Shown: one piece after another, positions 1 to 54,802 of the stretch
Numbering within the stretch: position 1 is the first letter of the stretch
Layout of the letters: each line of letters opens with the position of its first letter
Made by a program: the position numbers and the translations under genes
NCBI GenBank assembly: GCA_964485495.1
Contig: CAZAKE010000005.1
Span: 8,798-63,599 of the forward strand
Length of the DNA: 54,802 nt
Direction: 5' to 3'
Origin: an uncultured Spirochaetales bacterium
GTDB taxonomy: Bacteria > Spirochaetota > Spirochaetia > CAZAKE01
The notes under the pieces: generated by a model
Databases searched by the model: none
Told to the model about the DNA's origin: nothing
The model's input: only the letters and a program-made list of their open reading frames with translations

Positions 1-1
1 C

Positions 2-493
2 GGCGAGGATGATGACGCAGAGACGTACCGCCGTCTGTCGGTCCTGCCGGGTGAGGATGGGGAGCCGCTCTTGCAGACGGAGGACTCTGCCGCGGCACCC
101 TCGATCCACCTGTCCATCGCCCACGACGCGGAGTTCGTATTCTGTGCCGCCACTCCCGGACCGGTGGGCGTGGATGTCGAAGCGGTATCACGGCGTTTCG
201 AACGGGTCCGGGAGCGGATCATCCGCGACCGGAACCGGGAGGTAGTAGACAGGTATCTCGAGCAATCCGGTGATGACGAGGCGGTCGTGCTGGCTCGGGT
301 ATGGGCCGCGGCGGAGTGTGCGGTGAAGACCAGCCGTCTCAACCTCTGGCGCATCTTGGACACCGCGGAGCTTACCGGCCTCACCGAAGATAGGATCCTC
401 CTGAAGATACCCTCATCACCGAACGATACGATCGGAACGGTGATTCAGAAGATCCAGGATGGTCACGTGTTCTCGTATCTTCGCCGGCGATGA
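2..493 (+). CDS. 4'-phosphopantetheinyl transferase (Sfp/EntD type), C-terminal fragment truncated by window start
   Basis: Frame-2 translation from window start gives ...SIHLSIAHDAEFVFCA...GVDVE...WAAAECAVK. These match the PPTase motifs (h)SxSHs, G(I/V)D(I/V)E and WxxKEAxxK. The N-terminus lies outside the window. Confidence 0.6.
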   Translation, partial: GEDDDAETYRRLSVLPGEDGEPLLQTEDSAAAPSIHLSIAHDAEFVFCAATPGPVGVDVEAVSRRFERVRERIIRDRNREVVDRYLEQSGDDEAVVLARVWAAAECAVKTSRLNLWRILDTAELTGLTEDRILLKIPSSPNDTIGTVIQKIQDGHVFSYLRRR

Positions 494-580
494 TAGTTTT
501 CGGCGATTTTGCCGCCGTTCACCGAATTTCATCGCCTTTCGCTGGTTCGGGGTGAGAGAATACACTATTATTACAGTACC

Positions 581-2338
581 ATGCATGGTTCCGACTCACA
601 CGATACCAATGGCCTCTCTGAGCTCCGGGAGTCTCGAGACAAGGTACTCTCGGCTACGCTGGACAACACTCCCCTCGCTCTGGTGTTTTTCAAGGTCGAA
701 CAGGACAACATCGCAATACTCTACTGGAACGAGGCGGCACGTCGGATCTTCGGGTGGTCGAAGGAGGAGGTTCTCGGAAGGAACTTCTTCGAATTTCTGC
801 CGGCAGCGGATGCCGTCACAGGAGTCCGTGAGATTTTCGAAACCCTGGTTCGCGACAGGGATCCCCACAACATCACCCATCTCTGCAACACGAAGGCCGG
901 CAACACCAAGATGATCCAGTGGTTCAACAGCTCATTCATCTCGGAGAACGGCCGTACCATCTACGTTGTGTCTTTAGGACAGGACGTAACCGAACGGCTC
1001 TGGGCCGAACGCGCGCGCCGGCAATGGGGAACCGAACTCGAGGCAAGGGTAGCGGAGCGTACCGCGGAACTGGTTCGGGCAAACGAACTGCTGCAACTCG
1101 AGATAGAGCAACGCAAGAAGGTCGAAGAGGCACTGAGAGAGGCGAAGGCGGCGGCAGAAGAGGCCAACGAGGCAAAGAGCAGGTTCCTGGCGGGGATGAG
1201 CCACGAACTTCGTACTCCGCTGAACGGGATCATCGGGTTTTCCGACGTCCTGCGGAGCGGATCCGAAGAAGATATTCACCGGGACGGGAAGAAATACCTC
1301 GGGCATATCCACCAGTCGGGAAAGCATCTTCTGGCGTTGATCAACGACCTCCTGGACATGGCCAAGATAGAGGCCGGCAAGCTCCAGATCAACTGGGAAG
1401 TCCTGAGAGTGGACGAACTCGTCGATTCGGTCCTGCAGATGCTTTCCGGCCGTGTGATCGAGAAGGAGATCCACACCGACGTTTCGATAGATGCATCGGT
1501 TTCGGTCCGGGCCGACAGACGGCTGTTGCGACAGGTCCTGCTGAATCTTCTCTCCAACGCGGTGAAGTATTCGCCGCCTGGGGAGACGATCTCGATTCGT
1601 GTTTCCGACGGAGATTCCGACGGAGGAGCGGCAATGGTCCGCATAACGGTTTGTGACCGCGGTCCGGGGATTCCCGAAGAGCACAAGGAGCGTATCTTCT
1701 CCGAGTTCTACCAGATCGACCAGCCGCGGGATATCGGCCTCGGGGGTACGGGTTTGGGATTGGCCCTTTGCCGACACCTGGTCACCGAGCAGGGTGGTCG
1801 CATCGGCGTCGAGAATCTGGAGGGCGGCGGCAGCAGATTCTGGTTCACCATACCGGCCGCATCGGTGTCCGACCCGTCTGCAGACACTCCGGAGAAACAG
1901 AGTGAACACCGGGAAGGGGAAACACAGGAAGAAAAGCAGGAAGAAAAGCCGGGTGAAAAGAAAAGGAAGATCCTGGTCGCCGAAGACAATCCGGTCAACC
2001 GAGAGTTGATCACCGCCTTCATGAGCACAATCGGATACGATTTCACTATCGCCGAAAACGGTCGTGAAGCGGTTGCCCTTGCCGGGAAGTATCGACCCGA
2101 CCTGATCCTGATGGACATCATGATGCCCGTGATGGACGGATTCGAAGCAACCAGACAGCTGCGGGGAGCTCCCGAGACAGCGGAAATCCCCATCATCGCC
2201 CTCACCGCCGCGGTTGATGAGAAAGCCCGCGCGACGGCATTGGAAGCCGGGTGCGACCTCCATCTGCCGAAGCCGATCAACCTCAAAATTCTGAAGGAGG
2301 CCATCGAATCGCTGCTCTCGACCGAGTCAACCGGCTAA
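581..2338 (+). CDS. hybrid sensor histidine kinase (PAS - coiled coil - HisKA - HATPase_c - REC)
   Basis: H-box MSHELRTPLNGIIGFSDVL. HATPase N/G boxes (LLSNAVKYS, DRGPGI, GGTGLGLAL). C-terminal receiver KILVAEDNPVNRE...DLILMDIMMP with conserved Asp. The ORF track starts at a TTG (509); the first in-frame ATG is 581. Start uncertain. Confidence 0.85.
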   Translation: MHGSDSHDTNGLSELRESRDKVLSATLDNTPLALVFFKVEQDNIAILYWNEAARRIFGWSKEEVLGRNFFEFLPAADAVTGVREIFETLVRDRDPHNITHLCNTKAGNTKMIQWFNSSFISENGRTIYVVSLGQDVTERLWAERARRQWGTELEARVAERTAELVRANELLQLEIEQRKKVEEALREAKAAAEEANEAKSRFLAGMSHELRTPLNGIIGFSDVLRSGSEEDIHRDGKKYLGHIHQSGKHLLALINDLLDMAKIEAGKLQINWEVLRVDELVDSVLQMLSGRVIEKEIHTDVSIDASVSVRADRRLLRQVLLNLLSNAVKYSPPGETISIRVSDGDSDGGAAMVRITVCDRGPGIPEEHKERIFSEFYQIDQPRDIGLGGTGLGLALCRHLVTEQGGRIGVENLEGGGSRFWFTIPAASVSDPSADTPEKQSEHREGETQEEKQEEKPGEKKRKILVAEDNPVNRELITAFMSTIGYDFTIAENGREAVALAGKYRPDLILMDIMMPVMDGFEATRQLRGAPETAEIPIIALTAAVDEKARATALEAGCDLHLPKPINLKILKEAIESLLSTESTG

Positions 2339-3274
2339 ATTCGTCTTCAGTAGGGCCTGGGTCTCTGCAAGCGCTCGTGGGGTGTCTGTAGAATATCGGG
2401 AAACCTTCCGGTCGATGCGTTTCAGCAACCCGGTAAGGACGCTCTTCGGCCCAACTTCAACGAAGGTGTCGACACCGCGGCTCATCAGGTTCCGGATCGA
2501 CGCCGCCCACAGGACCGGCGAGGTAAGTTGGGCTACCAGGGAGTCGACGGTCCGATCGAAGGGAACCGCTTCTGCCGAGGCGTTTGCGATCACTACTCTA
2601 TCTCCAGGATTTCTCAGTCTCAGATGTTCCCGCAGGTACGTTTCGAGCTCCTTCGCCGCGGGCTCCATCAGGGGTGAGTGGAATGCGCCGCTCACCGAAA
2701 GCGGAAAGATCCGGCCGCCCTGCCCTTCGGCGATCTCGCAAGCCCGGGCCACCGCCTCCTTCGCTCCTGATATCACCACCTGCCCGGGGCAGTTGTAATT
2801 TACCGGCACCACGAGGCCAACTGCGGAAGCCTCCTCGCAGACGGCACGCACGGTCTCGTCGTCCAAGGCGATAATCGAGGCCATGGTCCCCCTCTCCTCC
2901 GGATCGGCCCCGGCCATCAGCAGGCCCCGGGTCCGCACCGCCCTGATCCCCGTTTCGAAATCGAAGTACCCGGCGGCATGGTACGCGCCGTATTCACCGA
3001 GCGAGTGTCCCGCCGTATAGGTGAACTCACCCGTCACCCCCGAGAGGACGTCGAAGAGCCCCGCACTCAACGCGAAGATTGCCGGCTGCGTGTTCTCGGT
3101 TTTGGCGAGTTCCTCCTCGGGCCCCTCCCAGCACAGACGTTTGAGATCGAAGCCGAGTATCTCGCCGCCCCGCTCCAGATATTCGGTGACCACGGGATAC
3201 TCCGCGGCGATCTCACGCCCCATGCCGACGAATTGGGACCCCTGTCCGGGAAACTGGAAACAGATAGTGTTCAT
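2327..3274 (-). CDS. fabD: malonyl CoA-acyl carrier protein transacylase
   Basis: MNTICFQFPGQGSQFVGMG...GHSLGEYGAYHAAG (GHSLG active-site serine motif)...HSPLM. The ORF-track N-terminal extension (3275-3550) overlaps the divergent gene and was rejected. ATG at 3274. 3' end converges with the kinase, overlapping by 12 nt. Confidence 0.9.
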   Translation of the reverse strand: MNTICFQFPGQGSQFVGMGREIAAEYPVVTEYLERGGEILGFDLKRLCWEGPEEELAKTENTQPAIFALSAGLFDVLSGVTGEFTYTAGHSLGEYGAYHAAGYFDFETGIRAVRTRGLLMAGADPEERGTMASIIALDDETVRAVCEEASAVGLVVPVNYNCPGQVVISGAKEAVARACEIAEGQGGRIFPLSVSGAFHSPLMEPAAKELETYLREHLRLRNPGDRVVIANASAEAVPFDRTVDSLVAQLTSPVLWAASIRNLMSRGVDTFVEVGPKSVLTGLLKRIDRKVSRYSTDTPRALAETQALLKTNLAG

Positions 3275-3365
3275 TCGGTTTCTCCACTGCAGAATTTCGC
3301 GGCATGGTACCGCCCACGACCGAAGGTGTAAAGCCTCTCGACACATACACCCGACCCGTGACATC

Positions 3366-4436
3366 ATGCACCCTATGGTAGCATTCATCAAGAAGAATTG
3401 GTTCCTTTTGGGTATCGTGTTGGCACTGGTTTTGGGATTCGCCTTCTCCGAGGCGGCGGTGACGCTCAATTCCGGCTCGCGGATCTCCACCGCGGTCGTG
3501 GTGATCATGTTCATCATCATGGGCCTCACCCTGCCCTCGGAAGCCCTCAAGGCCGGTCTGACCGACTACCGGCTGCACCTCTTCGTCCAGCTCTTCCAGT
3601 TCATCATTACGCCGCTCTTCTATTTTCTCATCACCATCCCCCTGGCGGGGGTGTTCGGGTATGAGATCCGCACGGGCATCCTGGCCCTTGCCTGCCTGCC
3701 GGCAACAATCTCGAGCTGTATCCTCTTCACGCAGCTCTCCGGGGGAAATGCCGTGGGGGCCATGTTCAACGCAGCGGTGGCCAATATCGCCGGGGTCTTC
3801 CTCTCGCCGCTGCTGCTCTCGCTGCTCCTGGGTCAGGCCGGTACGCCCATGCCGCCCGAGGAGGTGCTCAAGGTCCTGCGGAGCCTAACCCTCAAGATGC
3901 TGCTGCCCATCACCGCGGGGCAGGCCGCCCGGTTCCTGATCAGAGACTGGGCCATGCATCACAAGAAGAAACTCTCCACCGCCGGCAGCATCTGCATCCT
4001 GCTGGTGGTGCTCTTCTCCTTCGCCGAGACGGCGGGAGATCCTGAGTTCGTGGCCACCATCCCCAAGATGGTCCTCCCGTTCGGATTCCTGGCCGTCTCC
4101 TACCTGATCCTGGCGGGGATCTCCTTCGGCGGGACTCGTATCGCCGGTTTCTCGCGGGAGAACAGGATCGCCGCGCTGTTCGCCTCCACCCAGAAGACCC
4201 TGGCCATGGGAGTCCCCTTCGTGACCACCTACTTCGCGTCGCAGCCGGAGATCATCGGCACGGTCCTGCTCCCCATCATCTTCTACCACCCCTGGCAGCT
4301 CTTCATGGCCGGTATCTTCAACTCGCGCCTGACCGCGGCGAACCCCAAGGCGGAAGCTCCGGCCGCGGACACTTCTGTCGCGGAACCGTCGACCACCGTG
4401 ATAGAAAAGAGCGACGGAGGAACGAGCGATGAATAA
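3366..4436 (+). CDS. bile acid:sodium symporter (BASS) family membrane transporter
   Basis: About 10 predicted TM helices. Family-like segments ACLPATISSCILFTQLSGGN and AALFASTQKTLAMGVPF. The ORF-track start 3021 is inside fabD; the first plausible ATG is MHPMVAF at 3366. Confidence 0.65.
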   Translation: MHPMVAFIKKNWFLLGIVLALVLGFAFSEAAVTLNSGSRISTAVVVIMFIIMGLTLPSEALKAGLTDYRLHLFVQLFQFIITPLFYFLITIPLAGVFGYEIRTGILALACLPATISSCILFTQLSGGNAVGAMFNAAVANIAGVFLSPLLLSLLLGQAGTPMPPEEVLKVLRSLTLKMLLPITAGQAARFLIRDWAMHHKKKLSTAGSICILLVVLFSFAETAGDPEFVATIPKMVLPFGFLAVSYLILAGISFGGTRIAGFSRENRIAALFASTQKTLAMGVPFVTTYFASQPEIIGTVLLPIIFYHPWQLFMAGIFNSRLTAANPKAEAPAADTSVAEPSTTVIEKSDGGTSDE

Positions 4437-4582
4437 GGCCGCGGCCAACACCTTCGATCCGGCCCGGCCGGGGTGTGGTGGGGCGCAAGCGATCCGAGGG
4501 GTGACGGCTGTGCAATCGGACCGGCGGGCCTAGGCGGCGTGTAGGCCTGTCGAGAACATCCGCCGGTAAATCCTCCGGGACA

Positions 4583-7500
4583 TCAAGAGATGGTCTCGCC
4601 GGACCTCATCTCCCGAATCGCTTGGAGGAAGAGGCTCCGCTCATCTTCGGTGAAATCGAGCATCGGTTCAAGCCGGTTCAGAAACGGCTTCACGAAGTGC
4701 TCCATGCGGGAACTTCGCCGTTCATATTCGGTGCGGTGATCGAGCATCATGACCGTCACCGGCTGGGGAGACCAGTATTGACCGATGCTCTGGAACCCGA
4801 GCTTCTCGTACATGGCCACATGCCTGACCTCATCCGAAAACACATCCATGAAGATCCGTTCCGCGTCCTTGGCCTTCGCAAATAGATATGCCAGCGTCAT
4901 GAGCCCCAGCGGGATGATGCCTCCGCGCTCCTCCCGCATGACCGCCAACCGGTCTATCTCGACGCAGCGTTTCCCGGTAGAGAGCCCGTTCAGGCGAAAG
5001 TGCCGCTCTATGGGAAAATGGTCGCCGTCGTTCGGCGCGATACACGAGACGGTACCCACCGGCTGGAGCCCTCGGTACGCCAGGATGTGATAGGCGGATT
5101 CGTCCTCACTCCTCCGGATTGTCTCCTCGAGGTACCCCTTCTCGCCTACGAGTATCTTGCGCTGGAGAAAGAAGACGTCCTCCCACCTGGCCGGATCCGC
5201 GGCATGGATGAACCGTATCTTCGCCTTGCCCGTCTCCGTCAGCGGCAGGAGGATCTCGAACTCGGTGCCGAAGCCGAAGTCGCTCTTCGCGTTGATGCGC
5301 CCCCCCATCCCATACACGAGTTGGTGAGTGATCGACAATCCCAGCCCGGTTCCCTTGCCCGGTTCCTTGGTCGTGAAGAACGGGTTGAACACCTTTTCCA
5401 GATTCTCCTTCTCGATTCCATGACCCGTATCCCGGATATGCACAACCGCGTTGGAGTCCCGGGTGGTACAGCGCAGGGTGAGAGTCCCATGGCCGCTCAT
5501 CGCCTGGACCGCGTTCATGATGATGTTCAGGAACACCTGCCGCAGTTCGCCCGCGTTGGCCTCGAACCGGGGCATGTGGTCATACTCGGTTCGTACCGTG
5601 ATGCCGTCGAAATCCATTCCCCGCTTTGCCAGCTTGAGACAGTCCTCCATCACCTCGACGATGTCCACCGAGTCATGACCTCGCTGCTCCCTCCTCGAGT
5701 AGGCGTTTAGATCCTGGATCACGTCGGCCGCGGCTTCGGAATAGCGGATGATGTCGCTGGTATATTCGAACAGCGGGGAGTCCGCGGGGACACTCTCGAG
5801 CATGATCTCCGCGGTCCCCATGATGCCTCCGAGGGGGTTGTTGATCTCATGGGCGATCCCGGAGGCCAGGGTGCCGATGCCGGCCAATTTTTCCGACTGA
5901 ATCAGGTCCTCCTGCAGCCGCTTCTGCTTGGTGATGTCCTGGAAGAACTCCAGGAAGATCCGCTCCTCTCCTACCGGCATGCTGATGGGGTAGAAACTGA
6001 TCGAGTAGATCGACTTCGCCTCCGGGGCGGACAGCTCCGAGGAGAAGGTTAACCCGGTGTGCAGGCAGTCCTGGGCCTGGCAGGTGTCGCAGGGCCTGGC
6101 CCTGCCGAAGAACATCTTGTAACACTTCCGGCCCACCATGTTCTCGTAGGAAGACCCGAAGTAGCGAGTGGCGGCGTAGTTGACCGTGACGATGTTGTAG
6201 TTGATGTCCTGGATCGAGATCGGCGTGGTGATTCCGTTGAAGAACGCCTCCAGCTTGTTGCGGCTGATGGTAAGGTCGGTATTGAGCCGCTGCAACCGCT
6301 TCTGCTGTCGCTTCAACCGTTCGAAGGAGATGGCGTTCTCCAGGGAGACCGAACACTGGCCGGCAAGTATCTCCAGGGTCTCTATATCGTACTGGTTGTA
6401 GAAATCCTTGTCCACACACAGGCTCAGGGCGATGCCGCCGTTTACCCGCTCCTTGAAGGTCAACGGGATAATCAGACCAGCCCTGAGCCGCAGGGAGGTC
6501 CCGGGTACATCGATGTGAATCTCCTCCCCGGTGTTCTGTGCGACGATCAGGTCGCGGTCGATGGTCAGATACTCGGTAAACTCCGCGCCTCGGCTGAATT
6601 CGATACTCTCCATGACCACCGGCGAGAGGTTGAGCCCACGCTCGGTGACGAGGCGAAAACTCCGCCTGCTGTAATCCTGGACCACCAGAAAGCCCCACTC
6701 CAGGCTGAACGTGTCCATGATCTTCTCGATGGTCAACTCCGCCAGCCGGTCCAGGTCCACCAGGGAGGTCAAGCTGGACGAGAAATTACGAAGATTGCGG
6801 TGGTAGTCGAAGTGACGGCCGAAATAGAGCCGTTCCATGACGGAGAGGGTTCCCTTGCGAAGGGGCTGAAAGATCACCGCCGCAACCACCCCCAGGAACA
6901 GGGAGGGGACGAACGAGGAGTCGAAGGGGACCTGGATCGACAGGGTCGAGGAGATCCAGATGACCCCGTAGAAGATCATCGCGCTGATCACCACCAGCAC
7001 GAAATACATGATCGCCCGCAGCACGAGGGTGGAGTAATTCACCAATCGGTACTTGTATATGGAGAAGAAGATGAGGATGGCGTTGATCGTCGCGGCGAAC
7101 AGATCGATAGGATACCGCCCGACCGGCTCATAGACGTTGGCCAGTACGCCGACCAACATGATGCACGCCCCGTACAGGGGTGGAAAGAGCCGTTTCCTGG
7201 TGAGAATCGACTGATTCCGTCTGAGTTCGAGAGCCAGAAGATACACCCCCAGGATCAGAAACAGATAACTCAGGGAGTAGGCGATGGGAGCACCCTTCCC
7301 CAGGGTATAATAGAAATTGTGTCCCTCGAACCAGACGTCGGTGACGATGGTCCCGCGGACATTCAGGTAGACCAGAAATCCGTAGATCACATATCCTACG
7401 ACGATCTGCACCGTGTATCTGAGTTTCCTAGAATCCAGTAGATCAACCATGGAATGGAAGATGGTGATGGGCCCGCCGAACAGGCCGATCACCATGAACC

Positions 7501-7702
7501 GATTCCAGAAGAGCGGCGTCAGAACCCCGGTGTTGGCATGCATCATGAACGAGCCGAAGCTCCAGGTTGCCATCGCCGACATATACAACAGGAAGGAGAG
7601 CTTAACCGTCACCTTCTGTCGTCCGCTGAAGCCGAAGACGACGAAGGCGATATAGAGGATGAACGCAATCGCCGGAATTATAGAAGACAGATCGAGTACC
7701 AC
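4583..7702 (-). CDS. multidomain sensor histidine kinase: N-terminal 7TM receptor domain - GAF - PAS (Cys4 motif) - HisKA - HATPase_c - C-terminal GNAT-like N-acyltransferase domain
   Basis: About 7 N-terminal TM helices. H-box [20 protein letters not shown]. HATPase boxes ([26 protein letters not shown]). C-terminal ~215 aa: [21 protein letters not shown]...[10 protein letters not shown], resembling the acyl-CoA/N-acyl-amino-acid-synthase type GNAT fold. Cys motif [20 protein letters not shown]. Confidence 0.8.
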
Positions 7703-7774
7703 AAAAGCCCTTCTTCAGTGCAAAAAATGGAGTTGGCAACGAGGACGGTTCTATAATACCATGGGAACCGGAAT

Positions 7775-8335
7775 ATGTGGTGTACAACTTTTGCTGCAGC
7801 CATCGGTTTTCTATCCCTGGGAGTGTATGATATCGCTCAGATCGGCGGATGGAGCCGCGTGGGCCGGCTCTTTTCCATTATCGGGTACGGTACAATAGTT
7901 TCTTCACTCATTTTTCATCTGATTCGCTCCCATCCTCCCGGCAGCCCTGTGCCGATCGTAATAGTCGGGTTCATCCTCGCCGCGGTGTGTCTCATAACCC
8001 TCGCATACACCGTACTCTTCGAAGTAGGACGACGGTCGTGCCGAGACAAACCGAAGGGCCCGAGGAGGGCGTATCGGCACGGATCGTACGGCGTCGTACG
8101 GCATCCCGGGTTCTGGTGGTACCTGTCACTGTGTGCCGCCCTGGGCACCGCGTATGGAACCGTAGACGTGGGAGCGTTTCTCGGCCTCACGGTGGTGATG
8201 AATTATCTTCTGATCCTGCTCGAGGACAGATGCCTCTTTCCACGCATCTTCGTCGATTACGACGACTATCGCCGGGTAGTCCCCTTTCTGATTCCGAGAA
8301 AAACGCCGAAGAAGAGAGTATGGCCAACATCTTAG
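7775..8335 (+). CDS. membrane methyltransferase, isoprenylcysteine carboxyl / phospholipid methyltransferase (ICMT/PEMT) family
   Basis: Multi-TM protein with GSYGVVRHPGFWWY (RHPxY motif of ICMT/PEMT family) and C-terminal LED...P. 3' end overlaps the next gene by 16 nt. Confidence 0.5.
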   Translation: MWCTTFAAAIGFLSLGVYDIAQIGGWSRVGRLFSIIGYGTIVSSLIFHLIRSHPPGSPVPIVIVGFILAAVCLITLAYTVLFEVGRRSCRDKPKGPRRAYRHGSYGVVRHPGFWWYLSLCAALGTAYGTVDVGAFLGLTVVMNYLLILLEDRCLFPRIFVDYDDYRRVVPFLIPRKTPKKRVWPTS

Positions 8336-9381
8336 TCGTCGACGATGAGGAGGCGATCCGGAAGACCACCAGAATCAACCTGGAAAGCTCCGGTTTCACC
8401 GTACACACCGCCGAAAACGGACGCGATGCCATGACGGTTCTCGCGCCGAACTATCTACCCGTGAAAATAGACTGCATCCTCCTGGACATCCGCATGCCGG
8501 GAATCAACGGCATGGACCTCTTAAAGGAGATCCATCTGATGGACGCTCGCATCCCCGTCGTGATGATGACGGCCATGAACGATCTGGAGACGGGCCTCGA
8601 TGCCATGCGATCCGGCGCCTTCGACTATGTGACGAAACCGGTCCGCAAGCAACGGCTGCTCACGGCACTGGAGCGGGCCTTGAAGTATCGACACATCCAG
8701 ATGGAGAATCAACGGCTCGAACAGGAGAACGCCGAATACCAGCGTTCACTGGAGATCAAGGTCCAGGAACGCACCCGGGAACTGATCGAGGCGTACAAGA
8801 AACTGCAGAGGCACACCATGGAGACGGTCAAGGTACTGGCGGAGACGATAGAGGCGAAGGATCACTACACCAGGGGACACTGCAACCGGGTACGGCAGCT
8901 GTCCAGGGAACTGGCGGGAAGGGCCGGCGTGAATACCGAACGCCTCGAGACCGTCGAGTACGGCGCCCTCCTCCATGACATCGGGAAGATCGGCATCCCC
9001 GAGGCGCTGCTCCTGAAAAACGGGACCCTCACCGATGACGAACTCGTGAGTTTCAGGCTTCATCCGGTGATCGGCGAGAAGATCCTCCGGAACGTGGCCT
9101 TCTTCGAGCCGTGTCTCAGCATCGTACGGCAACACCACGAACGGTACGACGGCAACGGCTACCCCGACGGTCTGCGGGGCGATGAGATCGATATCCTCTC
9201 GCGGGTGGTCACCATCGCCGACTCCTATGACGCTATGACCTCGACGCGTCCCTATCGCCGGGCGCTTCCCATCCACCACGCCCTGGCGGAACTCGATGCC
9301 GGCGCCGGCAGCCAATTCGACGCCGAACTGGTCCGCTTGTTCGTGCGGTGGGAGATCTACACGACGGCCGGCCCGATATAA
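8320..9381 (+). CDS. response regulator with HD-GYP phosphodiesterase domain (RpfG-like)
   Basis: MANILVVDDEEAIRK...LLDIRMPGINGMDLL (REC). Then HD-GYP: HYTRGHCNRV...LLHDIGKIGIP...HHERYDGNGYP. The ORF-track upstream extension (7849) was rejected; ATG at 8320. Confidence 0.88.
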   Translation: MANILVVDDEEAIRKTTRINLESSGFTVHTAENGRDAMTVLAPNYLPVKIDCILLDIRMPGINGMDLLKEIHLMDARIPVVMMTAMNDLETGLDAMRSGAFDYVTKPVRKQRLLTALERALKYRHIQMENQRLEQENAEYQRSLEIKVQERTRELIEAYKKLQRHTMETVKVLAETIEAKDHYTRGHCNRVRQLSRELAGRAGVNTERLETVEYGALLHDIGKIGIPEALLLKNGTLTDDELVSFRLHPVIGEKILRNVAFFEPCLSIVRQHHERYDGNGYPDGLRGDEIDILSRVVTIADSYDAMTSTRPYRRALPIHHALAELDAGAGSQFDAELVRLFVRWEIYTTAGPI

Positions 9382-9476
9382 CTAGCTGGTTTCAATCTGC
9401 CGTTGCTCTCGGTGATTCCATAGAGAATTTTGTTTTTCCCTCCATAGATAGTATTTTTACACACAAGGAGAATACT

Positions 9477-9881
9477 ATGCATACGAACACGACAACCCAT
9501 ATCCGCCGGTCGGTAGCGGCGTGTGTACTCATCGTGCTGCTAGCGGTCGCAGCCGTCGCCGGCGGCAGGGGAGAAGAGAGCCCATACGACACATATGCGG
9601 ACCTTGCAGAATTGATCGCGTCCGATACCGAGTATCATCTCGTCGACGTCAGGACGCCGGCCGAATACGCTGCGGGACACATTCCCGGAGCGGAGAATAT
9701 CAACGTCGATATCATCGCATCGAATCCACCGACCGAAGACAAAGACGCGCTGATAATCGTATACTGTCGCAGCGGTAATCGCTCGGGAGACGCGAAACGA
9801 ATGCTCGAAGACCTCGGGTACACCAATGTTCACGATTTCGGAGGCATTTACCGCTGGGAGGGAGAGGTAATCACCGAATAA
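9477..9881 (+). CDS. secreted single-domain rhodanese (sulfurtransferase) protein
   Basis: AAGGAG SD 6 nt upstream of ATG. Signal peptide RRSVAACVLIVLLAVAAVAG. HLVDVRTPAEYAAGHIPGAENI...VYCRSGNRSG (active-site Cys loop CRSGxRS). Confidence 0.8.
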   Translation: MHTNTTTHIRRSVAACVLIVLLAVAAVAGGRGEESPYDTYADLAELIASDTEYHLVDVRTPAEYAAGHIPGAENINVDIIASNPPTEDKDALIIVYCRSGNRSGDAKRMLEDLGYTNVHDFGGIYRWEGEVITE

Positions 9882-10050
9882 TCCGAACAAGACGATTGAT
9901 TCGGTTGGAAACGATGCGTAGCAGGGGCGTTTTACAGATGGATTCACATACATTCACACCGGGAATCGAACCCGATGAATTTCCTACGATCCCCGGATTC
10001 GGCAGCATCTCCCGCATGATCATAGACAGGTATGTGGAGACCTACGGATC

Positions 10051-10722
10051 ATGAACCTTCTGCTCCTGGAGGACGACGACGGGATAGCCGAATTCGTCGA
10101 GAAGGGGTTGCGGGAGGCGGGGTTCGCCGTCGAGAGGGTCGGGAGTGCCGAGGACGCACTTCCGCTCTGTTCGGAAGGCGGCTTCGATGTCGCCGTCGTC
10201 GATATCATGCTGCCGGGGATGGACGGTCTCACCTTCATTGAGACCATCCGGCGTCATGGGGTCTCGATGCCGATCCTCATCCTGAGTGCCCGGCAGACGG
10301 TTGACGACAGGGTGAAGGGCCTTCGGGCGGGCGGCGACGACTATCTTACCAAGCCGTTCGCGTTTACCGAGCTCCTCGCCAGAATACAGGCCCTCCTCCG
10401 CAGATCCGGCGGCGTGGTATCGGCAACGACACTGTCCGCGGACGACCTTACGGTGGACCTGCTGACGCGAGAGGTCACCCGGAACGGAAAGCCGATCGAA
10501 CTCCAACCCCGGGAGTTCTCGCTGCTCGAATACCTGCTCAGGAACAAGGGGCAGGTTCTGCCCAAGACCATGATCATGGAGCACGTCTGGGGGTACGATT
10601 TCGATCCACAGACCAACGTCGTCGACGTGCTGGTCTCCAGACTCCGCTCGAAGATCGATCGGGGATTCGAGAAGAAGCTGATCCAAACCGTACGCGGCGT
10701 CGGCTACGCCCTCAAAGGGTGA
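10051..10722 (+). CDS. OmpR-family winged-helix response regulator
   Basis: MNLLLLEDDDGIAEF...VAVVDIMLPGMDG (REC). C-terminal trans_reg_C LTxREFSLLEYLLRNKGQVLPKTMIMEHVWGYDFDPQTNVVDVLVSRLRSKID. Confidence 0.9.
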   Translation: MNLLLLEDDDGIAEFVEKGLREAGFAVERVGSAEDALPLCSEGGFDVAVVDIMLPGMDGLTFIETIRRHGVSMPILILSARQTVDDRVKGLRAGGDDYLTKPFAFTELLARIQALLRRSGGVVSATTLSADDLTVDLLTREVTRNGKPIELQPREFSLLEYLLRNKGQVLPKTMIMEHVWGYDFDPQTNVVDVLVSRLRSKIDRGFEKKLIQTVRGVGYALKG

Positions 10723-12203
10723 GTGTTGTGAGAGTGGTTGCCGGGCCGTGTTGCCGAACCGCATCCGGGGGGGCTCCCCGTCCCTCTCCCCCACCCGGTG
10801 TGATCGGGAGATTCACCGGGAAGATCAGTATCCGTTTTGCCTTCGTGTTCACGCTGATGTTCCTCCTGTTTGCCCTGATCCTCTACTGGGGCACCTTTCT
10901 GACCCTTTACCGGGGATTGAGCCTCAACGATCACGAAGAACGACAGCTGCGGATGCTGCAGATCTGGGCCAGGTTCCAGGCGGGAGGGATCGGGCTCCTG
11001 CAGTTGGAGGCCGAGGCGAGCCGCATGGGCCTCGGCGAACAGCCCTACGCCTTCAGGGTCGCCGATTCGCGGAACAGGACGGTCCTGCTACGATATCCGG
11101 AACATTGGGCCGTCTTCGACTTCGACTCTCTGGAAAACGCCCCCAGAGGTCAGGGGCTGCTGGTGCTCTCGTCGCAGGACCGGGGATACGACCTCGAATT
11201 TGCACTCCTTCCTCTATCACAGGAGTATACCCTCCAGGTCGGCACCAGTACGGAGCATCGGGAACGGCTGTTGAAGGTATACAGGAAGAATTTCCTGCTC
11301 ATCGTCGCATTCCTCGTGCCCGTGTGTATCGGGCTGGGGATACTCCTGGCCTCCCGATCGGTTCGGGTCCTCAAGCAGGTCAACCTGGCGGTGGATCGGA
11401 TCATCGACACCGGTGACATGAGTGGACGAATTCCCACCCGCGGAACCGGAGACGAGTTGGACGAACTGGCGATGCGGTTCAATCGGATGCTCGATCGTAT
11501 CGAGACCCTCATCGCCGGAATGAAGGGAACCCTGGATACTGTGGCCCACGACCTCAGGACGCCCCTGGCCCGGTTTCGTGGCAACGCCGAACGTGCGCTC
11601 AAAGGCGGTGATGATGCGGAGTCCCTCGAGTCGGCCCTGGCGTCCGGCATGGAGGAATCGGATCATATCCTGCGGCTGCTGAATACGCTGATGGACATCA
11701 CGGCGGCGGAGACGGGGGTCATGCATCTCGACTCCCAGCCGCTGCGGCTGCGGCGCCTCGCGGAAGAGGTGATCGACGTCTATTCCTACGCCGCCGAGGA
11801 GCACGATGTGGCGCTGGAGCTGTCCGCGGGCGAAGATCCGACGGTTACCGGTGACCCTGTACGGCTCAGGCAGGCGGTTGGAAACCTGATCGACAACGCG
11901 GTGAAGTATTCGCCGGCGGGGTCGACGGTAACGGTGTCACTCGCGATAGACCGTGAGGAATCGAACGGCGTACTGCGGGTACGGGACCGGGGACCCGGGA
12001 TCACCGGGGATGATCTCCCTCACATCTGGGACCGCCTCTACCGCGGCAGCGGCGGTGCGAAGAACCCGGGGCTTGGCCTGGGGCTCAGCCTGGTCAAGGC
12101 GATCGTGGAGGCCCATGAAGGTACCGTCGAGGTCACCGATTCGAGTCCCGCCGGCACAGAGATAACCATGCTCCTGCCCTTGTCGAGTATTACAAAAATG
12201 TAA
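10719..12203 (+). CDS. sensor histidine kinase (2 TM, HAMP, HisKA, HATPase_c), partner of upstream OmpR-type regulator
   Basis: GTGA 4-nt overlap with the RR stop (translational coupling). HAMP then H-box VAHDLRTPLARFRG. N/G boxes NLIDNAVKYSP, DRGPGI, GLGLSLV. Exact start uncertain (GTG 10719, GTG 10800 or a later ATG). Confidence 0.85.
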   Translation: MSVVRVVAGPCCRTASGGAPRPSPPPGVIGRFTGKISIRFAFVFTLMFLLFALILYWGTFLTLYRGLSLNDHEERQLRMLQIWARFQAGGIGLLQLEAEASRMGLGEQPYAFRVADSRNRTVLLRYPEHWAVFDFDSLENAPRGQGLLVLSSQDRGYDLEFALLPLSQEYTLQVGTSTEHRERLLKVYRKNFLLIVAFLVPVCIGLGILLASRSVRVLKQVNLAVDRIIDTGDMSGRIPTRGTGDELDELAMRFNRMLDRIETLIAGMKGTLDTVAHDLRTPLARFRGNAERALKGGDDAESLESALASGMEESDHILRLLNTLMDITAAETGVMHLDSQPLRLRRLAEEVIDVYSYAAEEHDVALELSAGEDPTVTGDPVRLRQAVGNLIDNAVKYSPAGSTVTVSLAIDREESNGVLRVRDRGPGITGDDLPHIWDRLYRGSGGAKNPGLGLGLSLVKAIVEAHEGTVEVTDSSPAGTEITMLLPLSSITKM

Positions 12204-12301
12204 TATTCCCGCAAGGATACCGAAAGGTTCCTCTCCTATATTCTACATCGTAGAGGATACACGAAAGCAGGGCTGAAAGAGACAGCCCGAAGGAGGAATA
12301 G

Positions 12302-13819
12302 ATGGTACCTATACAGTTCAACAGAAAACGGAGCTCCGAGGAGGAGTATCCACGAACCAAGGCCCGTACGATCGGGCTGATTATACTCGGGTTCGCCCTG
12401 GCGGTGGCCGGCGGATTCTCGTTCGATCGGCTCGCACCGGCGCTCCACGCCGAGGAAACGACGGCGCCGTCGTTCATGCAAGGATTGGAATACTACCAGA
12501 ATTCGTTTCGGCAGGTGGCCAAGATGGCCCTGCCGGTGGTCGTCGAGGTGAACGTGGTAAATGTGGTACAGGCGCCCAACATGTCGAATCCGAAGTTCCC
12601 GTTCAACTTCTTCTTCAACCGGCCGGATGACGAGGAAGAGAGCCGTCCGGAGGGAGAGGCACCCAAACTGCGTCAGCAGGGCCTCGGTTCCGGCGTCATC
12701 ATCCGGAGAGACGGCAAGAGGGTATACGTGCTGACGAACGATCATGTCGTCGGTGAGGCCGACGAGATCAATGTCGGCCTCTATGACGGCAGGCAGTTTG
12801 ACGCGGAACTGGTCGGCAAAGACTCACGCGTGGACCTCGCGGTGGTCAGCTTCGAGACCAACGAAGATATTCCCGTGGCGACCCTCGGTGACTCCGAGAG
12901 CCTCGAGGTCGGAGACTGGGTCCTGGCCGTCGGCAATCCCCTGGGATTCGAATCAACCGTCACGTCCGGCATCGTCAGTGCCGTAGGGCGCAAGACCGCG
13001 GTCGGCCGGACGACCGGTTTCACCGACTACATCCAGACCGACGCGGCCATCAACCAGGGGAACTCCGGCGGCGCTCTCGTGAATATCTACGGCGAGGTAG
13101 TCGGAATCAATACCTGGATCGCCTCCAACAGCGGCGGCAACATGGGGCTCGGATTCGCCATCCCCATCAACAACGCCCGGAAGGTCATCGAGGACATCGT
13201 GACCAAGGGCAAGGTCGAGTATGGGTGGCTCGGAATCAACATGGGTGACCCGATACCCGGAATCGTCGAAGACATGGGCTTAGACGGAAAGAAGGGGGCG
13301 TTCGTCTACAGTGTATTCCAGGACTCACCCGCCTGGAAAGACGGGATTCTTCCGGGCGACCTGATCTTAGCGGTCAACAACGAGTCGATCGACGACTCCG
13401 ACGAGTTGTTACAGATCGTCGCCAGGCTGGAAGCCGGTCGTACATCGACCTTCAGACTCATCCGCGAAGGCAGAGAGATGACGGTGCGGGTAAAAACGAC
13501 CGCCCGTGAAGACGAGAATGAGATTCAGAAGCAAAATCGTCGCCTATGGCCCGGCATGACGGTCGTGGAGGTGACCAAGGAGATCCGGGATGAACTGGAC
13601 CTGCCCAGATCCGCGGAGGTTGTCATCGGCTATATCAGTGACGGCACCCCCGCACAGGCGGCGGGCCTGCGCTCGGGAGACGTGATCAAGGAGATCAACG
13701 GCAGTAAGGTTGACAGCGTGATGGCCTTCTACCGGTACATGAACGAACAGGGTGCGAAGGAACTCATGTTCCGGATTATCCGGCAGGACAACGAGTTCCT
13801 GATCGGATTGGTGAAATGA
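12302..13819 (+). CDS. degP: periplasmic serine endoprotease DegP/HtrA (trypsin domain + 2 PDZ)
   Basis: GSGVIIR..VLTNDHVV (His). VGNPLGFESTVTSGIVSA. GNSGGALVN (Ser). Two PDZ-like segments. GAAGGAGG SD upstream of ATG 12302. Confidence 0.9.
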   Translation: MVPIQFNRKRSSEEEYPRTKARTIGLIILGFALAVAGGFSFDRLAPALHAEETTAPSFMQGLEYYQNSFRQVAKMALPVVVEVNVVNVVQAPNMSNPKFPFNFFFNRPDDEEESRPEGEAPKLRQQGLGSGVIIRRDGKRVYVLTNDHVVGEADEINVGLYDGRQFDAELVGKDSRVDLAVVSFETNEDIPVATLGDSESLEVGDWVLAVGNPLGFESTVTSGIVSAVGRKTAVGRTTGFTDYIQTDAAINQGNSGGALVNIYGEVVGINTWIASNSGGNMGLGFAIPINNARKVIEDIVTKGKVEYGWLGINMGDPIPGIVEDMGLDGKKGAFVYSVFQDSPAWKDGILPGDLILAVNNESIDDSDELLQIVARLEAGRTSTFRLIREGREMTVRVKTTAREDENEIQKQNRRLWPGMTVVEVTKEIRDELDLPRSAEVVIGYISDGTPAQAAGLRSGDVIKEINGSKVDSVMAFYRYMNEQGAKELMFRIIRQDNEFLIGLVK

Positions 13820-13841
13820 CACACGGTGTCTGAAAATCAAC

Positions 13842-13862
13842 AGGCCTGAAAGGGCCTTTTTC
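13842..13862 (+). terminator. putative rho-independent terminator after degP (short GC stem + T5)
   Basis: AGGCC-tgaaag-GGCCT followed by TTTTT, 23 nt after the degP stop. Confidence 0.4.
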
Positions 13863-13935
13863 ATAGACGGCGGCGGGCCGGTCCAAACGACTCGCCGTTC
13901 CGACCAAAACTTCTTCATTTTTTACCCCTCCTTTC

Positions 13936-13969
13936 CGCCCGGTCCGCGAGTGACCGGGCGGCTTTTTTC
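13936..13969 (+). terminator. strong rho-independent terminator-like hairpin
   Basis: Perfect 10-bp stem CCGCCCGGTC / GACCGGGCGG with 7-nt loop, followed by CTTTTTT. Lies 117 nt after degP; it may terminate degP read-through or an unannotated small transcript. Confidence 0.55.
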
Positions 13970-14155
13970 CCCAGAGTCTGCAGGAGACACAGAAAACCAT
14001 CCGAATCTCTTCGGATAGAATGACAAGAGAAATGAGTAGATAAGAGTAACAGGAAACCAATGCCGCGGTGTTTCAGAATACACAACCACCGCCGAAAACG
14101 GCCCGGCACACCGACGCCGCTGACGCCGTAATTCGGCTGAGAGAGGAGAGAGAGG

Positions 14156-15772
14156 ATGAAAAGACGATATATTGGCTTGCTCCTGGCGGCGGTCATGGTG
14201 CTCTGCGCCGGCGGCTGCGTATACTACCTCGGCGGGGACGACAGTTCCCCCCCCCCCCTCCCCATCCAGGGGGGGGGGAACGAATTTTCGGTCGGTCCCG
14301 ATGTCCCCACATACACCATTCAGGTCCCCCAGGGCTACGACTCGGTCACCGTCCAGGCCACACCGGCCGACGAGAACGCGGTCGTCTCGGGAATCGGCAC
14401 TCACGATTTGATCGGCGACCTGACGGTGGTGACCCTCCTCGTGGAGATGTACGAGAGGGTGTACAACGAGTACGGCGAAGAGGACCGGAGATTCACGACC
14501 GAGTACACCCTCCTGTTCTCCAAAGGATCAGAAGATTCGCTCGATGGGTCCGGGATGGATCCGGACGAATACGAGAGCGACGACACGCCGGAGACGGCCT
14601 CGATCTATGGCGACGAAAGCCAGCAGCACACGATCCACTCGCGGACCGATGTGGACTATATCGCCGTCGAGATGGTCGATTATCTCACCTACACCATCAT
14701 GCTCGAGTCTATCGACGGGTTCTACCCGGAACTCGCACTCATTCAGGACGACACGGTGCTGGAGTCGGTCACCCCGTTCCTCGACTCCTGGAACGAACAA
14801 CTCACCTACACGCCGGAGGCGGCGGGAACCCTCTACGTGAGGGTGAAATCCACCTACCAGGCCGAGTTGTTCGCCTCGTACACGCTGACGATCGGTACCG
14901 AAGTGATTCCCATGGAGGTTCCGGCGGGGTTGACCGCCACAGATGATGAGTACGACGATCGAATCGTCTTGCAGTGGGACGCCACGACGGACGCCATGTA
15001 TTATGAGGTCTACAGATCCACCAACGGTACCGACTTCACCTTCCTGGGAACCAGCGAGAGCGCATCATATGAGGACATCTCGTCGCCGGAGAACGGTCTC
15101 TCATCCGGCACCACCTATGCCTATAAGGTACGGGGCGTCAAGAATGAGGAGGCCAAGAGCGAATTCTCGGACCCCGATGACGGAAGCATCGCCGGACTCG
15201 GCGTGATCTCCGACCTGACAGCCACCGTCGTGAACGGGACCATCCGGCTCAGCTGGACCCTTCTCGCCGACGAGGCCGTCGCATACACCATCTATGCCGC
15301 GGAGGGCGCGGAGGGCGAATACGAACCGATCGGTACCGAGTCGGACCCGTTGACGGATCCGAACACCGGGATGGCTCTCTACGACGTGGAGTCGGCCCAG
15401 CCGGAGATCGAGTACCGCTTCAAGATCGTTCCGGAGAAGAGCGGGGCAACCGGAGAAGACTCCAACACCGCCGGCGCCACCATCCCCTTCGCCTCGTATA
15501 AACCGATTGCGCCCAACGCCACCAACAGTGTTGTTGAACAGATCAGGGTCACCTGGGAGGCGGTCGACGGGGCCACCGGCTACGAGCTCTACCGGGCGGA
15601 CGAAGGCATGCAGAATCCGATCCTGCTCGGAGAGTTCACCGTCGGCGAGACTTCCCACACCGACACCGACATCACCGTAGGAGTCTACTACAACTACGCC
15701 ATCGTCGCGGTGAAAGACGGAACCACATCGGACATGAGTTACTACGACAACGGGATCGCGGTTTCACAATAG
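14156..15772 (+). CDS. secreted lipoprotein with fibronectin type III-like repeats
   Basis: MKRRYIGLLLAAVMVLCAGGC (lipobox LCAGGC). Repeated FN3-like segments (EVYRSTNGTDFTFLGT...YAYKVRGV; GYELYRADEG). GAGAGG SD upstream. Contains the C12/G10 homopolymer pair. Confidence 0.75.
   Translation: MKRRYIGLLLAAVMVLCAGGCVYYLGGDDSSPPPLPIQGGGNEFSVGPDVPTYTIQVPQGYDSVTVQATPADENAVVSGIGTHDLIGDLTVVTLLVEMYERVYNEYGEEDRRFTTEYTLLFSKGSEDSLDGSGMDPDEYESDDTPETASIYGDESQQHTIHSRTDVDYIAVEMVDYLTYTIMLESIDGFYPELALIQDDTVLESVTPFLDSWNEQLTYTPEAAGTLYVRVKSTYQAELFASYTLTIGTEVIPMEVPAGLTATDDEYDDRIVLQWDATTDAMYYEVYRSTNGTDFTFLGTSESASYEDISSPENGLSSGTTYAYKVRGVKNEEAKSEFSDPDDGSIAGLGVISDLTATVVNGTIRLSWTLLADEAVAYTIYAAEGAEGEYEPIGTESDPLTDPNTGMALYDVESAQPEIEYRFKIVPEKSGATGEDSNTAGATIPFASYKPIAPNATNSVVEQIRVTWEAVDGATGYELYRADEGMQNPILLGEFTVGETSHTDTDITVGVYYNYAIVAVKDGTTSDMSYYDNGIAVSQ
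14247..14278. repeat. homopolymeric tracts C12 ... G10 forming an inverted repeat inside the lipoprotein gene, codons ~31-41
   Basis: Direct read: cccccccccccc tccccatcca gggggggggg. Encodes SSPPPLPIQGGG. Candidate slipped-strand phase-variation site. Confidence 0.8.
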
Positions 15773-15846
15773 CGAAAAGATGCGTTCCTGTTATTTCAGT
15801 CTCGGGGGCTGCTGCATAGTCTCTCCGTCAGTTCGTCTTTTTGGTG

Positions 15847-16632
15847 TTATCCTTCTGCAGTCCAGGAGGTAAGGATGGCGGAAACACAGTCATTGAAGGT
15901 TTTCGCCGAGTCCGGAGAGGAGAAGATCTGGTTTCCTCCGAACACCTGCACTCCCCAGCCCGGGTCTTGTGCCCTCGTAAGCTCCCTGAGACTGAAGGGA
16001 TAATCCAGATAGTCGAGAATGAGTTGCATCCGTCGGCTCTCGGGTATGAACTCCCGATCGTGAGACTTGATGATCTCGGAGAAGGTCTCGGCGTATTCTG
16101 CGATGCGGGTGATCTTTCTTTGGGTCCACTCACTCTGATATTGAGAGAGGATTCGCTCCGGGGTATCGGCATCCACACCGGTGGATTCACAGAAGTCGGC
16201 GATACAGTCATCGCAGAAGCAGCTCTCCTGCAAGTCCGGCTCCGGGGTCTCGAACCAACCGGCGCAGGTGAGGTAATCGAGCCATACCCCCGCCGGCCGG
16301 AAGGTCTCCATGCCCTTCCGTAACTCTTCGATCCGCTCTCGAACGAACCAATCTTTGGAGAGGCACACCCCCTGCACGAGCCGACCGTAGCGGATCGGCT
16401 CCCCGTCGCTTCCGATGGGAACCAGATCGGGATGCGCCGAGAAGTCGGCCCGGAAGGTCTTGTATTCGACACAGGGCGCCTTTCCCGTAGATTCGATCTT
16501 CTCGAACATCTGTTCGTTGAACCCGTGAAACCAGGCCGCATTGGCCGCGGAATCTCGGAAGCAGGGAATATTCTCATCGTCGATGCCGCCATACGGCCCG
16601 GCCAACGGCTCTCTCTGCATGTATCTCTCCAA
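15847..16632 (-). CDS. hypothetical cytoplasmic protein, Cys-rich (CFCDDCIADFC), no recognisable family
   Basis: 261-aa ORF not explained by a gene on the opposite strand. Typical codon use. Start could also be MQREPLAG (16620). Confidence 0.45.
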   Translation of the reverse strand: MERYMQREPLAGPYGGIDDENIPCFRDSAANAAWFHGFNEQMFEKIESTGKAPCVEYKTFRADFSAHPDLVPIGSDGEPIRYGRLVQGVCLSKDWFVRERIEELRKGMETFRPAGVWLDYLTCAGWFETPEPDLQESCFCDDCIADFCESTGVDADTPERILSQYQSEWTQRKITRIAEYAETFSEIIKSHDREFIPESRRMQLILDYLDYPFSLRELTRAQDPGWGVQVFGGNQIFSSPDSAKTFNDCVSAILTSWTAEG

Positions 16633-16703
16633 TTGGTGTACTTGTAAATAGTTGGTATTCTACAGAAAGATTGAGCGAAGATTGATCACCGGCGAATCAA
16701 GAA

Positions 16704-16735
16704 AGGCCTGCGTCCGGAGGGAGGCAGGCCTTTTT
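16704..16735. terminator. hairpin terminator downstream of secF, potentially bidirectional
   Basis: GGCCTGC-N12-GCAGGCC then TTTTT on + strand. On the - strand it is followed by a U-rich TTTCTTGATT. Lies 30 nt after the secF stop. Confidence 0.5.
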
Positions 16736-16764
16736 GCTGTCGGTTTTGCGTTCGGCGGCGCTCG

Positions 16765-18123
16765 CTAATTCTTCTTTTTCTGCTTCTGCCGCTTTCCCTT
16801 GAGTTTCCGTTCGGCCTTGGGAATTTTTACCGGCTTCGCAGGAGCACTCTCCTCGTCGGTCTTCTCCGGAAGCGAAGCCGCTGCCTGAGTGTCTGTACTC
16901 ACTGCAGCCGGCTTTCCTTCAACCTTCCTGCCGCCCCTTCGCTTTCTCGCCGATGTCACCCAGGCGTGAAGCACGGGAGATGCGATGAAGATCGACGAAT
17001 AGGTACCGACGATGATACCGACCATCAGATTCAATGCAAACATTTTGATCGGCCCGGAACCGAAGACGTAGAGGGCCATTACCGCCAGCATCGTCGTCAG
17101 CGAGGTGATTAAGGTCCGGCTCAACGATTGGGTGATACTCTGATTGACCACATCGGTGAACTTGGTGTCCCGCATCAGCGCCGTATTCTCACGGACACGA
17201 TCGAACACGACGATGGTGTCGTTCAGCGAATACCCGATGATAGTGAGAACCGCGGCCACTGTCGAGGTGGACACCTCGAGCTGAAACGTGCCGATGAAGC
17301 CCAACATGATCAGAACGTCATGCGCCAGGGCCGTAATAGCGGAAACCGCGTATGCCAGTCGGAACCGGAACCAGATGTATACCAGAATCAGTCCCAGTGC
17401 GAGCACCGTGAGGAGCACGGACTGCTGTCCAAGATTCCTCGAGAACCTCGGTCCGACATAGTCGGACTGCTTGATGACAACCTGATTAGCACCGAATTCG
17501 GCTTCCAGCAGCTTCTCAACCTGCGTCTCGAGATAGTCCTTGTTTTGTCCCTCCGGGTCCTCGAACCGCACCAGGAACTCCTGCTCGTACTCCTGTCCGA
17601 CTACCTGAATCTGCGGAGATCCCAAGGAATCGAGTGCGGTTCGGACCTGGTCGATCCCGATATATCTCCCCCGGCCCTCCGGCTCCACCGCATTCAGTAC
17701 TTCCGTGGAATCGGAGATCGTGATAGGGAAGTTGAGTCCGGCAACCAGGTTCCGCGAGGAGATCTCACCGGCGAGCTGAAGTTCCACCAACAGCCCCGGG
17801 ACGGTATCGAACGCCGAATCGAGAGACCTGAGTGTGGGGTAGCGGGAGAAGGGAAACTCGAAGGTCTGCACCCCCTGGTCACCCCGAATCTCCATGGCAA
17901 CCGCCTGATTCCTGATGTCCAGCGAGGCGGTACCATTGCCCTCGAATGTGAAGCTGAACGCGATAGGGGCGACCTGTACACGTTGACTCAATCCGGCGAG
18001 GTAGTCGATACCGAGATTGAAGCCGCCCTGGACGAAAATTCCCGTAATTCCCCCCGCGATCAGAACGACCGACAGGACGAACATGATGTATCGCAGCCGT
18101 ATGAAGTTGGCAACCCTCTTCAT
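16765..18123 (-). CDS. secF: protein translocase subunit SecF (with Lys-rich C-terminal tail)
   Basis: Six-TM SecF architecture with periplasmic loop and conserved SecD/F C-terminal TM block (LNDTIVVFDRVREN...). Directly downstream of secD with a 1-nt overlap. Confidence 0.88.
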   Translation of the reverse strand: MKRVANFIRLRYIMFVLSVVLIAGGITGIFVQGGFNLGIDYLAGLSQRVQVAPIAFSFTFEGNGTASLDIRNQAVAMEIRGDQGVQTFEFPFSRYPTLRSLDSAFDTVPGLLVELQLAGEISSRNLVAGLNFPITISDSTEVLNAVEPEGRGRYIGIDQVRTALDSLGSPQIQVVGQEYEQEFLVRFEDPEGQNKDYLETQVEKLLEAEFGANQVVIKQSDYVGPRFSRNLGQQSVLLTVLALGLILVYIWFRFRLAYAVSAITALAHDVLIMLGFIGTFQLEVSTSTVAAVLTIIGYSLNDTIVVFDRVRENTALMRDTKFTDVVNQSITQSLSRTLITSLTTMLAVMALYVFGSGPIKMFALNLMVGIIVGTYSSIFIASPVLHAWVTSARKRRGGRKVEGKPAAVSTDTQAAASLPEKTDEESAPAKPVKIPKAERKLKGKRQKQKKKN

Positions 18124-19859
18124 TATATCCTCCAGCCGATGCTCAGTTTTTTCATCCGCAGTGTCTCAATCCCAAAGTCGAACATGAGCCTAGACACGAA
18201 GAGCGCAGTAAACATGGATGAGACGATACCGACGGCCAGCGTGTTGGCGAACCCCTGAATCGGTCCCGACCCCACCTGCGAGAGGACGAGGGCGGCGATG
18301 AAGGTGGTAATATTCGCGTCCATGACCGTCCAGAAGGCCTTTCTGAATCCGGCCTTTACGGAGGCATCCGGAGATTTCCCGAGCCGGTACTCCTCCTTGA
18401 TCCGCTCGAATATGATGACGTTGGCATCCACCGCCATACCCACCGTCAGGATCAATCCGGCGATACTCGTCAGCGTGAGTGTCAGATTGAATGCCGAGAG
18501 GATAGCGACGATTAAAACAAGGTTCAGCATCAACGCAACGTCGGCGGCGATACCGGCACCCTTGTAATAGGCAAGCATGAAGGCGATTACCAGAAGTCCT
18601 CCGAGGCTGATGGCCCTGAGTCCCTCCTGAATCGAATCTTCGCCGAGGGAGGCTCCCACCGCCTGCTGATTCGCAACCTTAAGATCCACCGGCATGGCCG
18701 CCGTACGCAGCACGAGTGCGAGGTTGGTGGCCTCCAGTCGGTCGAAACCGGTCATCTGAACCCGTTCCCTAATTGGCCCGGAGATCCGTGCTCCGGCCTT
18801 TACCTTATCGTCCAGCACGATAGCCAGATTGTTGTCCACGTTCGCGGAGGTAAACTGGAAAAATATCTCTCCGCCCTCTCTGTCGAGGGTGAAGTTGATT
18901 ACCGGCTTTCCCGTAATCGGGTGCGTTCCCACCGTGGCTTCCCGAATGTGGGTCCCGTCGAGAGCTACCTCCTCGTAGATGATCAACGGCCGAATCAGCT
19001 GGTCTATGCCGTACTCATCCTTCTGGTAGAATCCCCGGGCGACCCGACCCGCTTCCAGCCAGTCCGGCTGGGCCAATCGGCCGTTGTCGTCGTACAGTTC
19101 ACCGGGGTTCGATGCGAGGTAGTCCTGCAACCGCCCGGTGGCCTCCATGTCTTCCTTATGGAAATTGAGAGAACCCTTTCCCATAAGAAAGGCGTTGACG
19201 CGCTCCGGATCCGCGGCACCGGGTATTTCGATAGAGATCTGATCGGTTCCGGCCCTGCGTATGGAAGGCTCAAAGACGCCGAACCTATCGATCCGGTTGG
19301 TGAGGATCTCCATGGCTCTGTCGATGGCTTGGTTGGCGTCATCTTGGGTGGGGGAGTGACCGAGCCGTTCCTCGAGACTCTCGATATCGGCCTGCAGTAG
19401 GATGCTCATCCCACCGGAGAGGTCCAAACCCAACTGCAGGATCTTCCCGCTCCGATCCTTAAGATCGAGGAGCTCCTCCCTGTAGTAGGACTCGAGCGCC
19501 TCGAAAGCCTCAGTTTCAGACGAGAAACTGGCCAGCACGGCGGCAACCGTCCACTCTGTCGGCAGCTTTTTCTCGTCGAGTTTATAGTTCTCTTTCGCCA
19601 AGCCGGTCAGAAAAGACAAATCCGCGGGAAGAGGAGCCACCTCGTCGGTTCCGGCGTCTTGGGAGGCGATCTTCTTCAGCTGTGCGATGTCTTCGGCGGC
19701 CTTACGCCTAGAATACGCCCGAATCTGTTCGCGGGAACCTGCGGCCAACTCCTTCTTGCTCTCAGGAACGAGAAAATACCATTCGAATGAGGGATACAGG
19801 AACGCCCCGCAGATTATCAGGACGAAGATGACGATTATCAATCGTACGCGTTTACTCAT
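18123..19859 (-). CDS. secD: protein translocase subunit SecD
   Basis: MSKRVRLIIVIFVLIICGAFLYP. Large periplasmic domain. C-terminal TM block GLDLSGG...AGIAADVALMLNLVLIVAILS...TLTSIAGLILTVGMAVDANVIIFERIKEE. Confidence 0.9.
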   Translation of the reverse strand: MSKRVRLIIVIFVLIICGAFLYPSFEWYFLVPESKKELAAGSREQIRAYSRRKAAEDIAQLKKIASQDAGTDEVAPLPADLSFLTGLAKENYKLDEKKLPTEWTVAAVLASFSSETEAFEALESYYREELLDLKDRSGKILQLGLDLSGGMSILLQADIESLEERLGHSPTQDDANQAIDRAMEILTNRIDRFGVFEPSIRRAGTDQISIEIPGAADPERVNAFLMGKGSLNFHKEDMEATGRLQDYLASNPGELYDDNGRLAQPDWLEAGRVARGFYQKDEYGIDQLIRPLIIYEEVALDGTHIREATVGTHPITGKPVINFTLDREGGEIFFQFTSANVDNNLAIVLDDKVKAGARISGPIRERVQMTGFDRLEATNLALVLRTAAMPVDLKVANQQAVGASLGEDSIQEGLRAISLGGLLVIAFMLAYYKGAGIAADVALMLNLVLIVAILSAFNLTLTLTSIAGLILTVGMAVDANVIIFERIKEEYRLGKSPDASVKAGFRKAFWTVMDANITTFIAALVLSQVGSGPIQGFANTLAVGIVSSMFTALFVSRLMFDFGIETLRMKKLSIGWRI

Positions 19860-20021
19860 ACGGATACCTCTGTTCGTGTATAAATGGAAGCGCGCTTGTA
19901 CAAATACTTACCGTATTTCTGACAGGATGATTTGCCGTTGGATGGTGTGTATCCCGGCGTGTTATCTTCCCCGAGTTATCTGTGCAGCGGTGGGCGAGAA
20001 GGGCCCGAAAATCCTGCTCGT

Positions 20022-20459
20022 TCAGCCTTCGGTTTCGGATTCTTCCCGGTCCTGCGCTTCGTCTTCTTCCGCTATCTCTTTTTGCTCTTGCTCTTGTTCT
20101 CGTTTCTTCGATGAGCCTTTTGGCTTCTGCTCAGTCTTGTCCAGTACCGCGGAGATTGCACTCTTGGAAAACTCCATCTTCGTGTGATCGTCCACCTTGA
20201 TGACGACCACCTCATCCTTCACAGACTGGATGGTGCCGCGAATCCCCCCGATAGTCGCCACTCTATCGCCCTTCTTGACGGCTTCGAGCATCTTGCGTGT
20301 TTCTTTCTGCTTCTTGTTCTGCGGGCGAATGATCAGGAAATAGAAAATGAGAATGACGAGACCGAAGGTGACGAAGGTCGTCATCAACTGACCGGAAGCG
20401 CCCCCCTGTGCGGCCTGCAGCAGCGGGAGGGAACGCAATGACTGTATGAAAAGGTCCAT
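20022..20459 (-). CDS. yajC: preprotein translocase subunit YajC with acidic C-terminal extension
   Basis: TTFVTFGLVILIFYFLIIRPQNKKQKE...KKGDRVATIGGIRGTI..V is the canonical YajC core. Lies upstream of secDF on the same strand. Confidence 0.85.
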   Translation of the reverse strand: MDLFIQSLRSLPLLQAAQGGASGQLMTTFVTFGLVILIFYFLIIRPQNKKQKETRKMLEAVKKGDRVATIGGIRGTIQSVKDEVVVIKVDDHTKMEFSKSAISAVLDKTEQKPKGSSKKREQEQEQKEIAEEDEAQDREESETEG

Positions 20460-20631
20460 AGAATTGTAACTTCCCCGTTATATAAAGATGACAATGAAAC
20501 TATCACGGATACCATCCGGAGTCAAGGTAATCGTTTTTCCAAACCGTCCGGCATACCCACATACCTACTGCGTGTATATGCCGATCATACACTCACGGCG
20601 ATGCCGTATCGCCCGTGTCATGGTCTGCTTC

Positions 20632-20925
20632 TTAGATATAATTGATCTTGGTGATGTTTTCCGGAACCCGATATACTCCGAGTAACCTCATGACCTCTTC
20701 GACGGAACCATATGTGCGTTCACCGGAACTGTTCAGCGCACTCACGACCCTCTCGAGATCTTCGCGGTGATCATCGAACAGGGCCCCGCAGAAGGCCGGC
20801 TTATAGAGACCCGCCTCGATGAGCTCCTGCGTCGACTTCGAACCGAATTCGCTTCTCGCCTTCTTGTCCACCAGCGCGGTTTCACCCTGATACCCGACCG
20901 TGAACATGAAATCGTCACGTTTCAT
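20632..20925 (-). CDS. small hypothetical protein (97 aa)
   Basis: MKRDDFMFTVGYQGETALVDKK... with GGGAG SD-like sequence 3 nt upstream. The longer ORF-track version (to 21309) overlaps groEL and was rejected. Confidence 0.45.
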   Translation of the reverse strand: MKRDDFMFTVGYQGETALVDKKARSEFGSKSTQELIEAGLYKPAFCGALFDDHREDLERVVSALNSSGERTYGSVEEVMRLLGVYRVPENITKINYI

Positions 20926-21098
20926 CACATCTCTCCCTACACTCCGGCACCGACCAACGGCACGGTCACACGAAACAATGTGCCATCCTACATACAAAAG
21001 CCCCTCGTCCCCCGCTTTCCCGGAGGCCCCGAGGGGCTTGTACCACGGTGAACGGCGGCAATTCCGAATGGAATTCACCGCCGCCAAGGGGCGCTTGA

Positions 21099-22787
<1,689 letters not shown>

Positions 22788-22996
22788 TTAAAGTGTTGCA
22801 CGTGTTTAGGTATGGAAGATATTTCGAGTTTAAAATACAAATACTTCCATTCAGGATCAATAAAAAAATGAACTTTTTTCATCCTATCCATGGTGCGGAA
22901 CCGCTGAGGATGCTCCGTCAATCGCCCCATGCTGAAAATAGAGATACTGTTTTATTTAGATACTTTCGTGTTTTTAAGAAAATGGCATCATTCGAC

Positions 22997-23024
22997 TTGA
23001 CTTTCTCGAACGGCATGATACAAT
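22997..23024 (+). promoter_or_regulatory. candidate sigma70-type promoter TTGACT-N16-TACAAT oriented towards the PAS-GGDEF-EAL gene
   Basis: Direct read in the AT-rich groEL / GGDEF-EAL intergenic region. Implies a long (~280 nt) 5'UTR. Confidence 0.3.
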
Positions 23025-23311
23025 GTCGATAGTTCCGGTGAGAATACCGGTCGAAATAAAACGTCTATAGTCAGAAAGAAGATCTGCTGCACACCGTGGG
23101 GTGCCGACCATGTATCGACATGCTCTATCTACAAGATCCGATGCGCGATTCACGCTGCTGCGCCACCGTGGAGCCGAGTTCCACTATGCAACCGTCTCTA
23201 CTCCTGAGACTCCCGAAATTTCGCATCGCCCCATGACCGAGTACTTCACCGGTTGAGTTCCGAAGATTGAGGAGACCATTCGGCCTGTAGCAGATTTTCG
23301 GAGGTTCGCAC

Positions 23312-25237
23312 ATGAGCGACTTCGGAAGCGCGAATGAAAAGTGTACCGTCAGTGATTGCCCCTACCGGAAAGTCGTGGAGGATTTGGAAGAGCGGTGTGA
23401 GCGGATGCGCCATACTATCCGCACGATCCACGATAGGGTCTCTCCGATGGGTCACGACCTGCAGCACAACATCGACAGCTATCAGTCCCTGGCCGAGACG
23501 TCGACTGACGCGATCCTGCAGATAAACCAGGAGATGCAGATCACCTTCGTCAATTCGGCGGCCGAGCGCATGTTCAACTACAAACGGCAGGAGCTGATCG
23601 GCGAGACATTCAGCACCATATTTCCCTCGGCGGTCTATCAACGCTATCACACCCTGTTCGCCAAGTACTTCGTCATCGACGAACAACACCGGGACATGAG
23701 CGGCATGCAGAACACCATCGAGGTACTCGGGATCACCAGAGATTCCAACGTCTTCCCCATGGAGATCTCATTCGGAAACTCGAAGACGGTGCAACGGAAT
23801 CCGCGGGTCACCTGTATCCTGCGGGATATCACTCAGCGGAAGATTATCGAACGAAAACTACGGTATTTGGCGTATCACGACCGGCTCACCGACCTGGGTA
23901 ACCGGGACCTGTTCTTCGAATCCATCGAGGAGACCATCAAACGGGTGAAACGGGACGGCGGCAGGAAATCCGCGGTGATGTTCCTGGACCTCGACGGGTT
24001 CAAGTCGGTGAACGATACCCTCGGACACGCCATGGGAGACCGGGTGCTGCAGGAGTGTTCCAGACGGCTCGAGGGCTGCCTGCGCGAAAGCGATCATATC
24101 TTCCGGTTCGACGACCGGATGAACATGCCCGACAATATCAACGAGGACCTCTTCCGTTTCGGCGGAGACGAGTTCGTGGTGCTCCTCCCCTATATCAAGA
24201 AGCCGTCGGACGCCGCCACGGTGGCTCGCAAGATAATCAAGGCGATCCGCCAGCCCTTCATCGTATCGGAGGAGGCGGATTCTCGGAATATCAAGATCGG
24301 CGTGAGTATCGGAATAGCGGTGACTCCGGAGGACGGAATGACCGCCCGAAAGCTCATCACCAGCGCAGACGTCGCCATGTACAAGGCCAAGGAGGTGGGC
24401 AACCACTACGTCTTCTTCAACAAGACGATGAACCGCCGGATGATGGCGAAGCTCCAATTCGAACAGAGCCTCTCCGACGCGATGCTCGAGGAAGCCCTTC
24501 GTCTCCACTTCCAACCGATCATCGACGAGCGGGGCCGGGCGGTAGGCGCCGAGGCCCTCCTGCGATGGTTCCCAGAAGATTCGGAAGAGATATCCCCGGA
24601 AATTTTCATCCCCTTCGCGGAGGAGACCGGTCTGATCGTAGACATCGGCGACTGGGTACTGGAACGGGCCTGCCGCAGCCTCGGCGACTGGGAACGAAAC
24701 GGGCTGAAGGATTTTTTCGTCTCGGTCAATATCTCGCCGAAGCAGTTTCGCTCGCACGACTTCGTCGAGCGGATCTGCTCCACCATCAATCGGGTGGGTA
24801 TCAACCCGGGAAAGTTGAAACTCGAGGTCACGGAAGGCAGCATCATGGATGATCCGGTCGATGCCATTCGTAAGATGGAACTGATAAAGGAGATGAATCC
24901 GGGGCTTCGCTTCGCCATCGACGATTTCGGCACCGGATACTCCTCGCTGAGCCATCTATCGAATTTTCCGGCGGACATTCTCAAGATCGACAAGTCCTTC
25001 GTCATGTCAATAGACCGACGCAACAATGCAAAGATCGTGAAAACGATCATCGACCTGGCGGACAGTCTGGGACTGGGCGTCGTGGCCGAGGGCGTGGAGA
25101 CGAACGAGCAGGCCCAATTCCTCCTCAGGCGGGGATGCAGGTTTTTGCAGGGATTTCTCTTCTCGGAACCGGTCCCCCACGACGCGGTACCCGAGTTCGC
25201 CAAGAATACCTCGGGGCTCCTCTGTTCGGTGCCATAA
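23312..25237 (+). CDS. PAS-GGDEF-EAL protein (diguanylate cyclase/phosphodiesterase)
   Basis: PAS (ETSTDAILQIN...). GGDEF with RFGGDEF. EAL with EALLRW, DDFGTGYSSL, conserved EGVE/QG motifs. Confidence 0.9.
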   Translation: MSDFGSANEKCTVSDCPYRKVVEDLEERCERMRHTIRTIHDRVSPMGHDLQHNIDSYQSLAETSTDAILQINQEMQITFVNSAAERMFNYKRQELIGETFSTIFPSAVYQRYHTLFAKYFVIDEQHRDMSGMQNTIEVLGITRDSNVFPMEISFGNSKTVQRNPRVTCILRDITQRKIIERKLRYLAYHDRLTDLGNRDLFFESIEETIKRVKRDGGRKSAVMFLDLDGFKSVNDTLGHAMGDRVLQECSRRLEGCLRESDHIFRFDDRMNMPDNINEDLFRFGGDEFVVLLPYIKKPSDAATVARKIIKAIRQPFIVSEEADSRNIKIGVSIGIAVTPEDGMTARKLITSADVAMYKAKEVGNHYVFFNKTMNRRMMAKLQFEQSLSDAMLEEALRLHFQPIIDERGRAVGAEALLRWFPEDSEEISPEIFIPFAEETGLIVDIGDWVLERACRSLGDWERNGLKDFFVSVNISPKQFRSHDFVERICSTINRVGINPGKLKLEVTEGSIMDDPVDAIRKMELIKEMNPGLRFAIDDFGTGYSSLSHLSNFPADILKIDKSFVMSIDRRNNAKIVKTIIDLADSLGLGVVAEGVETNEQAQFLLRRGCRFLQGFLFSEPVPHDAVPEFAKNTSGLLCSVP

Positions 25238-25258
25238 CACTACGGACCCGAACTATCC

Positions 25259-26050
25259 TTAATACGCACCGACGAGTTCTCCGCTATAGACCCTACGTAC
25301 CCCGTCACTCGTCCGAAGGAGCAACTCTCCCTCCGGTCCGACCCCTTCGAGCAGACCGAGTATATCCTCACCCCTATCAGGCGAGCCCACGCGCACCCGG
25401 ACCTCCTCACCCGCCCGAAAGAGGCGTCGTGATACTTCGGAACGCCACGCCGCCTCTTGGAGGGCCCGCCGGAGGTGCGGCAGTAGCGATTCCAGGACCC
25501 GCACCGGCGACGGGGACGATCCCAGCTCAATGAAGAGAGAGGTGGCCTTGCCGGCAAGCTCCTGTGAGAACTCCCGTTGCCTGCAGTTCACGCCGATACC
25601 CGCCAGGAGCCTCGCTCCCCGAGCCTCGCAGAGGATACCCGAAATCTTCCGTCCGCCGCATAGGATATCGTTCGGCCACTTGATTACCACCGCGAGCCCG
25701 TACTCCTCCTCGAAGGCACGAGCCAGTCCCAGGCCGACGAGGAGCGGCAACGGCGCCCCGGAAGCCGGATCGGAGGGGTGTGACGGCACGAGGCACGTAC
25801 AGAGCAGGGCGGTGTCCACGGGACTCACCCACGTGCGGCCGGGAATCCGGCCCCGCCCCGCCGACTGAAACCCCGCGACGATCACCGTCCCCGGCGGAAA
25901 CCCCTCCTCCGCCAGTCTCACGGCCTCGTCCATGGTGGATTCCACCGTCCGACGGTAGAGCACCGGCGCGGAAAACGGATTCGGTATCTCGAGATATTCG
26001 TACTCGGTATCACTGAAACGGTGCTGATACCCGTTCATCGCTCTATTCAT
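25259..26050 (-). CDS. birA: biotin--[acetyl-CoA-carboxylase] ligase (BirA, class I without HTH)
   Basis: VIVAGFQSAGRGRIPGRTWVSP (GRGRxGRxW motif). KWPNDILCGGRKISGIL. Start taken at MNRAMNG (26050); the ORF track extends to 26092. Confidence 0.8.
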   Translation of the reverse strand: MNRAMNGYQHRFSDTEYEYLEIPNPFSAPVLYRRTVESTMDEAVRLAEEGFPPGTVIVAGFQSAGRGRIPGRTWVSPVDTALLCTCLVPSHPSDPASGAPLPLLVGLGLARAFEEEYGLAVVIKWPNDILCGGRKISGILCEARGARLLAGIGVNCRQREFSQELAGKATSLFIELGSSPSPVRVLESLLPHLRRALQEAAWRSEVSRRLFRAGEEVRVRVGSPDRGEDILGLLEGVGPEGELLLRTSDGVRRVYSGELVGAY

Positions 26051-26069
26051 ATCATACTGCGAACCGCTG

Positions 26070-26639
26070 TCAATACATATCTCCGAACACAATACGCCCG
26101 CCGATGGTCGGTCCCCAGGTCAGGAAGGACTGAAACGGAGTACCCGGGAGCAGGTTTCCGGAGACCTGATACCCGATATACAGAACGGGCATCATCCATT
26201 TGACGAAGGGGAAGCCGATCTCGAGGTCGATCTCTTCGAAGAAGCTGAGGTACCCCCCGCTGTCGAACAGATAGGAGTCGCCGCCGTAGGCGACACCGCC
26301 GACCCCGGTCCAACTGGTGATGGAGATCTGTATCGGCCGGGGCAGGATACGAATGCCGGTTACTATTCCACCGAAGGCCCCGCGGATCCCGGCAGGATTC
26401 TCCGAATCTCTGAAGGCCATGCCGAAACCGCCGCTGATCACGTAATTCCTGGACACACCGTACCCGTACGCGCCCAAGTTCACCATCTTGTCTCCCGCGG
26501 AGGCACGCCTGAAGGGCGCCGACATCCCGGGCAGCTTGTCGAGTTGATAACCGAAGAAGAACCCGCCGCCGCCGTCCGCAAAGGCCGAAACCGCTGCGAA
26601 GCAGGCAACCACGACGATCAAATATGCTTTCCTTTTCAT
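26070..26639 (-). CDS. small outer-membrane beta-barrel protein (OmpA-like transmembrane domain / OmpW-like) with signal peptide
   Basis: MKRKAYLIVVVACFAAVSAFA signal. Alternating Gly/aromatic beta-strand pattern. C-terminal ...RIVFGDMY. Confidence 0.6.
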   Translation of the reverse strand: MKRKAYLIVVVACFAAVSAFADGGGGFFFGYQLDKLPGMSAPFRRASAGDKMVNLGAYGYGVSRNYVISGGFGMAFRDSENPAGIRGAFGGIVTGIRILPRPIQISITSWTGVGGVAYGGDSYLFDSGGYLSFFEEIDLEIGFPFVKWMMPVLYIGYQVSGNLLPGTPFQSFLTWGPTIGGRIVFGDMY

Positions 26640-26957
26640 GTCGATCTCCTTATACTCTTCTTAGTGCCTTAGTGCTCTCAATGTACACTCAATGTACGAT
26701 CAATCGATATACAATATACTCAGTCTTGTGAACGAATTCCGACGCCGCGTCCGCGTCGGAGTGGACACTTGGTGATTCGATCTATCACACTATAACACTT
26801 CGTCACCCCGGAAGTGTCACCGGAAATTCCCGCACTCCGAGAGCTATTTCCGGAAAAAACACACGCCTCTCGGTGACAGGAATGATGAGAGTCGGTGTTA
26901 CACATGATGAGCGGCTCAGATCACAGCGGGTGCGACGCGGGGATCTTCAGAGGAAAC

Positions 26958-27437
26958 ATGGCAGTCGACGTTGAAGAATTCTACAGAAAATACGGGCCAA
27001 TGGTCCTCAGGCGTTGTCGCGCCCTCCTGCGGGACGAGGAGAAGGCGTTGGATGCGATGCAGGATGTGTTCGTACAGATCCTGAGGAAACAGGATCTACT
27101 TCACGACCGGGCCCCATCGAGCCTCCTGTATACCACCGCGACCAATGTCTGCCTGAACATCATGCGGAGCGATCGGCGTAAACCGGCGACATCTCAAGAG
27201 GAGCTGCTGTTCGAGATAGCCGGTAAGGACGACCCCGAACGACGGGTCCTGACCGGTCACTTCCTGGATAGAATCTTCGGGGCGGAGAAGGAGAGCACCA
27301 GAACCATCGCGGTTCTCCATTATGTGGACGGATTGACCTTGGAGGAGACCGCCAAGTGCGTGGGACTCTCGGTGTCCGGCGTCAGGAAACGGCTCCGGGG
27401 GCTTCGGAAACGGAGCCTTGCTCTCAAGGAGGTATGA
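26958..27437 (+). CDS. ECF-subfamily RNA polymerase sigma-70 factor
   Basis: Region 2 (DAMQDVFVQILRK) and region 4 HTH (LTLEETAKCVGLSVSGVRKRL). GAGGAAA SD before ATG 26958. The ORF-track start 26895 is also possible. Confidence 0.85.
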   Translation: MAVDVEEFYRKYGPMVLRRCRALLRDEEKALDAMQDVFVQILRKQDLLHDRAPSSLLYTTATNVCLNIMRSDRRKPATSQEELLFEIAGKDDPERRVLTGHFLDRIFGAEKESTRTIAVLHYVDGLTLEETAKCVGLSVSGVRKRLRGLRKRSLALKEV

Positions 27438-28264
27438 CGATGGGTAGAGACCAGATACCCGACTATGACTGGGAACGGTTGTCCCTGGATGAGTTGCCCG
27501 ACGGGCGGCTCGAAGAGATCCGGCGGCATCCCGAATTCGATACACAACGATCCGCGGCCATGTCCCGGATCCGGCAATCCGATGCCGAACTGCTCGAACG
27601 CTACCCGGCTGATGTGATGGCCACCCGGATCAGGGAACGAATGCAGGTCGAAGAGGTGCGAAACGAAGGGACGCCGGCCTCGGGGGGAAGCATCCTCCGG
27701 ACGGTGGTGGGAAATCCCCGCCTCGCGGCGGGCGTGGCGGCCCTGCTGCTGATTGCCGTCGGAATCATGCCCCTGATGTGGCTGAATACCCCGGTCACGC
27801 CGGAGCGGCAGCCGGAGAGCACCCGCATCAAGGGGCTGAAACCGGATATCCGTATCTATCGCGAGCAGGGCGGAGATCCGGAACTCCTGCATGAGAATGA
27901 CCTGGTGAGAGAGAACGACCTCCTGCAGATCGGCTATGTCTCGGGAGGATGGAAACACGGCGCCATCTTCTCCATCGACGGAAACGGTGCGGTGACCCTG
28001 CACTACCCGGCCGATATCTTCTCTACGACACACTTGTCTCCGGAGGGAGAGATCAAACTCCCCTACTCCTATCAACTCGATAGCGCACCGGAGTTCGAAC
28101 GGTTCTTTTTTGTGCTCTCGGACAAGGAATTCTCCGTGAACGAGATACTATTATACGCGGAGGAGTTGGTCGAATCACGCAGCGTGCGCTCTATCCGCTC
28201 CTTGAGTCTGCCCCGAGGGTACGAGCAGGCTTCTATCGTCTTGAAGAAGGGGGCGTCGGAGTGA
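27434..28264 (+). CDS. transmembrane anti-sigma factor (cognate to upstream ECF sigma)
   Basis: ATGA overlap with the sigma stop. Cytoplasmic N-terminal anti-sigma segment. Single TM LAAGVAALLLIAVGIMPLMW. Periplasmic C-terminal domain. Confidence 0.75.
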   Translation: MTMGRDQIPDYDWERLSLDELPDGRLEEIRRHPEFDTQRSAAMSRIRQSDAELLERYPADVMATRIRERMQVEEVRNEGTPASGGSILRTVVGNPRLAAGVAALLLIAVGIMPLMWLNTPVTPERQPESTRIKGLKPDIRIYREQGGDPELLHENDLVRENDLLQIGYVSGGWKHGAIFSIDGNGAVTLHYPADIFSTTHLSPEGEIKLPYSYQLDSAPEFERFFFVLSDKEFSVNEILLYAEELVESRSVRSIRSLSLPRGYEQASIVLKKGASE

Positions 28265-28284
28265 ACCACCCAACGAACGGGAAA

Positions 28285-30927
28285 ATGAAGTATTTGGGAA
28301 TTTGGGGATCGAAGATCCTCTTCACGGCCTGTTTCATACTACTCACGCTGCTCACGACCACCGGACTTTCCGCCGCGACGCCGGATTCCGCCCTAAGACG
28401 ATTCGCCCTGTTCGTCGGCGCCAACGACGGCGGTGACGACAGGGTGCGCTTGCTCTACGCCGGTACCGACGCCGAGTCGATGCAGGCGGTCCTGTCCGAG
28501 ATGGGAGGACTCGAGCGGAACGATATGCTGCTGCTCGAGGATCCGGATCTTTCCACCTTCGAACAGAGTTTCGAGGACCTTCGGACGCGAATCCTGACGG
28601 CGAAAGACAACTCCCGCAGGATAGAGTTCATTCTCTACTACTCGGGACACTCCGACGAGAACGGACTCATGCTCGGTGGGGAGTTGTTTCCCTACAAGGC
28701 ACTGCGCGAACGAATCAACGAGATGAACGCGGACGTCAACATCGCGATCCTCGATTCGTGCTCCTCCGGGTCATTCACCCGCCTCAAGGGCGGCCGGCGC
28801 AGAGCGCCTTTCATGATCGACGAATCGGTGAAGACTCAAGGATACGCGTTTCTCACCTCCAGCTCGGAGAACGAGGCGGCACAGGAGTCGGACGCGATCC
28901 AGAGCTCCTTCTTCACCCACTACCTCATCTCCGCCCTGCGAGGCGCCGCTGACGCCACCCAGGACGGGAAGATCACGTTGATGGAGGCGTACACCTACGC
29001 CTCGGAGGAGACGCTGGCCCGGACCGAGAATACCCAGGCCGGGGCGCAGCACCCCTCCTACGACATTAAACTCACCGGCTCGGGAGACCTGGTCCTCACC
29101 GACCTCAGGTCTCCCTCCGCCGGCATGGTGATCGACAAGGATATCGTCGGGAGGCTCTTCATCCGAAACAAGGCCGGGAGGCTGATGGCTGAGATCCGAA
29201 AGCTCGAAGGCATTCCGATGATCGTGGCGTTGCCTCCGGGGATGTATACGGTCACCTTAGAGGATGAGGAGATGATGAGCGAAGCCGGAATCACCCTCAC
29301 CGGCACCCGGATGGTGAGGGTCTCTCAGTCGGACTTCTTCGAGAAGGTTCGGGAGTTCGCGGTGGCACGGGGCGATGTCGAGGAGAGAGAAGACGAAGTA
29401 GCGGAGATCGCCGAGGAGTCGGATCCCGTTGCAGGAGACGCTCCGGCGGCCGGAGGGGCCGCGAAGCGGGCCGCGGAGGCCGCACAACGGGCCCTATCAC
29501 GATTGGACGAGGAGTTGAAGGCGGCGGAGGATGGTGCGGAGATGAAGGCCGAGGCCGCGGCGAGTGCAGGGGTATCCGCCGCAGGCGACGCCGACGCAAC
29601 GACAGGCAGACAGGTCGGAGAGAAACCGGCGCGAGCAGAGAAACCGGATGCTTCGAGTCCCAATCGGCAGGCGAGACCTTCGGTTTCCACGGACCCGGTG
29701 GAGGGGGGGATATCCAGGAGGGTGTTGAGCTTCCAGTTCGTACCGGGCCTTCCATTCAACAACTCCCGTCACATCGTGACCGCCTTCGGCCTCAATTTCC
29801 TCGGTCGCTCCTACAGGATCGAAGGCGCCGAAATCGGGTTCATGAATATCGTCATCGAAGATGTCCGCGGATTCCAGGGGGGAGTACTCTTCAACCTGGT
29901 AGGCGGCGGCGTGTACGGCGGGCAGGCGGCCTCGCTGTTCAACATCGCCCACAGCTCCAAGGCGGCCCAGGTGGCCGGCCTCTTCAACATCTCCAACGAG
30001 AGCACCTCCGTACTGCAGGCGGCGGGTGTATTCAACCTGGCCTCACGGGGTGGAATGATCGGCGCGCAGGCGGCGGGGATATTCAACATCACCGGCGGTA
30101 CGGTCCGAGGGGTTCAGACGGCAGGCGTGTTCAACATCAACAACGGAGGGACACTGGGGCTGCAGGGAGCCGGGGTGTTCAACATCGCCGACGATACTGT
30201 CGGAGGTCAGATATCCGGAATCTTCAACATCGCCGGCGGCGGCATGACCGGTATCCAGGGAGCCTCAGTCTTCAACTCGGCCAGAGACGCAAAGGGCATC
30301 CAAATGAGTCTGGTGAACATCTCCGCCAACGTGGCCGGGGCTCAGGTGGGACTCATCAACATCGCCAAGAACGTCAAGGGAACTCAGATCGGGCTCATCA
30401 ATATCAACCGGGACATGAAGGGTGTTCCTATCGGCATCATCAACATATCCAAGAGCGGCATCTTCAACTTCGGTTCCTGGTACGATGAACGGGGACTCAT
30501 CTACATGGGCCTTCAGTTCGGTTCGAAGTATCTCTTTACCACGGTGTACGCCGGAATGCCGTATGAGGATCCACTCCAGACCATCGCGGCCGGAGTCGGC
30601 GGCGGTGTTCACGTACCCATCGGTCCCTTCTTCGCCGAACTCGAGGCATCGGTCCAGGAGGTCGCCCAGGGCACGATATTCAAGGAAACCTTCGTACATG
30701 TCTTCACCCCGCAGATGAACAAGGCGGTCTATCCGGTGGCCAAGGTAACCGGCGGGATCACCCTCTTCGGAAGCTTGTCGATATTCGGCGGCCTGGTGAT
30801 GGACATCCACGTGCCGGGTTACACGGTCAAGAGCGGACTGGACTATCCGAGAGATCCGTGGGTGCTCAACTTCCCGTCCCGCGACGTGGAGCTGCACCCG
30901 AGATGGTTCGCGGGGCTCAGGTTCTAA
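28285..30927 (+). CDS. secreted caspase-domain (peptidase C14, orthocaspase-like) protein with Ala/Glu-rich linker and ~13 C-terminal '[VIL]FNI-x(3-6)-G-x-Q-x-AG' tandem repeats plus beta-rich C-terminal domain
   Basis: Signal/TM ILFTACFILLTLLTTTGLSA. Caspase His/Cys dyad motifs LYYSGHSDENG and ILDSCSSGS. Repeats read directly (GVFNI..., 29881-30480). 4-nt overlap (GTGA) with the anti-sigma stop; start taken at ATG 28285. Confidence 0.8.
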   Translation: MKYLGIWGSKILFTACFILLTLLTTTGLSAATPDSALRRFALFVGANDGGDDRVRLLYAGTDAESMQAVLSEMGGLERNDMLLLEDPDLSTFEQSFEDLRTRILTAKDNSRRIEFILYYSGHSDENGLMLGGELFPYKALRERINEMNADVNIAILDSCSSGSFTRLKGGRRRAPFMIDESVKTQGYAFLTSSSENEAAQESDAIQSSFFTHYLISALRGAADATQDGKITLMEAYTYASEETLARTENTQAGAQHPSYDIKLTGSGDLVLTDLRSPSAGMVIDKDIVGRLFIRNKAGRLMAEIRKLEGIPMIVALPPGMYTVTLEDEEMMSEAGITLTGTRMVRVSQSDFFEKVREFAVARGDVEEREDEVAEIAEESDPVAGDAPAAGGAAKRAAEAAQRALSRLDEELKAAEDGAEMKAEAAASAGVSAAGDADATTGRQVGEKPARAEKPDASSPNRQARPSVSTDPVEGGISRRVLSFQFVPGLPFNNSRHIVTAFGLNFLGRSYRIEGAEIGFMNIVIEDVRGFQGGVLFNLVGGGVYGGQAASLFNIAHSSKAAQVAGLFNISNESTSVLQAAGVFNLASRGGMIGAQAAGIFNITGGTVRGVQTAGVFNINNGGTLGLQGAGVFNIADDTVGGQISGIFNIAGGGMTGIQGASVFNSARDAKGIQMSLVNISANVAGAQVGLINIAKNVKGTQIGLININRDMKGVPIGIINISKSGIFNFGSWYDERGLIYMGLQFGSKYLFTTVYAGMPYEDPLQTIAAGVGGGVHVPIGPFFAELEASVQEVAQGTIFKETFVHVFTPQMNKAVYPVAKVTGGITLFGSLSIFGGLVMDIHVPGYTVKSGLDYPRDPWVLNFPSRDVELHPRWFAGLRF
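29881..30480 (+). repeat. in-frame tandem repeat region (~45-51 nt units) encoding the FNI/GxQxAG repeats
   Basis: Repeated ...gtgttcaacatc...ggcgcgcaggcggcgggg... units read directly. Protein repeats LFNIAHS../LFNISNE../VFNLASR../IFNITGG../VFNINNG../VFNIADD../IFNIAGG../VFNSARD../LVNISAN../LINIAKN../LININRD../IINISKS. Confidence 0.85.
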
Positions 30928-30933
30928 GAATCG

Positions 30934-30963
30934 ACGCGGAAATTTCGCATTCGCCGTTTTTTT
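30934..30963 (+). terminator. rho-independent terminator after the sigma/anti-sigma/caspase operon
   Basis: GCGGAAATTTCGC imperfect palindromic stem followed by attcgccgTTTTTTT. Confidence 0.5.
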
Positions 30964-30995
30964 AGCTATATTGTAGCTACGATACGGAGGATTGG

Positions 30996-31325
30996 ATGTC
31001 CATCTACAGGTTGCACTTCAAGTGGAAAGACAAGGAATACACGCTCAAGGCCAAGAGCCTCGATATGACCCACCCGTATTTCGTTTCGATCAAGGGGCTC
31101 ATATTCCCCAAGGGAAAGAAGCTCATCATCGATCCGTCCGACGACGAACTTCGCCGGCAGTTCGGCAAATCCGAGCACATCATGCTGCCGTTTCAGACCG
31201 TCTCGCTCATCGAGGAGTTCGAGGAGGATCCCGACGAGACGGATGAGGGCAAGGTGATGCAGTTTCCGACCATCGAAGAGCATTTCGATGGTGAGGAGGA
31301 GGATACCTCATCTTCGGATACATAG
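30996..31325 (+). CDS. small acidic hypothetical protein (109 aa)
   Basis: GGAGG SD 6 nt upstream of ATG. MSIYRLHFKWKDKEYTLKAKSLDMTHPYFVSIKGLIF...acidic tail. Confidence 0.55.
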   Translation: MSIYRLHFKWKDKEYTLKAKSLDMTHPYFVSIKGLIFPKGKKLIIDPSDDELRRQFGKSEHIMLPFQTVSLIEEFEEDPDETDEGKVMQFPTIEEHFDGEEEDTSSSDT

Positions 31326-31340
31326 CCGGATGCCTCGCCC

Positions 31341-32486
31341 CTACGCAGGCTCCTGCGAAGGATCGTTCAAGGGCCCTTCCGTAGACTCCCGAGTGATATA
31401 CCCGCCGCCGAGGATGATGTCGCCCCGGTAGAAGACCGCCGACTGTCCCGGTGCGACGACTACCGGTTTCTCAGTTTCGACGAGACATTCGGATCCGGTT
31501 TCGGAGGTGACGCGGCAGCGAACCTCGGCGGAGTTGTACCGGACCCGCACCAGGCACTCCATCGGTCCCGAACCGTCCCAGGTTGAATCCGGTCCGTTCC
31601 AGACGGTATCCACGGTGGGGAACCGATCGCGGCCGAGATCGTCCCGCCTGCCGACGGCTATCCGGTTCTCCGCCGGATACACGCCGGTCACATACCATGG
31701 TCCGCTCCCGAGACCCAATCCTCGGCGCTGGCCGACGGTGTAGTGGAGATACCCTCGGTGTCGTCCCAGGACGATACCGTCGGGGCCGACGATCGGCCCC
31801 GGACCGGGCATGATCAGCCGGTCTCCCAGGTAGTGCGCGATGAAATCCGTATACTCCCCCGTCACGAAGCAGGCATCCTGACTCTCCCTGACCTTCGCAC
31901 TCGGGAGCCCCAACTCCGAGGCCCGGCGGACTGCGTCGGCCTTCCGTATCTCACCAAGGGGAAACCGGACGAAGGGCAGGAGATCCGGAGGCACCCTATA
32001 CAGCATATACGCCTGGTCCTTGCGGGGATCGGCCGCCTTCCTGAGGTAGACCCGTCCGTTCCGTTCCACGGTTCGAGCATAGTGGCCTGTGGCAAAATAG
32101 AGAGGGTCATCCTCCGCGACGACACCCTCGTCACGGAGGGTCTTTCGGCAGGCCTCTCGAAAGGCGGTAAACCGGACGAGGCCGTTACAGCGTATACAGG
32201 GGTTGGGGGTTCTCCCGCGGACATACGCCTCGGCAAAATCACCGACAACCTCCCGATCGAACACCGATTCCATATCCAGTGTCAGGAAGGGCATCTCTAA
32301 CATCTCGGCCAGCCTCCGGGCGCGATCAACGGCTTCCGGATCACAGCATGGCGAGTCCGGCCACACGAAGTGACTCACGCCAACTACCTGATCCCACACA
32401 CCTCGATCACGCTCCTCTGCCAACGTATACGCCGCGACAGCCGAATCCACGCCGCCGCTCATGCCTATCGCAATTACGCGCTTCAT
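31341..32486 (-). CDS. mnmA: tRNA-specific 2-thiouridylase MnmA
   Basis: MKRVIAIGMSGGVDSAVAAY (PP-loop SGGxDS). ...NPCIRCN... Conserved C-terminal domain. Start chosen at MKRV (32486); the ORF track extends to 32522. Confidence 0.88.
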   Translation of the reverse strand: MKRVIAIGMSGGVDSAVAAYTLAEERDRGVWDQVVGVSHFVWPDSPCCDPEAVDRARRLAEMLEMPFLTLDMESVFDREVVGDFAEAYVRGRTPNPCIRCNGLVRFTAFREACRKTLRDEGVVAEDDPLYFATGHYARTVERNGRVYLRKAADPRKDQAYMLYRVPPDLLPFVRFPLGEIRKADAVRRASELGLPSAKVRESQDACFVTGEYTDFIAHYLGDRLIMPGPGPIVGPDGIVLGRHRGYLHYTVGQRRGLGLGSGPWYVTGVYPAENRIAVGRRDDLGRDRFPTVDTVWNGPDSTWDGSGPMECLVRVRYNSAEVRCRVTSETGSECLVETEKPVVVAPGQSAVFYRGDIILGGGYITRESTEGPLNDPSQEPA

Positions 32487-32661
32487 GTCCGAATTATTAC
32501 CATGCATATCAGGTTTCCGCAATCATCTCTCTCGGAATACGCGCCGTCACACCGCGGTGCCCCTCGAAACAGCAAAAAAAATCCTGACTCGTCTTGCATT
32601 TTCCGCCGAAAGGATGTATGTTTATGCGTCTATTTGGTATATTTATACAGAAGGTGCGGAT

Positions 32662-33123
32662 ATGCGGGAGCGAAACACCAGGTTGCAGGCCATCATGGAG
32701 ATCATCGAACAAAACAGAATAGAGAGCCAGGATGAACTCCTCGATCTTCTTCACGGGGCCGGATTCGAGGTAACCCAGGCCACCCTATCGAGGGATTTGA
32801 AATCCCTCAAGGTCGGCAAGGTCTCGGACGGCGGCAACGGCTATTACTATACCATGCATGGAGACACGGTTGCACCGGAGTCCATTCCCGACCTGGTGCG
32901 TGATATCCAGCGCGGGTTCATCGCTATTGAGTTCTCGGGGAATCTCGCGGTTATCCATACGTTGCCCGGTCACGCCGACAGCGTGGCCTTCGCCCTCGAC
33001 CGGATCGGGCCTACCGATATCCTCGGCACGGTGGCGGGAGACGACACGATCTTCTGTGTCCTCAAGGAGGAAGCATCAAAGGATGCGATCCTGCGGACGG
33101 TACACCAGAAGCGGCAACTATAG
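32662..33123 (+). CDS. argR: arginine repressor ArgR
   Basis: N-terminal winged HTH (IESQDELLDLLHGAGFEVTQATLSRDLKSL). C-terminal GTVAGDDTIFCV (arginine-binding GDDT motif). AAGGTG SD upstream. Confidence 0.88.
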   Translation: MRERNTRLQAIMEIIEQNRIESQDELLDLLHGAGFEVTQATLSRDLKSLKVGKVSDGGNGYYYTMHGDTVAPESIPDLVRDIQRGFIAIEFSGNLAVIHTLPGHADSVAFALDRIGPTDILGTVAGDDTIFCVLKEEASKDAILRTVHQKRQL

Positions 33124-33194
33124 AACCCGCAGTGAAACTTCCAGGCGGCAGGAGAGACGTCGATGATCGACATCACGATCGATGAGGAAAATCA

Positions 33195-34229
33195 ATGAAA
33201 GCAGCAATACTCGGGGCGACGGGCTATGTAGGGATGGTGCTCCTCAGGCTTCTCCAGGCACATCCACAGGTGGAATCGGTGATTCCGGTATCACGCTCGC
33301 AACAGGGCGAACTCGTGTCCGCCGGTGACCGGGGTTTTCCCGCGCAGGGCGGTAAATTCGGGCCGACTTCGGGTAGATACGTCTCCACGGAGGAGGCCTT
33401 GGCGCTAAAACCGGATGTGGTCTTCTCGGCGCTTCCCCATCTCGCGTCGGCGGAGGTGTGCCGGCCGTTCATCGGGAACTCGGTGGTGTTCGATCTGTCC
33501 GCCGATCTTCGGTTGAAGAACCCGGAGGATTTCCTCAACGCCTACGGCGAACCGTCGCCCTTTCCCGACCTATCGCGGAGGGCGGTATACGGGCTGGCGG
33601 AGATCTACCGAGAGGAGATCGCGAAGGCCGATCTGGTGGCGGTACCCGGGTGCTACCCCACCGCCACCCTGCTCCCGCTGCTGCCGGTACTCGCGGCGTT
33701 CGGAGCGGAGGGCCTCGTGACGGTAAACGCCCTATCCGGGGTCTCCGGCGCAGGCAGGAAGGTGAAGGAGAACTATCTCTTCTGCCGGCGGACGGAAAAC
33801 TGCGGAGCCTATGCCCCCGGCCGGTCTCACCGGCATATCGCCGAGATGGTACAGGAGAGTTCCGCGGTGGCGTCGGAGATCGACCTGATCTTCACGCCCC
33901 ATCTGGTTCCCCTGCACAGGGGCATGGCGGTGACCACCAGCCTCAGGACCCGCCGGCCGGTTTCCGATGAAGCGATCGCCGAGGCTCTCCGGAGCAGGTA
34001 TGCCGAATCCCCCTGTGTGTACCTCACCCCGGGACATCCCCCCGAGACCGCGGACGTCAGGGGCACCAACCGCTGCGACATCTCCTGGTATATCGACGGC
34101 CGAGACCTGTTCCTCTTCTCGGCCATCGACAATCTGATGAAGGGGGCCGCCGGTCAGGCGGTGCAGTGCATGAACATTCGACACGGATTCGGCGAGAGCG
34201 AGGGATTGCCCCTCGCGTCGATGGTGTAG
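33195..34229 (+). CDS. argC: N-acetyl-gamma-glutamyl-phosphate reductase
   Basis: MKAAILGATGYVGMVLLRLL (NAD-binding). Active-site region VPGCYPTA. Confidence 0.88.
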   Translation: MKAAILGATGYVGMVLLRLLQAHPQVESVIPVSRSQQGELVSAGDRGFPAQGGKFGPTSGRYVSTEEALALKPDVVFSALPHLASAEVCRPFIGNSVVFDLSADLRLKNPEDFLNAYGEPSPFPDLSRRAVYGLAEIYREEIAKADLVAVPGCYPTATLLPLLPVLAAFGAEGLVTVNALSGVSGAGRKVKENYLFCRRTENCGAYAPGRSHRHIAEMVQESSAVASEIDLIFTPHLVPLHRGMAVTTSLRTRRPVSDEAIAEALRSRYAESPCVYLTPGHPPETADVRGTNRCDISWYIDGRDLFLFSAIDNLMKGAAGQAVQCMNIRHGFGESEGLPLASMV

Positions 34230-34284
34230 CCGGCGTCCAAATGGCCGGGGCGGTAGGCGTAATGAGGAGATGTGAGGTGAGACG

Positions 34285-35070
34285 ATGCCCATAGGCGGTA
34301 TATGCATCAAGGCCGGAGGCCGGGCCACGGCCGACGCCGGCAAATTACGGGACCTGGTCCGGGAGATTGCGGCGCTCCGGAGAGAGCACCCGGTTGTGTT
34401 CATACACGGCGGCGGCGCGGAGGTCAGTCGGGTCAGCGGAATCTTCGGACTGGAGCCGATGTTTCGGGACGGAATCCGTCTCACGTCTCCGGAGGAGATG
34501 CCGATCGTAGACATGGTGCTGGCCGGTGGTGAAAACAAACGCCTGGTCAGGGCGTTCAACACCGCCGGGTGCGCGGCTGTTGGCATCAGCGGGGCCGATG
34601 GTCCCACGTTCACCGGGAAGAGCCTGGACGGTATCACCCGAACCGGCGCGGTGACACAAACCGACCTGCGCCTGCTGTCCGCCCTGATATCGGGCGGGTT
34701 TCTCCCGGTGCTCTCGTCGGTGTCCACGGACCGTGAAGGGGTCCCCCTCAACATCAACGCGGACGAGGCCGCCCTCGCCGTGGCGGTGGGAATGCAGGCG
34801 GAACACCTGGTGTTCCTCTCCGATATTCCGGGGGTGCGGAAGGGAGAGGAGATCATGGGAGAACTCGATCGACCCGCCGTCGAACGGGAGATCGAAGCGG
34901 GAACCATCACCGGCGGCATGATACCGAAAGTCAGATCGTCACTAATGGCCCTCGACGAGGGGGTCGGAGAGATCATCATCGGCGAATATACAAAACCAGG
35001 AGACCTGAAGAGACTACTGACGGGAGCCGTCGGCACCCAGCTGAATATCCATAGTTGCACCAACACATGA
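34285..35070 (+). CDS. argB: acetylglutamate kinase
   Basis: VVFIHGGGAEVS. Amino-acid kinase family fold. Conserved order after argC. Confidence 0.85.
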   Translation: MPIGGICIKAGGRATADAGKLRDLVREIAALRREHPVVFIHGGGAEVSRVSGIFGLEPMFRDGIRLTSPEEMPIVDMVLAGGENKRLVRAFNTAGCAAVGISGADGPTFTGKSLDGITRTGAVTQTDLRLLSALISGGFLPVLSSVSTDREGVPLNINADEAALAVAVGMQAEHLVFLSDIPGVRKGEEIMGELDRPAVEREIEAGTITGGMIPKVRSSLMALDEGVGEIIIGEYTKPGDLKRLLTGAVGTQLNIHSCTNT

Positions 35071-35095
35071 ACACAGAGGAAAGGAGAGAGACGAG

Positions 35096-36382
35096 ATGGA
35101 GAACGACAACAAGAAAAATACGATCAAGAAGATCGTGCTGGCCTATTCCGGCGGGCTGGACACATCGATCATCATACCTTGGCTGAAGGAGAACTACTCC
35201 GGTGCCGAGGTGATCGGCGTATGCACCAATGTAGGCCAGGACGAGGATTGGGAACACATGGATGAGAAAGCCAAGAAATCCGGTGCCTCCAAGCTCTACA
35301 TTCGGGACATCAGGGACGAGTTCGCCCGGGAGTTCCTGTTTCCCATGGTCCGCGCCGGAGCGGTGTACGAGGGCAAGTACCTTCTCGGTACCTCAATCGC
35401 CAGACCCCTGCAGGCCAAGCACGTGGCCGAGGTCGCCCTGGCCGAGGGCGCCGACGCCGTAGCTCACGGATGCACCGGCAAAGGCAACGATCAGGTGCGG
35501 TTCGAACTCACCTTCAAGGCATTGGCCCCCAATCTGGAGATCATCGCTCCGTGGAGGATCTGGGAGATCAGGTCGAGAGAGGCGGCCATCGAATACGCTA
35601 AATCCAAGAACATCCCCCTCGGAGACATCTCCAAGACAAACATCTACTCCCGGGACTGGAACATATGGCACATGAGCCACGAGGGCGGCGACCTGGAAAA
35701 CCTCTGGAACCGCCCCACGGAGGAGATGTTCCGGCTCTCCAAGTCTCCGAAAGACGCTCCCGACGCGGAGACCGAAATCACCATCGACTTCGAACAGGGT
35801 TTCGCGGTAGGCCTGAACGGCGAGACTATGGAACCGGTGAAGCTGCTGAATGAACTCAACAGGATCGGAGGTGAGAACGGCATCGGCCGAGCGGATATGG
35901 TGGAGACCAGGATCGTCGGCATGAAGAGCCACGGTATCTACGAGACTCCTGCCGGGACGATCCTGCATACCGCCCTCCGGGAGCTCGAGATGATCACCAT
36001 GGAATCGGACACCCTGGCATTCAAGAACAGCATGGCAATCCGGTACGCCGACCTGGTCTATACCGGAAAGTGGTTCACCACCTTCCGTGAGTCGATGGAC
36101 GCCTTCCTGAACACCGCATGCAAGTGGGTCACCGGGTCCATTCGGCTGGTCCTCTACAAGGGCAACATCATCGTGTCCGGCCGCAAGTCGGAATACTCCC
36201 TCTATTTGGAAGATCTTGCATCTTTCGGGGAGAGTACCTATGATCACAAGGACGCGACGGGATTCATCAACCTGTATGGCCTGTCTACCGGGGTGACCTC
36301 GATGGTGCACAGGAGAATACCCGGAAAGCGCGGTGAGGCGCAGGACATGACCGAGATTGCCTCCACCTTTCACGAACGGTAA
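35096..36382 (+). CDS. argG: argininosuccinate synthase
   Basis: KIVLAYSGGLDTSIIIPWLKE (PP-loop). ...GCTGKGNDQVRFE. GGAGAG SD upstream. Confidence 0.92.
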   Translation: MENDNKKNTIKKIVLAYSGGLDTSIIIPWLKENYSGAEVIGVCTNVGQDEDWEHMDEKAKKSGASKLYIRDIRDEFAREFLFPMVRAGAVYEGKYLLGTSIARPLQAKHVAEVALAEGADAVAHGCTGKGNDQVRFELTFKALAPNLEIIAPWRIWEIRSREAAIEYAKSKNIPLGDISKTNIYSRDWNIWHMSHEGGDLENLWNRPTEEMFRLSKSPKDAPDAETEITIDFEQGFAVGLNGETMEPVKLLNELNRIGGENGIGRADMVETRIVGMKSHGIYETPAGTILHTALRELEMITMESDTLAFKNSMAIRYADLVYTGKWFTTFRESMDAFLNTACKWVTGSIRLVLYKGNIIVSGRKSEYSLYLEDLASFGESTYDHKDATGFINLYGLSTGVTSMVHRRIPGKRGEAQDMTEIASTFHER

Positions 36383-36471
36383 TTCGGAACGGTGAACCGG
36401 AGCCGCCTCCGCCTCATGCGCTGCAGGCGGCTTCACGGTATGCTATTCGTCACGCCGACTCGAGGACCCAT

Positions 36472-36960
36472 ATGAAAATACAAATACGGCCGGCCACGCT
36501 GGCCGACGTAGACGCAATCTTCCAACTGACGAACCGGATGTCCCAGAACGGTTTCATGCTGCCCCGCAGCAAGTACAAGATCGTCACCATGATCACGAAT
36601 TTCATGGTGGCCGAGGCGGTCGTACCGGAGGAGAATGCATCGAGATCTGAGGCTGCAATCATCGGATGCGGCGCCTTCAGTCCGTTGTGGACGGACCTGG
36701 GAGAGATCTGTGCCTTGGCGGTGGATGAGGGGCACCAGGCCAAGGGTATCGGACGCGACCTGGTCAACGCGCTGATAGAGAGGGGCCGTGAACTTCACGT
36801 TCCCGAGATCATGGCGCTGACCTATCAGGTCGAGTTCTTCAAGAAGCTCGGGTTCAAGGTCGCGGATAAGGATAAATTTCCAAGAAAGGTCTGGCGGGAG
36901 TGTCTCGAATGTCCGAAGCTCGAACAGTGCGACGAAACCGCCGTACATCTGTTGCTGTAA
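36472..36960 (+). CDS. GNAT-family N-acetyltransferase, likely short-form N-acetylglutamate synthase given arg-cluster context
   Basis: GNAT motif A (ALAVDEGHQAKGIGRDLV). C-terminal CLECPKLEQC seen in single-domain NAGS. No argJ in the cluster. Confidence 0.55.
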   Translation: MKIQIRPATLADVDAIFQLTNRMSQNGFMLPRSKYKIVTMITNFMVAEAVVPEENASRSEAAIIGCGAFSPLWTDLGEICALAVDEGHQAKGIGRDLVNALIERGRELHVPEIMALTYQVEFFKKLGFKVADKDKFPRKVWRECLECPKLEQCDETAVHLLL

Positions 36961-37005
36961 CCACACATCAAATCGTGAAATGTTTGCGATCGAGGAGGAT
37001 CAATA

Positions 37006-38628
37006 ATGAGCGCTTCATCCCCCAATACCGGCAATCTCGGCTTTCGTGACATCGACACCTGCCCAGAGTTTTCAACCCTGCGGCAGTCGAAACCACCCGC
37101 CGGACTGAAGGAACTGTTGACTTCGGAGCGGATCGCGGACTGTGCGATACTCGCCGGCGGCGGCCTGACCTACAACTACGCGGCGAAACGGGTGGACGAC
37201 ACCGTGCTGGATCTCCTGCAAAGGTTGGCCGAACGGCAACAGCTGATCGAGAAATACCGAGCCCTGGCCGGCGGTGCGGTCATGAATACCGGCGAGGGCA
37301 GAAGAGTACTCCACCACCTGGCCCGCGGACAACTCGCAGGACCTGTCACAGCGGACGGGCGTGACGCCCGGACCTTTTACACAGAGCAGCAGGAGCGGGT
37401 AGCCGCCTTCGCCGAGGACGTCCATGCCGGGAGGATCCACGGGTCTACCGGCAAGAAGTTCGACACGGTCGTGCAGATCGGGATCGGCGGATCGGACCTG
37501 GGTCCCAGGGCCCTCTACCTGGCCTTAGAGCAGTTCGCCGCCGCCACACCCGAGGGCCTGAAGATGCGGGCCCATTTCATCTCCAACGTGGACCCGGACG
37601 ACGCCAACGCGGTCCTTACCGGCCTCGACTTCGAGCGAACCCTGTTCATCGTCGTATCTAAGAGCGGAACCACCCAGGAGACCCTCACCAACCGACAGTT
37701 CGTGTTGGATGCGATGCAGCGTGCGGCAGTTCCCGGGTTACACCCGGGCGCCCACATGATCGCGGTCACCAGCGAGACCAGTCCCCTGGCCAAATCCGAC
37801 GAGTACTCGATGAGCTTCTATATCGACGACTACATCGGCGGTCGGTATTCGTCGACCAGTGCGGTGGGAGGCGTCGTGCTGAGTCTGGCATTCGGCCCTG
37901 GACTTTTCGCCGACCTACTCGCCGGTGCCCACGAGGCCGACGCCGCCGCGCTGGAACCGGTCATCAGGAAAAACGCCGCCCTCATGGACGCCATGATCGG
38001 CATCTACGAGCGGAACGTGCTGGGGTATCCGGTGACGGCAATCCTCCCCTACAGCCAGGCCCTCTCCAGGTTCCCCGCGCATCTGCAACAACTCGATATG
38101 GAGAGCAACGGAAAGCAGGTCAACCGAGAGGGGAAACCCCTCGACTACGCCACGGGGCCGGTGATCTTCGGAGAGCCCGGCACCAACGGCCAGCACTCCT
38201 TCTTCCAACTACTCCATCAGGGAACCGACGTGGTACCCCTTCAATTCATCGGGTTCCGGAACTCCCAGACGCGGCCCGACGAACCTGATGAAGAGGGAAA
38301 GACCAGCCGAACGAAGCTCGCGGCCAATCTCGCGGCCCAGATCGTCGCCTTCGCCCTCGGCAAGGAGGCCGAAGACCCGAACAAAAACTTCCCCGGCGGC
38401 CGCCCGTCGAGCCTGATCCACGGCGATACACTGACTCCGGCCGCCCTCGGGGCGCTCCTCGCCCACTACGAGAACAAGGTGATGTTCCAGGGCTTGGCGT
38501 GGAACATCAACTCCTTCGATCAGGAGGGAGTACAGCTCGGAAAGGTGCTGACGAAACAGATACTCTCGGGGGAGAAACTCGATCCGGTGCTGCAGGCGTA
38601 CACGAGACTGCTGGGGGTGACAGATTAA
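37006..38628 (+). CDS. pgi: glucose-6-phosphate isomerase
   Basis: Long-type PGI. DTVVQIGIGGSDLGP (SIS GIGGS). FDQEGVQLGK C-terminal family motif. Confidence 0.9.
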   Translation: MSASSPNTGNLGFRDIDTCPEFSTLRQSKPPAGLKELLTSERIADCAILAGGGLTYNYAAKRVDDTVLDLLQRLAERQQLIEKYRALAGGAVMNTGEGRRVLHHLARGQLAGPVTADGRDARTFYTEQQERVAAFAEDVHAGRIHGSTGKKFDTVVQIGIGGSDLGPRALYLALEQFAAATPEGLKMRAHFISNVDPDDANAVLTGLDFERTLFIVVSKSGTTQETLTNRQFVLDAMQRAAVPGLHPGAHMIAVTSETSPLAKSDEYSMSFYIDDYIGGRYSSTSAVGGVVLSLAFGPGLFADLLAGAHEADAAALEPVIRKNAALMDAMIGIYERNVLGYPVTAILPYSQALSRFPAHLQQLDMESNGKQVNREGKPLDYATGPVIFGEPGTNGQHSFFQLLHQGTDVVPLQFIGFRNSQTRPDEPDEEGKTSRTKLAANLAAQIVAFALGKEAEDPNKNFPGGRPSSLIHGDTLTPAALGALLAHYENKVMFQGLAWNINSFDQEGVQLGKVLTKQILSGEKLDPVLQAYTRLLGVTD

Positions 38629-38779
38629 CGCGGAACATTTGTACTACCGACTGAGTCGATGATTTGGCCCGGCCGGCCGCATGATTGCCGAACAATTCGC
38701 GGTTACAGTAAGAAATAAAAAAACCCCTCAGGGAAAAGGAGGTAACAAAACCCTGAGGGGAACTGTAAAAAGGAGGTCG

Positions 38780-38911
38780 ATGAAAAAAGTTTCCTATGCC
38801 GCAATCACAATAGAAACAACATTCACCGTTTTAAGGTTACAACAAAAGTATGAAAAAAAGCAAAACGATGCACTGTTGCTGCGGGGTTCCCATCCGCACA
38901 TCGCCATATAA
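38780..38911 (+). CDS. possible small ORF (43 aa) with strong SD in the AT-rich island
   Basis: AAAAAGGAGGT 5 nt before ATG. MKKVSYAAITIETTFTVLRLQQKYEKKQNDALLLRGSHPHIAI. No homology recognised. Could instead be part of an sRNA. Confidence 0.25.
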   Translation: MKKVSYAAITIETTFTVLRLQQKYEKKQNDALLLRGSHPHIAI

Positions 38912-39039
38912 TACATTTATAGTATATCCACACCGTTTCATTAATTCAAGTGTTTTCTGATATTTTTCTCATTTTCGAGATTTTTGTCTATCGCCGATCT
39001 GCGAATCGACAATCACCACGGAAAATGGTGTACCCCGAA

Positions 39040-40371
39040 TCAGGTTTCTCCGCAGGAATTGTCCATCACTACCGGCTGACCCGTAGTCTCGAGCACGTCG
39101 CGCCACAGATCGCTCTCGGGGTCCACCACGTTTCGCCGAGATACCGCCACCTCGGTGGGGATATGGACGAAGGTGTCGTGTACGAGGCTGATCAGCATGC
39201 GAGTCCTGCCGGACATGGCGGCATGCACCGCGTGGTTACCGAGGCGGGCGCAGTAGATGGAGTCGTTCGGGTTGGCGGGCATGCTGCGGATCATGTAGCT
39301 GGGATCGATATACTTGAGGTTCACCTCCATGCCGGTGCGCTTGAAGTGGTCCGCGATCATGTCTCTGAGAAAGATGCCGATTGTCGGCAGCATCTTGTTG
39401 CCGGACGCGTCGGTCTGATCGGTGCCTTCCAGCAGGTTCTGTCCCGCGCCTTCGGCCACCAGGATTACCGCGTGTCCGCGGCTCTTGAGACGCTGCTTAA
39501 GGTGAGAAAAGAGTCCGCACTCCCCGTCCAATTCGAAGGGTATCTCGGGGATGAGTACGAAGTTCACCTCATTGGATGCCAGCGCGGTATGCGTGGCAAT
39601 GAATCCGGATTCGCGCCCCATCACCTTCACAAGCCCGATGCCGTTGATGGCGTCGTGGGCCTCTACATGCGCGCTGGATACCGCCTCGATGGCCTTGGAC
39701 ACCGCGGTCTCGAATCCGAACGAGCGTTGTATGAAGGCGAGGTCGTTGTCGATGGTCTTGGGGATTCCGATTACCACCACGTTCTGACCCCTCGACTCGA
39801 GTTCCTTGGCGATGGCCAGGGAGCCTCGCTGCGTGCCGTCGCCGCCGATGGTGAAGAGTATGTTGATGTTCATCCGCTGTATCGAATCCGCGAGTGAGGA
39901 GAGGTCGGCTCCGCCGCGGGACGACCCGAGGACCGTGCCTCCTCTCTTGTGGATGTCATCCACGAACGCGGGATTCAGGGAAATCGGTGCGAGATCGTAC
40001 TCCGGGAGGAGCCCCCGGTAGCCGTTTTGGATCCCGGTGATACGTTTCACTCCGTACCGATACCAGAGACACCGTACGATTGCCCGGATGACGTTGTTGA
40101 GTCCGGGACAGAGGCCGCCGCAGGTAACCACGCCGGCGTGGACCTGGCTGGGAGGAAAGTGGATCAACTCCCGGGGGCCCGCCTTCTCCAGGAGCCTGCT
40201 TTTATCGTACGACTCACACGGGGCATCCGGCATCACGTCGATGTCGTACAGGATGAACTCGTCATCCCGGACATAGTTGGCCAGTTTGTCACCATAGGTG
40301 GTGGACATCTTGATCGGCGATTTCGTCTTCGCTTCTCCGATCCTCGGAATGGAGAAATCAAGGTTCGGCAT
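39040..40371 (-). CDS. pfk: 6-phosphofructokinase, long PfkA-family type (ATP- vs PPi-dependence not resolved)
   Basis: GGLCPGLNNVIRAIV...TIGGDGTQRG...MGRESGFIA. Start at MPNLDF (ATG 40371) with GAGAGGAAA SD. The ORF-track N-terminal QDLQDLQDL extension is translation of the upstream 9-bp repeat array. Confidence 0.85.
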   Translation of the reverse strand: MPNLDFSIPRIGEAKTKSPIKMSTTYGDKLANYVRDDEFILYDIDVMPDAPCESYDKSRLLEKAGPRELIHFPPSQVHAGVVTCGGLCPGLNNVIRAIVRCLWYRYGVKRITGIQNGYRGLLPEYDLAPISLNPAFVDDIHKRGGTVLGSSRGGADLSSLADSIQRMNINILFTIGGDGTQRGSLAIAKELESRGQNVVVIGIPKTIDNDLAFIQRSFGFETAVSKAIEAVSSAHVEAHDAINGIGLVKVMGRESGFIATHTALASNEVNFVLIPEIPFELDGECGLFSHLKQRLKSRGHAVILVAEGAGQNLLEGTDQTDASGNKMLPTIGIFLRDMIADHFKRTGMEVNLKYIDPSYMIRSMPANPNDSIYCARLGNHAVHAAMSGRTRMLISLVHDTFVHIPTEVAVSRRNVVDPESDLWRDVLETTGQPVVMDNSCGET

Positions 40372-40390
40372 GTAGTGTTTCCTCTCTTCC

Positions 40391-40470
40391 AATAAATCCA
40401 ATAAATCCTGTAAATCCTGTAAATCCTGTAAATCCTGTAGATTTTGTAGATCCTGGTATTGTAGATATTG
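40391..40470. repeat. array of ~9 degenerate 9-bp tandem repeats in the pfk promoter / 5' region
   Basis: Direct read: aataaatcc x2, tgtaaatcc x3, tgtagattt, tgtagatcc, tggtattg, tagatattg. Minus-strand unit GGATTTACA. Confidence 0.85.
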
Positions 40471-40533
40471 TTTGTACCGATTATGCGCTGCCGACTCAGG
40501 ATACGAGAAAAAACCACCCCACGCAAGTCCTTT

Positions 40534-40690
40534 CAACAATTCGAAAAGCAAATTGAAAGGGTGACGTATATCGGTTCCTTCTTCTGCGATACCGGCATCG
40601 TTCCTCGTCGACGCCAGAGAAACGGTATGAAATACAGAGAATTGTGGCTATTTCAACTATAGCGGTAGCCATAGTTGGATAGCTGAGGCG
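40534..40690 (+). repeat. intergenic conserved element copy 1 (divergent), upstream of galE
   Basis: Shares CAAttCGAAAAG..GAAAGGG..CGTATATC.GTTCCTTyTTCTGCGATA....TCGTTCCTCGTCGACGCCAGAGAAA with copies 2 and 3. 3' hairpin CAACTATaGCGGTAGcCATAGTTG differs from copies 2 and 3. Confidence 0.7.
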
Positions 40691-40783
40691 TGGGCATTTA
40701 CATTTCCCCCACCGCCGGGTACCTTCCATGGATAGAGCGTGTGACGAAAATAGAAACGGTAGATAGACAGAAGGAGATATTCG

Positions 40784-41767
40784 ATGAGCATGAAGGTGTT
40801 GGTAATCGGCGGCGCAGGATATATCGGCAGCCATGTCGTGCGGGCGTTTCTCGACCGGGGCTACCGGGTGTCGGTGTTCGACAACCTCTCGTCCGGACTG
40901 CGGGAGAACCTGTTCGACGAGTGTGCGTTTATCCATGGGGATATCCTGCGGTCCGATTCATTGGAAGAGGCCATGTCCGACGGCGTCGACGCCCTGGTAC
41001 ACCTCGCAGCCTTCAAGGCCGCCGGGGAATCGATGCTCAAGCCCGAGAAATACTCCGTCAACAACATCACGGGGACCCTGAATATCCTGAACGCCGCCGC
41101 CAAATGCGGGGTGCGGCGGATCGTCTTCTCCTCTTCGGCGGCGGTGTACGGGATGCCCGAGTATCTGCCCATCGACGAGAAGCACCCGACGAATCCGATT
41201 AACTATTACGGCTTCACCAAACTCGAGATCGAACGGTTCCTCGGCTGGTACGACCGCCTCAAACAGGTTCGCTTCGCGTCGCTGCGCTACTTCAACGCCG
41301 CCGGATACGATCCGGCGGGACGGGTGCGCGGCTTGGAGCAAAACCCCGCCAACCTGTTACCCATCATCATGGAGGTAGCCGTGGGAAGCCGGGAACGCCT
41401 CGGGATCTTCGGCGACGACTACGATACTCCGGATGGTACCTGTATCAGGGACTACATCCACGTGAACGATCTGGCCTCGGCCCACGTGATGGGACTCGAG
41501 TATATCGACCGGCAGGATTCCTCACTCACCGTGAACTTAGGCACCGGGTCCGGCATCAGCGTGAAGGAGATGCTCGAGGCGGCACGTCGCATCACCGGCA
41601 GGGAGATCCCCGCGGACGTCACCGATCGGCGGCCCGGGGATCCGGACGAACTGGTAGCCTCGGCCGAAGAAGCCGGCCGGCTCCTCGGCTGGAAACCCGT
41701 ATCGAGCGATCCGGACGTACTCGTCCGGTCAACCTGGGACGCCTACAAGCGGAGTCTCGGCCTGTAG
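40784..41767 (+). CDS. galE: UDP-glucose 4-epimerase
   Basis: MKVLVIGGAGYIGSH (Rossmann GxxGxxG). YxxxK catalytic motif region. ...NLGTGSGISV. GGAGAT SD-like upstream. Confidence 0.9.
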   Translation: MSMKVLVIGGAGYIGSHVVRAFLDRGYRVSVFDNLSSGLRENLFDECAFIHGDILRSDSLEEAMSDGVDALVHLAAFKAAGESMLKPEKYSVNNITGTLNILNAAAKCGVRRIVFSSSAAVYGMPEYLPIDEKHPTNPINYYGFTKLEIERFLGWYDRLKQVRFASLRYFNAAGYDPAGRVRGLEQNPANLLPIIMEVAVGSRERLGIFGDDYDTPDGTCIRDYIHVNDLASAHVMGLEYIDRQDSSLTVNLGTGSGISVKEMLEAARRITGREIPADVTDRRPGDPDELVASAEEAGRLLGWKPVSSDPDVLVRSTWDAYKRSLGL

Positions 41768-41969
41768 CGGCCTCTATCCCGATTCACGCCGACTCGACCT
41801 TCCGGCGCAGGGCTTCGATCTCGGTGCCGAAGATCTTCGCCATCTTGGCGTGGGAGAACCAGGTGAACAGGGTGCGGCGGACATCCGCATGCTGATGTCG
41901 ATCAGATCGAATTCGGCGGTAAAAAGGGGGGTATCTCCCTTCAGCATGTCCACCAGGAAATACCCATGG

Positions 41970-42123
41970 CAGCAATTCGAAAAGAAAATAGAAAGGGCGG
42001 CGTATATCAGTTCCTTTTCTGCGATATCGACTTCGTACCTCGTCGAATCGCCACGAAAAGGCATAAAACACGGAGTGATCATGCACATTCCAAATGTAGC
42101 TATTGCTACATTTGGAATTGCTG
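41970..42123 (+). repeat. intergenic conserved element copy 2, upstream of the M20 peptidase-GpgS-ABC operon
   Basis: About 90% identical to copy 3 over ~150 nt. Ends in a perfect 14-bp hairpin ATTCCAAATGTAGC-tatt-GCTACATTTGGAAT. Confidence 0.8.
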
Positions 42124-42280
42124 TACCCATAGTCCGCGCTCTACCACATAGGTTCCATCGTGACAACTCGCGAGATCACACCGGAAATATGAGAAATTCC
42201 GTAGCTCATTGCACCGGAGCACGATGATGCGGTAAAATAGGAACGACTAAGAGATGTATAGGGATGTATAGGAAAGAAAT

Positions 42281-43453
42281 ATGACGAAAGAGTTTGAAGA
42301 GATCGTCACCGATCTGCCGGGAATCAGGAGTCGGCTCGAGTCGATTCGCGACGTCATCCTGGCGAACCTGGTGATGATCGGTGAAATTCCGGCACCCACC
42401 TTCGAAGAACACAATCGCCGGGAGTTCCTGGTAAATCGCTTCACCGAGTATCACCTGCTGAACTGTTCCACCGATGAGGCCGGCAACGCGCTGGGTATCC
42501 TCCCCGGAGAAGACGGCGAGCGGAATATCCTGGTTGTCGCCCACCTGGACAGCAACTTCGACGACACCGTCGACCATACCATCAGCGTCGACACCAACAC
42601 CATCACCGGTCCGGGGGTCGGCGACAATTCGCTGGGGTTAGCCGCCGTCGCCACAATCCCAAGAGCGCTGGAACATCTGGGAATCAAGCTGAAGTCGAAC
42701 CTGATCCTGATGGGCTCATCGAAGAGTCTCGGCCGAGGGAACATCGAGGGGTTGCGGTTCTTCTTGGAGAACACCGACATCCCCATCACCACCGGCGTCT
42801 GTATCGAGGGGGTGAAACTCGGACGAATCAGCTACTCCTCCATCGGTATGATGCGTTGCCAACTCAACATCAAGGTTCCTGAGGAGTACGATTGGACCCG
42901 ATTCGGCGCCGTCGGTGCCGTGGTGACCATCAACGAGGTGATCAACCGGATCCTGGAGATCCCCCTACCCAAGCGGCCGCGGACGAGTATCGTCCTCGGC
43001 TCGGTACTGGGCGGCACCTCCTTCAATACCATCGCCACCGAGGCATCCATCCGGTTCGAGATCCGGTCGGAGTCCGGTTCGATGGTCAAGGATATCGGGA
43101 CGGAGATCGAGAATATCGCCGCCGAGGTGGCCTCCCATTCGGGGGCCGAGGTGTTCTTCAACATCTTCGCCCAGCGTGAACCCGGAGGCATCAAGTATGC
43201 CCATCCCCTGGCCATGACGGCCCGTGAACTGTTGGAGGGGTTGGGGGTTACCCCCAGAATCACGCCGAGTACCTCCGAACTATCGGCGTTTATCGACAAG
43301 GGAATACCGGCACTCACCCTCGGAATCACCGACGGCGAGAACATGAACCGCAATGACGAGACCATCGAGATCGAACCGATATACTCCGGCATGGCACAAC
43401 TGATCGGCCTGCTATTGTCGATCGACAGGGGGCTTTGCGATGACAAAGATTGA
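42281..43453 (+). CDS. M20-family metallopeptidase / deacylase (ArgE/DapE/peptidase T family)
   Basis: VVAHLD (HxD metal ligand). GPGVGDN (second Asp ligand). Dimerisation-domain pattern. Conserved C-terminal His region. Substrate not inferable. Confidence 0.65.
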   Translation: MTKEFEEIVTDLPGIRSRLESIRDVILANLVMIGEIPAPTFEEHNRREFLVNRFTEYHLLNCSTDEAGNALGILPGEDGERNILVVAHLDSNFDDTVDHTISVDTNTITGPGVGDNSLGLAAVATIPRALEHLGIKLKSNLILMGSSKSLGRGNIEGLRFFLENTDIPITTGVCIEGVKLGRISYSSIGMMRCQLNIKVPEEYDWTRFGAVGAVVTINEVINRILEIPLPKRPRTSIVLGSVLGGTSFNTIATEASIRFEIRSESGSMVKDIGTEIENIAAEVASHSGAEVFFNIFAQREPGGIKYAHPLAMTARELLEGLGVTPRITPSTSELSAFIDKGIPALTLGITDGENMNRNDETIEIEPIYSGMAQLIGLLLSIDRGLCDDKD

Positions 43454-44426
43454 CACCTGGCTGAAGAATAACACCTATCACCATTCCAACTTCTGGGACC
43501 TGCAGCAGCTGGTCAACGAAAAACAGAAGAAGGATCTGAAGATATCACTGTGCATCCCGACTCTGAACGAGGAGAAGACCATCGGCAAGGAGATCGTCCT
43601 GTTCCGGTCGGAGTTAATGCTACGATACCCCCTCCTGGACGAGATCGCGGTGATCGATTCCGGGTCCGATGACCGCACCCTGGAGGTGGCGGCCTCGTTC
43701 GGTGCCGATACCTACCTGGCCGCTGATATCCTGCCGAATCTGGATGCGAAACGCGGAAAGGGCGAGAACCTGTGGAAGGCGATCTATCAGCTGGAGGGCG
43801 ACATCATCGTCTACATCGACGCAGACATAAAGAACATCCATCCCAGGTTCATCTACGGACTGGTGGCGCCTCTGGTGTACCGGGACGAGATCAAATACGT
43901 GAAGGCATTCTACGACCGTCCGCTGGCGGTATCAGGCGGGATCAGGCCTTCCGGTGGAGGACGAGTCACGGAGATCCTGATTCGCCCTCTGTTCTGCCTC
44001 TTCCTGCCGGAACTATCCGCCATCATCCAGCCGCTGTCCGGCGAATACGCCGTTCGCCGAGAGGTACTCGAGCAGATTCCCTTTCCCATCGGGTACGGCG
44101 TAGAGACCTCACACCTCATCGACGTCTACATCAAATGGGGCCTCGACGCCTTCGCCCAGACCGATCTGGACCAGCGGGTCCACCGCAACCAGGCGACCAG
44201 GTCCCTGGGAAAGATGTCCTTCGGAATCCTCCAGACATTCCTGAGCCGGCTGAAGTCCCTCGAGATGGTCCAGGGACTCCCGGAGCTGCACAAGGTCCTG
44301 CGGCAGTTTCAAGCCCGGGATGATGACTTCGAATCAACGGAGATCCACATCATCGAGGAGGAACGGCCTCCGATGATCAGCATCCCCGATTACATCGAGA
44401 AGTTCAAACAGGACAACCATGAGTGA
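43440..44426 (+). CDS. gpgS: glucosyl-3-phosphoglycerate synthase-like retaining glycosyltransferase (GT81, GpgS/MpgS family)
   Basis: ISLCIPTLNEEKTIG...VIDSGSDDRT...KRGKGENLWKA...IVYIDADI (DxD). All are hallmark GpgS motifs. 14-nt overlap with the upstream peptidase. Confidence 0.7.
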   Translation: MTKIDTWLKNNTYHHSNFWDLQQLVNEKQKKDLKISLCIPTLNEEKTIGKEIVLFRSELMLRYPLLDEIAVIDSGSDDRTLEVAASFGADTYLAADILPNLDAKRGKGENLWKAIYQLEGDIIVYIDADIKNIHPRFIYGLVAPLVYRDEIKYVKAFYDRPLAVSGGIRPSGGGRVTEILIRPLFCLFLPELSAIIQPLSGEYAVRREVLEQIPFPIGYGVETSHLIDVYIKWGLDAFAQTDLDQRVHRNQATRSLGKMSFGILQTFLSRLKSLEMVQGLPELHKVLRQFQARDDDFESTEIHIIEEERPPMISIPDYIEKFKQDNHE

Positions 44427-45267
44427 TACGTTCTGCACCATCGATAACATCTCCTTCGAGTATGTCGATACCGACGAGGAGGGGCCTGAAGATCCCGGCG
44501 GACCCATCTCCGTGTTTCGAAGTCTTTCGGCCGAAATTCCCAAGGGACTGGTGACCTTCGTCGGGCAAAACGGCACTGGTAAAACCACGCTCATGCTGCT
44601 CTGCGGTGCCAGACTTCTGCCCCAGGCCGGTAAGATTACAATCTTAGGCCGGGACACCCGCACCATCACCGATGAGACCGAACGGAACCGGATCGCCTCC
44701 TTCGTATACCAGAACATGGAGTTCGAGACCCAGGAGGGTATCGAGGAGCTTTTCCACTTCGTCCTGGAAAACGGATTCAACGAGGACAAAAACCCGGGGT
44801 TCGTAGACGAACTGCTCGAAGTGTTCGGCCTGAAAGATGCGGCCGGACGCAGGCTGCAGCAACTCGGAAAGGGTGACATCCAGAAGGCGGTGGTCGCCTT
44901 CGCCATGCTCTACGGCTCCGATTCTCTCTTCATGGACGAGCCGGTGTTCGCCCTGGAAGAGAACCAGAAACACCAGCTCTTTGAGTATCTCTCCGACTAC
45001 GCACGGAAGCATGACGTCCCCGTCTGTTATTCGATGCACGAGCTCGAGCTGTCACGGAAGTATTCGGATCATGTGGTCTTCTTCCACAAGTCCGGACGGA
45101 TCGAAGTGTGCGACGCGGCCGAGTTGGAATCGGAGAAGAAGCTGGAAGTGGTATACGAGATCCCCTATGCCATGCTCTATCAGAAGGAGCACCTGCATCG
45201 CCGCCATCTCAAAGCCCTGGACGCGGAGGTAGAGAACCTGCGGCGGAAGGACAGGCCCGAGGAATAG
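44419..45267 (+). CDS. orphan ABC-type ATPase domain protein with degenerate signature motif
   Basis: Walker A GQNGTGKTT. Degenerate signature LGKGDIQKA. Walker B LFMDEP. H-loop SMHE. 8-nt overlap with gpgS. No permease gene adjacent. Confidence 0.7.
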   Translation: MSDTFCTIDNISFEYVDTDEEGPEDPGGPISVFRSLSAEIPKGLVTFVGQNGTGKTTLMLLCGARLLPQAGKITILGRDTRTITDETERNRIASFVYQNMEFETQEGIEELFHFVLENGFNEDKNPGFVDELLEVFGLKDAAGRRLQQLGKGDIQKAVVAFAMLYGSDSLFMDEPVFALEENQKHQLFEYLSDYARKHDVPVCYSMHELELSRKYSDHVVFFHKSGRIEVCDAAELESEKKLEVVYEIPYAMLYQKEHLHRRHLKALDAEVENLRRKDRPEE

Positions 45268-45277
45268 TCGCCGGACG

Positions 45278-45760
45278 TTAGGCGATCAGCTTGGGGAAGA
45301 CCAGGAGAGCGGTCTGTTTGAGCTCGACGGTGAGTTGCTCCAGCCGTTTCAGGTTATGCGGAAAAGTGTAGAGGCACATCTTCCGGATGATCATGTCCCG
45401 CTTGTCCGCCGGGGCGCGTCCCGGCTTGAAGCCCGAGACTCCCAGTTCGTCCCGCAGCACCGGCAGTAGGTAACGCCTCACCACCGCAACGAAGTGCTCC
45501 AACTGTTGGATCCCCATCATGATGATGTACTCGTCACCCTCATGGTAGAAGTGCAGCCCCAGCAGACGGCGTATGTCGGACATCACCTGTCGCTCCATGG
45601 GAAGGTCGTCGATCAGCACGGCGAACCAGGCCCGTTCGAAGTGAGCCTCGAACACCTCGCGGATATCGCCGACGATTGAGATCACCGATTCGTGTCGCCA
45701 CGAATCGCCACGATCCGCCGGACTCGGTGCATATTCGGTCGTAAATGAGTAGGCGCCCAT
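45278..45760 (-). CDS. hypothetical protein (160 aa), last gene of the minus-strand ABC/LolA-like operon
   Basis: ORF with good coding character. No family recognised. Confidence 0.4.
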   Translation of the reverse strand: MGAYSFTTEYAPSPADRGDSWRHESVISIVGDIREVFEAHFERAWFAVLIDDLPMERQVMSDIRRLLGLHFYHEGDEYIIMMGIQQLEHFVAVVRRYLLPVLRDELGVSGFKPGRAPADKRDMIIRKMCLYTFPHNLKRLEQLTVELKQTALLVFPKLIA

Positions 45761-45807
45761 ACCCCCATTTTCGGCTCGATTCCTCGAAGGCTTAACGGCT
45801 CTCCGAG

Positions 45808-47064
45808 TCAGAACACGAACCGCATACCGGTCATAAGGGCCAAGTCACCAGCCCGGGGCCAGCCGAATATGTCGTCCTGATCACCGGCCTGCACGATACC
45901 ATATGCGAAAAGGTGGAATCCCTGGTAGATGTTCCAGTTCCCCCCCACCGTCATCGAGAGGGACTGGTCCAGGGGTGAGAGAATAGTGCGCCACATGAGA
46001 CCCACCGTCTGCCCCACGGCAATCGAGATCTCCGGATAGAGATAGAGTCCATACCGCTGGAGGGTTCCGTCCTCATCGGTTCCCAGACCGCCCTCCGACT
46101 CGGACCATAGCCCGGCGGGATAGGAGAGAGCCTCCAGGCGCAGGGTAACCGAGTCATCCCGAGTGAGTTTCAGGATAGTGGACATGCCGGCCGAGACGGT
46201 CAGGAGTTCCCACAGGTCGATCCATGCGGGGGCGGAATCGGGAACGCCGGAGGCGGCGCTGAGGTGCCAGTCCACATCGCCGAAAGCCCCCTGTAACACG
46301 CCGAAGAAGCGGTGGAGCCTGTCCTTCCCGGCATACCAGTACCCCGACTCCACCTTCAGATTCAATGGCTTGGCCTGGACCTTGACCCCGGCGGAGGTCT
46401 CCTTGATGTCGGGCATGCCGGCGGCCGAGTCGGTAGCCGGTGCCGCGGCCATGGCCGCCAGGTCGATCTCCGGGGCGGTGACTACCCCCTCGACATAACT
46501 AAAGGTTCCCAGGGGGATGTATACCTCGGTGAGGAGCTTATTATCATCCCGGAGCACGTCCGCCGAGAGGTCAACCGAGAGATCGGTGGAGCCGAAGATC
46601 AGGTCTCCGGCGTTGAACATCACCCCTTCGCCCCAGGAGACCCGGGTCTTGCCCACGGTCACCCGAAACGCAGGGAACCGCACCTTGATGAAGCCCCGGG
46701 GGATGTCGAGGAGAAGCGATTGACCGATCACCGTGCGGAGAGCCAACTCGGCCTTGACGTTCCGGTTTCCCACAGCTCGGAACTCTACCTCACCGCTCCC
46801 CTGTAACAGGAAGGTCAGCGGCGTGTCGTTGCCGAGGGCATACCCATCGGGAAGCGCCCCAGTGCTCCCGACACCGGTGTCGGCTTCGGTGTTACCGTCA
46901 CCATTCGGGGATCCCGCCGGCATATGTGAGAGGACGTTCATACAATGCAGGTCCACCGTTGTAGCCAGCTCCGCCCATGCGAGAGGCACGCCGAACCGGT
47001 ACAGCAGCACGGCAATGAGTATCCCGGCGGCTGTCCGAGGCAGCCGCCCGCGTCGGTCTACCAC
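45808..47064 (-). CDS. putative outer-membrane beta-barrel protein
   Basis: N-terminal hydrophobic signal-like segment. Alternating beta-strand pattern. C-terminal ...GMRFVF aromatic terminus typical of BAM substrates. 7-nt overlap with the upstream LolA-like gene. Confidence 0.5.
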   Translation of the reverse strand: MVDRRGRLPRTAAGILIAVLLYRFGVPLAWAELATTVDLHCMNVLSHMPAGSPNGDGNTEADTGVGSTGALPDGYALGNDTPLTFLLQGSGEVEFRAVGNRNVKAELALRTVIGQSLLLDIPRGFIKVRFPAFRVTVGKTRVSWGEGVMFNAGDLIFGSTDLSVDLSADVLRDDNKLLTEVYIPLGTFSYVEGVVTAPEIDLAAMAAAPATDSAAGMPDIKETSAGVKVQAKPLNLKVESGYWYAGKDRLHRFFGVLQGAFGDVDWHLSAASGVPDSAPAWIDLWELLTVSAGMSTILKLTRDDSVTLRLEALSYPAGLWSESEGGLGTDEDGTLQRYGLYLYPEISIAVGQTVGLMWRTILSPLDQSLSMTVGGNWNIYQGFHLFAYGIVQAGDQDDIFGWPRAGDLALMTGMRFVF

Positions 47065-47807
47065 GTAAGCTCCTCCAGAGAGAAGACCGCAGGATCGATG
47101 CGCGGATCTATCTCGATCTTTTCGACGATGAATTCGGTAGAGGAGTTCTTCTTCATCTTGTCCTGCATCACGAGGCGCATCGGCACAGGCAGCCCGTCGA
47201 CGATCTCGACATCCGTGACCAGCATCTCCTTGAGGAGCTTGTCGGACAGGGAGTACTTCTCCGCCTTCCGTCCGATGAAGAGCTCCGAGTCAACCCATAC
47301 GATCTGCTTGGGATAGGGCACCCTGCGACTCTTCGCCTCCATCAGGATCTTGTAACACTCGTGCCCGTCCACCTCCTCGGTTCCCATGAGGGAGACGTCG
47401 TAGGCGGATAGGAGCCCCTTCTCGCCGGTCATGTCCTCGTAGGAGAAATCCGAACCCAGCACCGAATCGCGCAGCGCCGATCCTTGAAGCCGGATCACCT
47501 CCTCCGCGTCGGGAAAGTAGAGATAGATCTCGTCTTTCGTACGCAGAATCTTCTGTCCGGCCTCTTCCTTGCTGGTAAACTCAATCAATGTCTCGTCCTC
47601 GCCCCGCGCCCAGGACCTGAATGTACTTTCTTTGGCGCCGAAGCGATCTTCGATGATCATCCGCCCTTCGGTGTAAGCGGTCTCGTGCACCTCGTTCTCC
47701 TCCATCCTGGTGATGATCTCCTCGGCATCCAGGCCGAAGGCAGTCACGGAGAGTAGCAGGCCGGTCGTCATACCGAATACCACTCGTATCAGGTTTCGTC
47801 GTTTCAT
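47058..47807 (-). CDS. outer-membrane lipoprotein-sorting (LolA-like, DUF4367-type) periplasmic protein
   Basis: Signal peptide MKRRNLIRVVFGMTTGLLLSVTAFG. Family frequently encoded with FtsX-type ABC exporters. Overall similarity judged from sequence pattern. Confidence 0.55.
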   Translation of the reverse strand: MKRRNLIRVVFGMTTGLLLSVTAFGLDAEEIITRMEENEVHETAYTEGRMIIEDRFGAKESTFRSWARGEDETLIEFTSKEEAGQKILRTKDEIYLYFPDAEEVIRLQGSALRDSVLGSDFSYEDMTGEKGLLSAYDVSLMGTEEVDGHECYKILMEAKSRRVPYPKQIVWVDSELFIGRKAEKYSLSDKLLKEMLVTDVEIVDGLPVPMRLVMQDKMKKNSSTEFIVEKIEIDPRIDPAVFSLEELTW

Positions 47808-47846
47808 GATTTTCCTCCAGATATCACTTGTGTAAACGCCGGCCGG

Positions 47847-49079
47847 CTACACCGCGCGCAAGGCCTCGATAGGCTCGATCTTGGCCGCCCGACTCGACGG
47901 CAGCAGTGACGCCGCGGAGGCGACGATGACGGAGTAGAAGAAAACCATCACCGTACTCTTCCAGGTGATGACGAACTTCACCACCGGGTTTATCTCAAAA
48001 TCTACTCCGCTCATCGCCGCGGTGAAATCGATGCCGAAATAGGAGAGAGGAAGGGTCAACACAATCCCTATGATCACCCCGGCGGCGGCGCCGATCACAC
48101 TGATAAAAAAGGCTTCCAAGAAGAAGAGTCTCACGATCTCCCCGCCGGTCATGCCCATGGCGGAGATAGTGCCGATCTCACGCATCCGTTCGTAGATCAC
48201 CATCATAGTGGTGTTGACGATTACCGTGCTGCCGAGTAGGAAGAAGATGGCGGCGATCAGGTAGTAGACGGCCTCTCCTATCTTCATGAGCTGGAACGTG
48301 GAGGGAATCGAGGTCCACGTTCCGGCTTCCAGTGTATCGAGCCCCGCGTCGGAGAACGCAGTGTTCAGTCTCCCGGCGGCCTCACGTGCGGACTCTCCCG
48401 GATGCAGCTTCATCAGGATCTCGCTGACACTCTCATCCATCCGTAAGAAATATCGTACCCGGTCCAACGGTGCATAGAAGTGGGTGTTGTTGAGTCCGAC
48501 AACAGGCAATTTCATCAGCCCGGTCACCTGGAAGGTGATGGCATTGGTGCCACGACCCCGTGTCTTGGAGAGGAGGGTGAACGTATCGCCGATGCCGATG
48601 CTCATCTCCTCGGCCAGCCCGATCCCCAGTATCGCCTCGTTGTTGCCGTTCTCCGGGAGCCGCCCCTCGGTGATGTGCGTCGCCAGGTCCTGATACTCGA
48701 GCTCCCGCTCCATATCGATTCCGACACCCATGGCCTTGTAGTTGTTTCCGCCGATATAGATCATGGTACCGAAACCGATTCTGGGCACGGCCAGATCGAC
48801 GGAAGGATCCGCTGCCACGATCTCGAGGACCTGCTCGAGCGGCTCCACACCTAAGTGCAAGGGGTGGAGATGCTCGTACTTGTTGTACTCGATATGTCGA
48901 ATCCGGACCTCTCCGGTAAAGAAAGTCTGCAGATTGTACCGCAGGTCTTCGATCATGCCACCGATCATGCCGAACAGCAACACGAAGGTCATCGCGGCGA
49001 TACCGATTGCGCTCATCGACAGGAGACTCCTGCGCATGTTCCGTCGGATATTTCGAAATGCTATCTCGTGCAGTTTCAT
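47847..49079 (-). CDS. ABC transporter permease, FtsX/MacB/LolC-E family
   Basis: N-terminal TM, large periplasmic domain, C-terminal FtsX 3-TM bundle (IFFLLGSTVIVNTTMMVIYERMREIGTISAMGMTGGEI). Confidence 0.85.
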   Translation of the reverse strand: MKLHEIAFRNIRRNMRRSLLSMSAIGIAAMTFVLLFGMIGGMIEDLRYNLQTFFTGEVRIRHIEYNKYEHLHPLHLGVEPLEQVLEIVAADPSVDLAVPRIGFGTMIYIGGNNYKAMGVGIDMERELEYQDLATHITEGRLPENGNNEAILGIGLAEEMSIGIGDTFTLLSKTRGRGTNAITFQVTGLMKLPVVGLNNTHFYAPLDRVRYFLRMDESVSEILMKLHPGESAREAAGRLNTAFSDAGLDTLEAGTWTSIPSTFQLMKIGEAVYYLIAAIFFLLGSTVIVNTTMMVIYERMREIGTISAMGMTGGEIVRLFFLEAFFISVIGAAAGVIIGIVLTLPLSYFGIDFTAAMSGVDFEINPVVKFVITWKSTVMVFFYSVIVASAASLLPSSRAAKIEPIEALRAV

Positions 49080-49089
49080 CCTCTCACTC

Positions 49090-50334
49090 CTACTCGTATC
49101 GCAGACACTCGGTGACTTCCATCTTCAAAGCTTTTTTGGTGGGGATGTAGGCGATGATCATGGAGGCCACGATTCCCACCACGAACGCCACAATAAAACT
49201 CACCGGTTTCCAGGTTCCCCGCATGATATCGGCAACCCGATATCCGATATCCATGTCGCCGATCAACGGTCCGAAATCGATGCCCCATTGCACCAACGGC
49301 CAGTTACAAAGGGCACCCAGAATCAACCCGGATAAGGCTCCCAAAAAACCTATTCCCCCGGATTCCAGCATAAAGGATGTGCGCACCTCCGAATCCTTCA
49401 TCCCCAATGCCCGCATCATCCCTAACTCGCGGATTCGCTCATAGACGGCCATCAGCATGGTATTGGAGATGCCGACGGCGGCGATGATGAACACCAGGAA
49501 GAGGATAATACTCGATCCTTGAGTCTTCATTTCGGCGATGGCCAGGTAGTCTTTGGCCAACTCCTGCCACTCCAGGACCGACATGTCACCGTTCAGTCCC
49601 TTCAATTCGGATTCAACCTCATCGGCAAGGGTGCGAGCGTCGGCGCGTGCGGGAAACTCGAGGGCAATCTCCGTCACCGCGCCTTCCATCTGCATATAGT
49701 AGTCCGCCGCGCCAAGGGTCATGAGTACGGTACCCTTGTTCAACACCGGATTCGGGCAGTTGATGATCCCCACGATATCGAGGTCGATAGTCTGGAAATA
49801 GCCGTTTCTAGTACGAGTGACGATGGTGACGGGATATCCCACCTCGGCCCCGAGGTCGTTCGCCAGCCACGCACCTAGTACGACACCATCCTCATCGCCT
49901 TCCAGATAGCGACCATCGACCACCGTCTCACTGATCCTGAACACCTCCTCGTCCCGTTCGGGATCCAGGGCAATTACCTTCACCTGCATCGATCCGTCCT
50001 CCGGATAGGGGTCCCGATTCACGATCACCTCTCCGCCGAAGACCGCCCGCGGCACCGCCGGGTACTCCACCGCGGCGATGATCTTCTCCGGGTCCTCGAT
50101 GACATACTTCAGCGGCATCTGGTCCCTCTCTTCCCAGTACTTCGTGTTCATGATCTTGGCGTATGCCGTCTCATACCAGATCAGGTTGCGCTCGGAATCG
50201 AGTTCGATCCCGGCCAGGAGCGAGTCTATGATGATATAGAGCATCAGGCCGAATGCGATGGCCGAGGTGGTGATCGCCGTTCTGCGTTTGTGGCGAGAGA
50301 GATTCTTCCACGATAACGACAGTATGAATTTCAT
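49090..50334 (-). CDS. ABC transporter permease, FtsX/MacB/LolC-E family (second copy)
   Basis: Same architecture (ILFLVFIIAAVGISNTMLMAVYERIRELGMMRALGMKDSEV). Confidence 0.85.
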   Translation of the reverse strand: MKFILSLSWKNLSRHKRRTAITTSAIAFGLMLYIIIDSLLAGIELDSERNLIWYETAYAKIMNTKYWEERDQMPLKYVIEDPEKIIAAVEYPAVPRAVFGGEVIVNRDPYPEDGSMQVKVIALDPERDEEVFRISETVVDGRYLEGDEDGVVLGAWLANDLGAEVGYPVTIVTRTRNGYFQTIDLDIVGIINCPNPVLNKGTVLMTLGAADYYMQMEGAVTEIALEFPARADARTLADEVESELKGLNGDMSVLEWQELAKDYLAIAEMKTQGSSIILFLVFIIAAVGISNTMLMAVYERIRELGMMRALGMKDSEVRTSFMLESGGIGFLGALSGLILGALCNWPLVQWGIDFGPLIGDMDIGYRVADIMRGTWKPVSFIVAFVVGIVASMIIAYIPTKKALKMEVTECLRYE

Positions 50335-50336
50335 CT

Positions 50337-51032
50337 TCAGTTCCTCCCGCTCCCGTTCTTCCTTTCGTCGGAGACGATCTCCCCATCGTGGAGTTGCACC
50401 AGACGGTGGGCGTAGTCCATCACCATGCTGTCGTGGGTGGAGAAGATGAAACTGGTCTTGTGCTGCGCATTCAACTCCTCCATCAGCTTCAGGATCGATT
50501 CGCCGGTCTTCGAGTCCAGGTTGGCGGTAGGCTCGTCGGCCAGTACCAGAGGCGGATTTTTGATCAAGGCCCTGGCCACCGCCACGCGCTGCTGTTGTCC
50601 ACCCGAGAGCTCAGACGGCTTGCGGTCCTCCATCCCCTCCAGACCCACCTCCGCCAGGAGTGCCATTGTGCGGGTCTTGATCTCCTTCTCATCCTGCGTC
50701 AGGAGCGAGAGGGCGAAGGAGACGTTCTCGAACGCGGTCAACACCGGGATCAGATTGAACGACTGGAACACGAATCCGATCTTCTTTCGCCTCAGCATAG
50801 CCAGCTCCAGCTTGCTCTTCCCCGAGACCGGTTCGCCGTCGAAGATCACCTCCCCCGAATTCGGTGTGTCCAGGCACCCGATCAGGTTGAGGAGAGTCGT
50901 CTTTCCGGAACCCGAAGGACCGGCGATAGACAGAAACTCGCCCTCGCCGATCTCCAGACTCACACCCCGCAGGGCGTGAACCGTGGTTTCTCCGGATACG
51001 TAATCCTTCTTAACGTTCTCTACCTTGACCAT
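50337..51032 (-). CDS. ABC transporter ATP-binding protein (LolD/MacB-type)
   Basis: Walker A GPSGSGKTTLLN. Q-loop. LSGGQQQRVAVARAL. Walker B LVLADEPTANLD. H-loop STHD. Confidence 0.92.
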   Translation of the reverse strand: MVKVENVKKDYVSGETTVHALRGVSLEIGEGEFLSIAGPSGSGKTTLLNLIGCLDTPNSGEVIFDGEPVSGKSKLELAMLRRKKIGFVFQSFNLIPVLTAFENVSFALSLLTQDEKEIKTRTMALLAEVGLEGMEDRKPSELSGGQQQRVAVARALIKNPPLVLADEPTANLDSKTGESILKLMEELNAQHKTSFIFSTHDSMVMDYAHRLVQLHDGEIVSDERKNGSGRN

Positions 51033-51038
51033 TGCATT

Positions 51039-52226
51039 TCACTCCTTAGGTTTCTCATCTGTGGCGTTGTCACCAACATCTGTACCAGCATCCGGGTCGG
51101 TATCCTGATCGGCGTTTGTTTTCAGCTCCTTATCGAGCATGCTCCGCACCGGTTCATCGAAGGCGTCCTTGCCGACCGCCGCCGCGCCCATCACTGTGCC
51201 GATGTTCATGGTACCCAGAATCGAAGAGGGTAACACCATGAGGGATCCCTTCTGCCTGATCCCCTCATACACCATGTTCATGGCACGCAAGTGGAGGGCC
51301 GTCTCGTTGCCTTGGTATACCTTTGCGGCCTCTTCGAACTTCTTGGCGACCTCGATCTCCGCGTCGCCCAGGATGCTCCTGGACAGAAGCTCCCGCTCCG
51401 CCTGGGCCCGTTTGCTCAAGGCATCCTCCAGCTCCTTGGGGATGATGATATCGGTAAACTCGATGGAGAGGATCGTGATTCCCCAGGGATTCGTCTTGGC
51501 ATCGAGGGCTTTCTGCGTCATGTCCGCCAGCTTCTCCCGTTCGGAGAGAAGCTCTCGGAAGTCGTGCTTCCCGATAGAGTCCCGGAGCGCGGTCTGCGCC
51601 GACAGGGTCACCGCCTCGAGGAAATCCTGCACCTCCAGGATGGCTCGCTTGGCATCCCAGATCATCCAGAAGGCAAGCGCGTCCACGTGGACCGGCACCA
51701 TGTCCTTGGTCAGGGTCTTTTCTGCACTGAAGTCGGTGGCCCGGATACGGGTGTCTACAAATGCGGCGATCCTGTCGGCCAAGGGCATCAGCATGAACAG
51801 ACCGGGTCCGTGTACCTTGCGGAACTTTCCGAACCGGAGCACCACCACCTTGTCCCAGTGGAACACCAGCTGAAAGGACGCGGAAATCACCAGACCCATG
51901 ATACCGATCCCGAATGCCACCGGCGGAACCGCCTTGACGGTGATCGCCAGTGCGATGGGGATCAAGATCAGAAGCTGAAGCACCACTCCCCACATCGGTA
52001 ACGCGGCTACCACTCCACCCCCGATCAGGAGGAACGCCGCCACCGCCGCCACGGCGGTCATGTCCACCCCGGGATCGACCTGTGTCTGTGCCGCGATCCC
52101 CGCCGCGATGAACAGCACCAGTATCAGGTATGAGAAGGCGTTGTAGTTGAAGTCCTTGGGAATGCTCCTCTTCGGTAAATTCTTGATCCTCTCAATCCTG
52201 TCCATTCTGCTCTGGAACAATTTCAT
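51039..52226 (-). CDS. SPFH/band-7 (stomatin/prohibitin-like) membrane protein with extended multi-TM N-terminus
   Basis: SPFH core (VVVLRFGKF...GPGLFMLMP...TKDMVPVHVDALAFW...). Coiled-coil C-terminus. Start may be the downstream ATG at 52205. Confidence 0.75.
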   Translation of the reverse strand: MKLFQSRMDRIERIKNLPKRSIPKDFNYNAFSYLILVLFIAAGIAAQTQVDPGVDMTAVAAVAAFLLIGGGVVAALPMWGVVLQLLILIPIALAITVKAVPPVAFGIGIMGLVISASFQLVFHWDKVVVLRFGKFRKVHGPGLFMLMPLADRIAAFVDTRIRATDFSAEKTLTKDMVPVHVDALAFWMIWDAKRAILEVQDFLEAVTLSAQTALRDSIGKHDFRELLSEREKLADMTQKALDAKTNPWGITILSIEFTDIIIPKELEDALSKRAQAERELLSRSILGDAEIEVAKKFEEAAKVYQGNETALHLRAMNMVYEGIRQKGSLMVLPSSILGTMNIGTVMGAAAVGKDAFDEPVRSMLDKELKTNADQDTDPDAGTDVGDNATDEKPKE

Positions 52227-52653
52227 ATCGCTCCTCCTGAAAATTCTCTCTGTTCTCGAGACAGCACTGCATATCCTGCAGGAACGCGATCAACTCGCGG
52301 AGTGAAAACCCATACGAGTTGGCCTTTGTGACGAACCCTCTGCATAGCTCGTTGAGAATACGCTCGCGCTCCACCTGATCGAGTTCGATCTTCTTGTCGC
52401 CGATGAACGTCCCGGTTCCCTGTTGGGTGGTGACGATGCCCCTGATCTCGAGCTCGTTATACGCCCGGGCGACGGTATTGGGATTGATCTGTAGATCCAC
52501 GGCTAAACTCCGTACGGTCGGCAGCTGGTCCCCCGTTCCGATCCGGTTGTCGGCGATGGCCATCTCCACCTGCAGGATTATCTGCTTGTAGTAGGGTACA
52601 CCGCTCTTCAGATCGAGGCTGAATTCGAGTCTGTTTGCATTTTCTCTTGCCAT
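52192..52653 (-). CDS. GntR-family transcriptional regulator (YtrA-like short subfamily)
   Basis: N-terminal wHTH GDQLPTVRSLAVDLQINPNTVARAYNELEIRGIVTTQQGTGTFI. Short C-terminal domain. First gene of the ABC operon. Confidence 0.85.
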   Translation of the reverse strand: MARENANRLEFSLDLKSGVPYYKQIILQVEMAIADNRIGTGDQLPTVRSLAVDLQINPNTVARAYNELEIRGIVTTQQGTGTFIGDKKIELDQVERERILNELCRGFVTKANSYGFSLRELIAFLQDMQCCLENRENFQEERYEIVPEQNGQD

Positions 52654-52865
52654 CCGCGACCTCAGTTCGGCAAAAGTTGTATGAAAGTATTAGTACAATA
52701 AAAAATAGAACAGAATTGCCCATTTGTCAAGGGACTTTCGACGTTTTTACTTGAACTTACACAGTCGGAACGGCCGGAACGGCATATTCCGCTCTGCACG
52801 CCGAACCGGAGGTTTCTCGAAGTTTTCTCACTCACCGCTTGCCCTTTTATTACCGCAGCCATATA

Positions 52866-53354
52866 ATGGCGTTCTTCACACCAACATCTGACCGACGACT
52901 GCGGGAACATATGCAGGGAATACTGGAAAATCGGATCTTCTGGGCGGCCCTTGCCGCAATGGTGGCTGCTCAGGTTCTGAAGGTCGTACTCATCTTGGTA
53001 CTCAGCCGGAAATTCCAGCCGTTCAGGCTGATGGAGACCGGCGGCATGCCCAGCTCGCATACCTCCTCGGTGGCGGCTCTGGTTACGGGAATCGTCATGG
53101 AACACGGCTGGGAGAGCCCCCTATTCGCCATCGCCATGGTGTTCGGCACCATCGTCATGTACGACGCCATGGGCGTTCGCCGAGCGGCGGGAAAACATGC
53201 CGAGATGATCAACGAGCTGTACAGCCAGCTGTCCCACCTTTTCGAGAGCGGCGAAGCCCAGGAGAAGGCCTTGAAGACCCTACTCGGACACACCTATCCC
53301 CAGGTACTGGTCGGGCTGATCCTGGGAATCTCCGTCGCGCTGATTATTGTCTAA
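52866..53354 (+). CDS. divergent PAP2-family / DUF212 membrane protein (YuiD-like)
   Basis: GGMPSSHTSSVAALVTGI is the signature segment of PF02681. 4 TM. Start ATG 52866 or 52911; the ORF track used TTG 52839. Confidence 0.65.
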   Translation: MAFFTPTSDRRLREHMQGILENRIFWAALAAMVAAQVLKVVLILVLSRKFQPFRLMETGGMPSSHTSSVAALVTGIVMEHGWESPLFAIAMVFGTIVMYDAMGVRRAAGKHAEMINELYSQLSHLFESGEAQEKALKTLLGHTYPQVLVGLILGISVALIIV

Positions 53355-53389
53355 ACCGGAAGGCACATACCCGGGAGGTGACCGTCTTT

Positions 53390-54622
53390 ATGCGTCTCTT
53401 TGCACCGTTCTCATTCGTGCTTCCCACCCGCATCGAATTCGGCTCCGGAATCTCGGAGAGACTGCCGGATGTGCTACGGGAATCTGGGCTCCGCCGCCCG
53501 TTGGTGGTGACCGACCCGGGATACCTGACTACCTCCGGGTTCGAACGGATCCGTGCCTGCTTGGACGAAGCCGGAATCGGATACGAAATTTTCTCCGACA
53601 TCGAACCGAATCCTAAGGACCGGAACGTATCGGCCGGTGCCGAAGCGGTGCTGTCCATGAAGGCCGACTGCCTGGTGGCAATCGGCGGTGGCAGCCCCAT
53701 GGATTGCGCCAAGGCCTGCTCCGCAGTTGCCGCGGGAGCGGTGTTGGAGAACGCGAAAGATGCTGCCGGTCGCACATCATCGAATGTACTCAGATTTCCG
53801 GCACACTACCGGGACCCGCAAAACATCCCCGGATCACCCCTCCCCCTCATCACGATACCCACCACCGCCGGCACCGGGAGCGAGGTCACCTTCAGCGCCG
53901 TCATCACAGACACCGTAGAATCGTACAAGTATACCATCAAGTCTCCCCGGATCGCTCCTATGATTGCCCTGGTGGACCCGGTCTTGACACACTCGATGCC
54001 GCCGTCCCTCACCGCGGCCACGGGCATGGACGCCCTGACCCATGCCGTGGAGGCCTATACGGCCCTGGCCGCGGAGCCCATCGCGGACGCCTGCGCCCTG
54101 GCCGCCGTCACCCACATCGCACGGCACCTCCGGAGAGCCGTCTCCGACGGCACCGATTCGGATGCCCGGGAGGGTATGATGATGGGCAGCCTCCTGGCGG
54201 GCCTGGCCTTCAGCCACTCCGACGTCGCCGCGGTGCACTGCATCGCCGAAGCCCTGGGCGGCATGTACGACCTGCCCCACGGCCTCTGCAACGCGATATT
54301 CCTGCATCCGGTGATGAAGTTCAACCTGGAGTACTGCACCGAACGCTACGCCGACATCGGCCGGGTCTGGCGTCAAGGAGCGCCGGGCATGGGAACCGAC
54401 ACCATCTCGTCGTCAGAAACCTACGACCTGGCCGAACAGGCGGTGGCGACGGTCAAGCAGCTGGCCCGGGAGGTGGGACTGCCGTCCTTCTCGGACCTGA
54501 AGGTTCCGAAATCCGACTATCCCGCCATCGCCCGGAAATCCGCGGCCAACGGCAGCAACCCGGACAATCCGCGGCTCATGTCGGAGGAGGAGTACCTCGA
54601 GATCCTCGAATCATTGGGATGA
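53390..54622 (+). CDS. iron-containing (group III) alcohol dehydrogenase
   Basis: GGGSPMDCAKA (GGGS NAD motif). Metal-binding His cluster (HAVEAYT, HCIAEALGG..HG). GGGAGGTG SD 9 nt before ATG 53390. Confidence 0.85.
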   Translation: MRLFAPFSFVLPTRIEFGSGISERLPDVLRESGLRRPLVVTDPGYLTTSGFERIRACLDEAGIGYEIFSDIEPNPKDRNVSAGAEAVLSMKADCLVAIGGGSPMDCAKACSAVAAGAVLENAKDAAGRTSSNVLRFPAHYRDPQNIPGSPLPLITIPTTAGTGSEVTFSAVITDTVESYKYTIKSPRIAPMIALVDPVLTHSMPPSLTAATGMDALTHAVEAYTALAAEPIADACALAAVTHIARHLRRAVSDGTDSDAREGMMMGSLLAGLAFSHSDVAAVHCIAEALGGMYDLPHGLCNAIFLHPVMKFNLEYCTERYADIGRVWRQGAPGMGTDTISSSETYDLAEQAVATVKQLAREVGLPSFSDLKVPKSDYPAIARKSAANGSNPDNPRLMSEEEYLEILESLG

Positions 54623-54648
54623 GGCGGTCAAACGTATCCTACTGGGTG

Positions 54649-54800
54649 CAGCAATTCGAAGAGTAAGTAGAAAGTAAGACGTTAATCAGTTCCTTTTCTG
54701 CGATATCGACTTCGTTCCTCGTCGACGCCAGAGAAAAGGCATAAAATACAGAGTGATCATGCACATTCCAAATGTAGCTACTGCTACATTTGGAATTGCT
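54649..54800 (+). repeat. intergenic conserved element copy 3, immediately after the ADH stop; runs to the window edge
   Basis: Near-identical to copy 2 including the hairpin ATTCCAAATGTAGC-tact-GCTACATTTGGAAT. Confidence 0.8.
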
Positions 54801-54802
54801 TA

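What the first reader, a model, noticed from the sequence alone, without database searches (positions are those of the whole stretch)
4583..7702. Giant 7TM-GAF-PAS histidine kinase fused to a C-terminal GNAT-like N-acyltransferase domain, with a Cys4 motif in the PAS region
After a complete HisKA/HATPase_c core (ending ...[10 protein letters not shown]), the protein continues for about 215 residues. Motifs [21 protein letters not shown] and [10 protein letters not shown] suggest an acyl-CoA-dependent N-acyltransferase fold. This resembles N-acyl amino-acid synthase / autoinducer-synthase-like GNATs rather than a receiver domain. A histidine kinase that also carries an acyltransferase could couple sensing to production of an acylated signal or to acylation of a target. 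I do not know this as a described architecture. Separately, the PAS-like segment carries C-x10-C-x2-C-x4-C ([20 protein letters not shown]), which could be a metal/Fe-S or redox-sensing site. The N-terminal 7TM module implies a membrane-embedded ligand sensor.
Basis: partly seen in the sequence, partly recalled or inferred. Interest (0 to 1): 0.6.

Follow-up and report, generated by a model that had tools for sequence, protein, structure and literature searches.

The report
Sensor kinase fused to acyltransferase
A membrane sensor kinase conserved in many uncultured spirochaetes carries a lipid-type acyltransferase domain on its tail and sits in a fixed three-gene module with a c-di-GMP-degrading regulator, an arrangement I found described in no paper and with no known function.

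Summary

The fusion is not an artefact. 121 full-length members (47-61% identical; the named ones are all Spirochaetota) keep it. E915, R918, R926, Y965 and K967 of the GNAT domain are invariant. They are intact even in the one member whose kinase motifs have decayed.

The "Cys4" motif is really Cys3. C527, C538 and C541 are 121/121, but the fourth Cys is Ser in 32/121. D545 and H548 are nearly invariant.

The gene belongs to a conserved module. Divergently transcribed from it are a small ICMT-like membrane protein and a REC-HD-GYP response regulator. Anchoring on the small gene recovers the kinase in 47/51 loci and the regulator in 51/58.

The most likely mechanism is a two-output sensor: phosphotransfer to the c-di-GMP phosphodiesterase, plus a gated acyl transfer to an unknown amine. 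Donor, acceptor and PAS cofactor are untested. I found no publication on this architecture. I rate it a new variant of known kinds, interest 0.6.

The parts
4583..7702 (-). Whole gene: a 1039-aa sensor histidine kinase with a C-terminal GNAT domain. GTG start at 7702, stop at 4583-4585.
6818..7702 (-). N-terminal membrane sensor, residues 1-295. Pfam HisKA_7TM covers 13-222. The model predicts about 8-9 helices. Invariant polar residues sit in the helices (W47, S51, H55, W66, N67, N189, Y197, P198, D200, N207).
   Evidence: 46.9 bits; invariant columns; helices H5-26 ... H279-294
6338..6757 (-). GAF-like domain, residues 316-455. It is the least conserved part of the protein.
   Evidence: GAF 22.4 bits, equal to the cutoff; GAF_2 below its cutoff; alpha/beta secondary structure consistent with GAF; mean pairwise identity 0.44
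5918..6259 (-). PAS domain, residues 482-595.
   Evidence: PAS_9 27.9 bits, PAS_4 25.4 bits; mean pairwise identity 0.63
6059..6124 (-). Conserved Cys3 (+Asp/His) site inside the PAS domain: C527-x10-C538-x2-C541-x3-D545-[C/S]546-x-H548.
   Evidence: C527/C538/C541 121/121; D545 120/121; C546 89 Cys and 32 Ser; H548 114/121; among 87 sequences, 86 loci plus the window, the motif occurs only in the orthologues
5684..5872 (-). HisKA (DHp) domain, residues 611-673, with the phospho-acceptor His618 in the sequence AHEINNPL.
   Evidence: (H618 120/121)
5237..5551 (-). HATPase_c catalytic domain, residues 718-822. The N box, G1 box, G2 box and the FNPFFTTK motif are intact.
   Evidence: 83.8 bits; N726, N730, D758, G760, G762, G784, G786, G788 each 120/121
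4733..5218 (-). GNAT-fold acyltransferase core of the FeeM class, residues 829-990. It is joined to the kinase catalytic domain by a linker of about 8 residues.
   Evidence: FeeM 42.1 bits against 27; AF2 pLDDT 87.8; FeeM, YjcF, SACOL1063 and AHL synthases as neighbours; E915, R918, R926, Y965, K967 121/121
4586..4732 (-). Two extra C-terminal helices after the GNAT core, residues 991-1039, with the conserved motif [13 protein letters not shown].
   Evidence: helices at 183-200 and 205-220 of the fragment; Y993, F1003, V1004, R1010, L1011 at 94% or more
7775..8335 (+). Divergently transcribed gene for a 186-aa membrane protein, ICMT/DUF1295-like, with the motifs GxYxxxRHPGF and EDxxxFxxxFxxYxxY. 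It is the partner most tightly linked to the kinase gene.
   Evidence: Ma-ICMT 4a2n, E 0.018; kinase found divergently upstream in 47/51 loci
8320..9381 (+). REC-HD-GYP response regulator, 353 aa. Its start overlaps the end of the small gene by 16 nt. It is the presumed cognate regulator and a c-di-GMP phosphodiesterase.
   Evidence: acceptor Asp in ILLDIRMPG; HDIGK; HHERYDGNGYP; directly downstream of the small gene in 51/58 loci

Best explanation
This is a conserved, membrane-anchored sensor histidine kinase; every member that carries a source name is from Spirochaetota. It carries a second, enzymatic output.

Inputs. There are two candidate input sites. One is a polytopic HisKA_7TM module with invariant polar residues inside the membrane. 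The other is a cytoplasmic PAS domain with an invariant Cys3 (+Asp545/His548) site, which most likely holds a metal or an Fe-S cluster.

Output 1. The input sites control an intact HisKA/HATPase_c core. His618 is autophosphorylated, and the phosphoryl group passes to the REC-HD-GYP regulator encoded next door. That changes c-di-GMP hydrolysis.

Output 2. A FeeM/LuxI-class GNAT acyltransferase is tethered to the ATP-binding domain by about 8 residues. The same conformational switch probably gates it. It would transfer an acyl group from a thioester donor (acyl-ACP or acyl-CoA) to an amine acceptor near the membrane. The acceptor is more likely a small molecule or lipid than a protein. The conserved ICMT-like membrane protein may act on the product.

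Shown here: the domain composition, the fold, the conservation of catalytic-type residues and the three-gene synteny. Inferred: phosphotransfer, the gating, the donor, the acceptor and the cofactor.
For: 1. Architecture and fold.
2. 121 full-length members keep the fusion. The mean pairwise identity of the GNAT core is 0.61, against 0.55 for the kinase catalytic domain and 0.52 for the 7TM region.
3. GNAT residues E915, R918, R926, Y965 and K967 are 121/121. E915/R918 align with the strand beta-4 E/R pair of the AHL synthase BjaI. Y965-x-K-x-G-F is the usual GNAT motif B (established knowledge).
4. P0135 is the only one of the 121 members that departs at the kinase positions scored (H618 and the N, G1 and G2 boxes; identified). 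It keeps all the GNAT invariants, so the GNAT domain is under selection independently of the kinase.
5. The nearest non-kinase relatives of this GNAT clade sit C-terminal to input domains (REC-FeeM P0148, PilZ-FeeM P0164), which is the position of an output domain; P0224 combines a cNMP-binding domain with a FeeM-like domain (Pfam list only, order not checked).
6. The kinase boxes are intact in 120/121 members.
7. The REC-HD-GYP gene is adjacent in 8/9 orthologous loci, and in 51/58 loci anchored independently on the small gene. The kinase is present in 47/51 such loci. Every kinase found there carries the GNAT domain, 39/39.
8. The regulator has a canonical acceptor Asp and canonical HD and GYP motifs.
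9. Precedents exist for signalling domains that control a fused GNAT. PixB is PilZ-PilZ-GNAT (PMC8316039), and that paper also cites the cAMP-regulated mycobacterial acetyltransferase.
Against: - There is no biochemical evidence of any kind.
- The canonical CoA pyrophosphate loop Q/R-x-x-G-x-G/A is not met. The sequence is R926-G-S-I-I-P, with I/L at position 4 and Pro at position 6. Donor binding is therefore uncertain.
- Sequence profiles rank the uncharacterised CoA-binding GNATs SACOL1063 and YjcF above FeeM. The FeeM-like chemistry is therefore a class assignment, not a substrate prediction.
- The Arg of the N-terminal helix motif shared by LuxI, FeeM and YjcF is Gln847 here, with Arg848 shifted by one position.
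- The regulator gene is missing in one orthologous locus (L007), and the small gene in another (L001).
- In the full-length AF2 model the PAS Cys loop has low confidence (pLDDT 51-62). No coordinates were available to test whether the ligands cluster.
Confidence: 0.5

Rival explanations
1. The GNAT domain is a protein lysine or N-terminal acetyltransferase. It would modify a signalling or motility protein (the partner regulator, a CheY-like protein, or the kinase itself) using acetyl-CoA. Phosphorylation and acetylation would then be issued by one sensor.
For: - The top sequence-profile and Foldseek hits include the CoA-bound SACOL1063, YjcF and the Naa30/Naa50 N-terminal acetyltransferases.
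- The motif B Tyr965 is invariant.
- PixB, a PilZ-PilZ-GNAT protein, controls motility reversals through its acetyltransferase domain (PMC8316039).
- The module is tied to c-di-GMP signalling.
Against: - The canonical acetyl-CoA P-loop is absent.
- Pfam FeeM scores higher than Acetyltransf_1, 42.1 against 30.1 bits.
- The tightly linked partner is a membrane ICMT-like protein, which suggests a lipidic small-molecule substrate.
Confidence: 0.2
2. The GNAT domain is an input or allosteric module, a pseudo-enzyme or slow enzyme. It would bind acyl-CoA, acyl-ACP or acetyl-CoA and report metabolic or lipid status to the neighbouring ATP-binding domain, tuning kinase activity.
For: - The linker to the catalytic domain is very short, about 8 residues.
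- The CoA loop is non-canonical.
- The two extra conserved C-terminal helices could pack on the kinase core.
Against: - Catalytic-type residues are strictly invariant: E915, R918 and Y965 are each 121/121.
- The GNAT domain is retained intact in the member whose kinase has degenerated (P0135), so it is not merely a regulator of the kinase.
- In related proteins the domain sits C-terminal to input domains (REC in P0148, PilZ in P0164), which is the output position.
Confidence: 0.15
3. The fusion is an artefact: two adjacent genes, a kinase and a stand-alone GNAT, joined by a sequencing, assembly or gene-calling error. Alternatively, the tail is a degenerate REC or HPt domain.
For: A few database entries show the GNAT part as a separate 190-305 aa protein (P0006, P0008, P0010).
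Against: - Those entries lie in long-read contigs where neighbouring genes are also broken into fragments, and the ORFs overlap as frameshifts do.
- 121 full-length members from many independent assemblies have one continuous frame.
- There are no REC or HPt hits, and the model is a confident GNAT fold.
Confidence: 0.02

Closest known systems
FeeM and other N-acyl amino acid synthases (Pfam PF21926; PDB 2g0b; Van Wagoner & Clardy 2006, cited in PMC7293339)
   Same: - The Pfam family match is above the gathering score.
- A conserved Glu sits on strand beta-4.
- Both lack the canonical acetyl-CoA loop.
   Different: - FeeM is a stand-alone soluble enzyme. Here the domain is the C-terminus of a membrane kinase and has two extra helices.
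- Identity is only 18%.
- Sequence profiles score SACOL1063/YjcF and the AHL synthase BjaI higher than FeeM.
- The acyl-ACP donor and the amino-acid acceptor are untested.
- There is no PEP-CTERM/exosortase context of the kind reported for such synthases (Craig et al. 2011, cited in PMC7293339).
LuxI-type acyl-homoserine-lactone synthases (BjaI 5w8a, RpaI 6wn0, LasI 1ro5, TofI 3p2h)
   Same: - The strand beta-4 E-x-x-R pair aligns, 'vEisrLav' with BjaI 'WEWSRYFV'.
- The N-terminal helix motif is related.
   Different: - Pfam Autoind_synth does not appear at E<=1.
- The Trp of the N-terminal motif is Tyr857, and the Arg is Gln847/Arg848.
- Nothing indicates SAM binding or lactonisation.
Signalling-domain-GNAT fusions: Myxococcus xanthus PixB (PilZ-PilZ-GNAT) and the cAMP-regulated mycobacterial acetyltransferase (both via PMC8316039)
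   Same: A sensory or regulatory module is covalently fused N-terminal to a GNAT effector. In PixB the acetyltransferase domain is required for control of motility, and there is a link to c-di-GMP. The closest non-kinase relatives of this GNAT clade include PilZ-, REC- and cNMP-domain fusions.
   Different: Here the regulatory part is a complete transmembrane histidine kinase that also has its own regulator. Homology between the PixB GNAT domain and this clade was not tested.
NreB-type PAS domains that bind Fe-S clusters (B. licheniformis CX2CX11C [2Fe-2S]; S. carnosus CX2CX11CX2C [4Fe-4S]; PMC13478379)
   Same: A kinase PAS domain with three strictly conserved, closely spaced Cys residues. 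A three-Cys cluster site with a non-Cys fourth ligand has a direct precedent.
   Different: - The order of the spacing is reversed (C-x10-C-x2-C).
- Asp545 and His548 are conserved as possible fourth ligands.
- The PAS sequence matches no solved PAS domain.
- Zn binding or disulfide chemistry is equally possible.
Ralstonia Phc quorum sensing: the methyltransferase PhcB makes methyl 3-hydroxymyristate, which the kinase PhcS senses (PMC8578825)
   Same: A lipid-tailed methyl ester signal made with a methyltransferase and read by a membrane histidine kinase. It is the nearest analogue of the speculative GNAT + ICMT-like + 7TM circuit.
   Different: There is no homology. In Phc the synthase and the sensor are separate proteins. 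The resemblance is one of circuit logic only and is untested here.

Membership tests
Two-component sensor histidine kinase (HisKA + HATPase_c) | Phospho-acceptor His in the H-box of a HisKA/DHp domain | tested here: met
   HisKA 46.4 bits against a cutoff of 26.9. H618 in AHEINNPL is His in 120/121 members.
Two-component sensor histidine kinase (HisKA + HATPase_c) | ATP-binding domain with N, G1, F and G2 boxes | tested here: met
   HATPase_c 83.8 bits. N726, N730, D758, G760, G762, G784, G786 and G788 are each 120/121, and FNPFFTTK is conserved.
Two-component sensor histidine kinase (HisKA + HATPase_c) | Phosphotransfer to a cognate receiver domain | not testable with these tools
   Only synteny is available. 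REC-HD-GYP is adjacent in 8/9 orthologous loci and in 51/58 loci anchored on the small gene.
GNAT superfamily | GNAT alpha/beta fold | tested here: met
   [not shown]
GNAT superfamily | Canonical acetyl-CoA pyrophosphate-binding loop Q/R-x-x-G-x-G/A after strand beta-4 | tested here: not met
   The sequence is R926-G-[S/G]-[I/L]-[I/V]-P. Position 4 is I/L and position 6 is Pro in 112/121 members.
GNAT superfamily | Motif B Tyr (general acid) in Y-x-K/x-x-G-F | tested here: met
   Y965 and K967 are 121/121, G969 is 119/121 and F970 is 117/121. The catalytic role is inferred from established knowledge of GNATs.
FeeM / N-acyl amino acid synthase (PF21926) | Match to the family profile above Pfam's gathering score | tested here: met
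   42.1 bits against 27, residues 864-975. All 120 listed orthologues but three (P0136-P0138, two of them truncated) carry PF21926 in the precomputed column.
FeeM / N-acyl amino acid synthase (PF21926) | Closest solved structure is FeeM | tested here: met
   [not shown]
FeeM / N-acyl amino acid synthase (PF21926) | Catalytic Glu on strand beta-4 (Glu95 in FeeM, recalled from memory) | tested here: inconclusive
   E915 is invariant and aligns with the Glu of BjaI 'WEWSRY'. A residue-level alignment to FeeM itself was not obtained.
FeeM / N-acyl amino acid synthase (PF21926) | Acyl-ACP donor and amino-acid acceptor giving an N-acyl amino acid | not testable with these tools
   This needs enzymology or metabolite analysis.
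LuxI-type AHL synthase (Autoind_synth) | Match to the family profile, and the N-terminal R-x3-F-x5-W motif | tested here: not met
   Autoind_synth does not appear at E<=1. The motif Arg aligns with Gln847, and the Trp with Tyr857.
NreB-type Fe-S PAS sensor | CX2CX11C(X2C) motif in a PAS domain homologous to NreB | tested here: not met
   The motif here is C-x10-C-x2-C. No solved PAS sequence matches at E<=1. Cluster binding itself cannot be tested here.
XrtA/PEP-CTERM kinase PrsK (TIGR02916) | Score above the NCBIfam cutoff | tested here: not met
   91.5 bits against a cutoff of 300, and only over the generic kinase core. The nearest non-GNAT relatives are AtoS-like kinases with NtrC-type regulators.
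HD-GYP response regulator (RpfG-like), neighbouring gene 8320-9381 | REC domain with acceptor Asp, plus an HD_5 domain with HD and GYP motifs | tested here: met
   Response_reg 102 bits and HD_5 129 bits. ILLDIRMPG, HDIGK and HHERYDGNGYP are present.
ICMT/PEMT/DUF1295 membrane methyltransferase class, neighbouring gene 7775-8335 | Family profile match, and the SAM-site motifs RHPxY and EExxLxxxFGxxYxxY | tested here: inconclusive
   The window copy has no Pfam hit. Orthologues hit DUF1295 (27.1 bits against 20.4) and ICMT (best E 2.4e-4, 3/5 members). The profile against the PDB finds Ma-ICMT 4a2n at only E 0.018, but with both motifs aligned.

The most novel reading that the evidence does not exclude
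The three genes form a self-contained lipid-signal circuit. The kinase-tethered FeeM-like domain makes an N-acyl amino acid at the membrane. That product has a lipid tail and a free carboxylate, like the N-acetyl-S-farnesyl-cysteine substrate of ICMT. The ICMT-like partner methyl-esterifies it into a neutral, diffusible molecule. The 7TM module of the same kinase senses that molecule, and the HD-GYP regulator converts the signal into a drop in c-di-GMP. This would be a quorum-sensing-type loop in which synthase and receptor are one polypeptide. The Cys3 PAS site would gate synthesis by redox or sulfide status.
Probability: 0.1. Interest if true: 0.85.

Novelty: new variant of a known kind. Interest (0 to 1): 0.6.

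Why it matters
Histidine kinases are normally thought to have one output, phosphotransfer. A kinase that carries a conserved acyltransferase, apparently catalytic, would be a sensor that writes two chemically different signals at once.

The fixed partnership with an HD-GYP phosphodiesterase ties this to c-di-GMP control, which governs motility and biofilm formation in spirochaetes. The fixed partnership with an ICMT-like membrane enzyme hints at a lipid-like product.

The same GNAT clade recurs behind REC and PilZ domains and together with a cNMP-binding domain, so it may be a general, unrecognised output domain of bacterial signalling.

The invariant Cys3 PAS site adds a candidate new metal or Fe-S sensor type. 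All four parts can be expressed and assayed directly, so the questions are testable now.

Tried and rejected
Only one true orthologue was recovered (L007, Spirochaetaceae UBA6089), so no species census was possible.
2. A link to the PEP-CTERM/exosortase system (PrsK kinase plus N-acyl amino acid synthases) is rejected. PrsK scores 91.5 against a cutoff of 300. The nearest non-GNAT kinases are AtoS-like with NtrC-type regulators. Among the 20 largest ORFs of the rest of the window scanned with Pfam, none is an exosortase or PEP-CTERM gene.
3. Naturally split kinase and GNAT genes are rejected. P0006, P0008 and P0010 lie in long-read contigs with many frameshifted genes.
4. NCBIfam has no specific family for the tail or for the whole protein.
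5. The PAS segment searched against PDB sequences gave no hit at E<=1.
6. The profile search with alignment A3 in the word-indexed database added little: one cNMP-FeeM fusion and small GNATs.
7. The full-length AF2 model has low confidence in the Cys loop and gives no coordinates, so ligand geometry could not be checked.
8. The afdb50 fold library was unavailable.
9. Literature searches for kinase-GNAT or FeeM fusions found nothing relevant. One of them was poorly chosen, because 'FeeM' matches many unrelated words.
10. The promoter and terminator scan of 4300-8000 found no more than shuffled sequence gives.
Full report
**1. Checking the observation**

Window 4583-7702 is one open reading frame on the minus strand. 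It has a GTG start at 7702 and encodes 1039 aa. [10 protein letters not shown] closes the kinase catalytic domain at residues 814-823, and 216 residues follow it. The Cys string [20 protein letters not shown] is residues 527-546, nt 6059-6124.

Pfam gives these matches:
- HisKA_7TM, residues 13-222, 46.9 bits.
- A weak GAF, residues 316-455, at or below threshold.
- PAS_9 and PAS_4, residues 494-595.
- HisKA, residues 611-673.
- HATPase_c, residues 718-822.
- FeeM (PF21926, N-acyl amino acid synthase), residues 864-975, 42.1 bits against a gathering score of 27.
- Acetyltransf_1, 30.1 bits.

No REC or HPt match appears. NCBIfam has no specific family for the whole protein or for the tail.

**2. 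The fusion is real and conserved**

A full-length search returned 157 clusters at E<=1e-30. The 120 listed are nearly all about 1040 aa long, 47-61% identical, and almost all carry the same Pfam set including PF21926. Every source name is from Spirochaetota: Spirochaetia, Spirochaetales, Rectinemataceae, Alkalispirochaeta and Sediminispirochaetaceae. The machine names are 'GNAT family N-acetyltransferase' or 'histidine kinase'.

A few entries show the tail as a separate gene (P0006, P0008, P0010). They lie in long-read contigs whose neighbouring genes are also broken into overlapping fragments, so they are frameshift artefacts.

I aligned 121 full-length members. The mean pairwise identity of the GNAT core is 0.61. 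That compares with 0.55 for the kinase catalytic domain, 0.52 for the 7TM region and 0.44 for GAF.

**3. The kinase part**

H618 in AHEINNPL and the N, G1 and G2 box residues are each conserved in 120/121 members. The single exception at these positions is P0135, identified from the alignment. It has lost the His and the ATP-binding boxes but keeps every invariant GNAT residue. The acyltransferase domain is therefore under selection independently of kinase activity.

The N-terminal region is predicted as about 8-9 helices. It has invariant polar residues inside them (W47, S51, H55, W66, N67, N189, Y197, P198, D200, N207). That pattern is what one expects of a ligand site within the membrane. 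This last point is an inference.

**4. The C-terminal domain**

An AF2 model of residues 815-1039, built on a 60-sequence alignment, is confident (pLDDT 87.8, pTM 0.86). It shows a GNAT core followed by two extra helices.

Structural neighbours:
- Foldseek puts SACOL1063 and FeeM together at the top.

Sequence profiles:
- A profile of the wider clade hits SACOL1063 (3e-17), YjcF (5e-13), the AHL synthase BjaI (2e-9) and FeeM (8e-7).
- A profile of the more LuxI-like members hits BjaI best (7e-13). It aligns 'vEisrLav' with BjaI 'WEWSRYFV', so E915 and R918 correspond to the strand beta-4 Glu/Arg pair of that family.

Conservation: E915, R918, R926 and the motif B residues Y965 and K967 are 121/121.

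Two features depart from textbook GNATs and LuxI enzymes.
- The acetyl-CoA pyrophosphate loop Q/R-x-x-G-x-G/A is replaced by R-G-S-I-I-P.
- The Arg of the N-terminal helix motif aligns with an invariant Gln847, with Arg848 next to it.

My conclusion is that this is a GNAT of the FeeM/LuxI/YjcF neighbourhood that looks catalytically competent. Its acyl donor and acceptor cannot be read from the sequence.

**5. What the relatives say**

An exhaustive HMMER scan of 1.84 billion cluster representatives with the tail found only 80 proteins at E<=1e-3. Beyond the kinase fusions, these are:
- stand-alone FeeM-like proteins of 190-200 aa;
- a REC-FeeM protein (P0148);
- a PilZ-FeeM protein (P0164);
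- a PAP2_C-FeeM-aminotransferase protein (P0212);
- a protein with cNMP-binding and FeeM-like domains (P0224; Pfam list only, domain order not checked).

In P0148 and P0164 the clade sits C-terminal to an input domain, which is the position of an output domain.

Published precedents for this logic are PixB of Myxococcus xanthus and the cAMP-regulated mycobacterial acetyltransferase, both described or cited in PMC8316039. PixB is PilZ-PilZ-GNAT, and its acetyltransferase domain is required for control of motility.

**6. Genomic context**

The kinase gene is transcribed divergently from two overlapping genes. The gap to the first is 72 nt.
- A 186-aa membrane protein at 7775-8335.
- A REC-HD-GYP response regulator at 8320-9381. 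It has a canonical acceptor Asp and the motifs HDIGK and HHERYDGNGYP.

Among ten distinct orthologous loci, the small gene is present in 9 (absent in L001). The regulator is present in 8 of the 9 loci that can be evaluated (absent in L007). The outer flanks differ between loci.

As an independent test I scanned metagenome contigs with the small protein as the anchor, which gave 79 loci.
- The kinase lies divergently upstream in 47/51 loci with enough flank (median gap 67 nt).
- Every one of those kinases with enough sequence carries the GNAT domain (39/39). That is 39/43 counting four distant paralogues that have no kinase.
- The REC-HD-GYP gene follows directly in 51/58 loci.

The small protein has the conserved motifs G-x-Y-x3-RHPGF and E-D-x3-F-x3-F-x2-Y-x2-Y. 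Orthologues hit Pfam DUF1295 (above threshold) and ICMT (3/5 members, weak). A profile finds the 194-aa archaeal ICMT 4a2n at a marginal E of 0.018, with both motifs aligned. I treat 'ICMT-like membrane methyltransferase' as a lead, not as an established assignment.

**7. The PAS Cys site**

C527, C538 and C541 are 121/121, D545 is 120/121 and H548 is 114/121. The conserved unit is therefore C-x10-C-x2-C-x3-D-x2-H, not Cys4.

Among the 87 sequences held at that point (86 loci plus the window), the motif occurs only in the orthologues. The PAS sequence matches no solved structure. AF2 models this loop with low confidence, pLDDT 51-62. That is compatible with a loop that depends on a cofactor but proves nothing.

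Precedents for Fe-S clusters in kinase PAS domains exist. B. licheniformis NreB holds a [2Fe-2S] cluster on three Cys residues (CX2CX11C) plus a labile sulfur ligand. S. carnosus NreB holds a [4Fe-4S] cluster on CX2CX11CX2C (PMC13478379). The spacing here runs in the reverse order, so this is not an NreB homologue. Zn binding or thiol redox chemistry remain open.

**8. Most likely mechanism (confidence about 0.5)**

The protein is a two-output sensor.
- Signals at the 7TM module and at the Cys3 PAS site set the state of the kinase dimer.
- His618 phosphorylates the neighbouring REC-HD-GYP regulator, which changes c-di-GMP hydrolysis.
- The GNAT domain hangs on the ATP-binding domain by about 8 residues. 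The same movement probably gates it, and it acylates an amine near the membrane.
- The ICMT-like partner may process the product.

Shown: the domains, the fold, residue conservation and synteny. Inferred: phosphotransfer, gating, chemistry and cofactor.

Rivals:
- a protein acetyltransferase acting on signalling or motility proteins (0.2);
- a ligand-binding input or pseudo-enzyme (0.15);
- an artefact (0.02; refuted).

The most novel reading not excluded (about 0.1) is a self-contained circuit. The tethered synthase and the ICMT-like enzyme would make an N-acyl amino acid methyl ester, which the same kinase senses. This is analogous in logic to the Ralstonia system in which PhcB makes methyl 3-hydroxymyristate and PhcS senses it (PMC8578825).

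**9. Comparison with known systems, and novelty**

The protein is a bona fide HisKA/HATPase_c kinase and a bona fide GNAT-fold protein. It passes the Pfam FeeM threshold but fails the canonical acetyl-CoA loop. It is not a LuxI-family member, not PrsK and not NreB.

The components are known. What has no description in any paper I could find is the combination: a histidine kinase with a C-terminal FeeM-class acyltransferase, locked in a module with an ICMT-like protein and an HD-GYP regulator. The sequences are already numerous in public databases under generic names.

I rate it a new variant of a known kind, with interest 0.6. The rest of the window is ordinary chromosome: SecDF, GroEL, a PAS-GGDEF-EAL protein, MnmA, Asd, ArgG, PGI, PFK and others.

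Noticed in passing
protein P0135 (orthologue, 1047 aa): This is the only one of 121 members with a degenerate kinase. H618 is Arg, and the N, G1 and G2 boxes are lost. It still keeps all invariant GNAT residues and the Cys3 site, so the acyltransferase is maintained without kinase activity.
   Followed up: partly
proteins P0148, P0164, P0224, P0212 (relatives of the GNAT tail): The same FeeM-like GNAT clade occurs as REC-FeeM, PilZ-FeeM, together with a cNMP-binding domain (P0224; order not checked), and PAP2_C-FeeM-aminotransferase fusions. This suggests a general signalling output domain. Taxa and genomic contexts were not determined.
   Followed up: partly
L007 1-5000 and L001 6713-8001: The module is not absolute. 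The Spirochaetaceae UBA6089 locus keeps the kinase and the small gene but has lost the REC-HD-GYP gene. It is otherwise syntenic with L006 (ADSL, ExbB, ExbD). L001 keeps the regulator but lacks the small gene.
   Followed up: yes
window 9348-9881 (+): A rhodanese-domain ORF overlaps the end of the HD-GYP regulator gene. It could hint at a sulfur link to the Cys3 PAS site, but it is not conserved next to the module in the other loci.
   Followed up: partly
window 2327-3550 (-) and 3021-4436 (+): An Acyl_transf_1 (FabD-like acyl transferase) ORF and an SBF-like transporter lie just downstream of the kinase gene, convergent with it. The two long ORFs overlap, so their true starts must be shorter. 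Neither is conserved in the other loci.
   Followed up: partly
window 509-2338 (+), 10719-12203 (+), 23312-25237 (+): The window is rich in signalling genes. It holds a hybrid PAS-HisKA-HATPase-REC kinase, a HAMP kinase and a PAS-GGDEF-EAL protein.
   Followed up: no
window 28261-30927 (+): An 888-aa protein has an N-terminal caspase-like Peptidase_C14 domain (residues 46-272). The remaining roughly 600 residues have no Pfam match at E<=1e-5.
   Followed up: no
L087, L088, L089 (ENA long-read contigs): These assemblies carry many frameshift-split genes: the regulator in two pieces, the phosphonate-binding protein in three, the kinase in several. Such contigs seed spurious 'stand-alone' protein entries in the protein database.
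   Followed up: yes
L134, L148, L150, L167, L132, L138: These loci carry distant paralogues of the small ICMT-like protein (24-38% identical) with no kinase-GNAT gene nearby. Two come from human gut metagenomes. Their contexts were not examined.
   Followed up: no

Follow-up and report, generated by a model that had tools for sequence, protein, structure and literature searches.

An ECF sigma factor operon

Three collinear genes lie on the + strand at positions 26958-30927 of the window (the whole 54,802-nt stretch of DNA analysed here), as an initial annotation had described. The first product is an ECF sigma factor, the second a single-pass anti-sigma-like protein and the third a Peptidase_C14 protein of 888 aa. 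The observations in that annotation were confirmed in part, and its interpretation was partly supported.

The first gene (26958..27437, +) encodes a 159-aa ECF (group 4) sigma-70 factor, in line with its original naming. The product matches Pfam Sigma70_r2 (6e-11) and TIGR02937 (ECF; 55.8 bits, cut-off 42.9), with region 4 matches under their Pfam cut-offs, and is 42-73% identical (median 61%) to the sigma factors of 65 related loci, with alignment from residue 1. We take ATG 26958 as the start because the GTG 26895 start of the open reading frame falls within the promoter -10 element. The sigma stop overlaps the anti-sigma ATG at 27434 in the ATGA that had been noted, a ribosome-binding site (AAGGAGG) is present, and a 4-nt overlap also occurs in ~26 of 68 related loci. 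The GTGA overlap claimed between the anti-sigma and caspase genes holds only if GTG 28261 is the caspase start. Gene callers place this start at ATG 28285 (880 aa, P0001), and homologues begin at the equivalent MK; that choice leaves a 20-nt gap after the anti-sigma gene instead of an overlap. The single clear terminator of the initial annotation was not upheld. A T7 run after a weak hairpin (30956-30962, +) is a possible but unconvincing operon terminator, and a consensus terminator scan found no terminator at this position (fold z-score -0.01). The small acidic gene reported past the operon is present (30996-31325, a DUF1820 family match) and is a neighbour unrelated to the triad.

The second gene (27434..28264, +) encodes a 276-aa single-pass anti-sigma-like (ActD-like) protein, identified by its position, topology and homologue names. 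It has a cytoplasmic N-domain (residues ~1-115), a transmembrane helix (~118-140, nt 27785-27853) and a periplasmic DUF4384-like region (~131-276). No Pfam or NCBIfam family reaches threshold for this protein, and its N-domain has no anti-sigma family match, no zf-HC2 and no HxxxCxxC motif. The earlier anti-sigma assignment therefore stands for a membrane anti-sigma-like protein, and not for a match to an anti-sigma family. A sigma-binding role is suggested by the order of the genes, the membrane topology, the translational coupling and the JGI label "anti-sigma factor RsiW" on some homologues. The periplasmic part was assigned through homologues, 22 of 35 of which match Pfam DUF4384 over HMM positions 3-81 with sub-cut-off scores (13-24 bits against a gathering score of 27). 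Cyanobacterial orthocaspases have DUF4384 as an accessory domain (PMC7475262), fusions of it to proteases have been reported, and its likeness here would count for a link between protease and anti-sigma. In the juxtamembrane region lies R131-I-K133-G134 (27824..27835, +), a candidate cleavage site. Its residues are conserved (R in 33/35 homologues, [ILV] in 28/35, K and G each in 35/35) and the linker around it is variable. The R-[ILV]-K-G motif occurs only three times in the 48,805 residues of the window's open frames (6e-5 per residue).

Architecture of the caspase-solenoid-barrel protein

The third gene (28261..30927, +) encodes a caspase-solenoid-barrel protein of 888 aa (880 aa from ATG 28285). 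Its Peptidase C14 (caspase/orthocaspase) domain (residues 45-280; 28393..29100, +) matches Pfam PF00656 at residues 46-272 (45.6 bits, cut-off 21.4), and catalytic His130 (nt 28648-28650) and Cys167 (nt 28759-28761) lie on the + strand within YYSGHSD and DSCSSG motifs. Both are invariant in 115 homologues, which bears out the intact His/Cys dyad described earlier; D70, S128 and D165 are likewise invariant. Foldseek matched the domain to caspase-8/-7/-3 and metacaspases (target-normalised TM ~0.6). D70, S128 and D165 are the equivalents of Asp95, Ser156 and Asp211, the S1-pocket residues of TbMCA2 (PMC4357240), and the CVND Asp of plant metacaspase-4 falls at D70 in the alignment. Conservation of these S1-pocket equivalents suggests a preference for a basic P1 residue (Arg/Lys). 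The protein shares its dyad, caspase-hemoglobinase fold, SGH...DSC motifs and acidic S1-pocket residues with orthocaspases and metacaspases (MEROPS C14B). Among described orthocaspases we found none with a signal peptide, solenoid and outer-membrane barrel, and none with a dedicated ECF sigma/anti-sigma pair.

Six to eleven residues past the catalytic Cys is the loop T173-R-L-K176-G-G178 (28777..28794, +), which is nearly invariant across homologues (T 114/115, R 113/115, L 109/115, K 115/115, G 115/115, G 114/115). Residues 173-176 have pLDDT <50, and the stretch 169-194 is without secondary structure. The loop occupies the place of the intersubunit linker in caspases and is a candidate autoprocessing site.

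A predicted eight-stranded beta-sandwich (residues 283-362; 29107..29346, +; AF2 pLDDT ~90) follows the protease domain; a relationship to the anti-sigma periplasmic domain was considered and rejected (hhalign probability 2%). Next is a flexible linker (residues 367-484; 29359..29712, +) with pLDDT <50 over most of its length. It is Ala/Glu-rich as claimed (A 20%, E 11% over ~371-500), with a lone predicted long helix at 399-435. Its length differs among homologues, whose whole proteins span 692-880 aa.

The repeat region (residues ~504-733; 29770..30459, +) is modelled as an LA_2272-type beta-solenoid of ~15 rungs, in keeping with the fold first proposed from the repeat pattern; the AF2 model of solenoid plus barrel has pLDDT 93 and pTM 0.83. 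The array is indeed tandem, and its extent was revised from about 13 repeats of 14-17 residues to 15 units running from residue 511 to ~735. Eleven units follow the form FN[ILS]...G-x-Q-x-AG with a 14-17-residue period, and four follow [VI]NI...G-x-Q/P-[IV]-G[IL] with a period of 8-14, the final one being a short unit of 8 residues. There is no DNA-level tandem repeat in this region, so the periodicity exists at the protein level only. Contrary to the earlier statement that the repeat fits no known family, it matches NCBIfam NF047436 LA_2272_repeat above cut-off (34.8 bits against 25), and it is also VC2662-like (model NF047437, 41.5 bits against a cut-off of 140). VC2662 itself is uncharacterised (PMC10865864). 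The three share a 14-16-residue repeat of the form G-x-Q-x-(A)G-[VIL]-(F/V/I)-N-I, whereas the LA_2272 and VC2662 families rest on repeat-only proteins and the repeat in the window joins a protease to a membrane barrel. To our knowledge, neither family has a known function or a solved structure.

The C-terminus, noted before as beta-rich, is all-beta and can be refined to a predicted 8-stranded outer-membrane beta-barrel (residues ~734-888; 30460..30924, +; end ...GLRF) that matches OmpA, NspA, OprF, PagL and OmpW. Its strand connections alternate between short (2-3 residues) and long (6, 18 and 24 residues), and its last residue is Phe. Both features would be expected of a barrel N-terminus, and hence a solenoid and caspase, that face the periplasm, although this AF2 topology argument is indirect. 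With such a barrel the protease would be outer-membrane-anchored and probably periplasm-facing, rather than simply secreted. Could the barrel instead act like an autotransporter, displaying the solenoid and perhaps the caspase on the surface as an adhesin or protease, with the sigma/anti-sigma pair only controlling expression? We regard this as distinctly unlikely, since type V barrels have 12 strands, this one has eight and resembles OmpA, NspA, OprF, PagL and OmpW, an 8-stranded barrel lacks a pore for a passenger, and the modelled loop-length pattern sets the barrel N-terminus in the periplasm.

Conservation, promoter motif and candidate regulon

Relatives of the caspase protein were found in no fewer than 562 species-representative genomes of Spirochaetota and Myxococcota. 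Co-occurrence was counted over the 68 loci with enough upstream DNA. The full sigma/anti-sigma/caspase set is present in 65 of them, consistent with the expectation that the three genes travel together, and the remaining three have the anti-sigma and caspase genes; the caspase gene was never found alone. The anti-sigma gene is 5' of the caspase gene in 68/68 loci, with or without a sigma gene, which points to a direct partnership. Where the sigma gene lies elsewhere (L046, L049 and L018), the pair is intact and the promoter motif is kept.

Genes flanking the triad vary from locus to locus; its neighbours are housekeeping genes in conserved synteny (biotin ligase, MnmA, ArgR, ArgC). These surroundings bear on whether the triad is an anti-phage or abortive-infection module, like craspase or the DdvAS-controlled defence islands. 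Caspase-fold proteases paired with an ECF sigma/anti-sigma are known in defence contexts, and an EACC1-associated caspase model was matched partially, below cut-off. A defence role nevertheless seems very improbable given the housekeeping neighbours, the spread of the caspase relatives over two phyla and the predicted location of the protease in the periplasm or outer membrane; PADLOC matched none of the proteins, and no defence genes adjoin the triad in the inspected loci.

An ECF-type promoter upstream of 26958 had been named as something to look for, and a conserved candidate motif is present there, GTGACA-N16-GTGTT (26873..26899, +), 59 nt 5' of the sigma ATG, which suggests autoregulation. 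Across relatives the operon promoter has the consensus GT(A/G)ACA-N16-GTGTT and is kept across two phyla. A looser motif precedes the sigma start in 53/65 loci, mostly as a + strand copy ~55-85 nt away, and 820 kb of loci contain 76 strict matches, almost all of them in this place upstream of the operon. Within the window there are two matches against 0.03 expected. The second, GTGACA-N16-AGTGTT (26794..26820, -), faces the gene for p189 (26070..26639, -), an open reading frame for a 189-aa signal-peptide protein that is outer-membrane-protein-like, with a C-terminal aromatic residue, and has no family in Pfam or NCBIfam. Only nine p189 homologues occur in 5.8e9 proteins. They adjoin the triad in L016, L080, L083 and L084, and in L085 the homologue is away from the triad, yet the promoter motif stands 59 nt ahead of it. 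The divergent promoter layout recurs in L080 and L083; L007, L024 and L033 show it too, there with other families of small proteins. We consider p189 a candidate regulon member on the strength of these motif matches.

Two of the three sigma-less loci are Myxococcus-type, with the arrangement of the act operon of M. xanthus (Gronewold and Kaiser 2001, PMID 11359579). The Myxococcota homologues of the middle protein carry the NCBI name "ActD-like protein". In Myxococcus sp. CA023, the homologues of the anti-sigma-like and caspase-solenoid-barrel genes come after genes for a GGDEF response regulator of 301 aa, a response-regulator/sigma-54 activator and a GNAT protein. This order is the actA/actB/actC layout of the operon named actABCD in PMC4320627, in which ActA has 302 aa and a GGDEF domain (PMC4877007). 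The window differs in that it, like 65/68 loci, has its own ECF sigma gene before the pair and no actABC, and sequence identity is only ~34%. The act phenotype in M. xanthus is reportedly a changed timing of CsgA (C-signal) accumulation, and we know of no published molecular role for ActD.

These act-type loci raise the alternative that the middle protein serves the caspase from the membrane, as its regulator, inhibitor or substrate adaptor, with the sigma factor only providing transcription. The missing adjacent sigma gene in such loci, the lack of an anti-sigma family match and the protease-associated nature of DUF4384 would all fit. We nonetheless find it unlikely. A conserved ~110-residue cytoplasmic domain precedes the one transmembrane helix, the ATGA overlap with the sigma stop is found in many loci, some pipelines label homologues RsiW, and in Myxococcus the ECF promoter motif still stands immediately 5' of the anti-sigma gene.

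A proposed trans-envelope module and related systems

Our tentative reading, to which we give somewhat less than an even chance, is a trans-envelope module in which an Arg/Lys-specific caspase cuts the anti-sigma protein and frees the ECF sigma factor. The sigma factor would transcribe its own operon from GT(A/G)ACA-N16-GTGTT, plus at least one small outer-membrane-protein-like gene, and would be held by the cytoplasmic N-domain of the anti-sigma protein in the inner membrane. The orthocaspase would leave via its Sec signal peptide and be anchored in the outer membrane by its C-terminal barrel. The solenoid of ~15 rungs would form a rigid rod of roughly 7 nm before the barrel, and the flexible ~120-residue linker would allow the protease head to reach the inner membrane. 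Held as a zymogen, the caspase would respond to an envelope signal by self-processing after K176 in T-R-L-K176-G, and would then make the site-1 cut after K133 in the matching T-R-I-K133-G of the anti-sigma protein. Loss of the anti-sigma stub by intramembrane proteolysis would release the sigma factor. The R-x-K-G common to the anti-sigma juxtamembrane linker and the T-R-L-K-G-G loop past Cys167 is just four or five residues long, and its role in each protein might be structural.

If the caspase activates the sigma factor of its own gene, a runaway positive loop would follow unless the protease is tightly gated. An effector encoded in the operon escapes such feedback, and the caspase may accordingly be an output: sigma and anti-sigma would sense envelope stress otherwise and induce the protease and small outer-membrane proteins, which would serve in quality control or remodelling of the envelope or in self-destruction. 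The caspase gene does lie within an autoregulated operon, small outer-membrane-protein-like genes also appear in the candidate regulon, and envelope proteases are common in ECF regulons. We judge this reading possible but rather doubtful, because anti-sigma and caspase genes are adjacent in all 68 loci, even without a sigma gene, and because it makes coincidences of the shared R-x-K-G and the DUF4384-protease association.

Anti-sigma cleavage by the caspase would have a precedent, by analogy, in DdvA/DdvS of M. xanthus (PMC11506125), where a transmembrane anti-sigma and its ECF sigma factor are linked to a caspase-fold domain in the periplasm. DdvA has a periplasmic TPR-CHAT, and membrane-near proteolysis has been proposed first, then RseP (PMC11506125). 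In DdvA the anti-sigma and the protease-like domain form one fusion protein, the latter acting in cis or in trans within a dimer, and the anti-sigma has a zinc-binding domain, whereas the protease in the window is separate and outer-membrane-anchored and its anti-sigma partner lacks HxxxCxxC. Type III-E craspase (Csx29, Csx30, RpoE) likewise has a caspase-fold protease that cuts an anti-sigma-like protein holding an ECF sigma factor, and the C-terminal domains of Csx30 include a DUF4384 class, the domain type of the periplasmic part of the anti-sigma in the window. Csx29 is, however, a cytoplasmic TPR-CHAT protein, while the window protease is an exported, outer-membrane-anchored Peptidase_C14, and it is not RNA-guided and has no CRISPR genes nearby. 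The route from an outer-membrane component through a single-pass inner-membrane anti-sigma to an ECF sigma factor resembles cell-surface signalling by FecA/FecR/FecI and regulated proteolysis by DegS/RseA/sigma-E, as would a site-1 cut in the periplasmic juxtamembrane region. Unlike these, the operon has no TonB-dependent transducer, FecR domain or PDZ serine protease, and its proposed site-1 enzyme would be a cysteine protease on the outer-membrane protein itself.

The operon and its conservation

The first gene of the operon (26958-27437, + strand) encodes a 159-aa ECF (group 4) sigma-70 factor, in agreement with the initial annotation. The protein scores 55.8 bits against the NCBIfam model TIGR02937 (cut-off 42.9) and matches Pfam Sigma70_r2 at 6e-11; region 4 models match below their Pfam cut-offs. 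Like other members of the ECF superfamily, it contains regions 2 and 4 only. Alignments with homologues begin at residue 1 of the 159-aa form, and we rejected a longer open reading frame starting from GTG 26895 because this GTG sits within the -10 element of the conserved promoter.

The second gene (27434-28264, + strand) encodes a 276-aa protein. Its ATG at 27434 is preceded by an AAGGAGG ribosome-binding site and overlaps the sigma stop codon (ATGA) as originally described, and the same 4-nt overlap was seen in approximately 26 related loci. The window protein had no Pfam or NCBIfam match. Aligning 35 homologues revealed a conserved cytoplasmic N-terminal domain of ~110 residues, one hydrophobic helix at ~118-140, a variable linker, and a conserved C-terminal domain. 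The HxxxCxxC zinc motif of class I (zf-HC2) anti-sigma factors is absent from this alignment, and a PDB profile search with the family returned spurious matches only, with no relative among them. From the gene order, the ATGA overlap, the single transmembrane helix, and the label "anti-sigma factor RsiW" carried by several homologues at JGI, we infer that the protein binds and inhibits the sigma factor. That it regulates the caspase and is no anti-sigma factor at all seems improbable to us, and we refer to it below as anti-sigma-like.

The third gene (28261-30927, + strand) encodes the 888-aa caspase protein. Its start is ambiguous between GTG 28261 and ATG 28285. The GTGA overlap with the anti-sigma-like gene noted in the initial annotation holds for the former; public gene calls use the latter, and homologues begin at the equivalent "MK". 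Whichever start is used, a hydrophobic signal-peptide-like segment ending LSA↓A lies upstream of the caspase domain.

A degenerate-pattern scan, counting one genome per species, identified at least 562 genomes encoding a relative, mainly from Spirochaetota (Marispirochaeta, which is the closest named relative, Sediminispirochaeta, Alkalispirochaeta, Treponema including T. bryantii, and a Leptospirales MAG) and Myxococcota (Myxococcus, Archangium, Haliangium, and Nannocystaceae). Gene order was counted in the 68 loci for which 1.5 kb or more of upstream sequence was available. All three genes are present in one order and on one strand in 65 of these, so the expected co-occurrence is borne out; the other three loci have the anti-sigma-like and caspase genes only, and the caspase gene is alone in none (0/68). 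Across related loci, identity to the window proteins is 42-73% for the sigma factor and 25-47% for the anti-sigma-like protein. Flanking genes differ between loci, which indicates that the triad is the conserved unit. Its near-core distribution and housekeeping synteny argue against a phage-defence module, as does the finding that none of five proteins matched a PADLOC defence model, and we regard such a role as very improbable.

The single terminator described at the end of the operon is weak at best: a consensus scan called none, and the T7 run at 30956-30962 follows a poor hairpin (fold z-score -0.01). The small acidic protein gene reported after it is present (30996-31325), encodes a DUF1820 protein, and has a promoter-like site of its own, a sigma-70-like box (30944-30972). 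We asked whether it might be a fourth part of the module and discarded the idea in view of this site and because no homologue lies beside the triad in 80 related loci; we treat it as an unrelated neighbour. The flanks (23312-26092 and 31341-34229) carry ordinary genes for a PAS-GGDEF-EAL protein, a BirA-like biotin ligase, MnmA, ArgR, and ArgC. Synteny with a Marispirochaeta locus (L002) is partial; there, neither the DUF1820 gene nor the divergent p189 gene (see below) occurs, and MnmA and ArgR are separated by a FapA gene.

Domain architecture of the caspase protein

Residues 46-272 match Peptidase_C14 (PF00656) at 45.6 bits (cut-off 21.4), and the catalytic dyad H130 (YYSGHSD) and C167 (DSCSSG) is invariant among 115 sequences, upholding the initial assignment. 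Foldseek matched the caspase head to caspase-8/-7/-3/-6 and metacaspases (E 3e-5 to 1e-3, target-normalised TM ~0.6), placing it in the caspase-hemoglobinase fold. A PDB sequence search with the caspase domain alone gave no match, and a search with the family profile gave plant metacaspases only, weakly (E 0.02). The score against NF047832 (caspase, EACC1-associated type) was 62.3 bits, below the cut-off of 140. The putative S1 pocket of the metacaspase TbMCA2 is formed by Asp95, Ser156, and Asp211 (PMC4357240). Their counterparts here, D70, S128, and D165, are all invariant and would fit cleavage after Arg or Lys.

Two AlphaFold2 models were built from the 115-sequence alignment, one of the full-length protein (mean pLDDT 82.5) and one of residues 485-888 (pLDDT 93.3, pTM 0.83). 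They show an N-terminal signal helix, the caspase domain (residues 45-280), a confident beta-sandwich (residues 283-362), the previously noted Ala/Glu-rich linker (residues 367-484), which is mostly disordered with one long helix (399-435), and a region from residue ~504 to 888 that is all-beta (pLDDT 96-98), as had been anticipated. We also considered whether the beta-sandwich and the anti-sigma periplasmic domain form a homotypic pair, and dropped this idea because hhalign found them to be unrelated (probability 2%).

The initial annotation counted about 13 tandem repeats of 14-17 residues. The repeats are real and number 15, from residue 511 to ~735: 11 units have a period of 14-17 residues (FN[ILS]-x5-6-G-x-Q-x-AG-[VI]) and four have a period of 8-14 residues ([VI]NI-x4-G-x-Q/P-[IV]-G[IL]), the last being a short unit of 8 residues. 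Tandem Repeats Finder detected nothing in the DNA encoding them, so that the periodicity exists without a DNA-level repeat. The repeat does not fall outside every known family, as was first thought: NF047436 ("LA_2272 family surface repeat") matched at 34.8 bits (cut-off 25), with its best stretch at residues 693-716 in the 14-residue type, and a Myxococcus homologue reached 45.1 bits. Residues 645-736 also resemble the VC2662 family (NF047437), at 41.5 bits and below its cut-off of 140. VC2662 is an uncharacterised V. cholerae protein (PMC10865864), and LA2272 appears only in localisation screens. The modelled solenoid of ~15 rungs would form a rod of roughly 7 nm.

The beta-rich C-terminal domain recognised at the outset is modelled as an 8-stranded OmpA-type barrel. 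It comprises the last ~155 residues, in which eight antiparallel strands are joined by alternating short (2-3 residues) and long (6, 18, and 24 residues) connections and end in an aromatic C-terminus (...GLRF). Its best structural matches are the 8-stranded OprF-N, OmpA, NspA, PagL, and OmpW. In the model, this pattern of connections is that of an OmpA-type barrel with the N-terminus toward the periplasm, which would make the solenoid, linker, and caspase periplasmic. Autotransporter-like display of the protein at the cell surface is therefore disfavoured by the loop pattern, and also by the strand number, eight rather than the 12 of a type V translocator barrel; we consider it quite improbable and take the predicted periplasmic location as our preferred reading.

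A conserved promoter motif and its candidate regulon

A two-part motif search of the 260 nt upstream of the sigma genes recovered the conserved motif GGT(A/G)ACA-N16-(G)TGTT(A). A looser form precedes the sigma start in 53 of 65 loci, mostly on the + strand and 55-85 nt away. An AAC-containing -35 element and such spacing are typical of ECF promoters, and GT(A/G)ACA-N16-GTGTT, with AAC in its -35, a GT-containing -10, and ~16 nt between them, has the form predicted for an autoregulated ECF promoter. The window has two matches (0.03 expected). One precedes the sigma operon (26873-26899, + strand) and the other (26820-26794, - strand) faces the divergent gene of p189 (26639-26070, - strand), a 189-aa protein that has a signal peptide and ends in an aromatic residue. 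Between these back-to-back motifs, in the predicted p189 leader, lies a 7-bp inverted repeat, CCGACGC-N7-GCGTCGG (26739-26759).

The related loci, 820 kb in total, hold 76 copies of the strict motif, nearly always before a sigma gene. Most of the additional copies stand before genes of small secreted proteins (177-256 aa), which fall into three mutually unrelated sequence families. The first is found at related loci L007/L024/L033, the second at L019/L022/L023/L026/L029/L054/L058/L062/L066/L025, and the third, that of p189, in the window and at L016/L080/L083/L084/L085. These partner proteins have a signal peptide, are ~180-230 aa long, and mostly end in an aromatic C-terminus, occupying a motif-driven slot beside the triad in which the family differs by clade. 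The pattern looks like non-orthologous replacement of one small outer-membrane-protein-like regulon member. One subclade (L044, ~1032; L065, ~797; L069, ~806) has an extra motif before the gene of a ~790-aa secreted protein, which lies upstream of the triad.

Homologues of p189 are rare (9 in 5.8e9 proteins). The gene adjoins the triad at L016, L080, L083, and L084. At L085 it is unlinked from the triad and the motif is still present 59 nt upstream. As the unlinked gene keeps the motif, there is good evidence, at the level of sequence, that the motif is the recognition site of the sigma factor and that small outer-membrane-protein-like genes are candidate members of its regulon.

A third copy in the window, GTAACA-N16-GGTGTT (14046-14072, + strand; chance expectation ~0.03 per window), is found 84 nt before a gene for a 538-aa protein with fn3 and GH85_C domains (14156-15772), which may be a further regulon member. 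Immediately before that gene is one for an HtrA/DegP-like protease with Trypsin_2 and two PDZ domains (12302-13819).

A candidate protease-substrate pair and its possible link to the act operon

We suggest tentatively, with confidence a little short of even, that the caspase triggers the sigma response by regulated proteolysis, each functional step being one that we infer. An outer-membrane-anchored periplasmic zymogen would process itself at T-R-L-K↓G upon an envelope cue, and the processed caspase would then make the site-1 cut of the anti-sigma-like protein at T-R-I-K↓G. The sigma factor so freed would induce its own operon and the small outer-membrane-protein-like genes. The caspase, which is itself encoded in that operon, could alternatively be an effector of the regulon and not its trigger; we consider this unlikely and favour action of the caspase on the anti-sigma-like protein, for five reasons.

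First, the two genes are never separated in the 68 loci. Second, the anti-sigma periplasmic domain appears to be DUF4384-like, and DUF4384 is a protease-linked domain. Matches to PF14326 (DUF4384) were found in 22 of 35 homologues at 13-24 bits, below the 27-bit gathering score, always in the periplasmic domain and spanning HMM positions 3-81 of 81. A precomputed match exists for two of 120 homologues, and the window protein itself has none. DUF4384 is an accessory domain of cyanobacterial orthocaspases (PMC7475262). It is also one C-terminal domain class of Csx30, the RpoE-binding protein that the craspase protease cleaves.

Third, the two proteins share an R-x-K-G motif. In the anti-sigma-like protein, R131-[ILV]-K133-G134, often preceded by T, is the sole invariant contiguous motif in the variable juxtamembrane stretch. 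The caspase has the invariant motif F-T-R-L-K176-G-G 6-11 residues past the catalytic Cys. The loop that contains it has a pLDDT <50 and lacks secondary structure; the intersubunit processing site of caspases occupies the same position. When every open frame of the window is counted (48,805 residues), there are three occurrences of R-[ILV]-K-G, and two of these are the anti-sigma and caspase sites. Fourth, the counterparts of the S1 pocket would fit cleavage after Arg or Lys. Fifth, there are precedents in craspase (Csx29-Csx30-RpoE) and in DdvA/DdvS (PMC11506125), in both of which a caspase-fold protease is coupled to an ECF anti-sigma factor. Craspase differs in that its protease is a TPR-CHAT protein, whereas the window protease is of C14 type with neither CHAT nor TPR, and no CRISPR-associated genes neighbour the window operon.

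The single parts of the module (ECF sigma factor, C14 caspase, LA_2272 repeat, and OmpA-like barrel) are of known kinds, and there are precedents for anti-sigma factors undergoing regulated proteolysis by a caspase-fold protease. What appears to be new is the combination of a separate, predicted outer-membrane-tethered periplasmic orthocaspase and a solenoid spacer with a dedicated sigma/anti-sigma pair. In the literature on ECF sigma factors with caspase, Peptidase_C14, or orthocaspase, we could not find this operon described, nor the defined promoter or the motif shared by enzyme and partner. In the public records examined, the window proteins are "hypothetical protein" (JGI/IMG) or nameless, and the name "caspase family protein" is given to some relatives. 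Caspase homologues abound in bacteria and, to our knowledge, few have a known substrate or physiological role. The module is conserved, mechanistically suggestive, and directly testable. It offers a candidate enzyme-substrate pair, in which an orthocaspase of Arg/Lys type and a membrane anti-sigma factor have an invariant T-R-x-K-G in common; a well-defined ECF promoter supplies a readable output, and relatives are encoded by hundreds of species of spirochaetes and myxobacteria. Confirmation would extend the known modes of ECF sigma activation by a route through a cysteine protease anchored in the outer membrane, give the LA_2272/VC2662 repeat a function as a periplasmic beta-solenoid spacer, and provide a molecular handle on ActD of the Myxococcus xanthus act operon.

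ActD and the M. xanthus act operon have reportedly been known genetically since 2001, and act mutations are said to shift the level and timing of C-signal (CsgA); we know of no molecular function assigned to ActD. Myxococcota homologues of the middle protein are labelled "ActD-like protein" by NCBI, a name with no model behind it in NCBIfam. The window protein matches four of these (P0161, P0199, P0200, and P0203) at E 1e-28 to 1e-34, and the same four are 49-52% identical to the anti-sigma-like protein of Myxococcus sp. CA023 (L046). At this locus (16-7166) and at L049, genes for a 301-aa GGDEF response regulator, a response-regulator/sigma-54 activator, and a GNAT protein are followed by the anti-sigma-like and caspase-solenoid-barrel genes. 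This order appears to be that of the M. xanthus actABCD(E) operon. ActA is described as a 302-aa GGDEF-domain protein (PMC4877007), and the name "actABCD operon" is in use (PMC4320627). The act context is found at L046 and L049 only and is absent from the window.

The module plausibly bears on the unexplained ActD phenotype. In a more speculative extension, which we think rather improbable, the outer-membrane-tethered caspase would be a self-reporting sentinel of outer-membrane assembly or inter-membrane spacing, with the rod and linker setting when its head reaches and cuts the anti-sigma-like protein at T-R-x-K↓G, and the same ancient module in the Myxococcus act operon (ActD with the caspase encoded downstream) would act as the so far unexplained timer of C-signal production. 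If so, caspase-type regulated proteolysis would be a control step in bacterial multicellular development.

Where no sigma gene is adjacent (three loci), the promoter motif stands directly before the anti-sigma-like gene. At L046 and L049, an internal ECF-type motif lies between the GNAT gene and the actD-like gene, and the cognate sigma gene must lie at another site in these genomes.

What the first reader, a model, noticed from the sequence alone, without database searches (positions are those of the whole stretch)
40534..42123. Three same-orientation copies of a ~150-nt conserved intergenic element, each ending in a different perfect hairpin, in front of sugar-metabolism genes
Copies lie at 40534-40690 (upstream of galE), 41970-42123 (upstream of the M20 peptidase-gpgS-ABC operon) and 54649-54800 (after the ADH gene, at the window end). 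They share a 5' block: CAgCAATTCGAAAAG.AAAtAGAAAGGG..CGTATATC.GTTCCTTTTCTGCGATATCGACTTCGT.CCTCGTCGA..CGCCA.GAAAAGGCATAAAA.AC.GAGTGATCATGCACA. All then end in a perfect hairpin: ATTCCAAATGTAGC-N4-GCTACATTTGGAAT in copies 2 and 3, and CAACTATaGCGG-TAGcCATAGTTG in copy 1. So the hairpin is preserved while its sequence is replaced. This pattern points to conserved RNA structure rather than a protein operator. Copies 1 and 2 directly flank galE as direct repeats. All three sit 5' of plus-strand genes. Possibilities are a cis-regulatory leader/riboswitch-like RNA, a small RNA family, or a REP/MITE-like mobile repeat. The ORFs overlapping it in the six-frame track (41774-42227, 53704-54666 tail) look spurious.
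Basis: seen in the sequence. Interest (0 to 1): 0.7.

Follow-up and report, generated by a model that had tools for sequence, protein, structure and literature searches.

The report
Small non-autonomous transposon (MITE) copies
The three repeated 150-nt intergenic elements are copies of a miniature inverted-repeat transposable element (a small transposon with no transposase gene of its own) in an uncultured mat spirochaete, which is an ordinary kind of bacterial repeat and not a riboswitch or regulatory leader.

Summary
The three copies are real (nhmmer E 1e-44 to 1e-51), AT-rich (40-46% GC against 58%) and intergenic. They carry the marks of a DNA transposon. The ends are imperfect 17-bp terminal inverted repeats (CAGCAATTCGAAAAGTA / CAGCAATTCCAAATGTA, 13-14 of 17). 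Each well-preserved copy is flanked by a 9-bp target-site duplication that differs from copy to copy: 8/9 for copy 2 and 8/9 for copy 3 (completed from a longer contig). A fourth copy, found on another contig of the same organism, has a perfect 9/9 duplication. No reading frame is kept between copies. Contigs from several assemblies break or switch neighbourhood at the element, as expected for a dispersed repeat. Position does not fit a cis-regulatory RNA: copy 3 lies between convergent genes and copy 4 is antisense to both neighbours. There is no Rfam match and no promoter or terminator consensus. However, the hairpin's inner arm is a third copy of the terminal repeat, and all the covariation comes from one lineage. 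The parent insertion sequence was not found. Verdict: a lineage-specific new member of a well-known kind (MITE), of low interest.

The parts
40534..40685 (+). Copy 1: old, diverged MITE copy (69-73% identical to the others) in the divergent PFK<->galE intergenic region; no recognisable target-site duplication; 3' hairpin at 40646-40685 with changed sequence
   Evidence: PFK 39040-40371(-) and galE 40784-41767(+) by Pfam
41961..41969 (.). Left target-site duplication of copy 2 (TACCCATGG)
   Evidence: matches 42124-42132 at 8 of 9
41970..42123 (+). Copy 2: 154-bp MITE between galE and the M20 peptidase gene (start 42281)
   Evidence: TIR 14/17
41970..41986 (+). 5' terminal inverted repeat of copy 2 (CAGCAATTCGAAAAGAA)
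   Evidence: 14/17 match to the reverse complement of 42107-42123; none of 300,000 random window segments reached 14/17, and P(>=13/17) = 3.7e-5
42013..42061 (+). Internal stem-loop of copy 2 (CCTTTTC-TGCGAT-ATCGAC ... GTCGA-ATCGC-GAAAAGG)
   Evidence: helices 1 and 2; 87-96% of cells paired across 4 copies, no two-sided changes
42083..42121 (+). Terminal palindrome of copy 2: inner arm GCA(C)ATTCCAAATGTAGC (a third, direct copy of the TIR motif), loop TATT, outer arm GCTACATTTGGAATTGC (the 3' TIR)
   Evidence: (I2)
42124..42132 (.). Right target-site duplication of copy 2 (TACCCATAG)
54640..54648 (.). Left target-site duplication of copy 3 (TACTGGGTG); the right one (AACTGGGTG) starts at 54802 and continues beyond the window (seen in L058 11413-11421)
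54649..54801 (+). Copy 3: 153-bp MITE, 26 nt after the Fe-ADH stop (54622); the window/contig ends at its 3' boundary; the next gene (L058 11439-13049) is on the minus strand, so the site lies between convergent genes

Best explanation
[quoted passage not shown] It is a 153-154-bp, AT-rich, non-coding, non-autonomous DNA transposon, present in many copies in the chromosome of an uncultured spirochaete from microbial mats. Shown: it ends in imperfect 17-bp inverted repeats (consensus xAGCAATTCSAAAWGTA). Each well-preserved copy is flanked by a 9-bp direct duplication of a different target sequence. It sits in intergenic DNA in either orientation. Assemblies break or switch neighbourhood at its ends. 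Inferred: it was inserted by a transposase supplied in trans by a full-length insertion sequence with matching ends. That enzyme would bind the terminal repeats, cut the target with a 9-bp stagger and leave the duplication after gap repair. The 3' terminal palindrome holds a third copy of the terminal-repeat motif and is most simply read as an extra transposase-binding site or a structural feature of the transposon end. Copies then decay neutrally: copies 2-4 are 87-90% identical with 0-1 mismatch in their duplications, and copy 1 is about 70% identical with its duplication gone. Any effect on neighbouring genes would be a by-product of where a copy landed.
For: Three window copies, plus a fourth on another contig of the same organism (nhmmer E 1e-43 to 1e-51). 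TIRs match at 13-14 of 17 in copies 2-4; P(>=13/17) is 3.7e-5 in random window segments and 1.5e-5 in shuffles. The 9-bp duplications are AAGTGAGTG/AAGTGAGTG (9/9, copy 4), TACCCATGG/TACCCATAG (8/9, copy 2) and TACTGGGTG/AACTGGGTG (8/9, copy 3). The chance of an 8/8 flank match within 16 offsets is 7e-4, and of >=7/8 is 0.011. The duplicated sequences differ between copies, so they come from the target. There is no conserved reading frame, and 1-nt indels separate the copies. GC is 0.40-0.46 against 0.583 for the window. Repeat-type assembly behaviour: L001 is 99.85% identical to the window up to base 42124, the end of copy 2, then continues into a different neighbourhood; L002 and L003 end inside copy 2; the window ends at the boundary of copy 3. 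Orientation and context vary: divergent (copy 1), tandem sense (copy 2), convergent (copy 3), tandem antisense (copy 4). Folds are strong on both strands, z -4 to -6, which is a classic MITE feature (PMC3184786). Size, TIR length, TSD length and intergenic location all fall within published MITE definitions, and spirochaete genomes are reported to average about 145 MITEs (PMC11602168).
Against: No autonomous parent IS or transposase with matching ends was found. There is none in the window or related loci (Pfam) and no solo ends. No empty site or presence/absence polymorphism could be shown. All three contigs carrying galE have copies 1 and 2, the one sister-organism contig stops short of the copy 4 site, and more distant relatives lack synteny. 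Only 4 independent copies (5 with the L001 junction) were available. Copy 1 has neither a clear TSD nor a good TIR (9/17). It nevertheless keeps its hairpin through compensatory changes, which hints at some constraint beyond simple decay.
Confidence: 0.88

Rival explanations
1. A cis-regulatory RNA leader or riboswitch-like element. It would be transcribed as the 5' UTR of the downstream sugar-metabolism gene, with the terminal hairpin acting as a terminator, anti-terminator or sequestering stem.
For: Copies 1 and 2, and the L001 junction copy, lie sense-oriented 98-157 nt upstream of plus-strand genes. Predicted structure is strong. The terminal hairpin shows 4 two-sided changes.
Against: Copy 3 lies between convergent genes with no downstream gene to regulate. 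Copy 4 is antisense to both neighbours. The flanking genes are functionally unrelated: galE, M20 peptidase, Fe-ADH, AAA ATPase, HtrA, MBL hydrolase. There is no Rfam match at gathering threshold or at E<=1. No terminator-like U-run or sigma-70 promoter was found. The 9-bp target-site duplications and TIRs have no place in a leader model.
Confidence: 0.02
2. A MITE that has also been taken over for an RNA- or DNA-structure function, for example an sRNA, an mRNA-stabilising or processing hairpin, or an insulator. This would resemble Correia elements or the sRNAs derived from Coxiella QMITEs. On this reading the hairpin is kept by selection and not by chance.
For: Copy 1 is about 70% identical to the others and has lost its TSD and its TIR match, yet it retains a 17-18-bp hairpin through 4 two-sided changes. 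Folding z-scores are -4 to -6. MITE-borne promoters, sRNAs and terminator-like motifs are documented (PMC6382973, PMC10969869).
Against: All the covariation comes from one sequence, so possibly one event or a recombinant subfamily. Palindromes can be kept without selection, by template-switch correction of quasipalindromes (established knowledge, not tested here). The inner hairpin arm is a copy of the TIR motif, which points to the transposition machinery. There is no promoter or terminator consensus and no expression data.
Confidence: 0.07
3. A REP/BIME-type palindromic repeat, or an IS200/IS605-type palindrome-associated element (PATE), moved as single-stranded DNA by a tyrosine (Y1/RAYT) transposase that recognises the hairpin.
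For: The element has a conspicuous, conserved subterminal hairpin.
Against: Those elements have neither terminal inverted repeats nor target-site duplications, and REPs are 20-40 bp (PMC3184786, PMC3733652 abstract). Here there are 17-bp TIRs and 9-bp duplications at three of four sites. There is a hairpin at one end only, and no common tetra- or pentanucleotide to the left of the insertions.
Confidence: 0.02
4. Chance similarity, an assembly artefact, or a segmental duplication of intergenic DNA without transposition.
For: Only a few copies were seen, and one junction (L001) may be an assembly chimera.
Against: The same copies occur in independent assemblies from ENA, JGI and Logan. Similarity stops exactly at the TIR ends in every copy. 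Flanks are unrelated apart from the 9-bp duplications.
Confidence: 0.01

Closest known systems
Prokaryotic MITEs in general (definitions in PMC3184786 and PMC11602168)
   Same: Size is about 150 bp. The element has TIRs of at least 10-15 bp and a TSD within the 2-10 bp range. It has no transposase gene, occurs in multiple dispersed copies, is intergenic and AT-rich, and folds into stable stem-loops. Spirochaete genomes are reported to be rich in MITEs.
   Different: The sequence is unrelated to anything found in the plasmid, phage, viral, GTDB-representative or JGI metagenome collections. The parent IS is unknown. The 3' end carries an extra inverted copy of the terminal repeat, forming a 38-nt palindrome.
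MITEAba12 of Acinetobacter (PMC6382973)
   Same: It is a short (113 bp) TIR-bounded element that generates 9-bp target-site duplications. Only some copies still show the duplication (40% there, 3 of 4 here). It lies in AT-rich intergenic sites in either orientation.
   Different: MITEAba12 has a known co-resident parent (ISAba12), a demonstrated transposition event, outward promoters and weak predicted structure (-24 to -27 kcal/mol). Here no parent or mobility event was shown, no promoter consensus was found, and the structure is much stronger (-40 to -53 kcal/mol). The sequences are unrelated.
Correia elements (CREE/NEMIS) of Neisseria
   Same: They are dispersed intergenic MITEs of about 100-155 bp with TIRs that fold into long hairpins when transcribed. 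They are the textbook case of a MITE affecting neighbouring gene expression (cited in PMC3184786 and PMC6382973).
   Different: Correia elements duplicate a TA dinucleotide and have 26-bp TIRs (from my own knowledge, not checked here). This element has a 9-bp duplication and 17-bp TIRs, an unrelated sequence and a different phylum.
IS4-family insertion sequences (IS4Sa and IS50 subgroups) as candidate parent
   Same: Table 1 of PMC2266710 gives 5'-CA / 5'-CW ends with direct repeats of 8-10 and 8-9 bp. This element begins with 5'-CA and makes 9-bp duplications.
   Different: Only these two generic features match. Position 9 of the IS4Sa end consensus (T) is C here. No transposase was found, and other families also make 8-9-bp duplications. 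This is a lead and not an assignment.

Membership tests
MITE (non-autonomous class II element) | Small size (generally <200 bp; 50-800 bp in prokaryotes) | tested here: met
   152-154 bp in all four copies
MITE (non-autonomous class II element) | Terminal inverted repeats of at least 10-15 bp | tested here: met
   13-14 of 17 in copies 2-4, P about 1e-5 by two nulls; decayed in copy 1 (9/17 in the best register)
MITE (non-autonomous class II element) | Flanking target-site duplication of 2-10 bp that differs between insertion sites | tested here: met
   9 bp: 9/9 (copy 4), 8/9 (copy 2), 8/9 (copy 3), none (copy 1)
MITE (non-autonomous class II element) | No transposase gene or conserved ORF in the core | tested here: met
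   Six-frame translations show no frame conserved between copies, and 1-nt indels separate them. A protein search with all open frames found only a spurious N-terminal extension of a hydrolase gene.
MITE (non-autonomous class II element) | Multiple dispersed, mostly intergenic copies | tested here: met
   4 independent copies, plus a fifth junction, in about 77 kb of this organism's DNA, all intergenic. Genome-wide copy number is not measurable with these tools.
MITE (non-autonomous class II element) | Cognate autonomous IS with matching terminal repeats | tested here: inconclusive
   None in the sequence held. The collection scans available could not be aimed at a 17-bp degenerate end.
MITE (non-autonomous class II element) | Evidence of mobility (empty versus filled sites) | tested here: inconclusive
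   No empty site found: all galE contigs carry copies 1 and 2, the sister-organism contig is too short, and distant relatives lack synteny.
Riboswitch / cis-regulatory leader RNA | Constant sense position in the 5' UTR of the regulated genes | tested here: not met
   Copy 3 lies between convergent genes and copy 4 is antisense
Riboswitch / cis-regulatory leader RNA | Match to a described RNA family | tested here: not met
   Rfam 15: no hit at gathering threshold in the window and none on the element at E<=1
Riboswitch / cis-regulatory leader RNA | Covariation supporting a conserved structure | tested here: inconclusive
   4 two-sided changes in the terminal hairpin, all in copy 1; none in the internal helices; n = 4 sequences
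REP / BIME (RAYT-associated) | 20-40-bp G+C-rich palindrome with no TIR or TSD | tested here: not met
   153 bp, AT-rich, with TIRs and a 9-bp TSD
IS200/IS605-derived PATE | Subterminal hairpins at both ends, no TIR, no TSD, insertion 3' of a fixed short motif | tested here: not met
   Hairpin at one end only; TIR and TSD present; left flanks share no motif
IS4-family-derived MITE | 5'-CA end and a duplication of about 8-10 bp (PMC2266710 Table 1) | tested here: met
   CAGC... end and 9-bp TSD; these are generic features shared with other families
IS4-family-derived MITE | Co-resident DDE/YREK transposase gene flanked by the same ends | not testable with these tools

The most novel reading that the evidence does not exclude
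The 3' terminal palindrome is made of the terminal repeat plus an inner inverted copy of it, and it is kept through compensatory changes in a copy that has otherwise decayed by about 30%. It could be a functional structure in its own right. One possibility is a hairpin or cruciform that an unusual transposase needs while still making a 9-bp staggered cut. Another is a host-exapted RNA or DNA hairpin (transcript stabiliser, processing site or insulator) spread through the genome by the MITE.
Probability: 0.1. Interest if true: 0.45.

Novelty: new member of a known kind. Interest (0 to 1): 0.2.

Why it matters
The main value is for annotation. The element explains why contigs of this mat spirochaete break or mis-join at these points. 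It removes several spurious ORF calls, including a false N-terminal extension of a hydrolase gene. It also warns against reading the repeat as a riboswitch or sRNA. As biology, it adds one lineage-specific family to the many MITEs already reported in spirochaetes. It would be more interesting only if the conserved terminal palindrome proved to have a function of its own, or if the parent transposase turned out to be unusual.

Tried and rejected
(1) Rfam at gathering threshold on the whole window, and at E<=1 on 40350-42300, found nothing on the element.

(2) Scans for the conserved core TTCTGCGATA-N10-12-CCTCGTCGA gave only chance-level single hits in unrelated taxa: 25 hits in GTDB representative genomes, 29 in JGI metagenome contigs and 2 in IMG/VR. 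A scan for the terminal 17-mer in IMG/VR gave 9 hits. nhmmer rejected all of them. The family is therefore not detectable in those collections with that pattern.

(3) blastn of the element against the plasmid and phage collections found no match.

(4) A concatenated translation of all open frames of the element was searched against 5.8 billion proteins, to catch spurious ORFs over other copies. It gave one hit (P0001), which led to copy 4.

(5) Empty-site search. The closest galE homologue is only 74% identical. An HtrA homologue at 89% identity lies on a contig that ends 31 nt after the gene. More distant galE loci are not syntenic and have no element.

(6) Composite transposon carrying galE between copies 1 and 2: rejected. 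Copy 2 has its own duplication, and the outer flanks (AAGTCCTTT / TACCCATAG) do not match.

(7) The minus-strand ORF remnant at 41774-41968 as a transposase fragment: no Pfam match.

(8) Protein-coding element: rejected because frame-shifting indels separate the copies.

(9) A literature full-text search for the terminal sequence gave only unrelated primer hits.

(10) The sigma-70 promoter and intrinsic terminator scan of 40200-42400 found none.
Full report
OBSERVATION. An HMM built from them finds each at E 1e-46 to 1e-51 and finds nothing else in the 54.8-kb window. They are AT-rich islands, 40-46% GC against 58.3% for the window. Copies 2 and 3 end in a perfect 14-bp stem with a 4-nt loop (I2). 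With one bulged C, that stem extends to 17 bp. Copy 1 has a hairpin at the same place with a different sequence, one A.C mismatch and an internal loop.

The element begins CAGCAATTCGAAAAGTA, and the reverse complement of its last 17 nt reads CAGCAATTCCAAATGTA. That is a terminal inverted repeat matching at 13-14 of 17 positions in copies 2-4. Only 3.7e-5 of random 153-nt window segments, and 1.5e-5 of shuffles, reach 13/17.

Directly outside these ends lie short direct duplications. Copy 2 has TACCCATGG | element | TACCCATAG. The window stops one base past the end of copy 3. A JGI contig carrying the identical Fe-ADH gene (L058, 99.97% identical over 11.4 kb) runs on and shows TACTGGGTG | element | AACTGGGTG.

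To find more copies I translated every open frame of the element, joined the pieces into one query and searched the protein database for gene calls that run into other copies. The single hit (P0001) led to contig L059 from the same metagenome. L059 carries a fourth copy with a perfect duplication: AAGTGAGTG | element | AAGTGAGTG.

These results fix the boundaries as CAGCAATTC...GAATTGCT[G/T] and the duplication length as 9 bp. An 8/8 flank match has a chance of 7e-4 even allowing 16 offset combinations, and a >=7/8 match has a chance of 0.011. The duplicated sequences differ from site to site, so they derive from the target and are not part of the element. Copy 1 is only 69-73% identical to the others and has no recognisable duplication. 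That fits an old insertion. Copies 2-4 are 87-90% identical to one another.

DISPERSED-REPEAT BEHAVIOUR. An ENA microbial-mat contig (L001) is 99.85% identical to the window from 35296 to 42124, which is the last base of copy 2 plus one. It then continues into a different neighbourhood (PAS protein, histidine kinase, GH2 glycosidase). The hairpin loop also switches there from TATT to TACT. Two shorter contigs (L002, L003) end inside copy 2, and the window itself ends at copy 3. This is how assemblers treat multi-copy repeats. It also implies at least a fifth insertion site, or a recombination between copies. In total there are four independent copies, plus this junction, in about 77 kb of the organism's DNA.

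CONTEXT AND ORIENTATION.
- Copy 1 lies in the divergent region between PFK (minus strand) and galE.
- Copy 2 lies between galE and an M20-type peptidase, sense to both.
- Copy 3 lies 26 nt after the Fe-ADH stop and 26 nt from the stop of a convergent AAA/PDDEXK_9 ATPase gene, so no gene follows it.
- Copy 4 lies between an HtrA-like protease and an MBL-fold hydrolase and is antisense to both. Its 5' end is 43 nt from the hydrolase start codon, and the right target-site duplication ends 34 nt before it.

The neighbouring genes share no function. This contradicts the statement that all copies sit 5' of plus-strand sugar genes, and with it the leader/riboswitch reading. Rfam has no match at gathering threshold or at E<=1. 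A sigma-70 promoter and intrinsic-terminator scan finds nothing.

CODING POTENTIAL. Four of six frames are open across copy 2. However, 1-nt indels between copies shift the frames and no peptide is conserved. One of them produced a false N-terminal extension of the hydrolase gene in the public gene calls.

STRUCTURE. Both strands fold strongly: -40 to -53 kcal/mol, with z of -4 to -6 for seven of the eight folds and z -1.5 for the plus strand of copy 1. There are two modules: an internal stem-loop (42013-42061 in copy 2) and the terminal palindrome (42083-42121).

The inner arm of the palindrome, GCA(C)ATTCCAAATGTAGC, is a third copy of the terminal-repeat motif, in direct orientation relative to the 5' end. 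The last 38-39 nt therefore look like a minimal IRL-loop-IRR unit.

On the four-copy alignment the terminal hairpin has four pairs changed on both sides, all in copy 1. Only 1 of 500 shuffles reaches this, and the slid-partner controls show none apart from a single pair at slide +3. The internal helices show no two-sided changes.

It is notable that copy 1's 3' end no longer matches its own 5' repeat (9/17) yet still pairs with its inner arm. Possible causes are:
- selection for a DNA or RNA hairpin;
- a second transposase-binding site;
- neutral correction of quasipalindromes by template switching (established knowledge, not tested here);
- copy 1 being a recombinant with a second subfamily. 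The mosaic sharing of internal variant blocks among copies shows that exchange between copies has occurred.

Four sequences cannot separate these.

MECHANISM. Shown: the anatomy of a class II non-autonomous transposon, with TIRs, a 9-bp TSD, no ORF, and multiple intergenic copies in both orientations. Inferred: a transposase encoded elsewhere by a full-length IS with matching ends binds the repeats and inserts the element through a 9-bp staggered cut. Copies then decay. Table 1 of PMC2266710 lists 5'-CA / 5'-CW ends with 8-10-bp repeats for the IS4Sa and IS50 subgroups, which fits generically. Other families also make 8-9-bp duplications, and no transposase was found in the window or related loci. 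The parent therefore stays open.

COMPARISON WITH WHAT IS KNOWN. Published definitions describe a MITE as follows: generally under 200 bp, with TIRs around a core lacking a transposase, flanked by target duplications, and folding into long stem-loops (PMC3184786). In prokaryotes the TIRs are at least 10-15 bp, the TSDs are 2-10 bp and about 90% of copies are intergenic. Spirochaete genomes average about 145 MITEs (PMC11602168). Every defining feature that could be tested is met. The two that could not be settled are a cognate IS and a demonstrated empty site.

MITEAba12 (113 bp, 9-bp TSD retained in 40% of copies, mobilised by ISAba12; PMC6382973) is a close functional analogue with an unrelated sequence. 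REP/RAYT and IS200/IS605-type elements are excluded by the TIRs and TSDs.

The sequence itself was not found in GTDB representative genomes, JGI metagenome contigs, IMG/VR, plasmids or phages. The organism has no close sequenced relative: the best galE homologue is 74% identical, and the neighbours are Spirochaetaceae, Treponema and Marispirochaeta. There is one sister-organism contig at 84-87% nucleotide identity. This is therefore a lineage-specific family.

VERDICT. This is an ordinary bacterial MITE, a new member of a known kind. Interest is low (0.2). The one open curiosity is the conserved terminal palindrome.

Noticed in passing
window 40393-40455: A 9-bp tandem repeat (TAAATCCTG, 7 units) lies just upstream of the PFK start codon in the PFK<->galE divergent region. 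The ENA contig L001 has exactly one unit fewer, so the array varies in copy number between samples.
   Followed up: partly
window 29922-30238: Periodic 45/48-nt repeats (CAGG.GCCGG...TTCAACATCGCC) lie inside the 888-aa ORF 28261-30927, which has a caspase (Peptidase_C14) domain. This is a coding repeat array in a large protein.
   Followed up: no
window 41774-41968 (minus strand): A short ORF remnant lies between galE and copy 2. It reads as two pieces in different frames (MLKGDTPLFTAEFDLIDIS... / ...HADVRRTLFTWFSHAKMAKIFGTEIEALRRKVESA*), so it looks frameshifted. It has no Pfam match. Copy 2 inserted at its upstream edge.
   Followed up: partly
L001 6821-11240: Past the end of copy 2, the ENA contig continues into a different neighbourhood: a 119-aa PAS protein with a PYP-like '...VAPC...' stretch (Pfam PAS, E 9e-5), a HisKA kinase and a GH2 glycosidase. 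This is either a real rearrangement between element copies in another strain or a k127 assembly chimera through the repeat.
   Followed up: partly
L058 11439-13049 (minus strand; just beyond the window's 3' end): A 536-aa AAA ATPase with a C-terminal PD-(D/E)XK nuclease domain (AAA_22/AAA_35 + PDDEXK_9) converges on the Fe-ADH gene, with copy 3 in the 50-nt gap between them.
   Followed up: no
L059 9940-10812: The public gene calls for the MBL-fold hydrolase (284 and 290 aa) start inside the MITE. The likely true start is the ATG at 10096 (238 aa, with a full Lactamase_B match). This is an example of a MITE creating a false N-terminal extension.
   Followed up: yes
L072 (Logan SRR28370467): This contig comes from a sister organism. 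It is 84-87% identical at the nucleotide level to L059 7311-9774, and its HtrA is 89% identical. It is the only close relative seen, and it is too short to show whether the copy 4 site is empty.
   Followed up: partly
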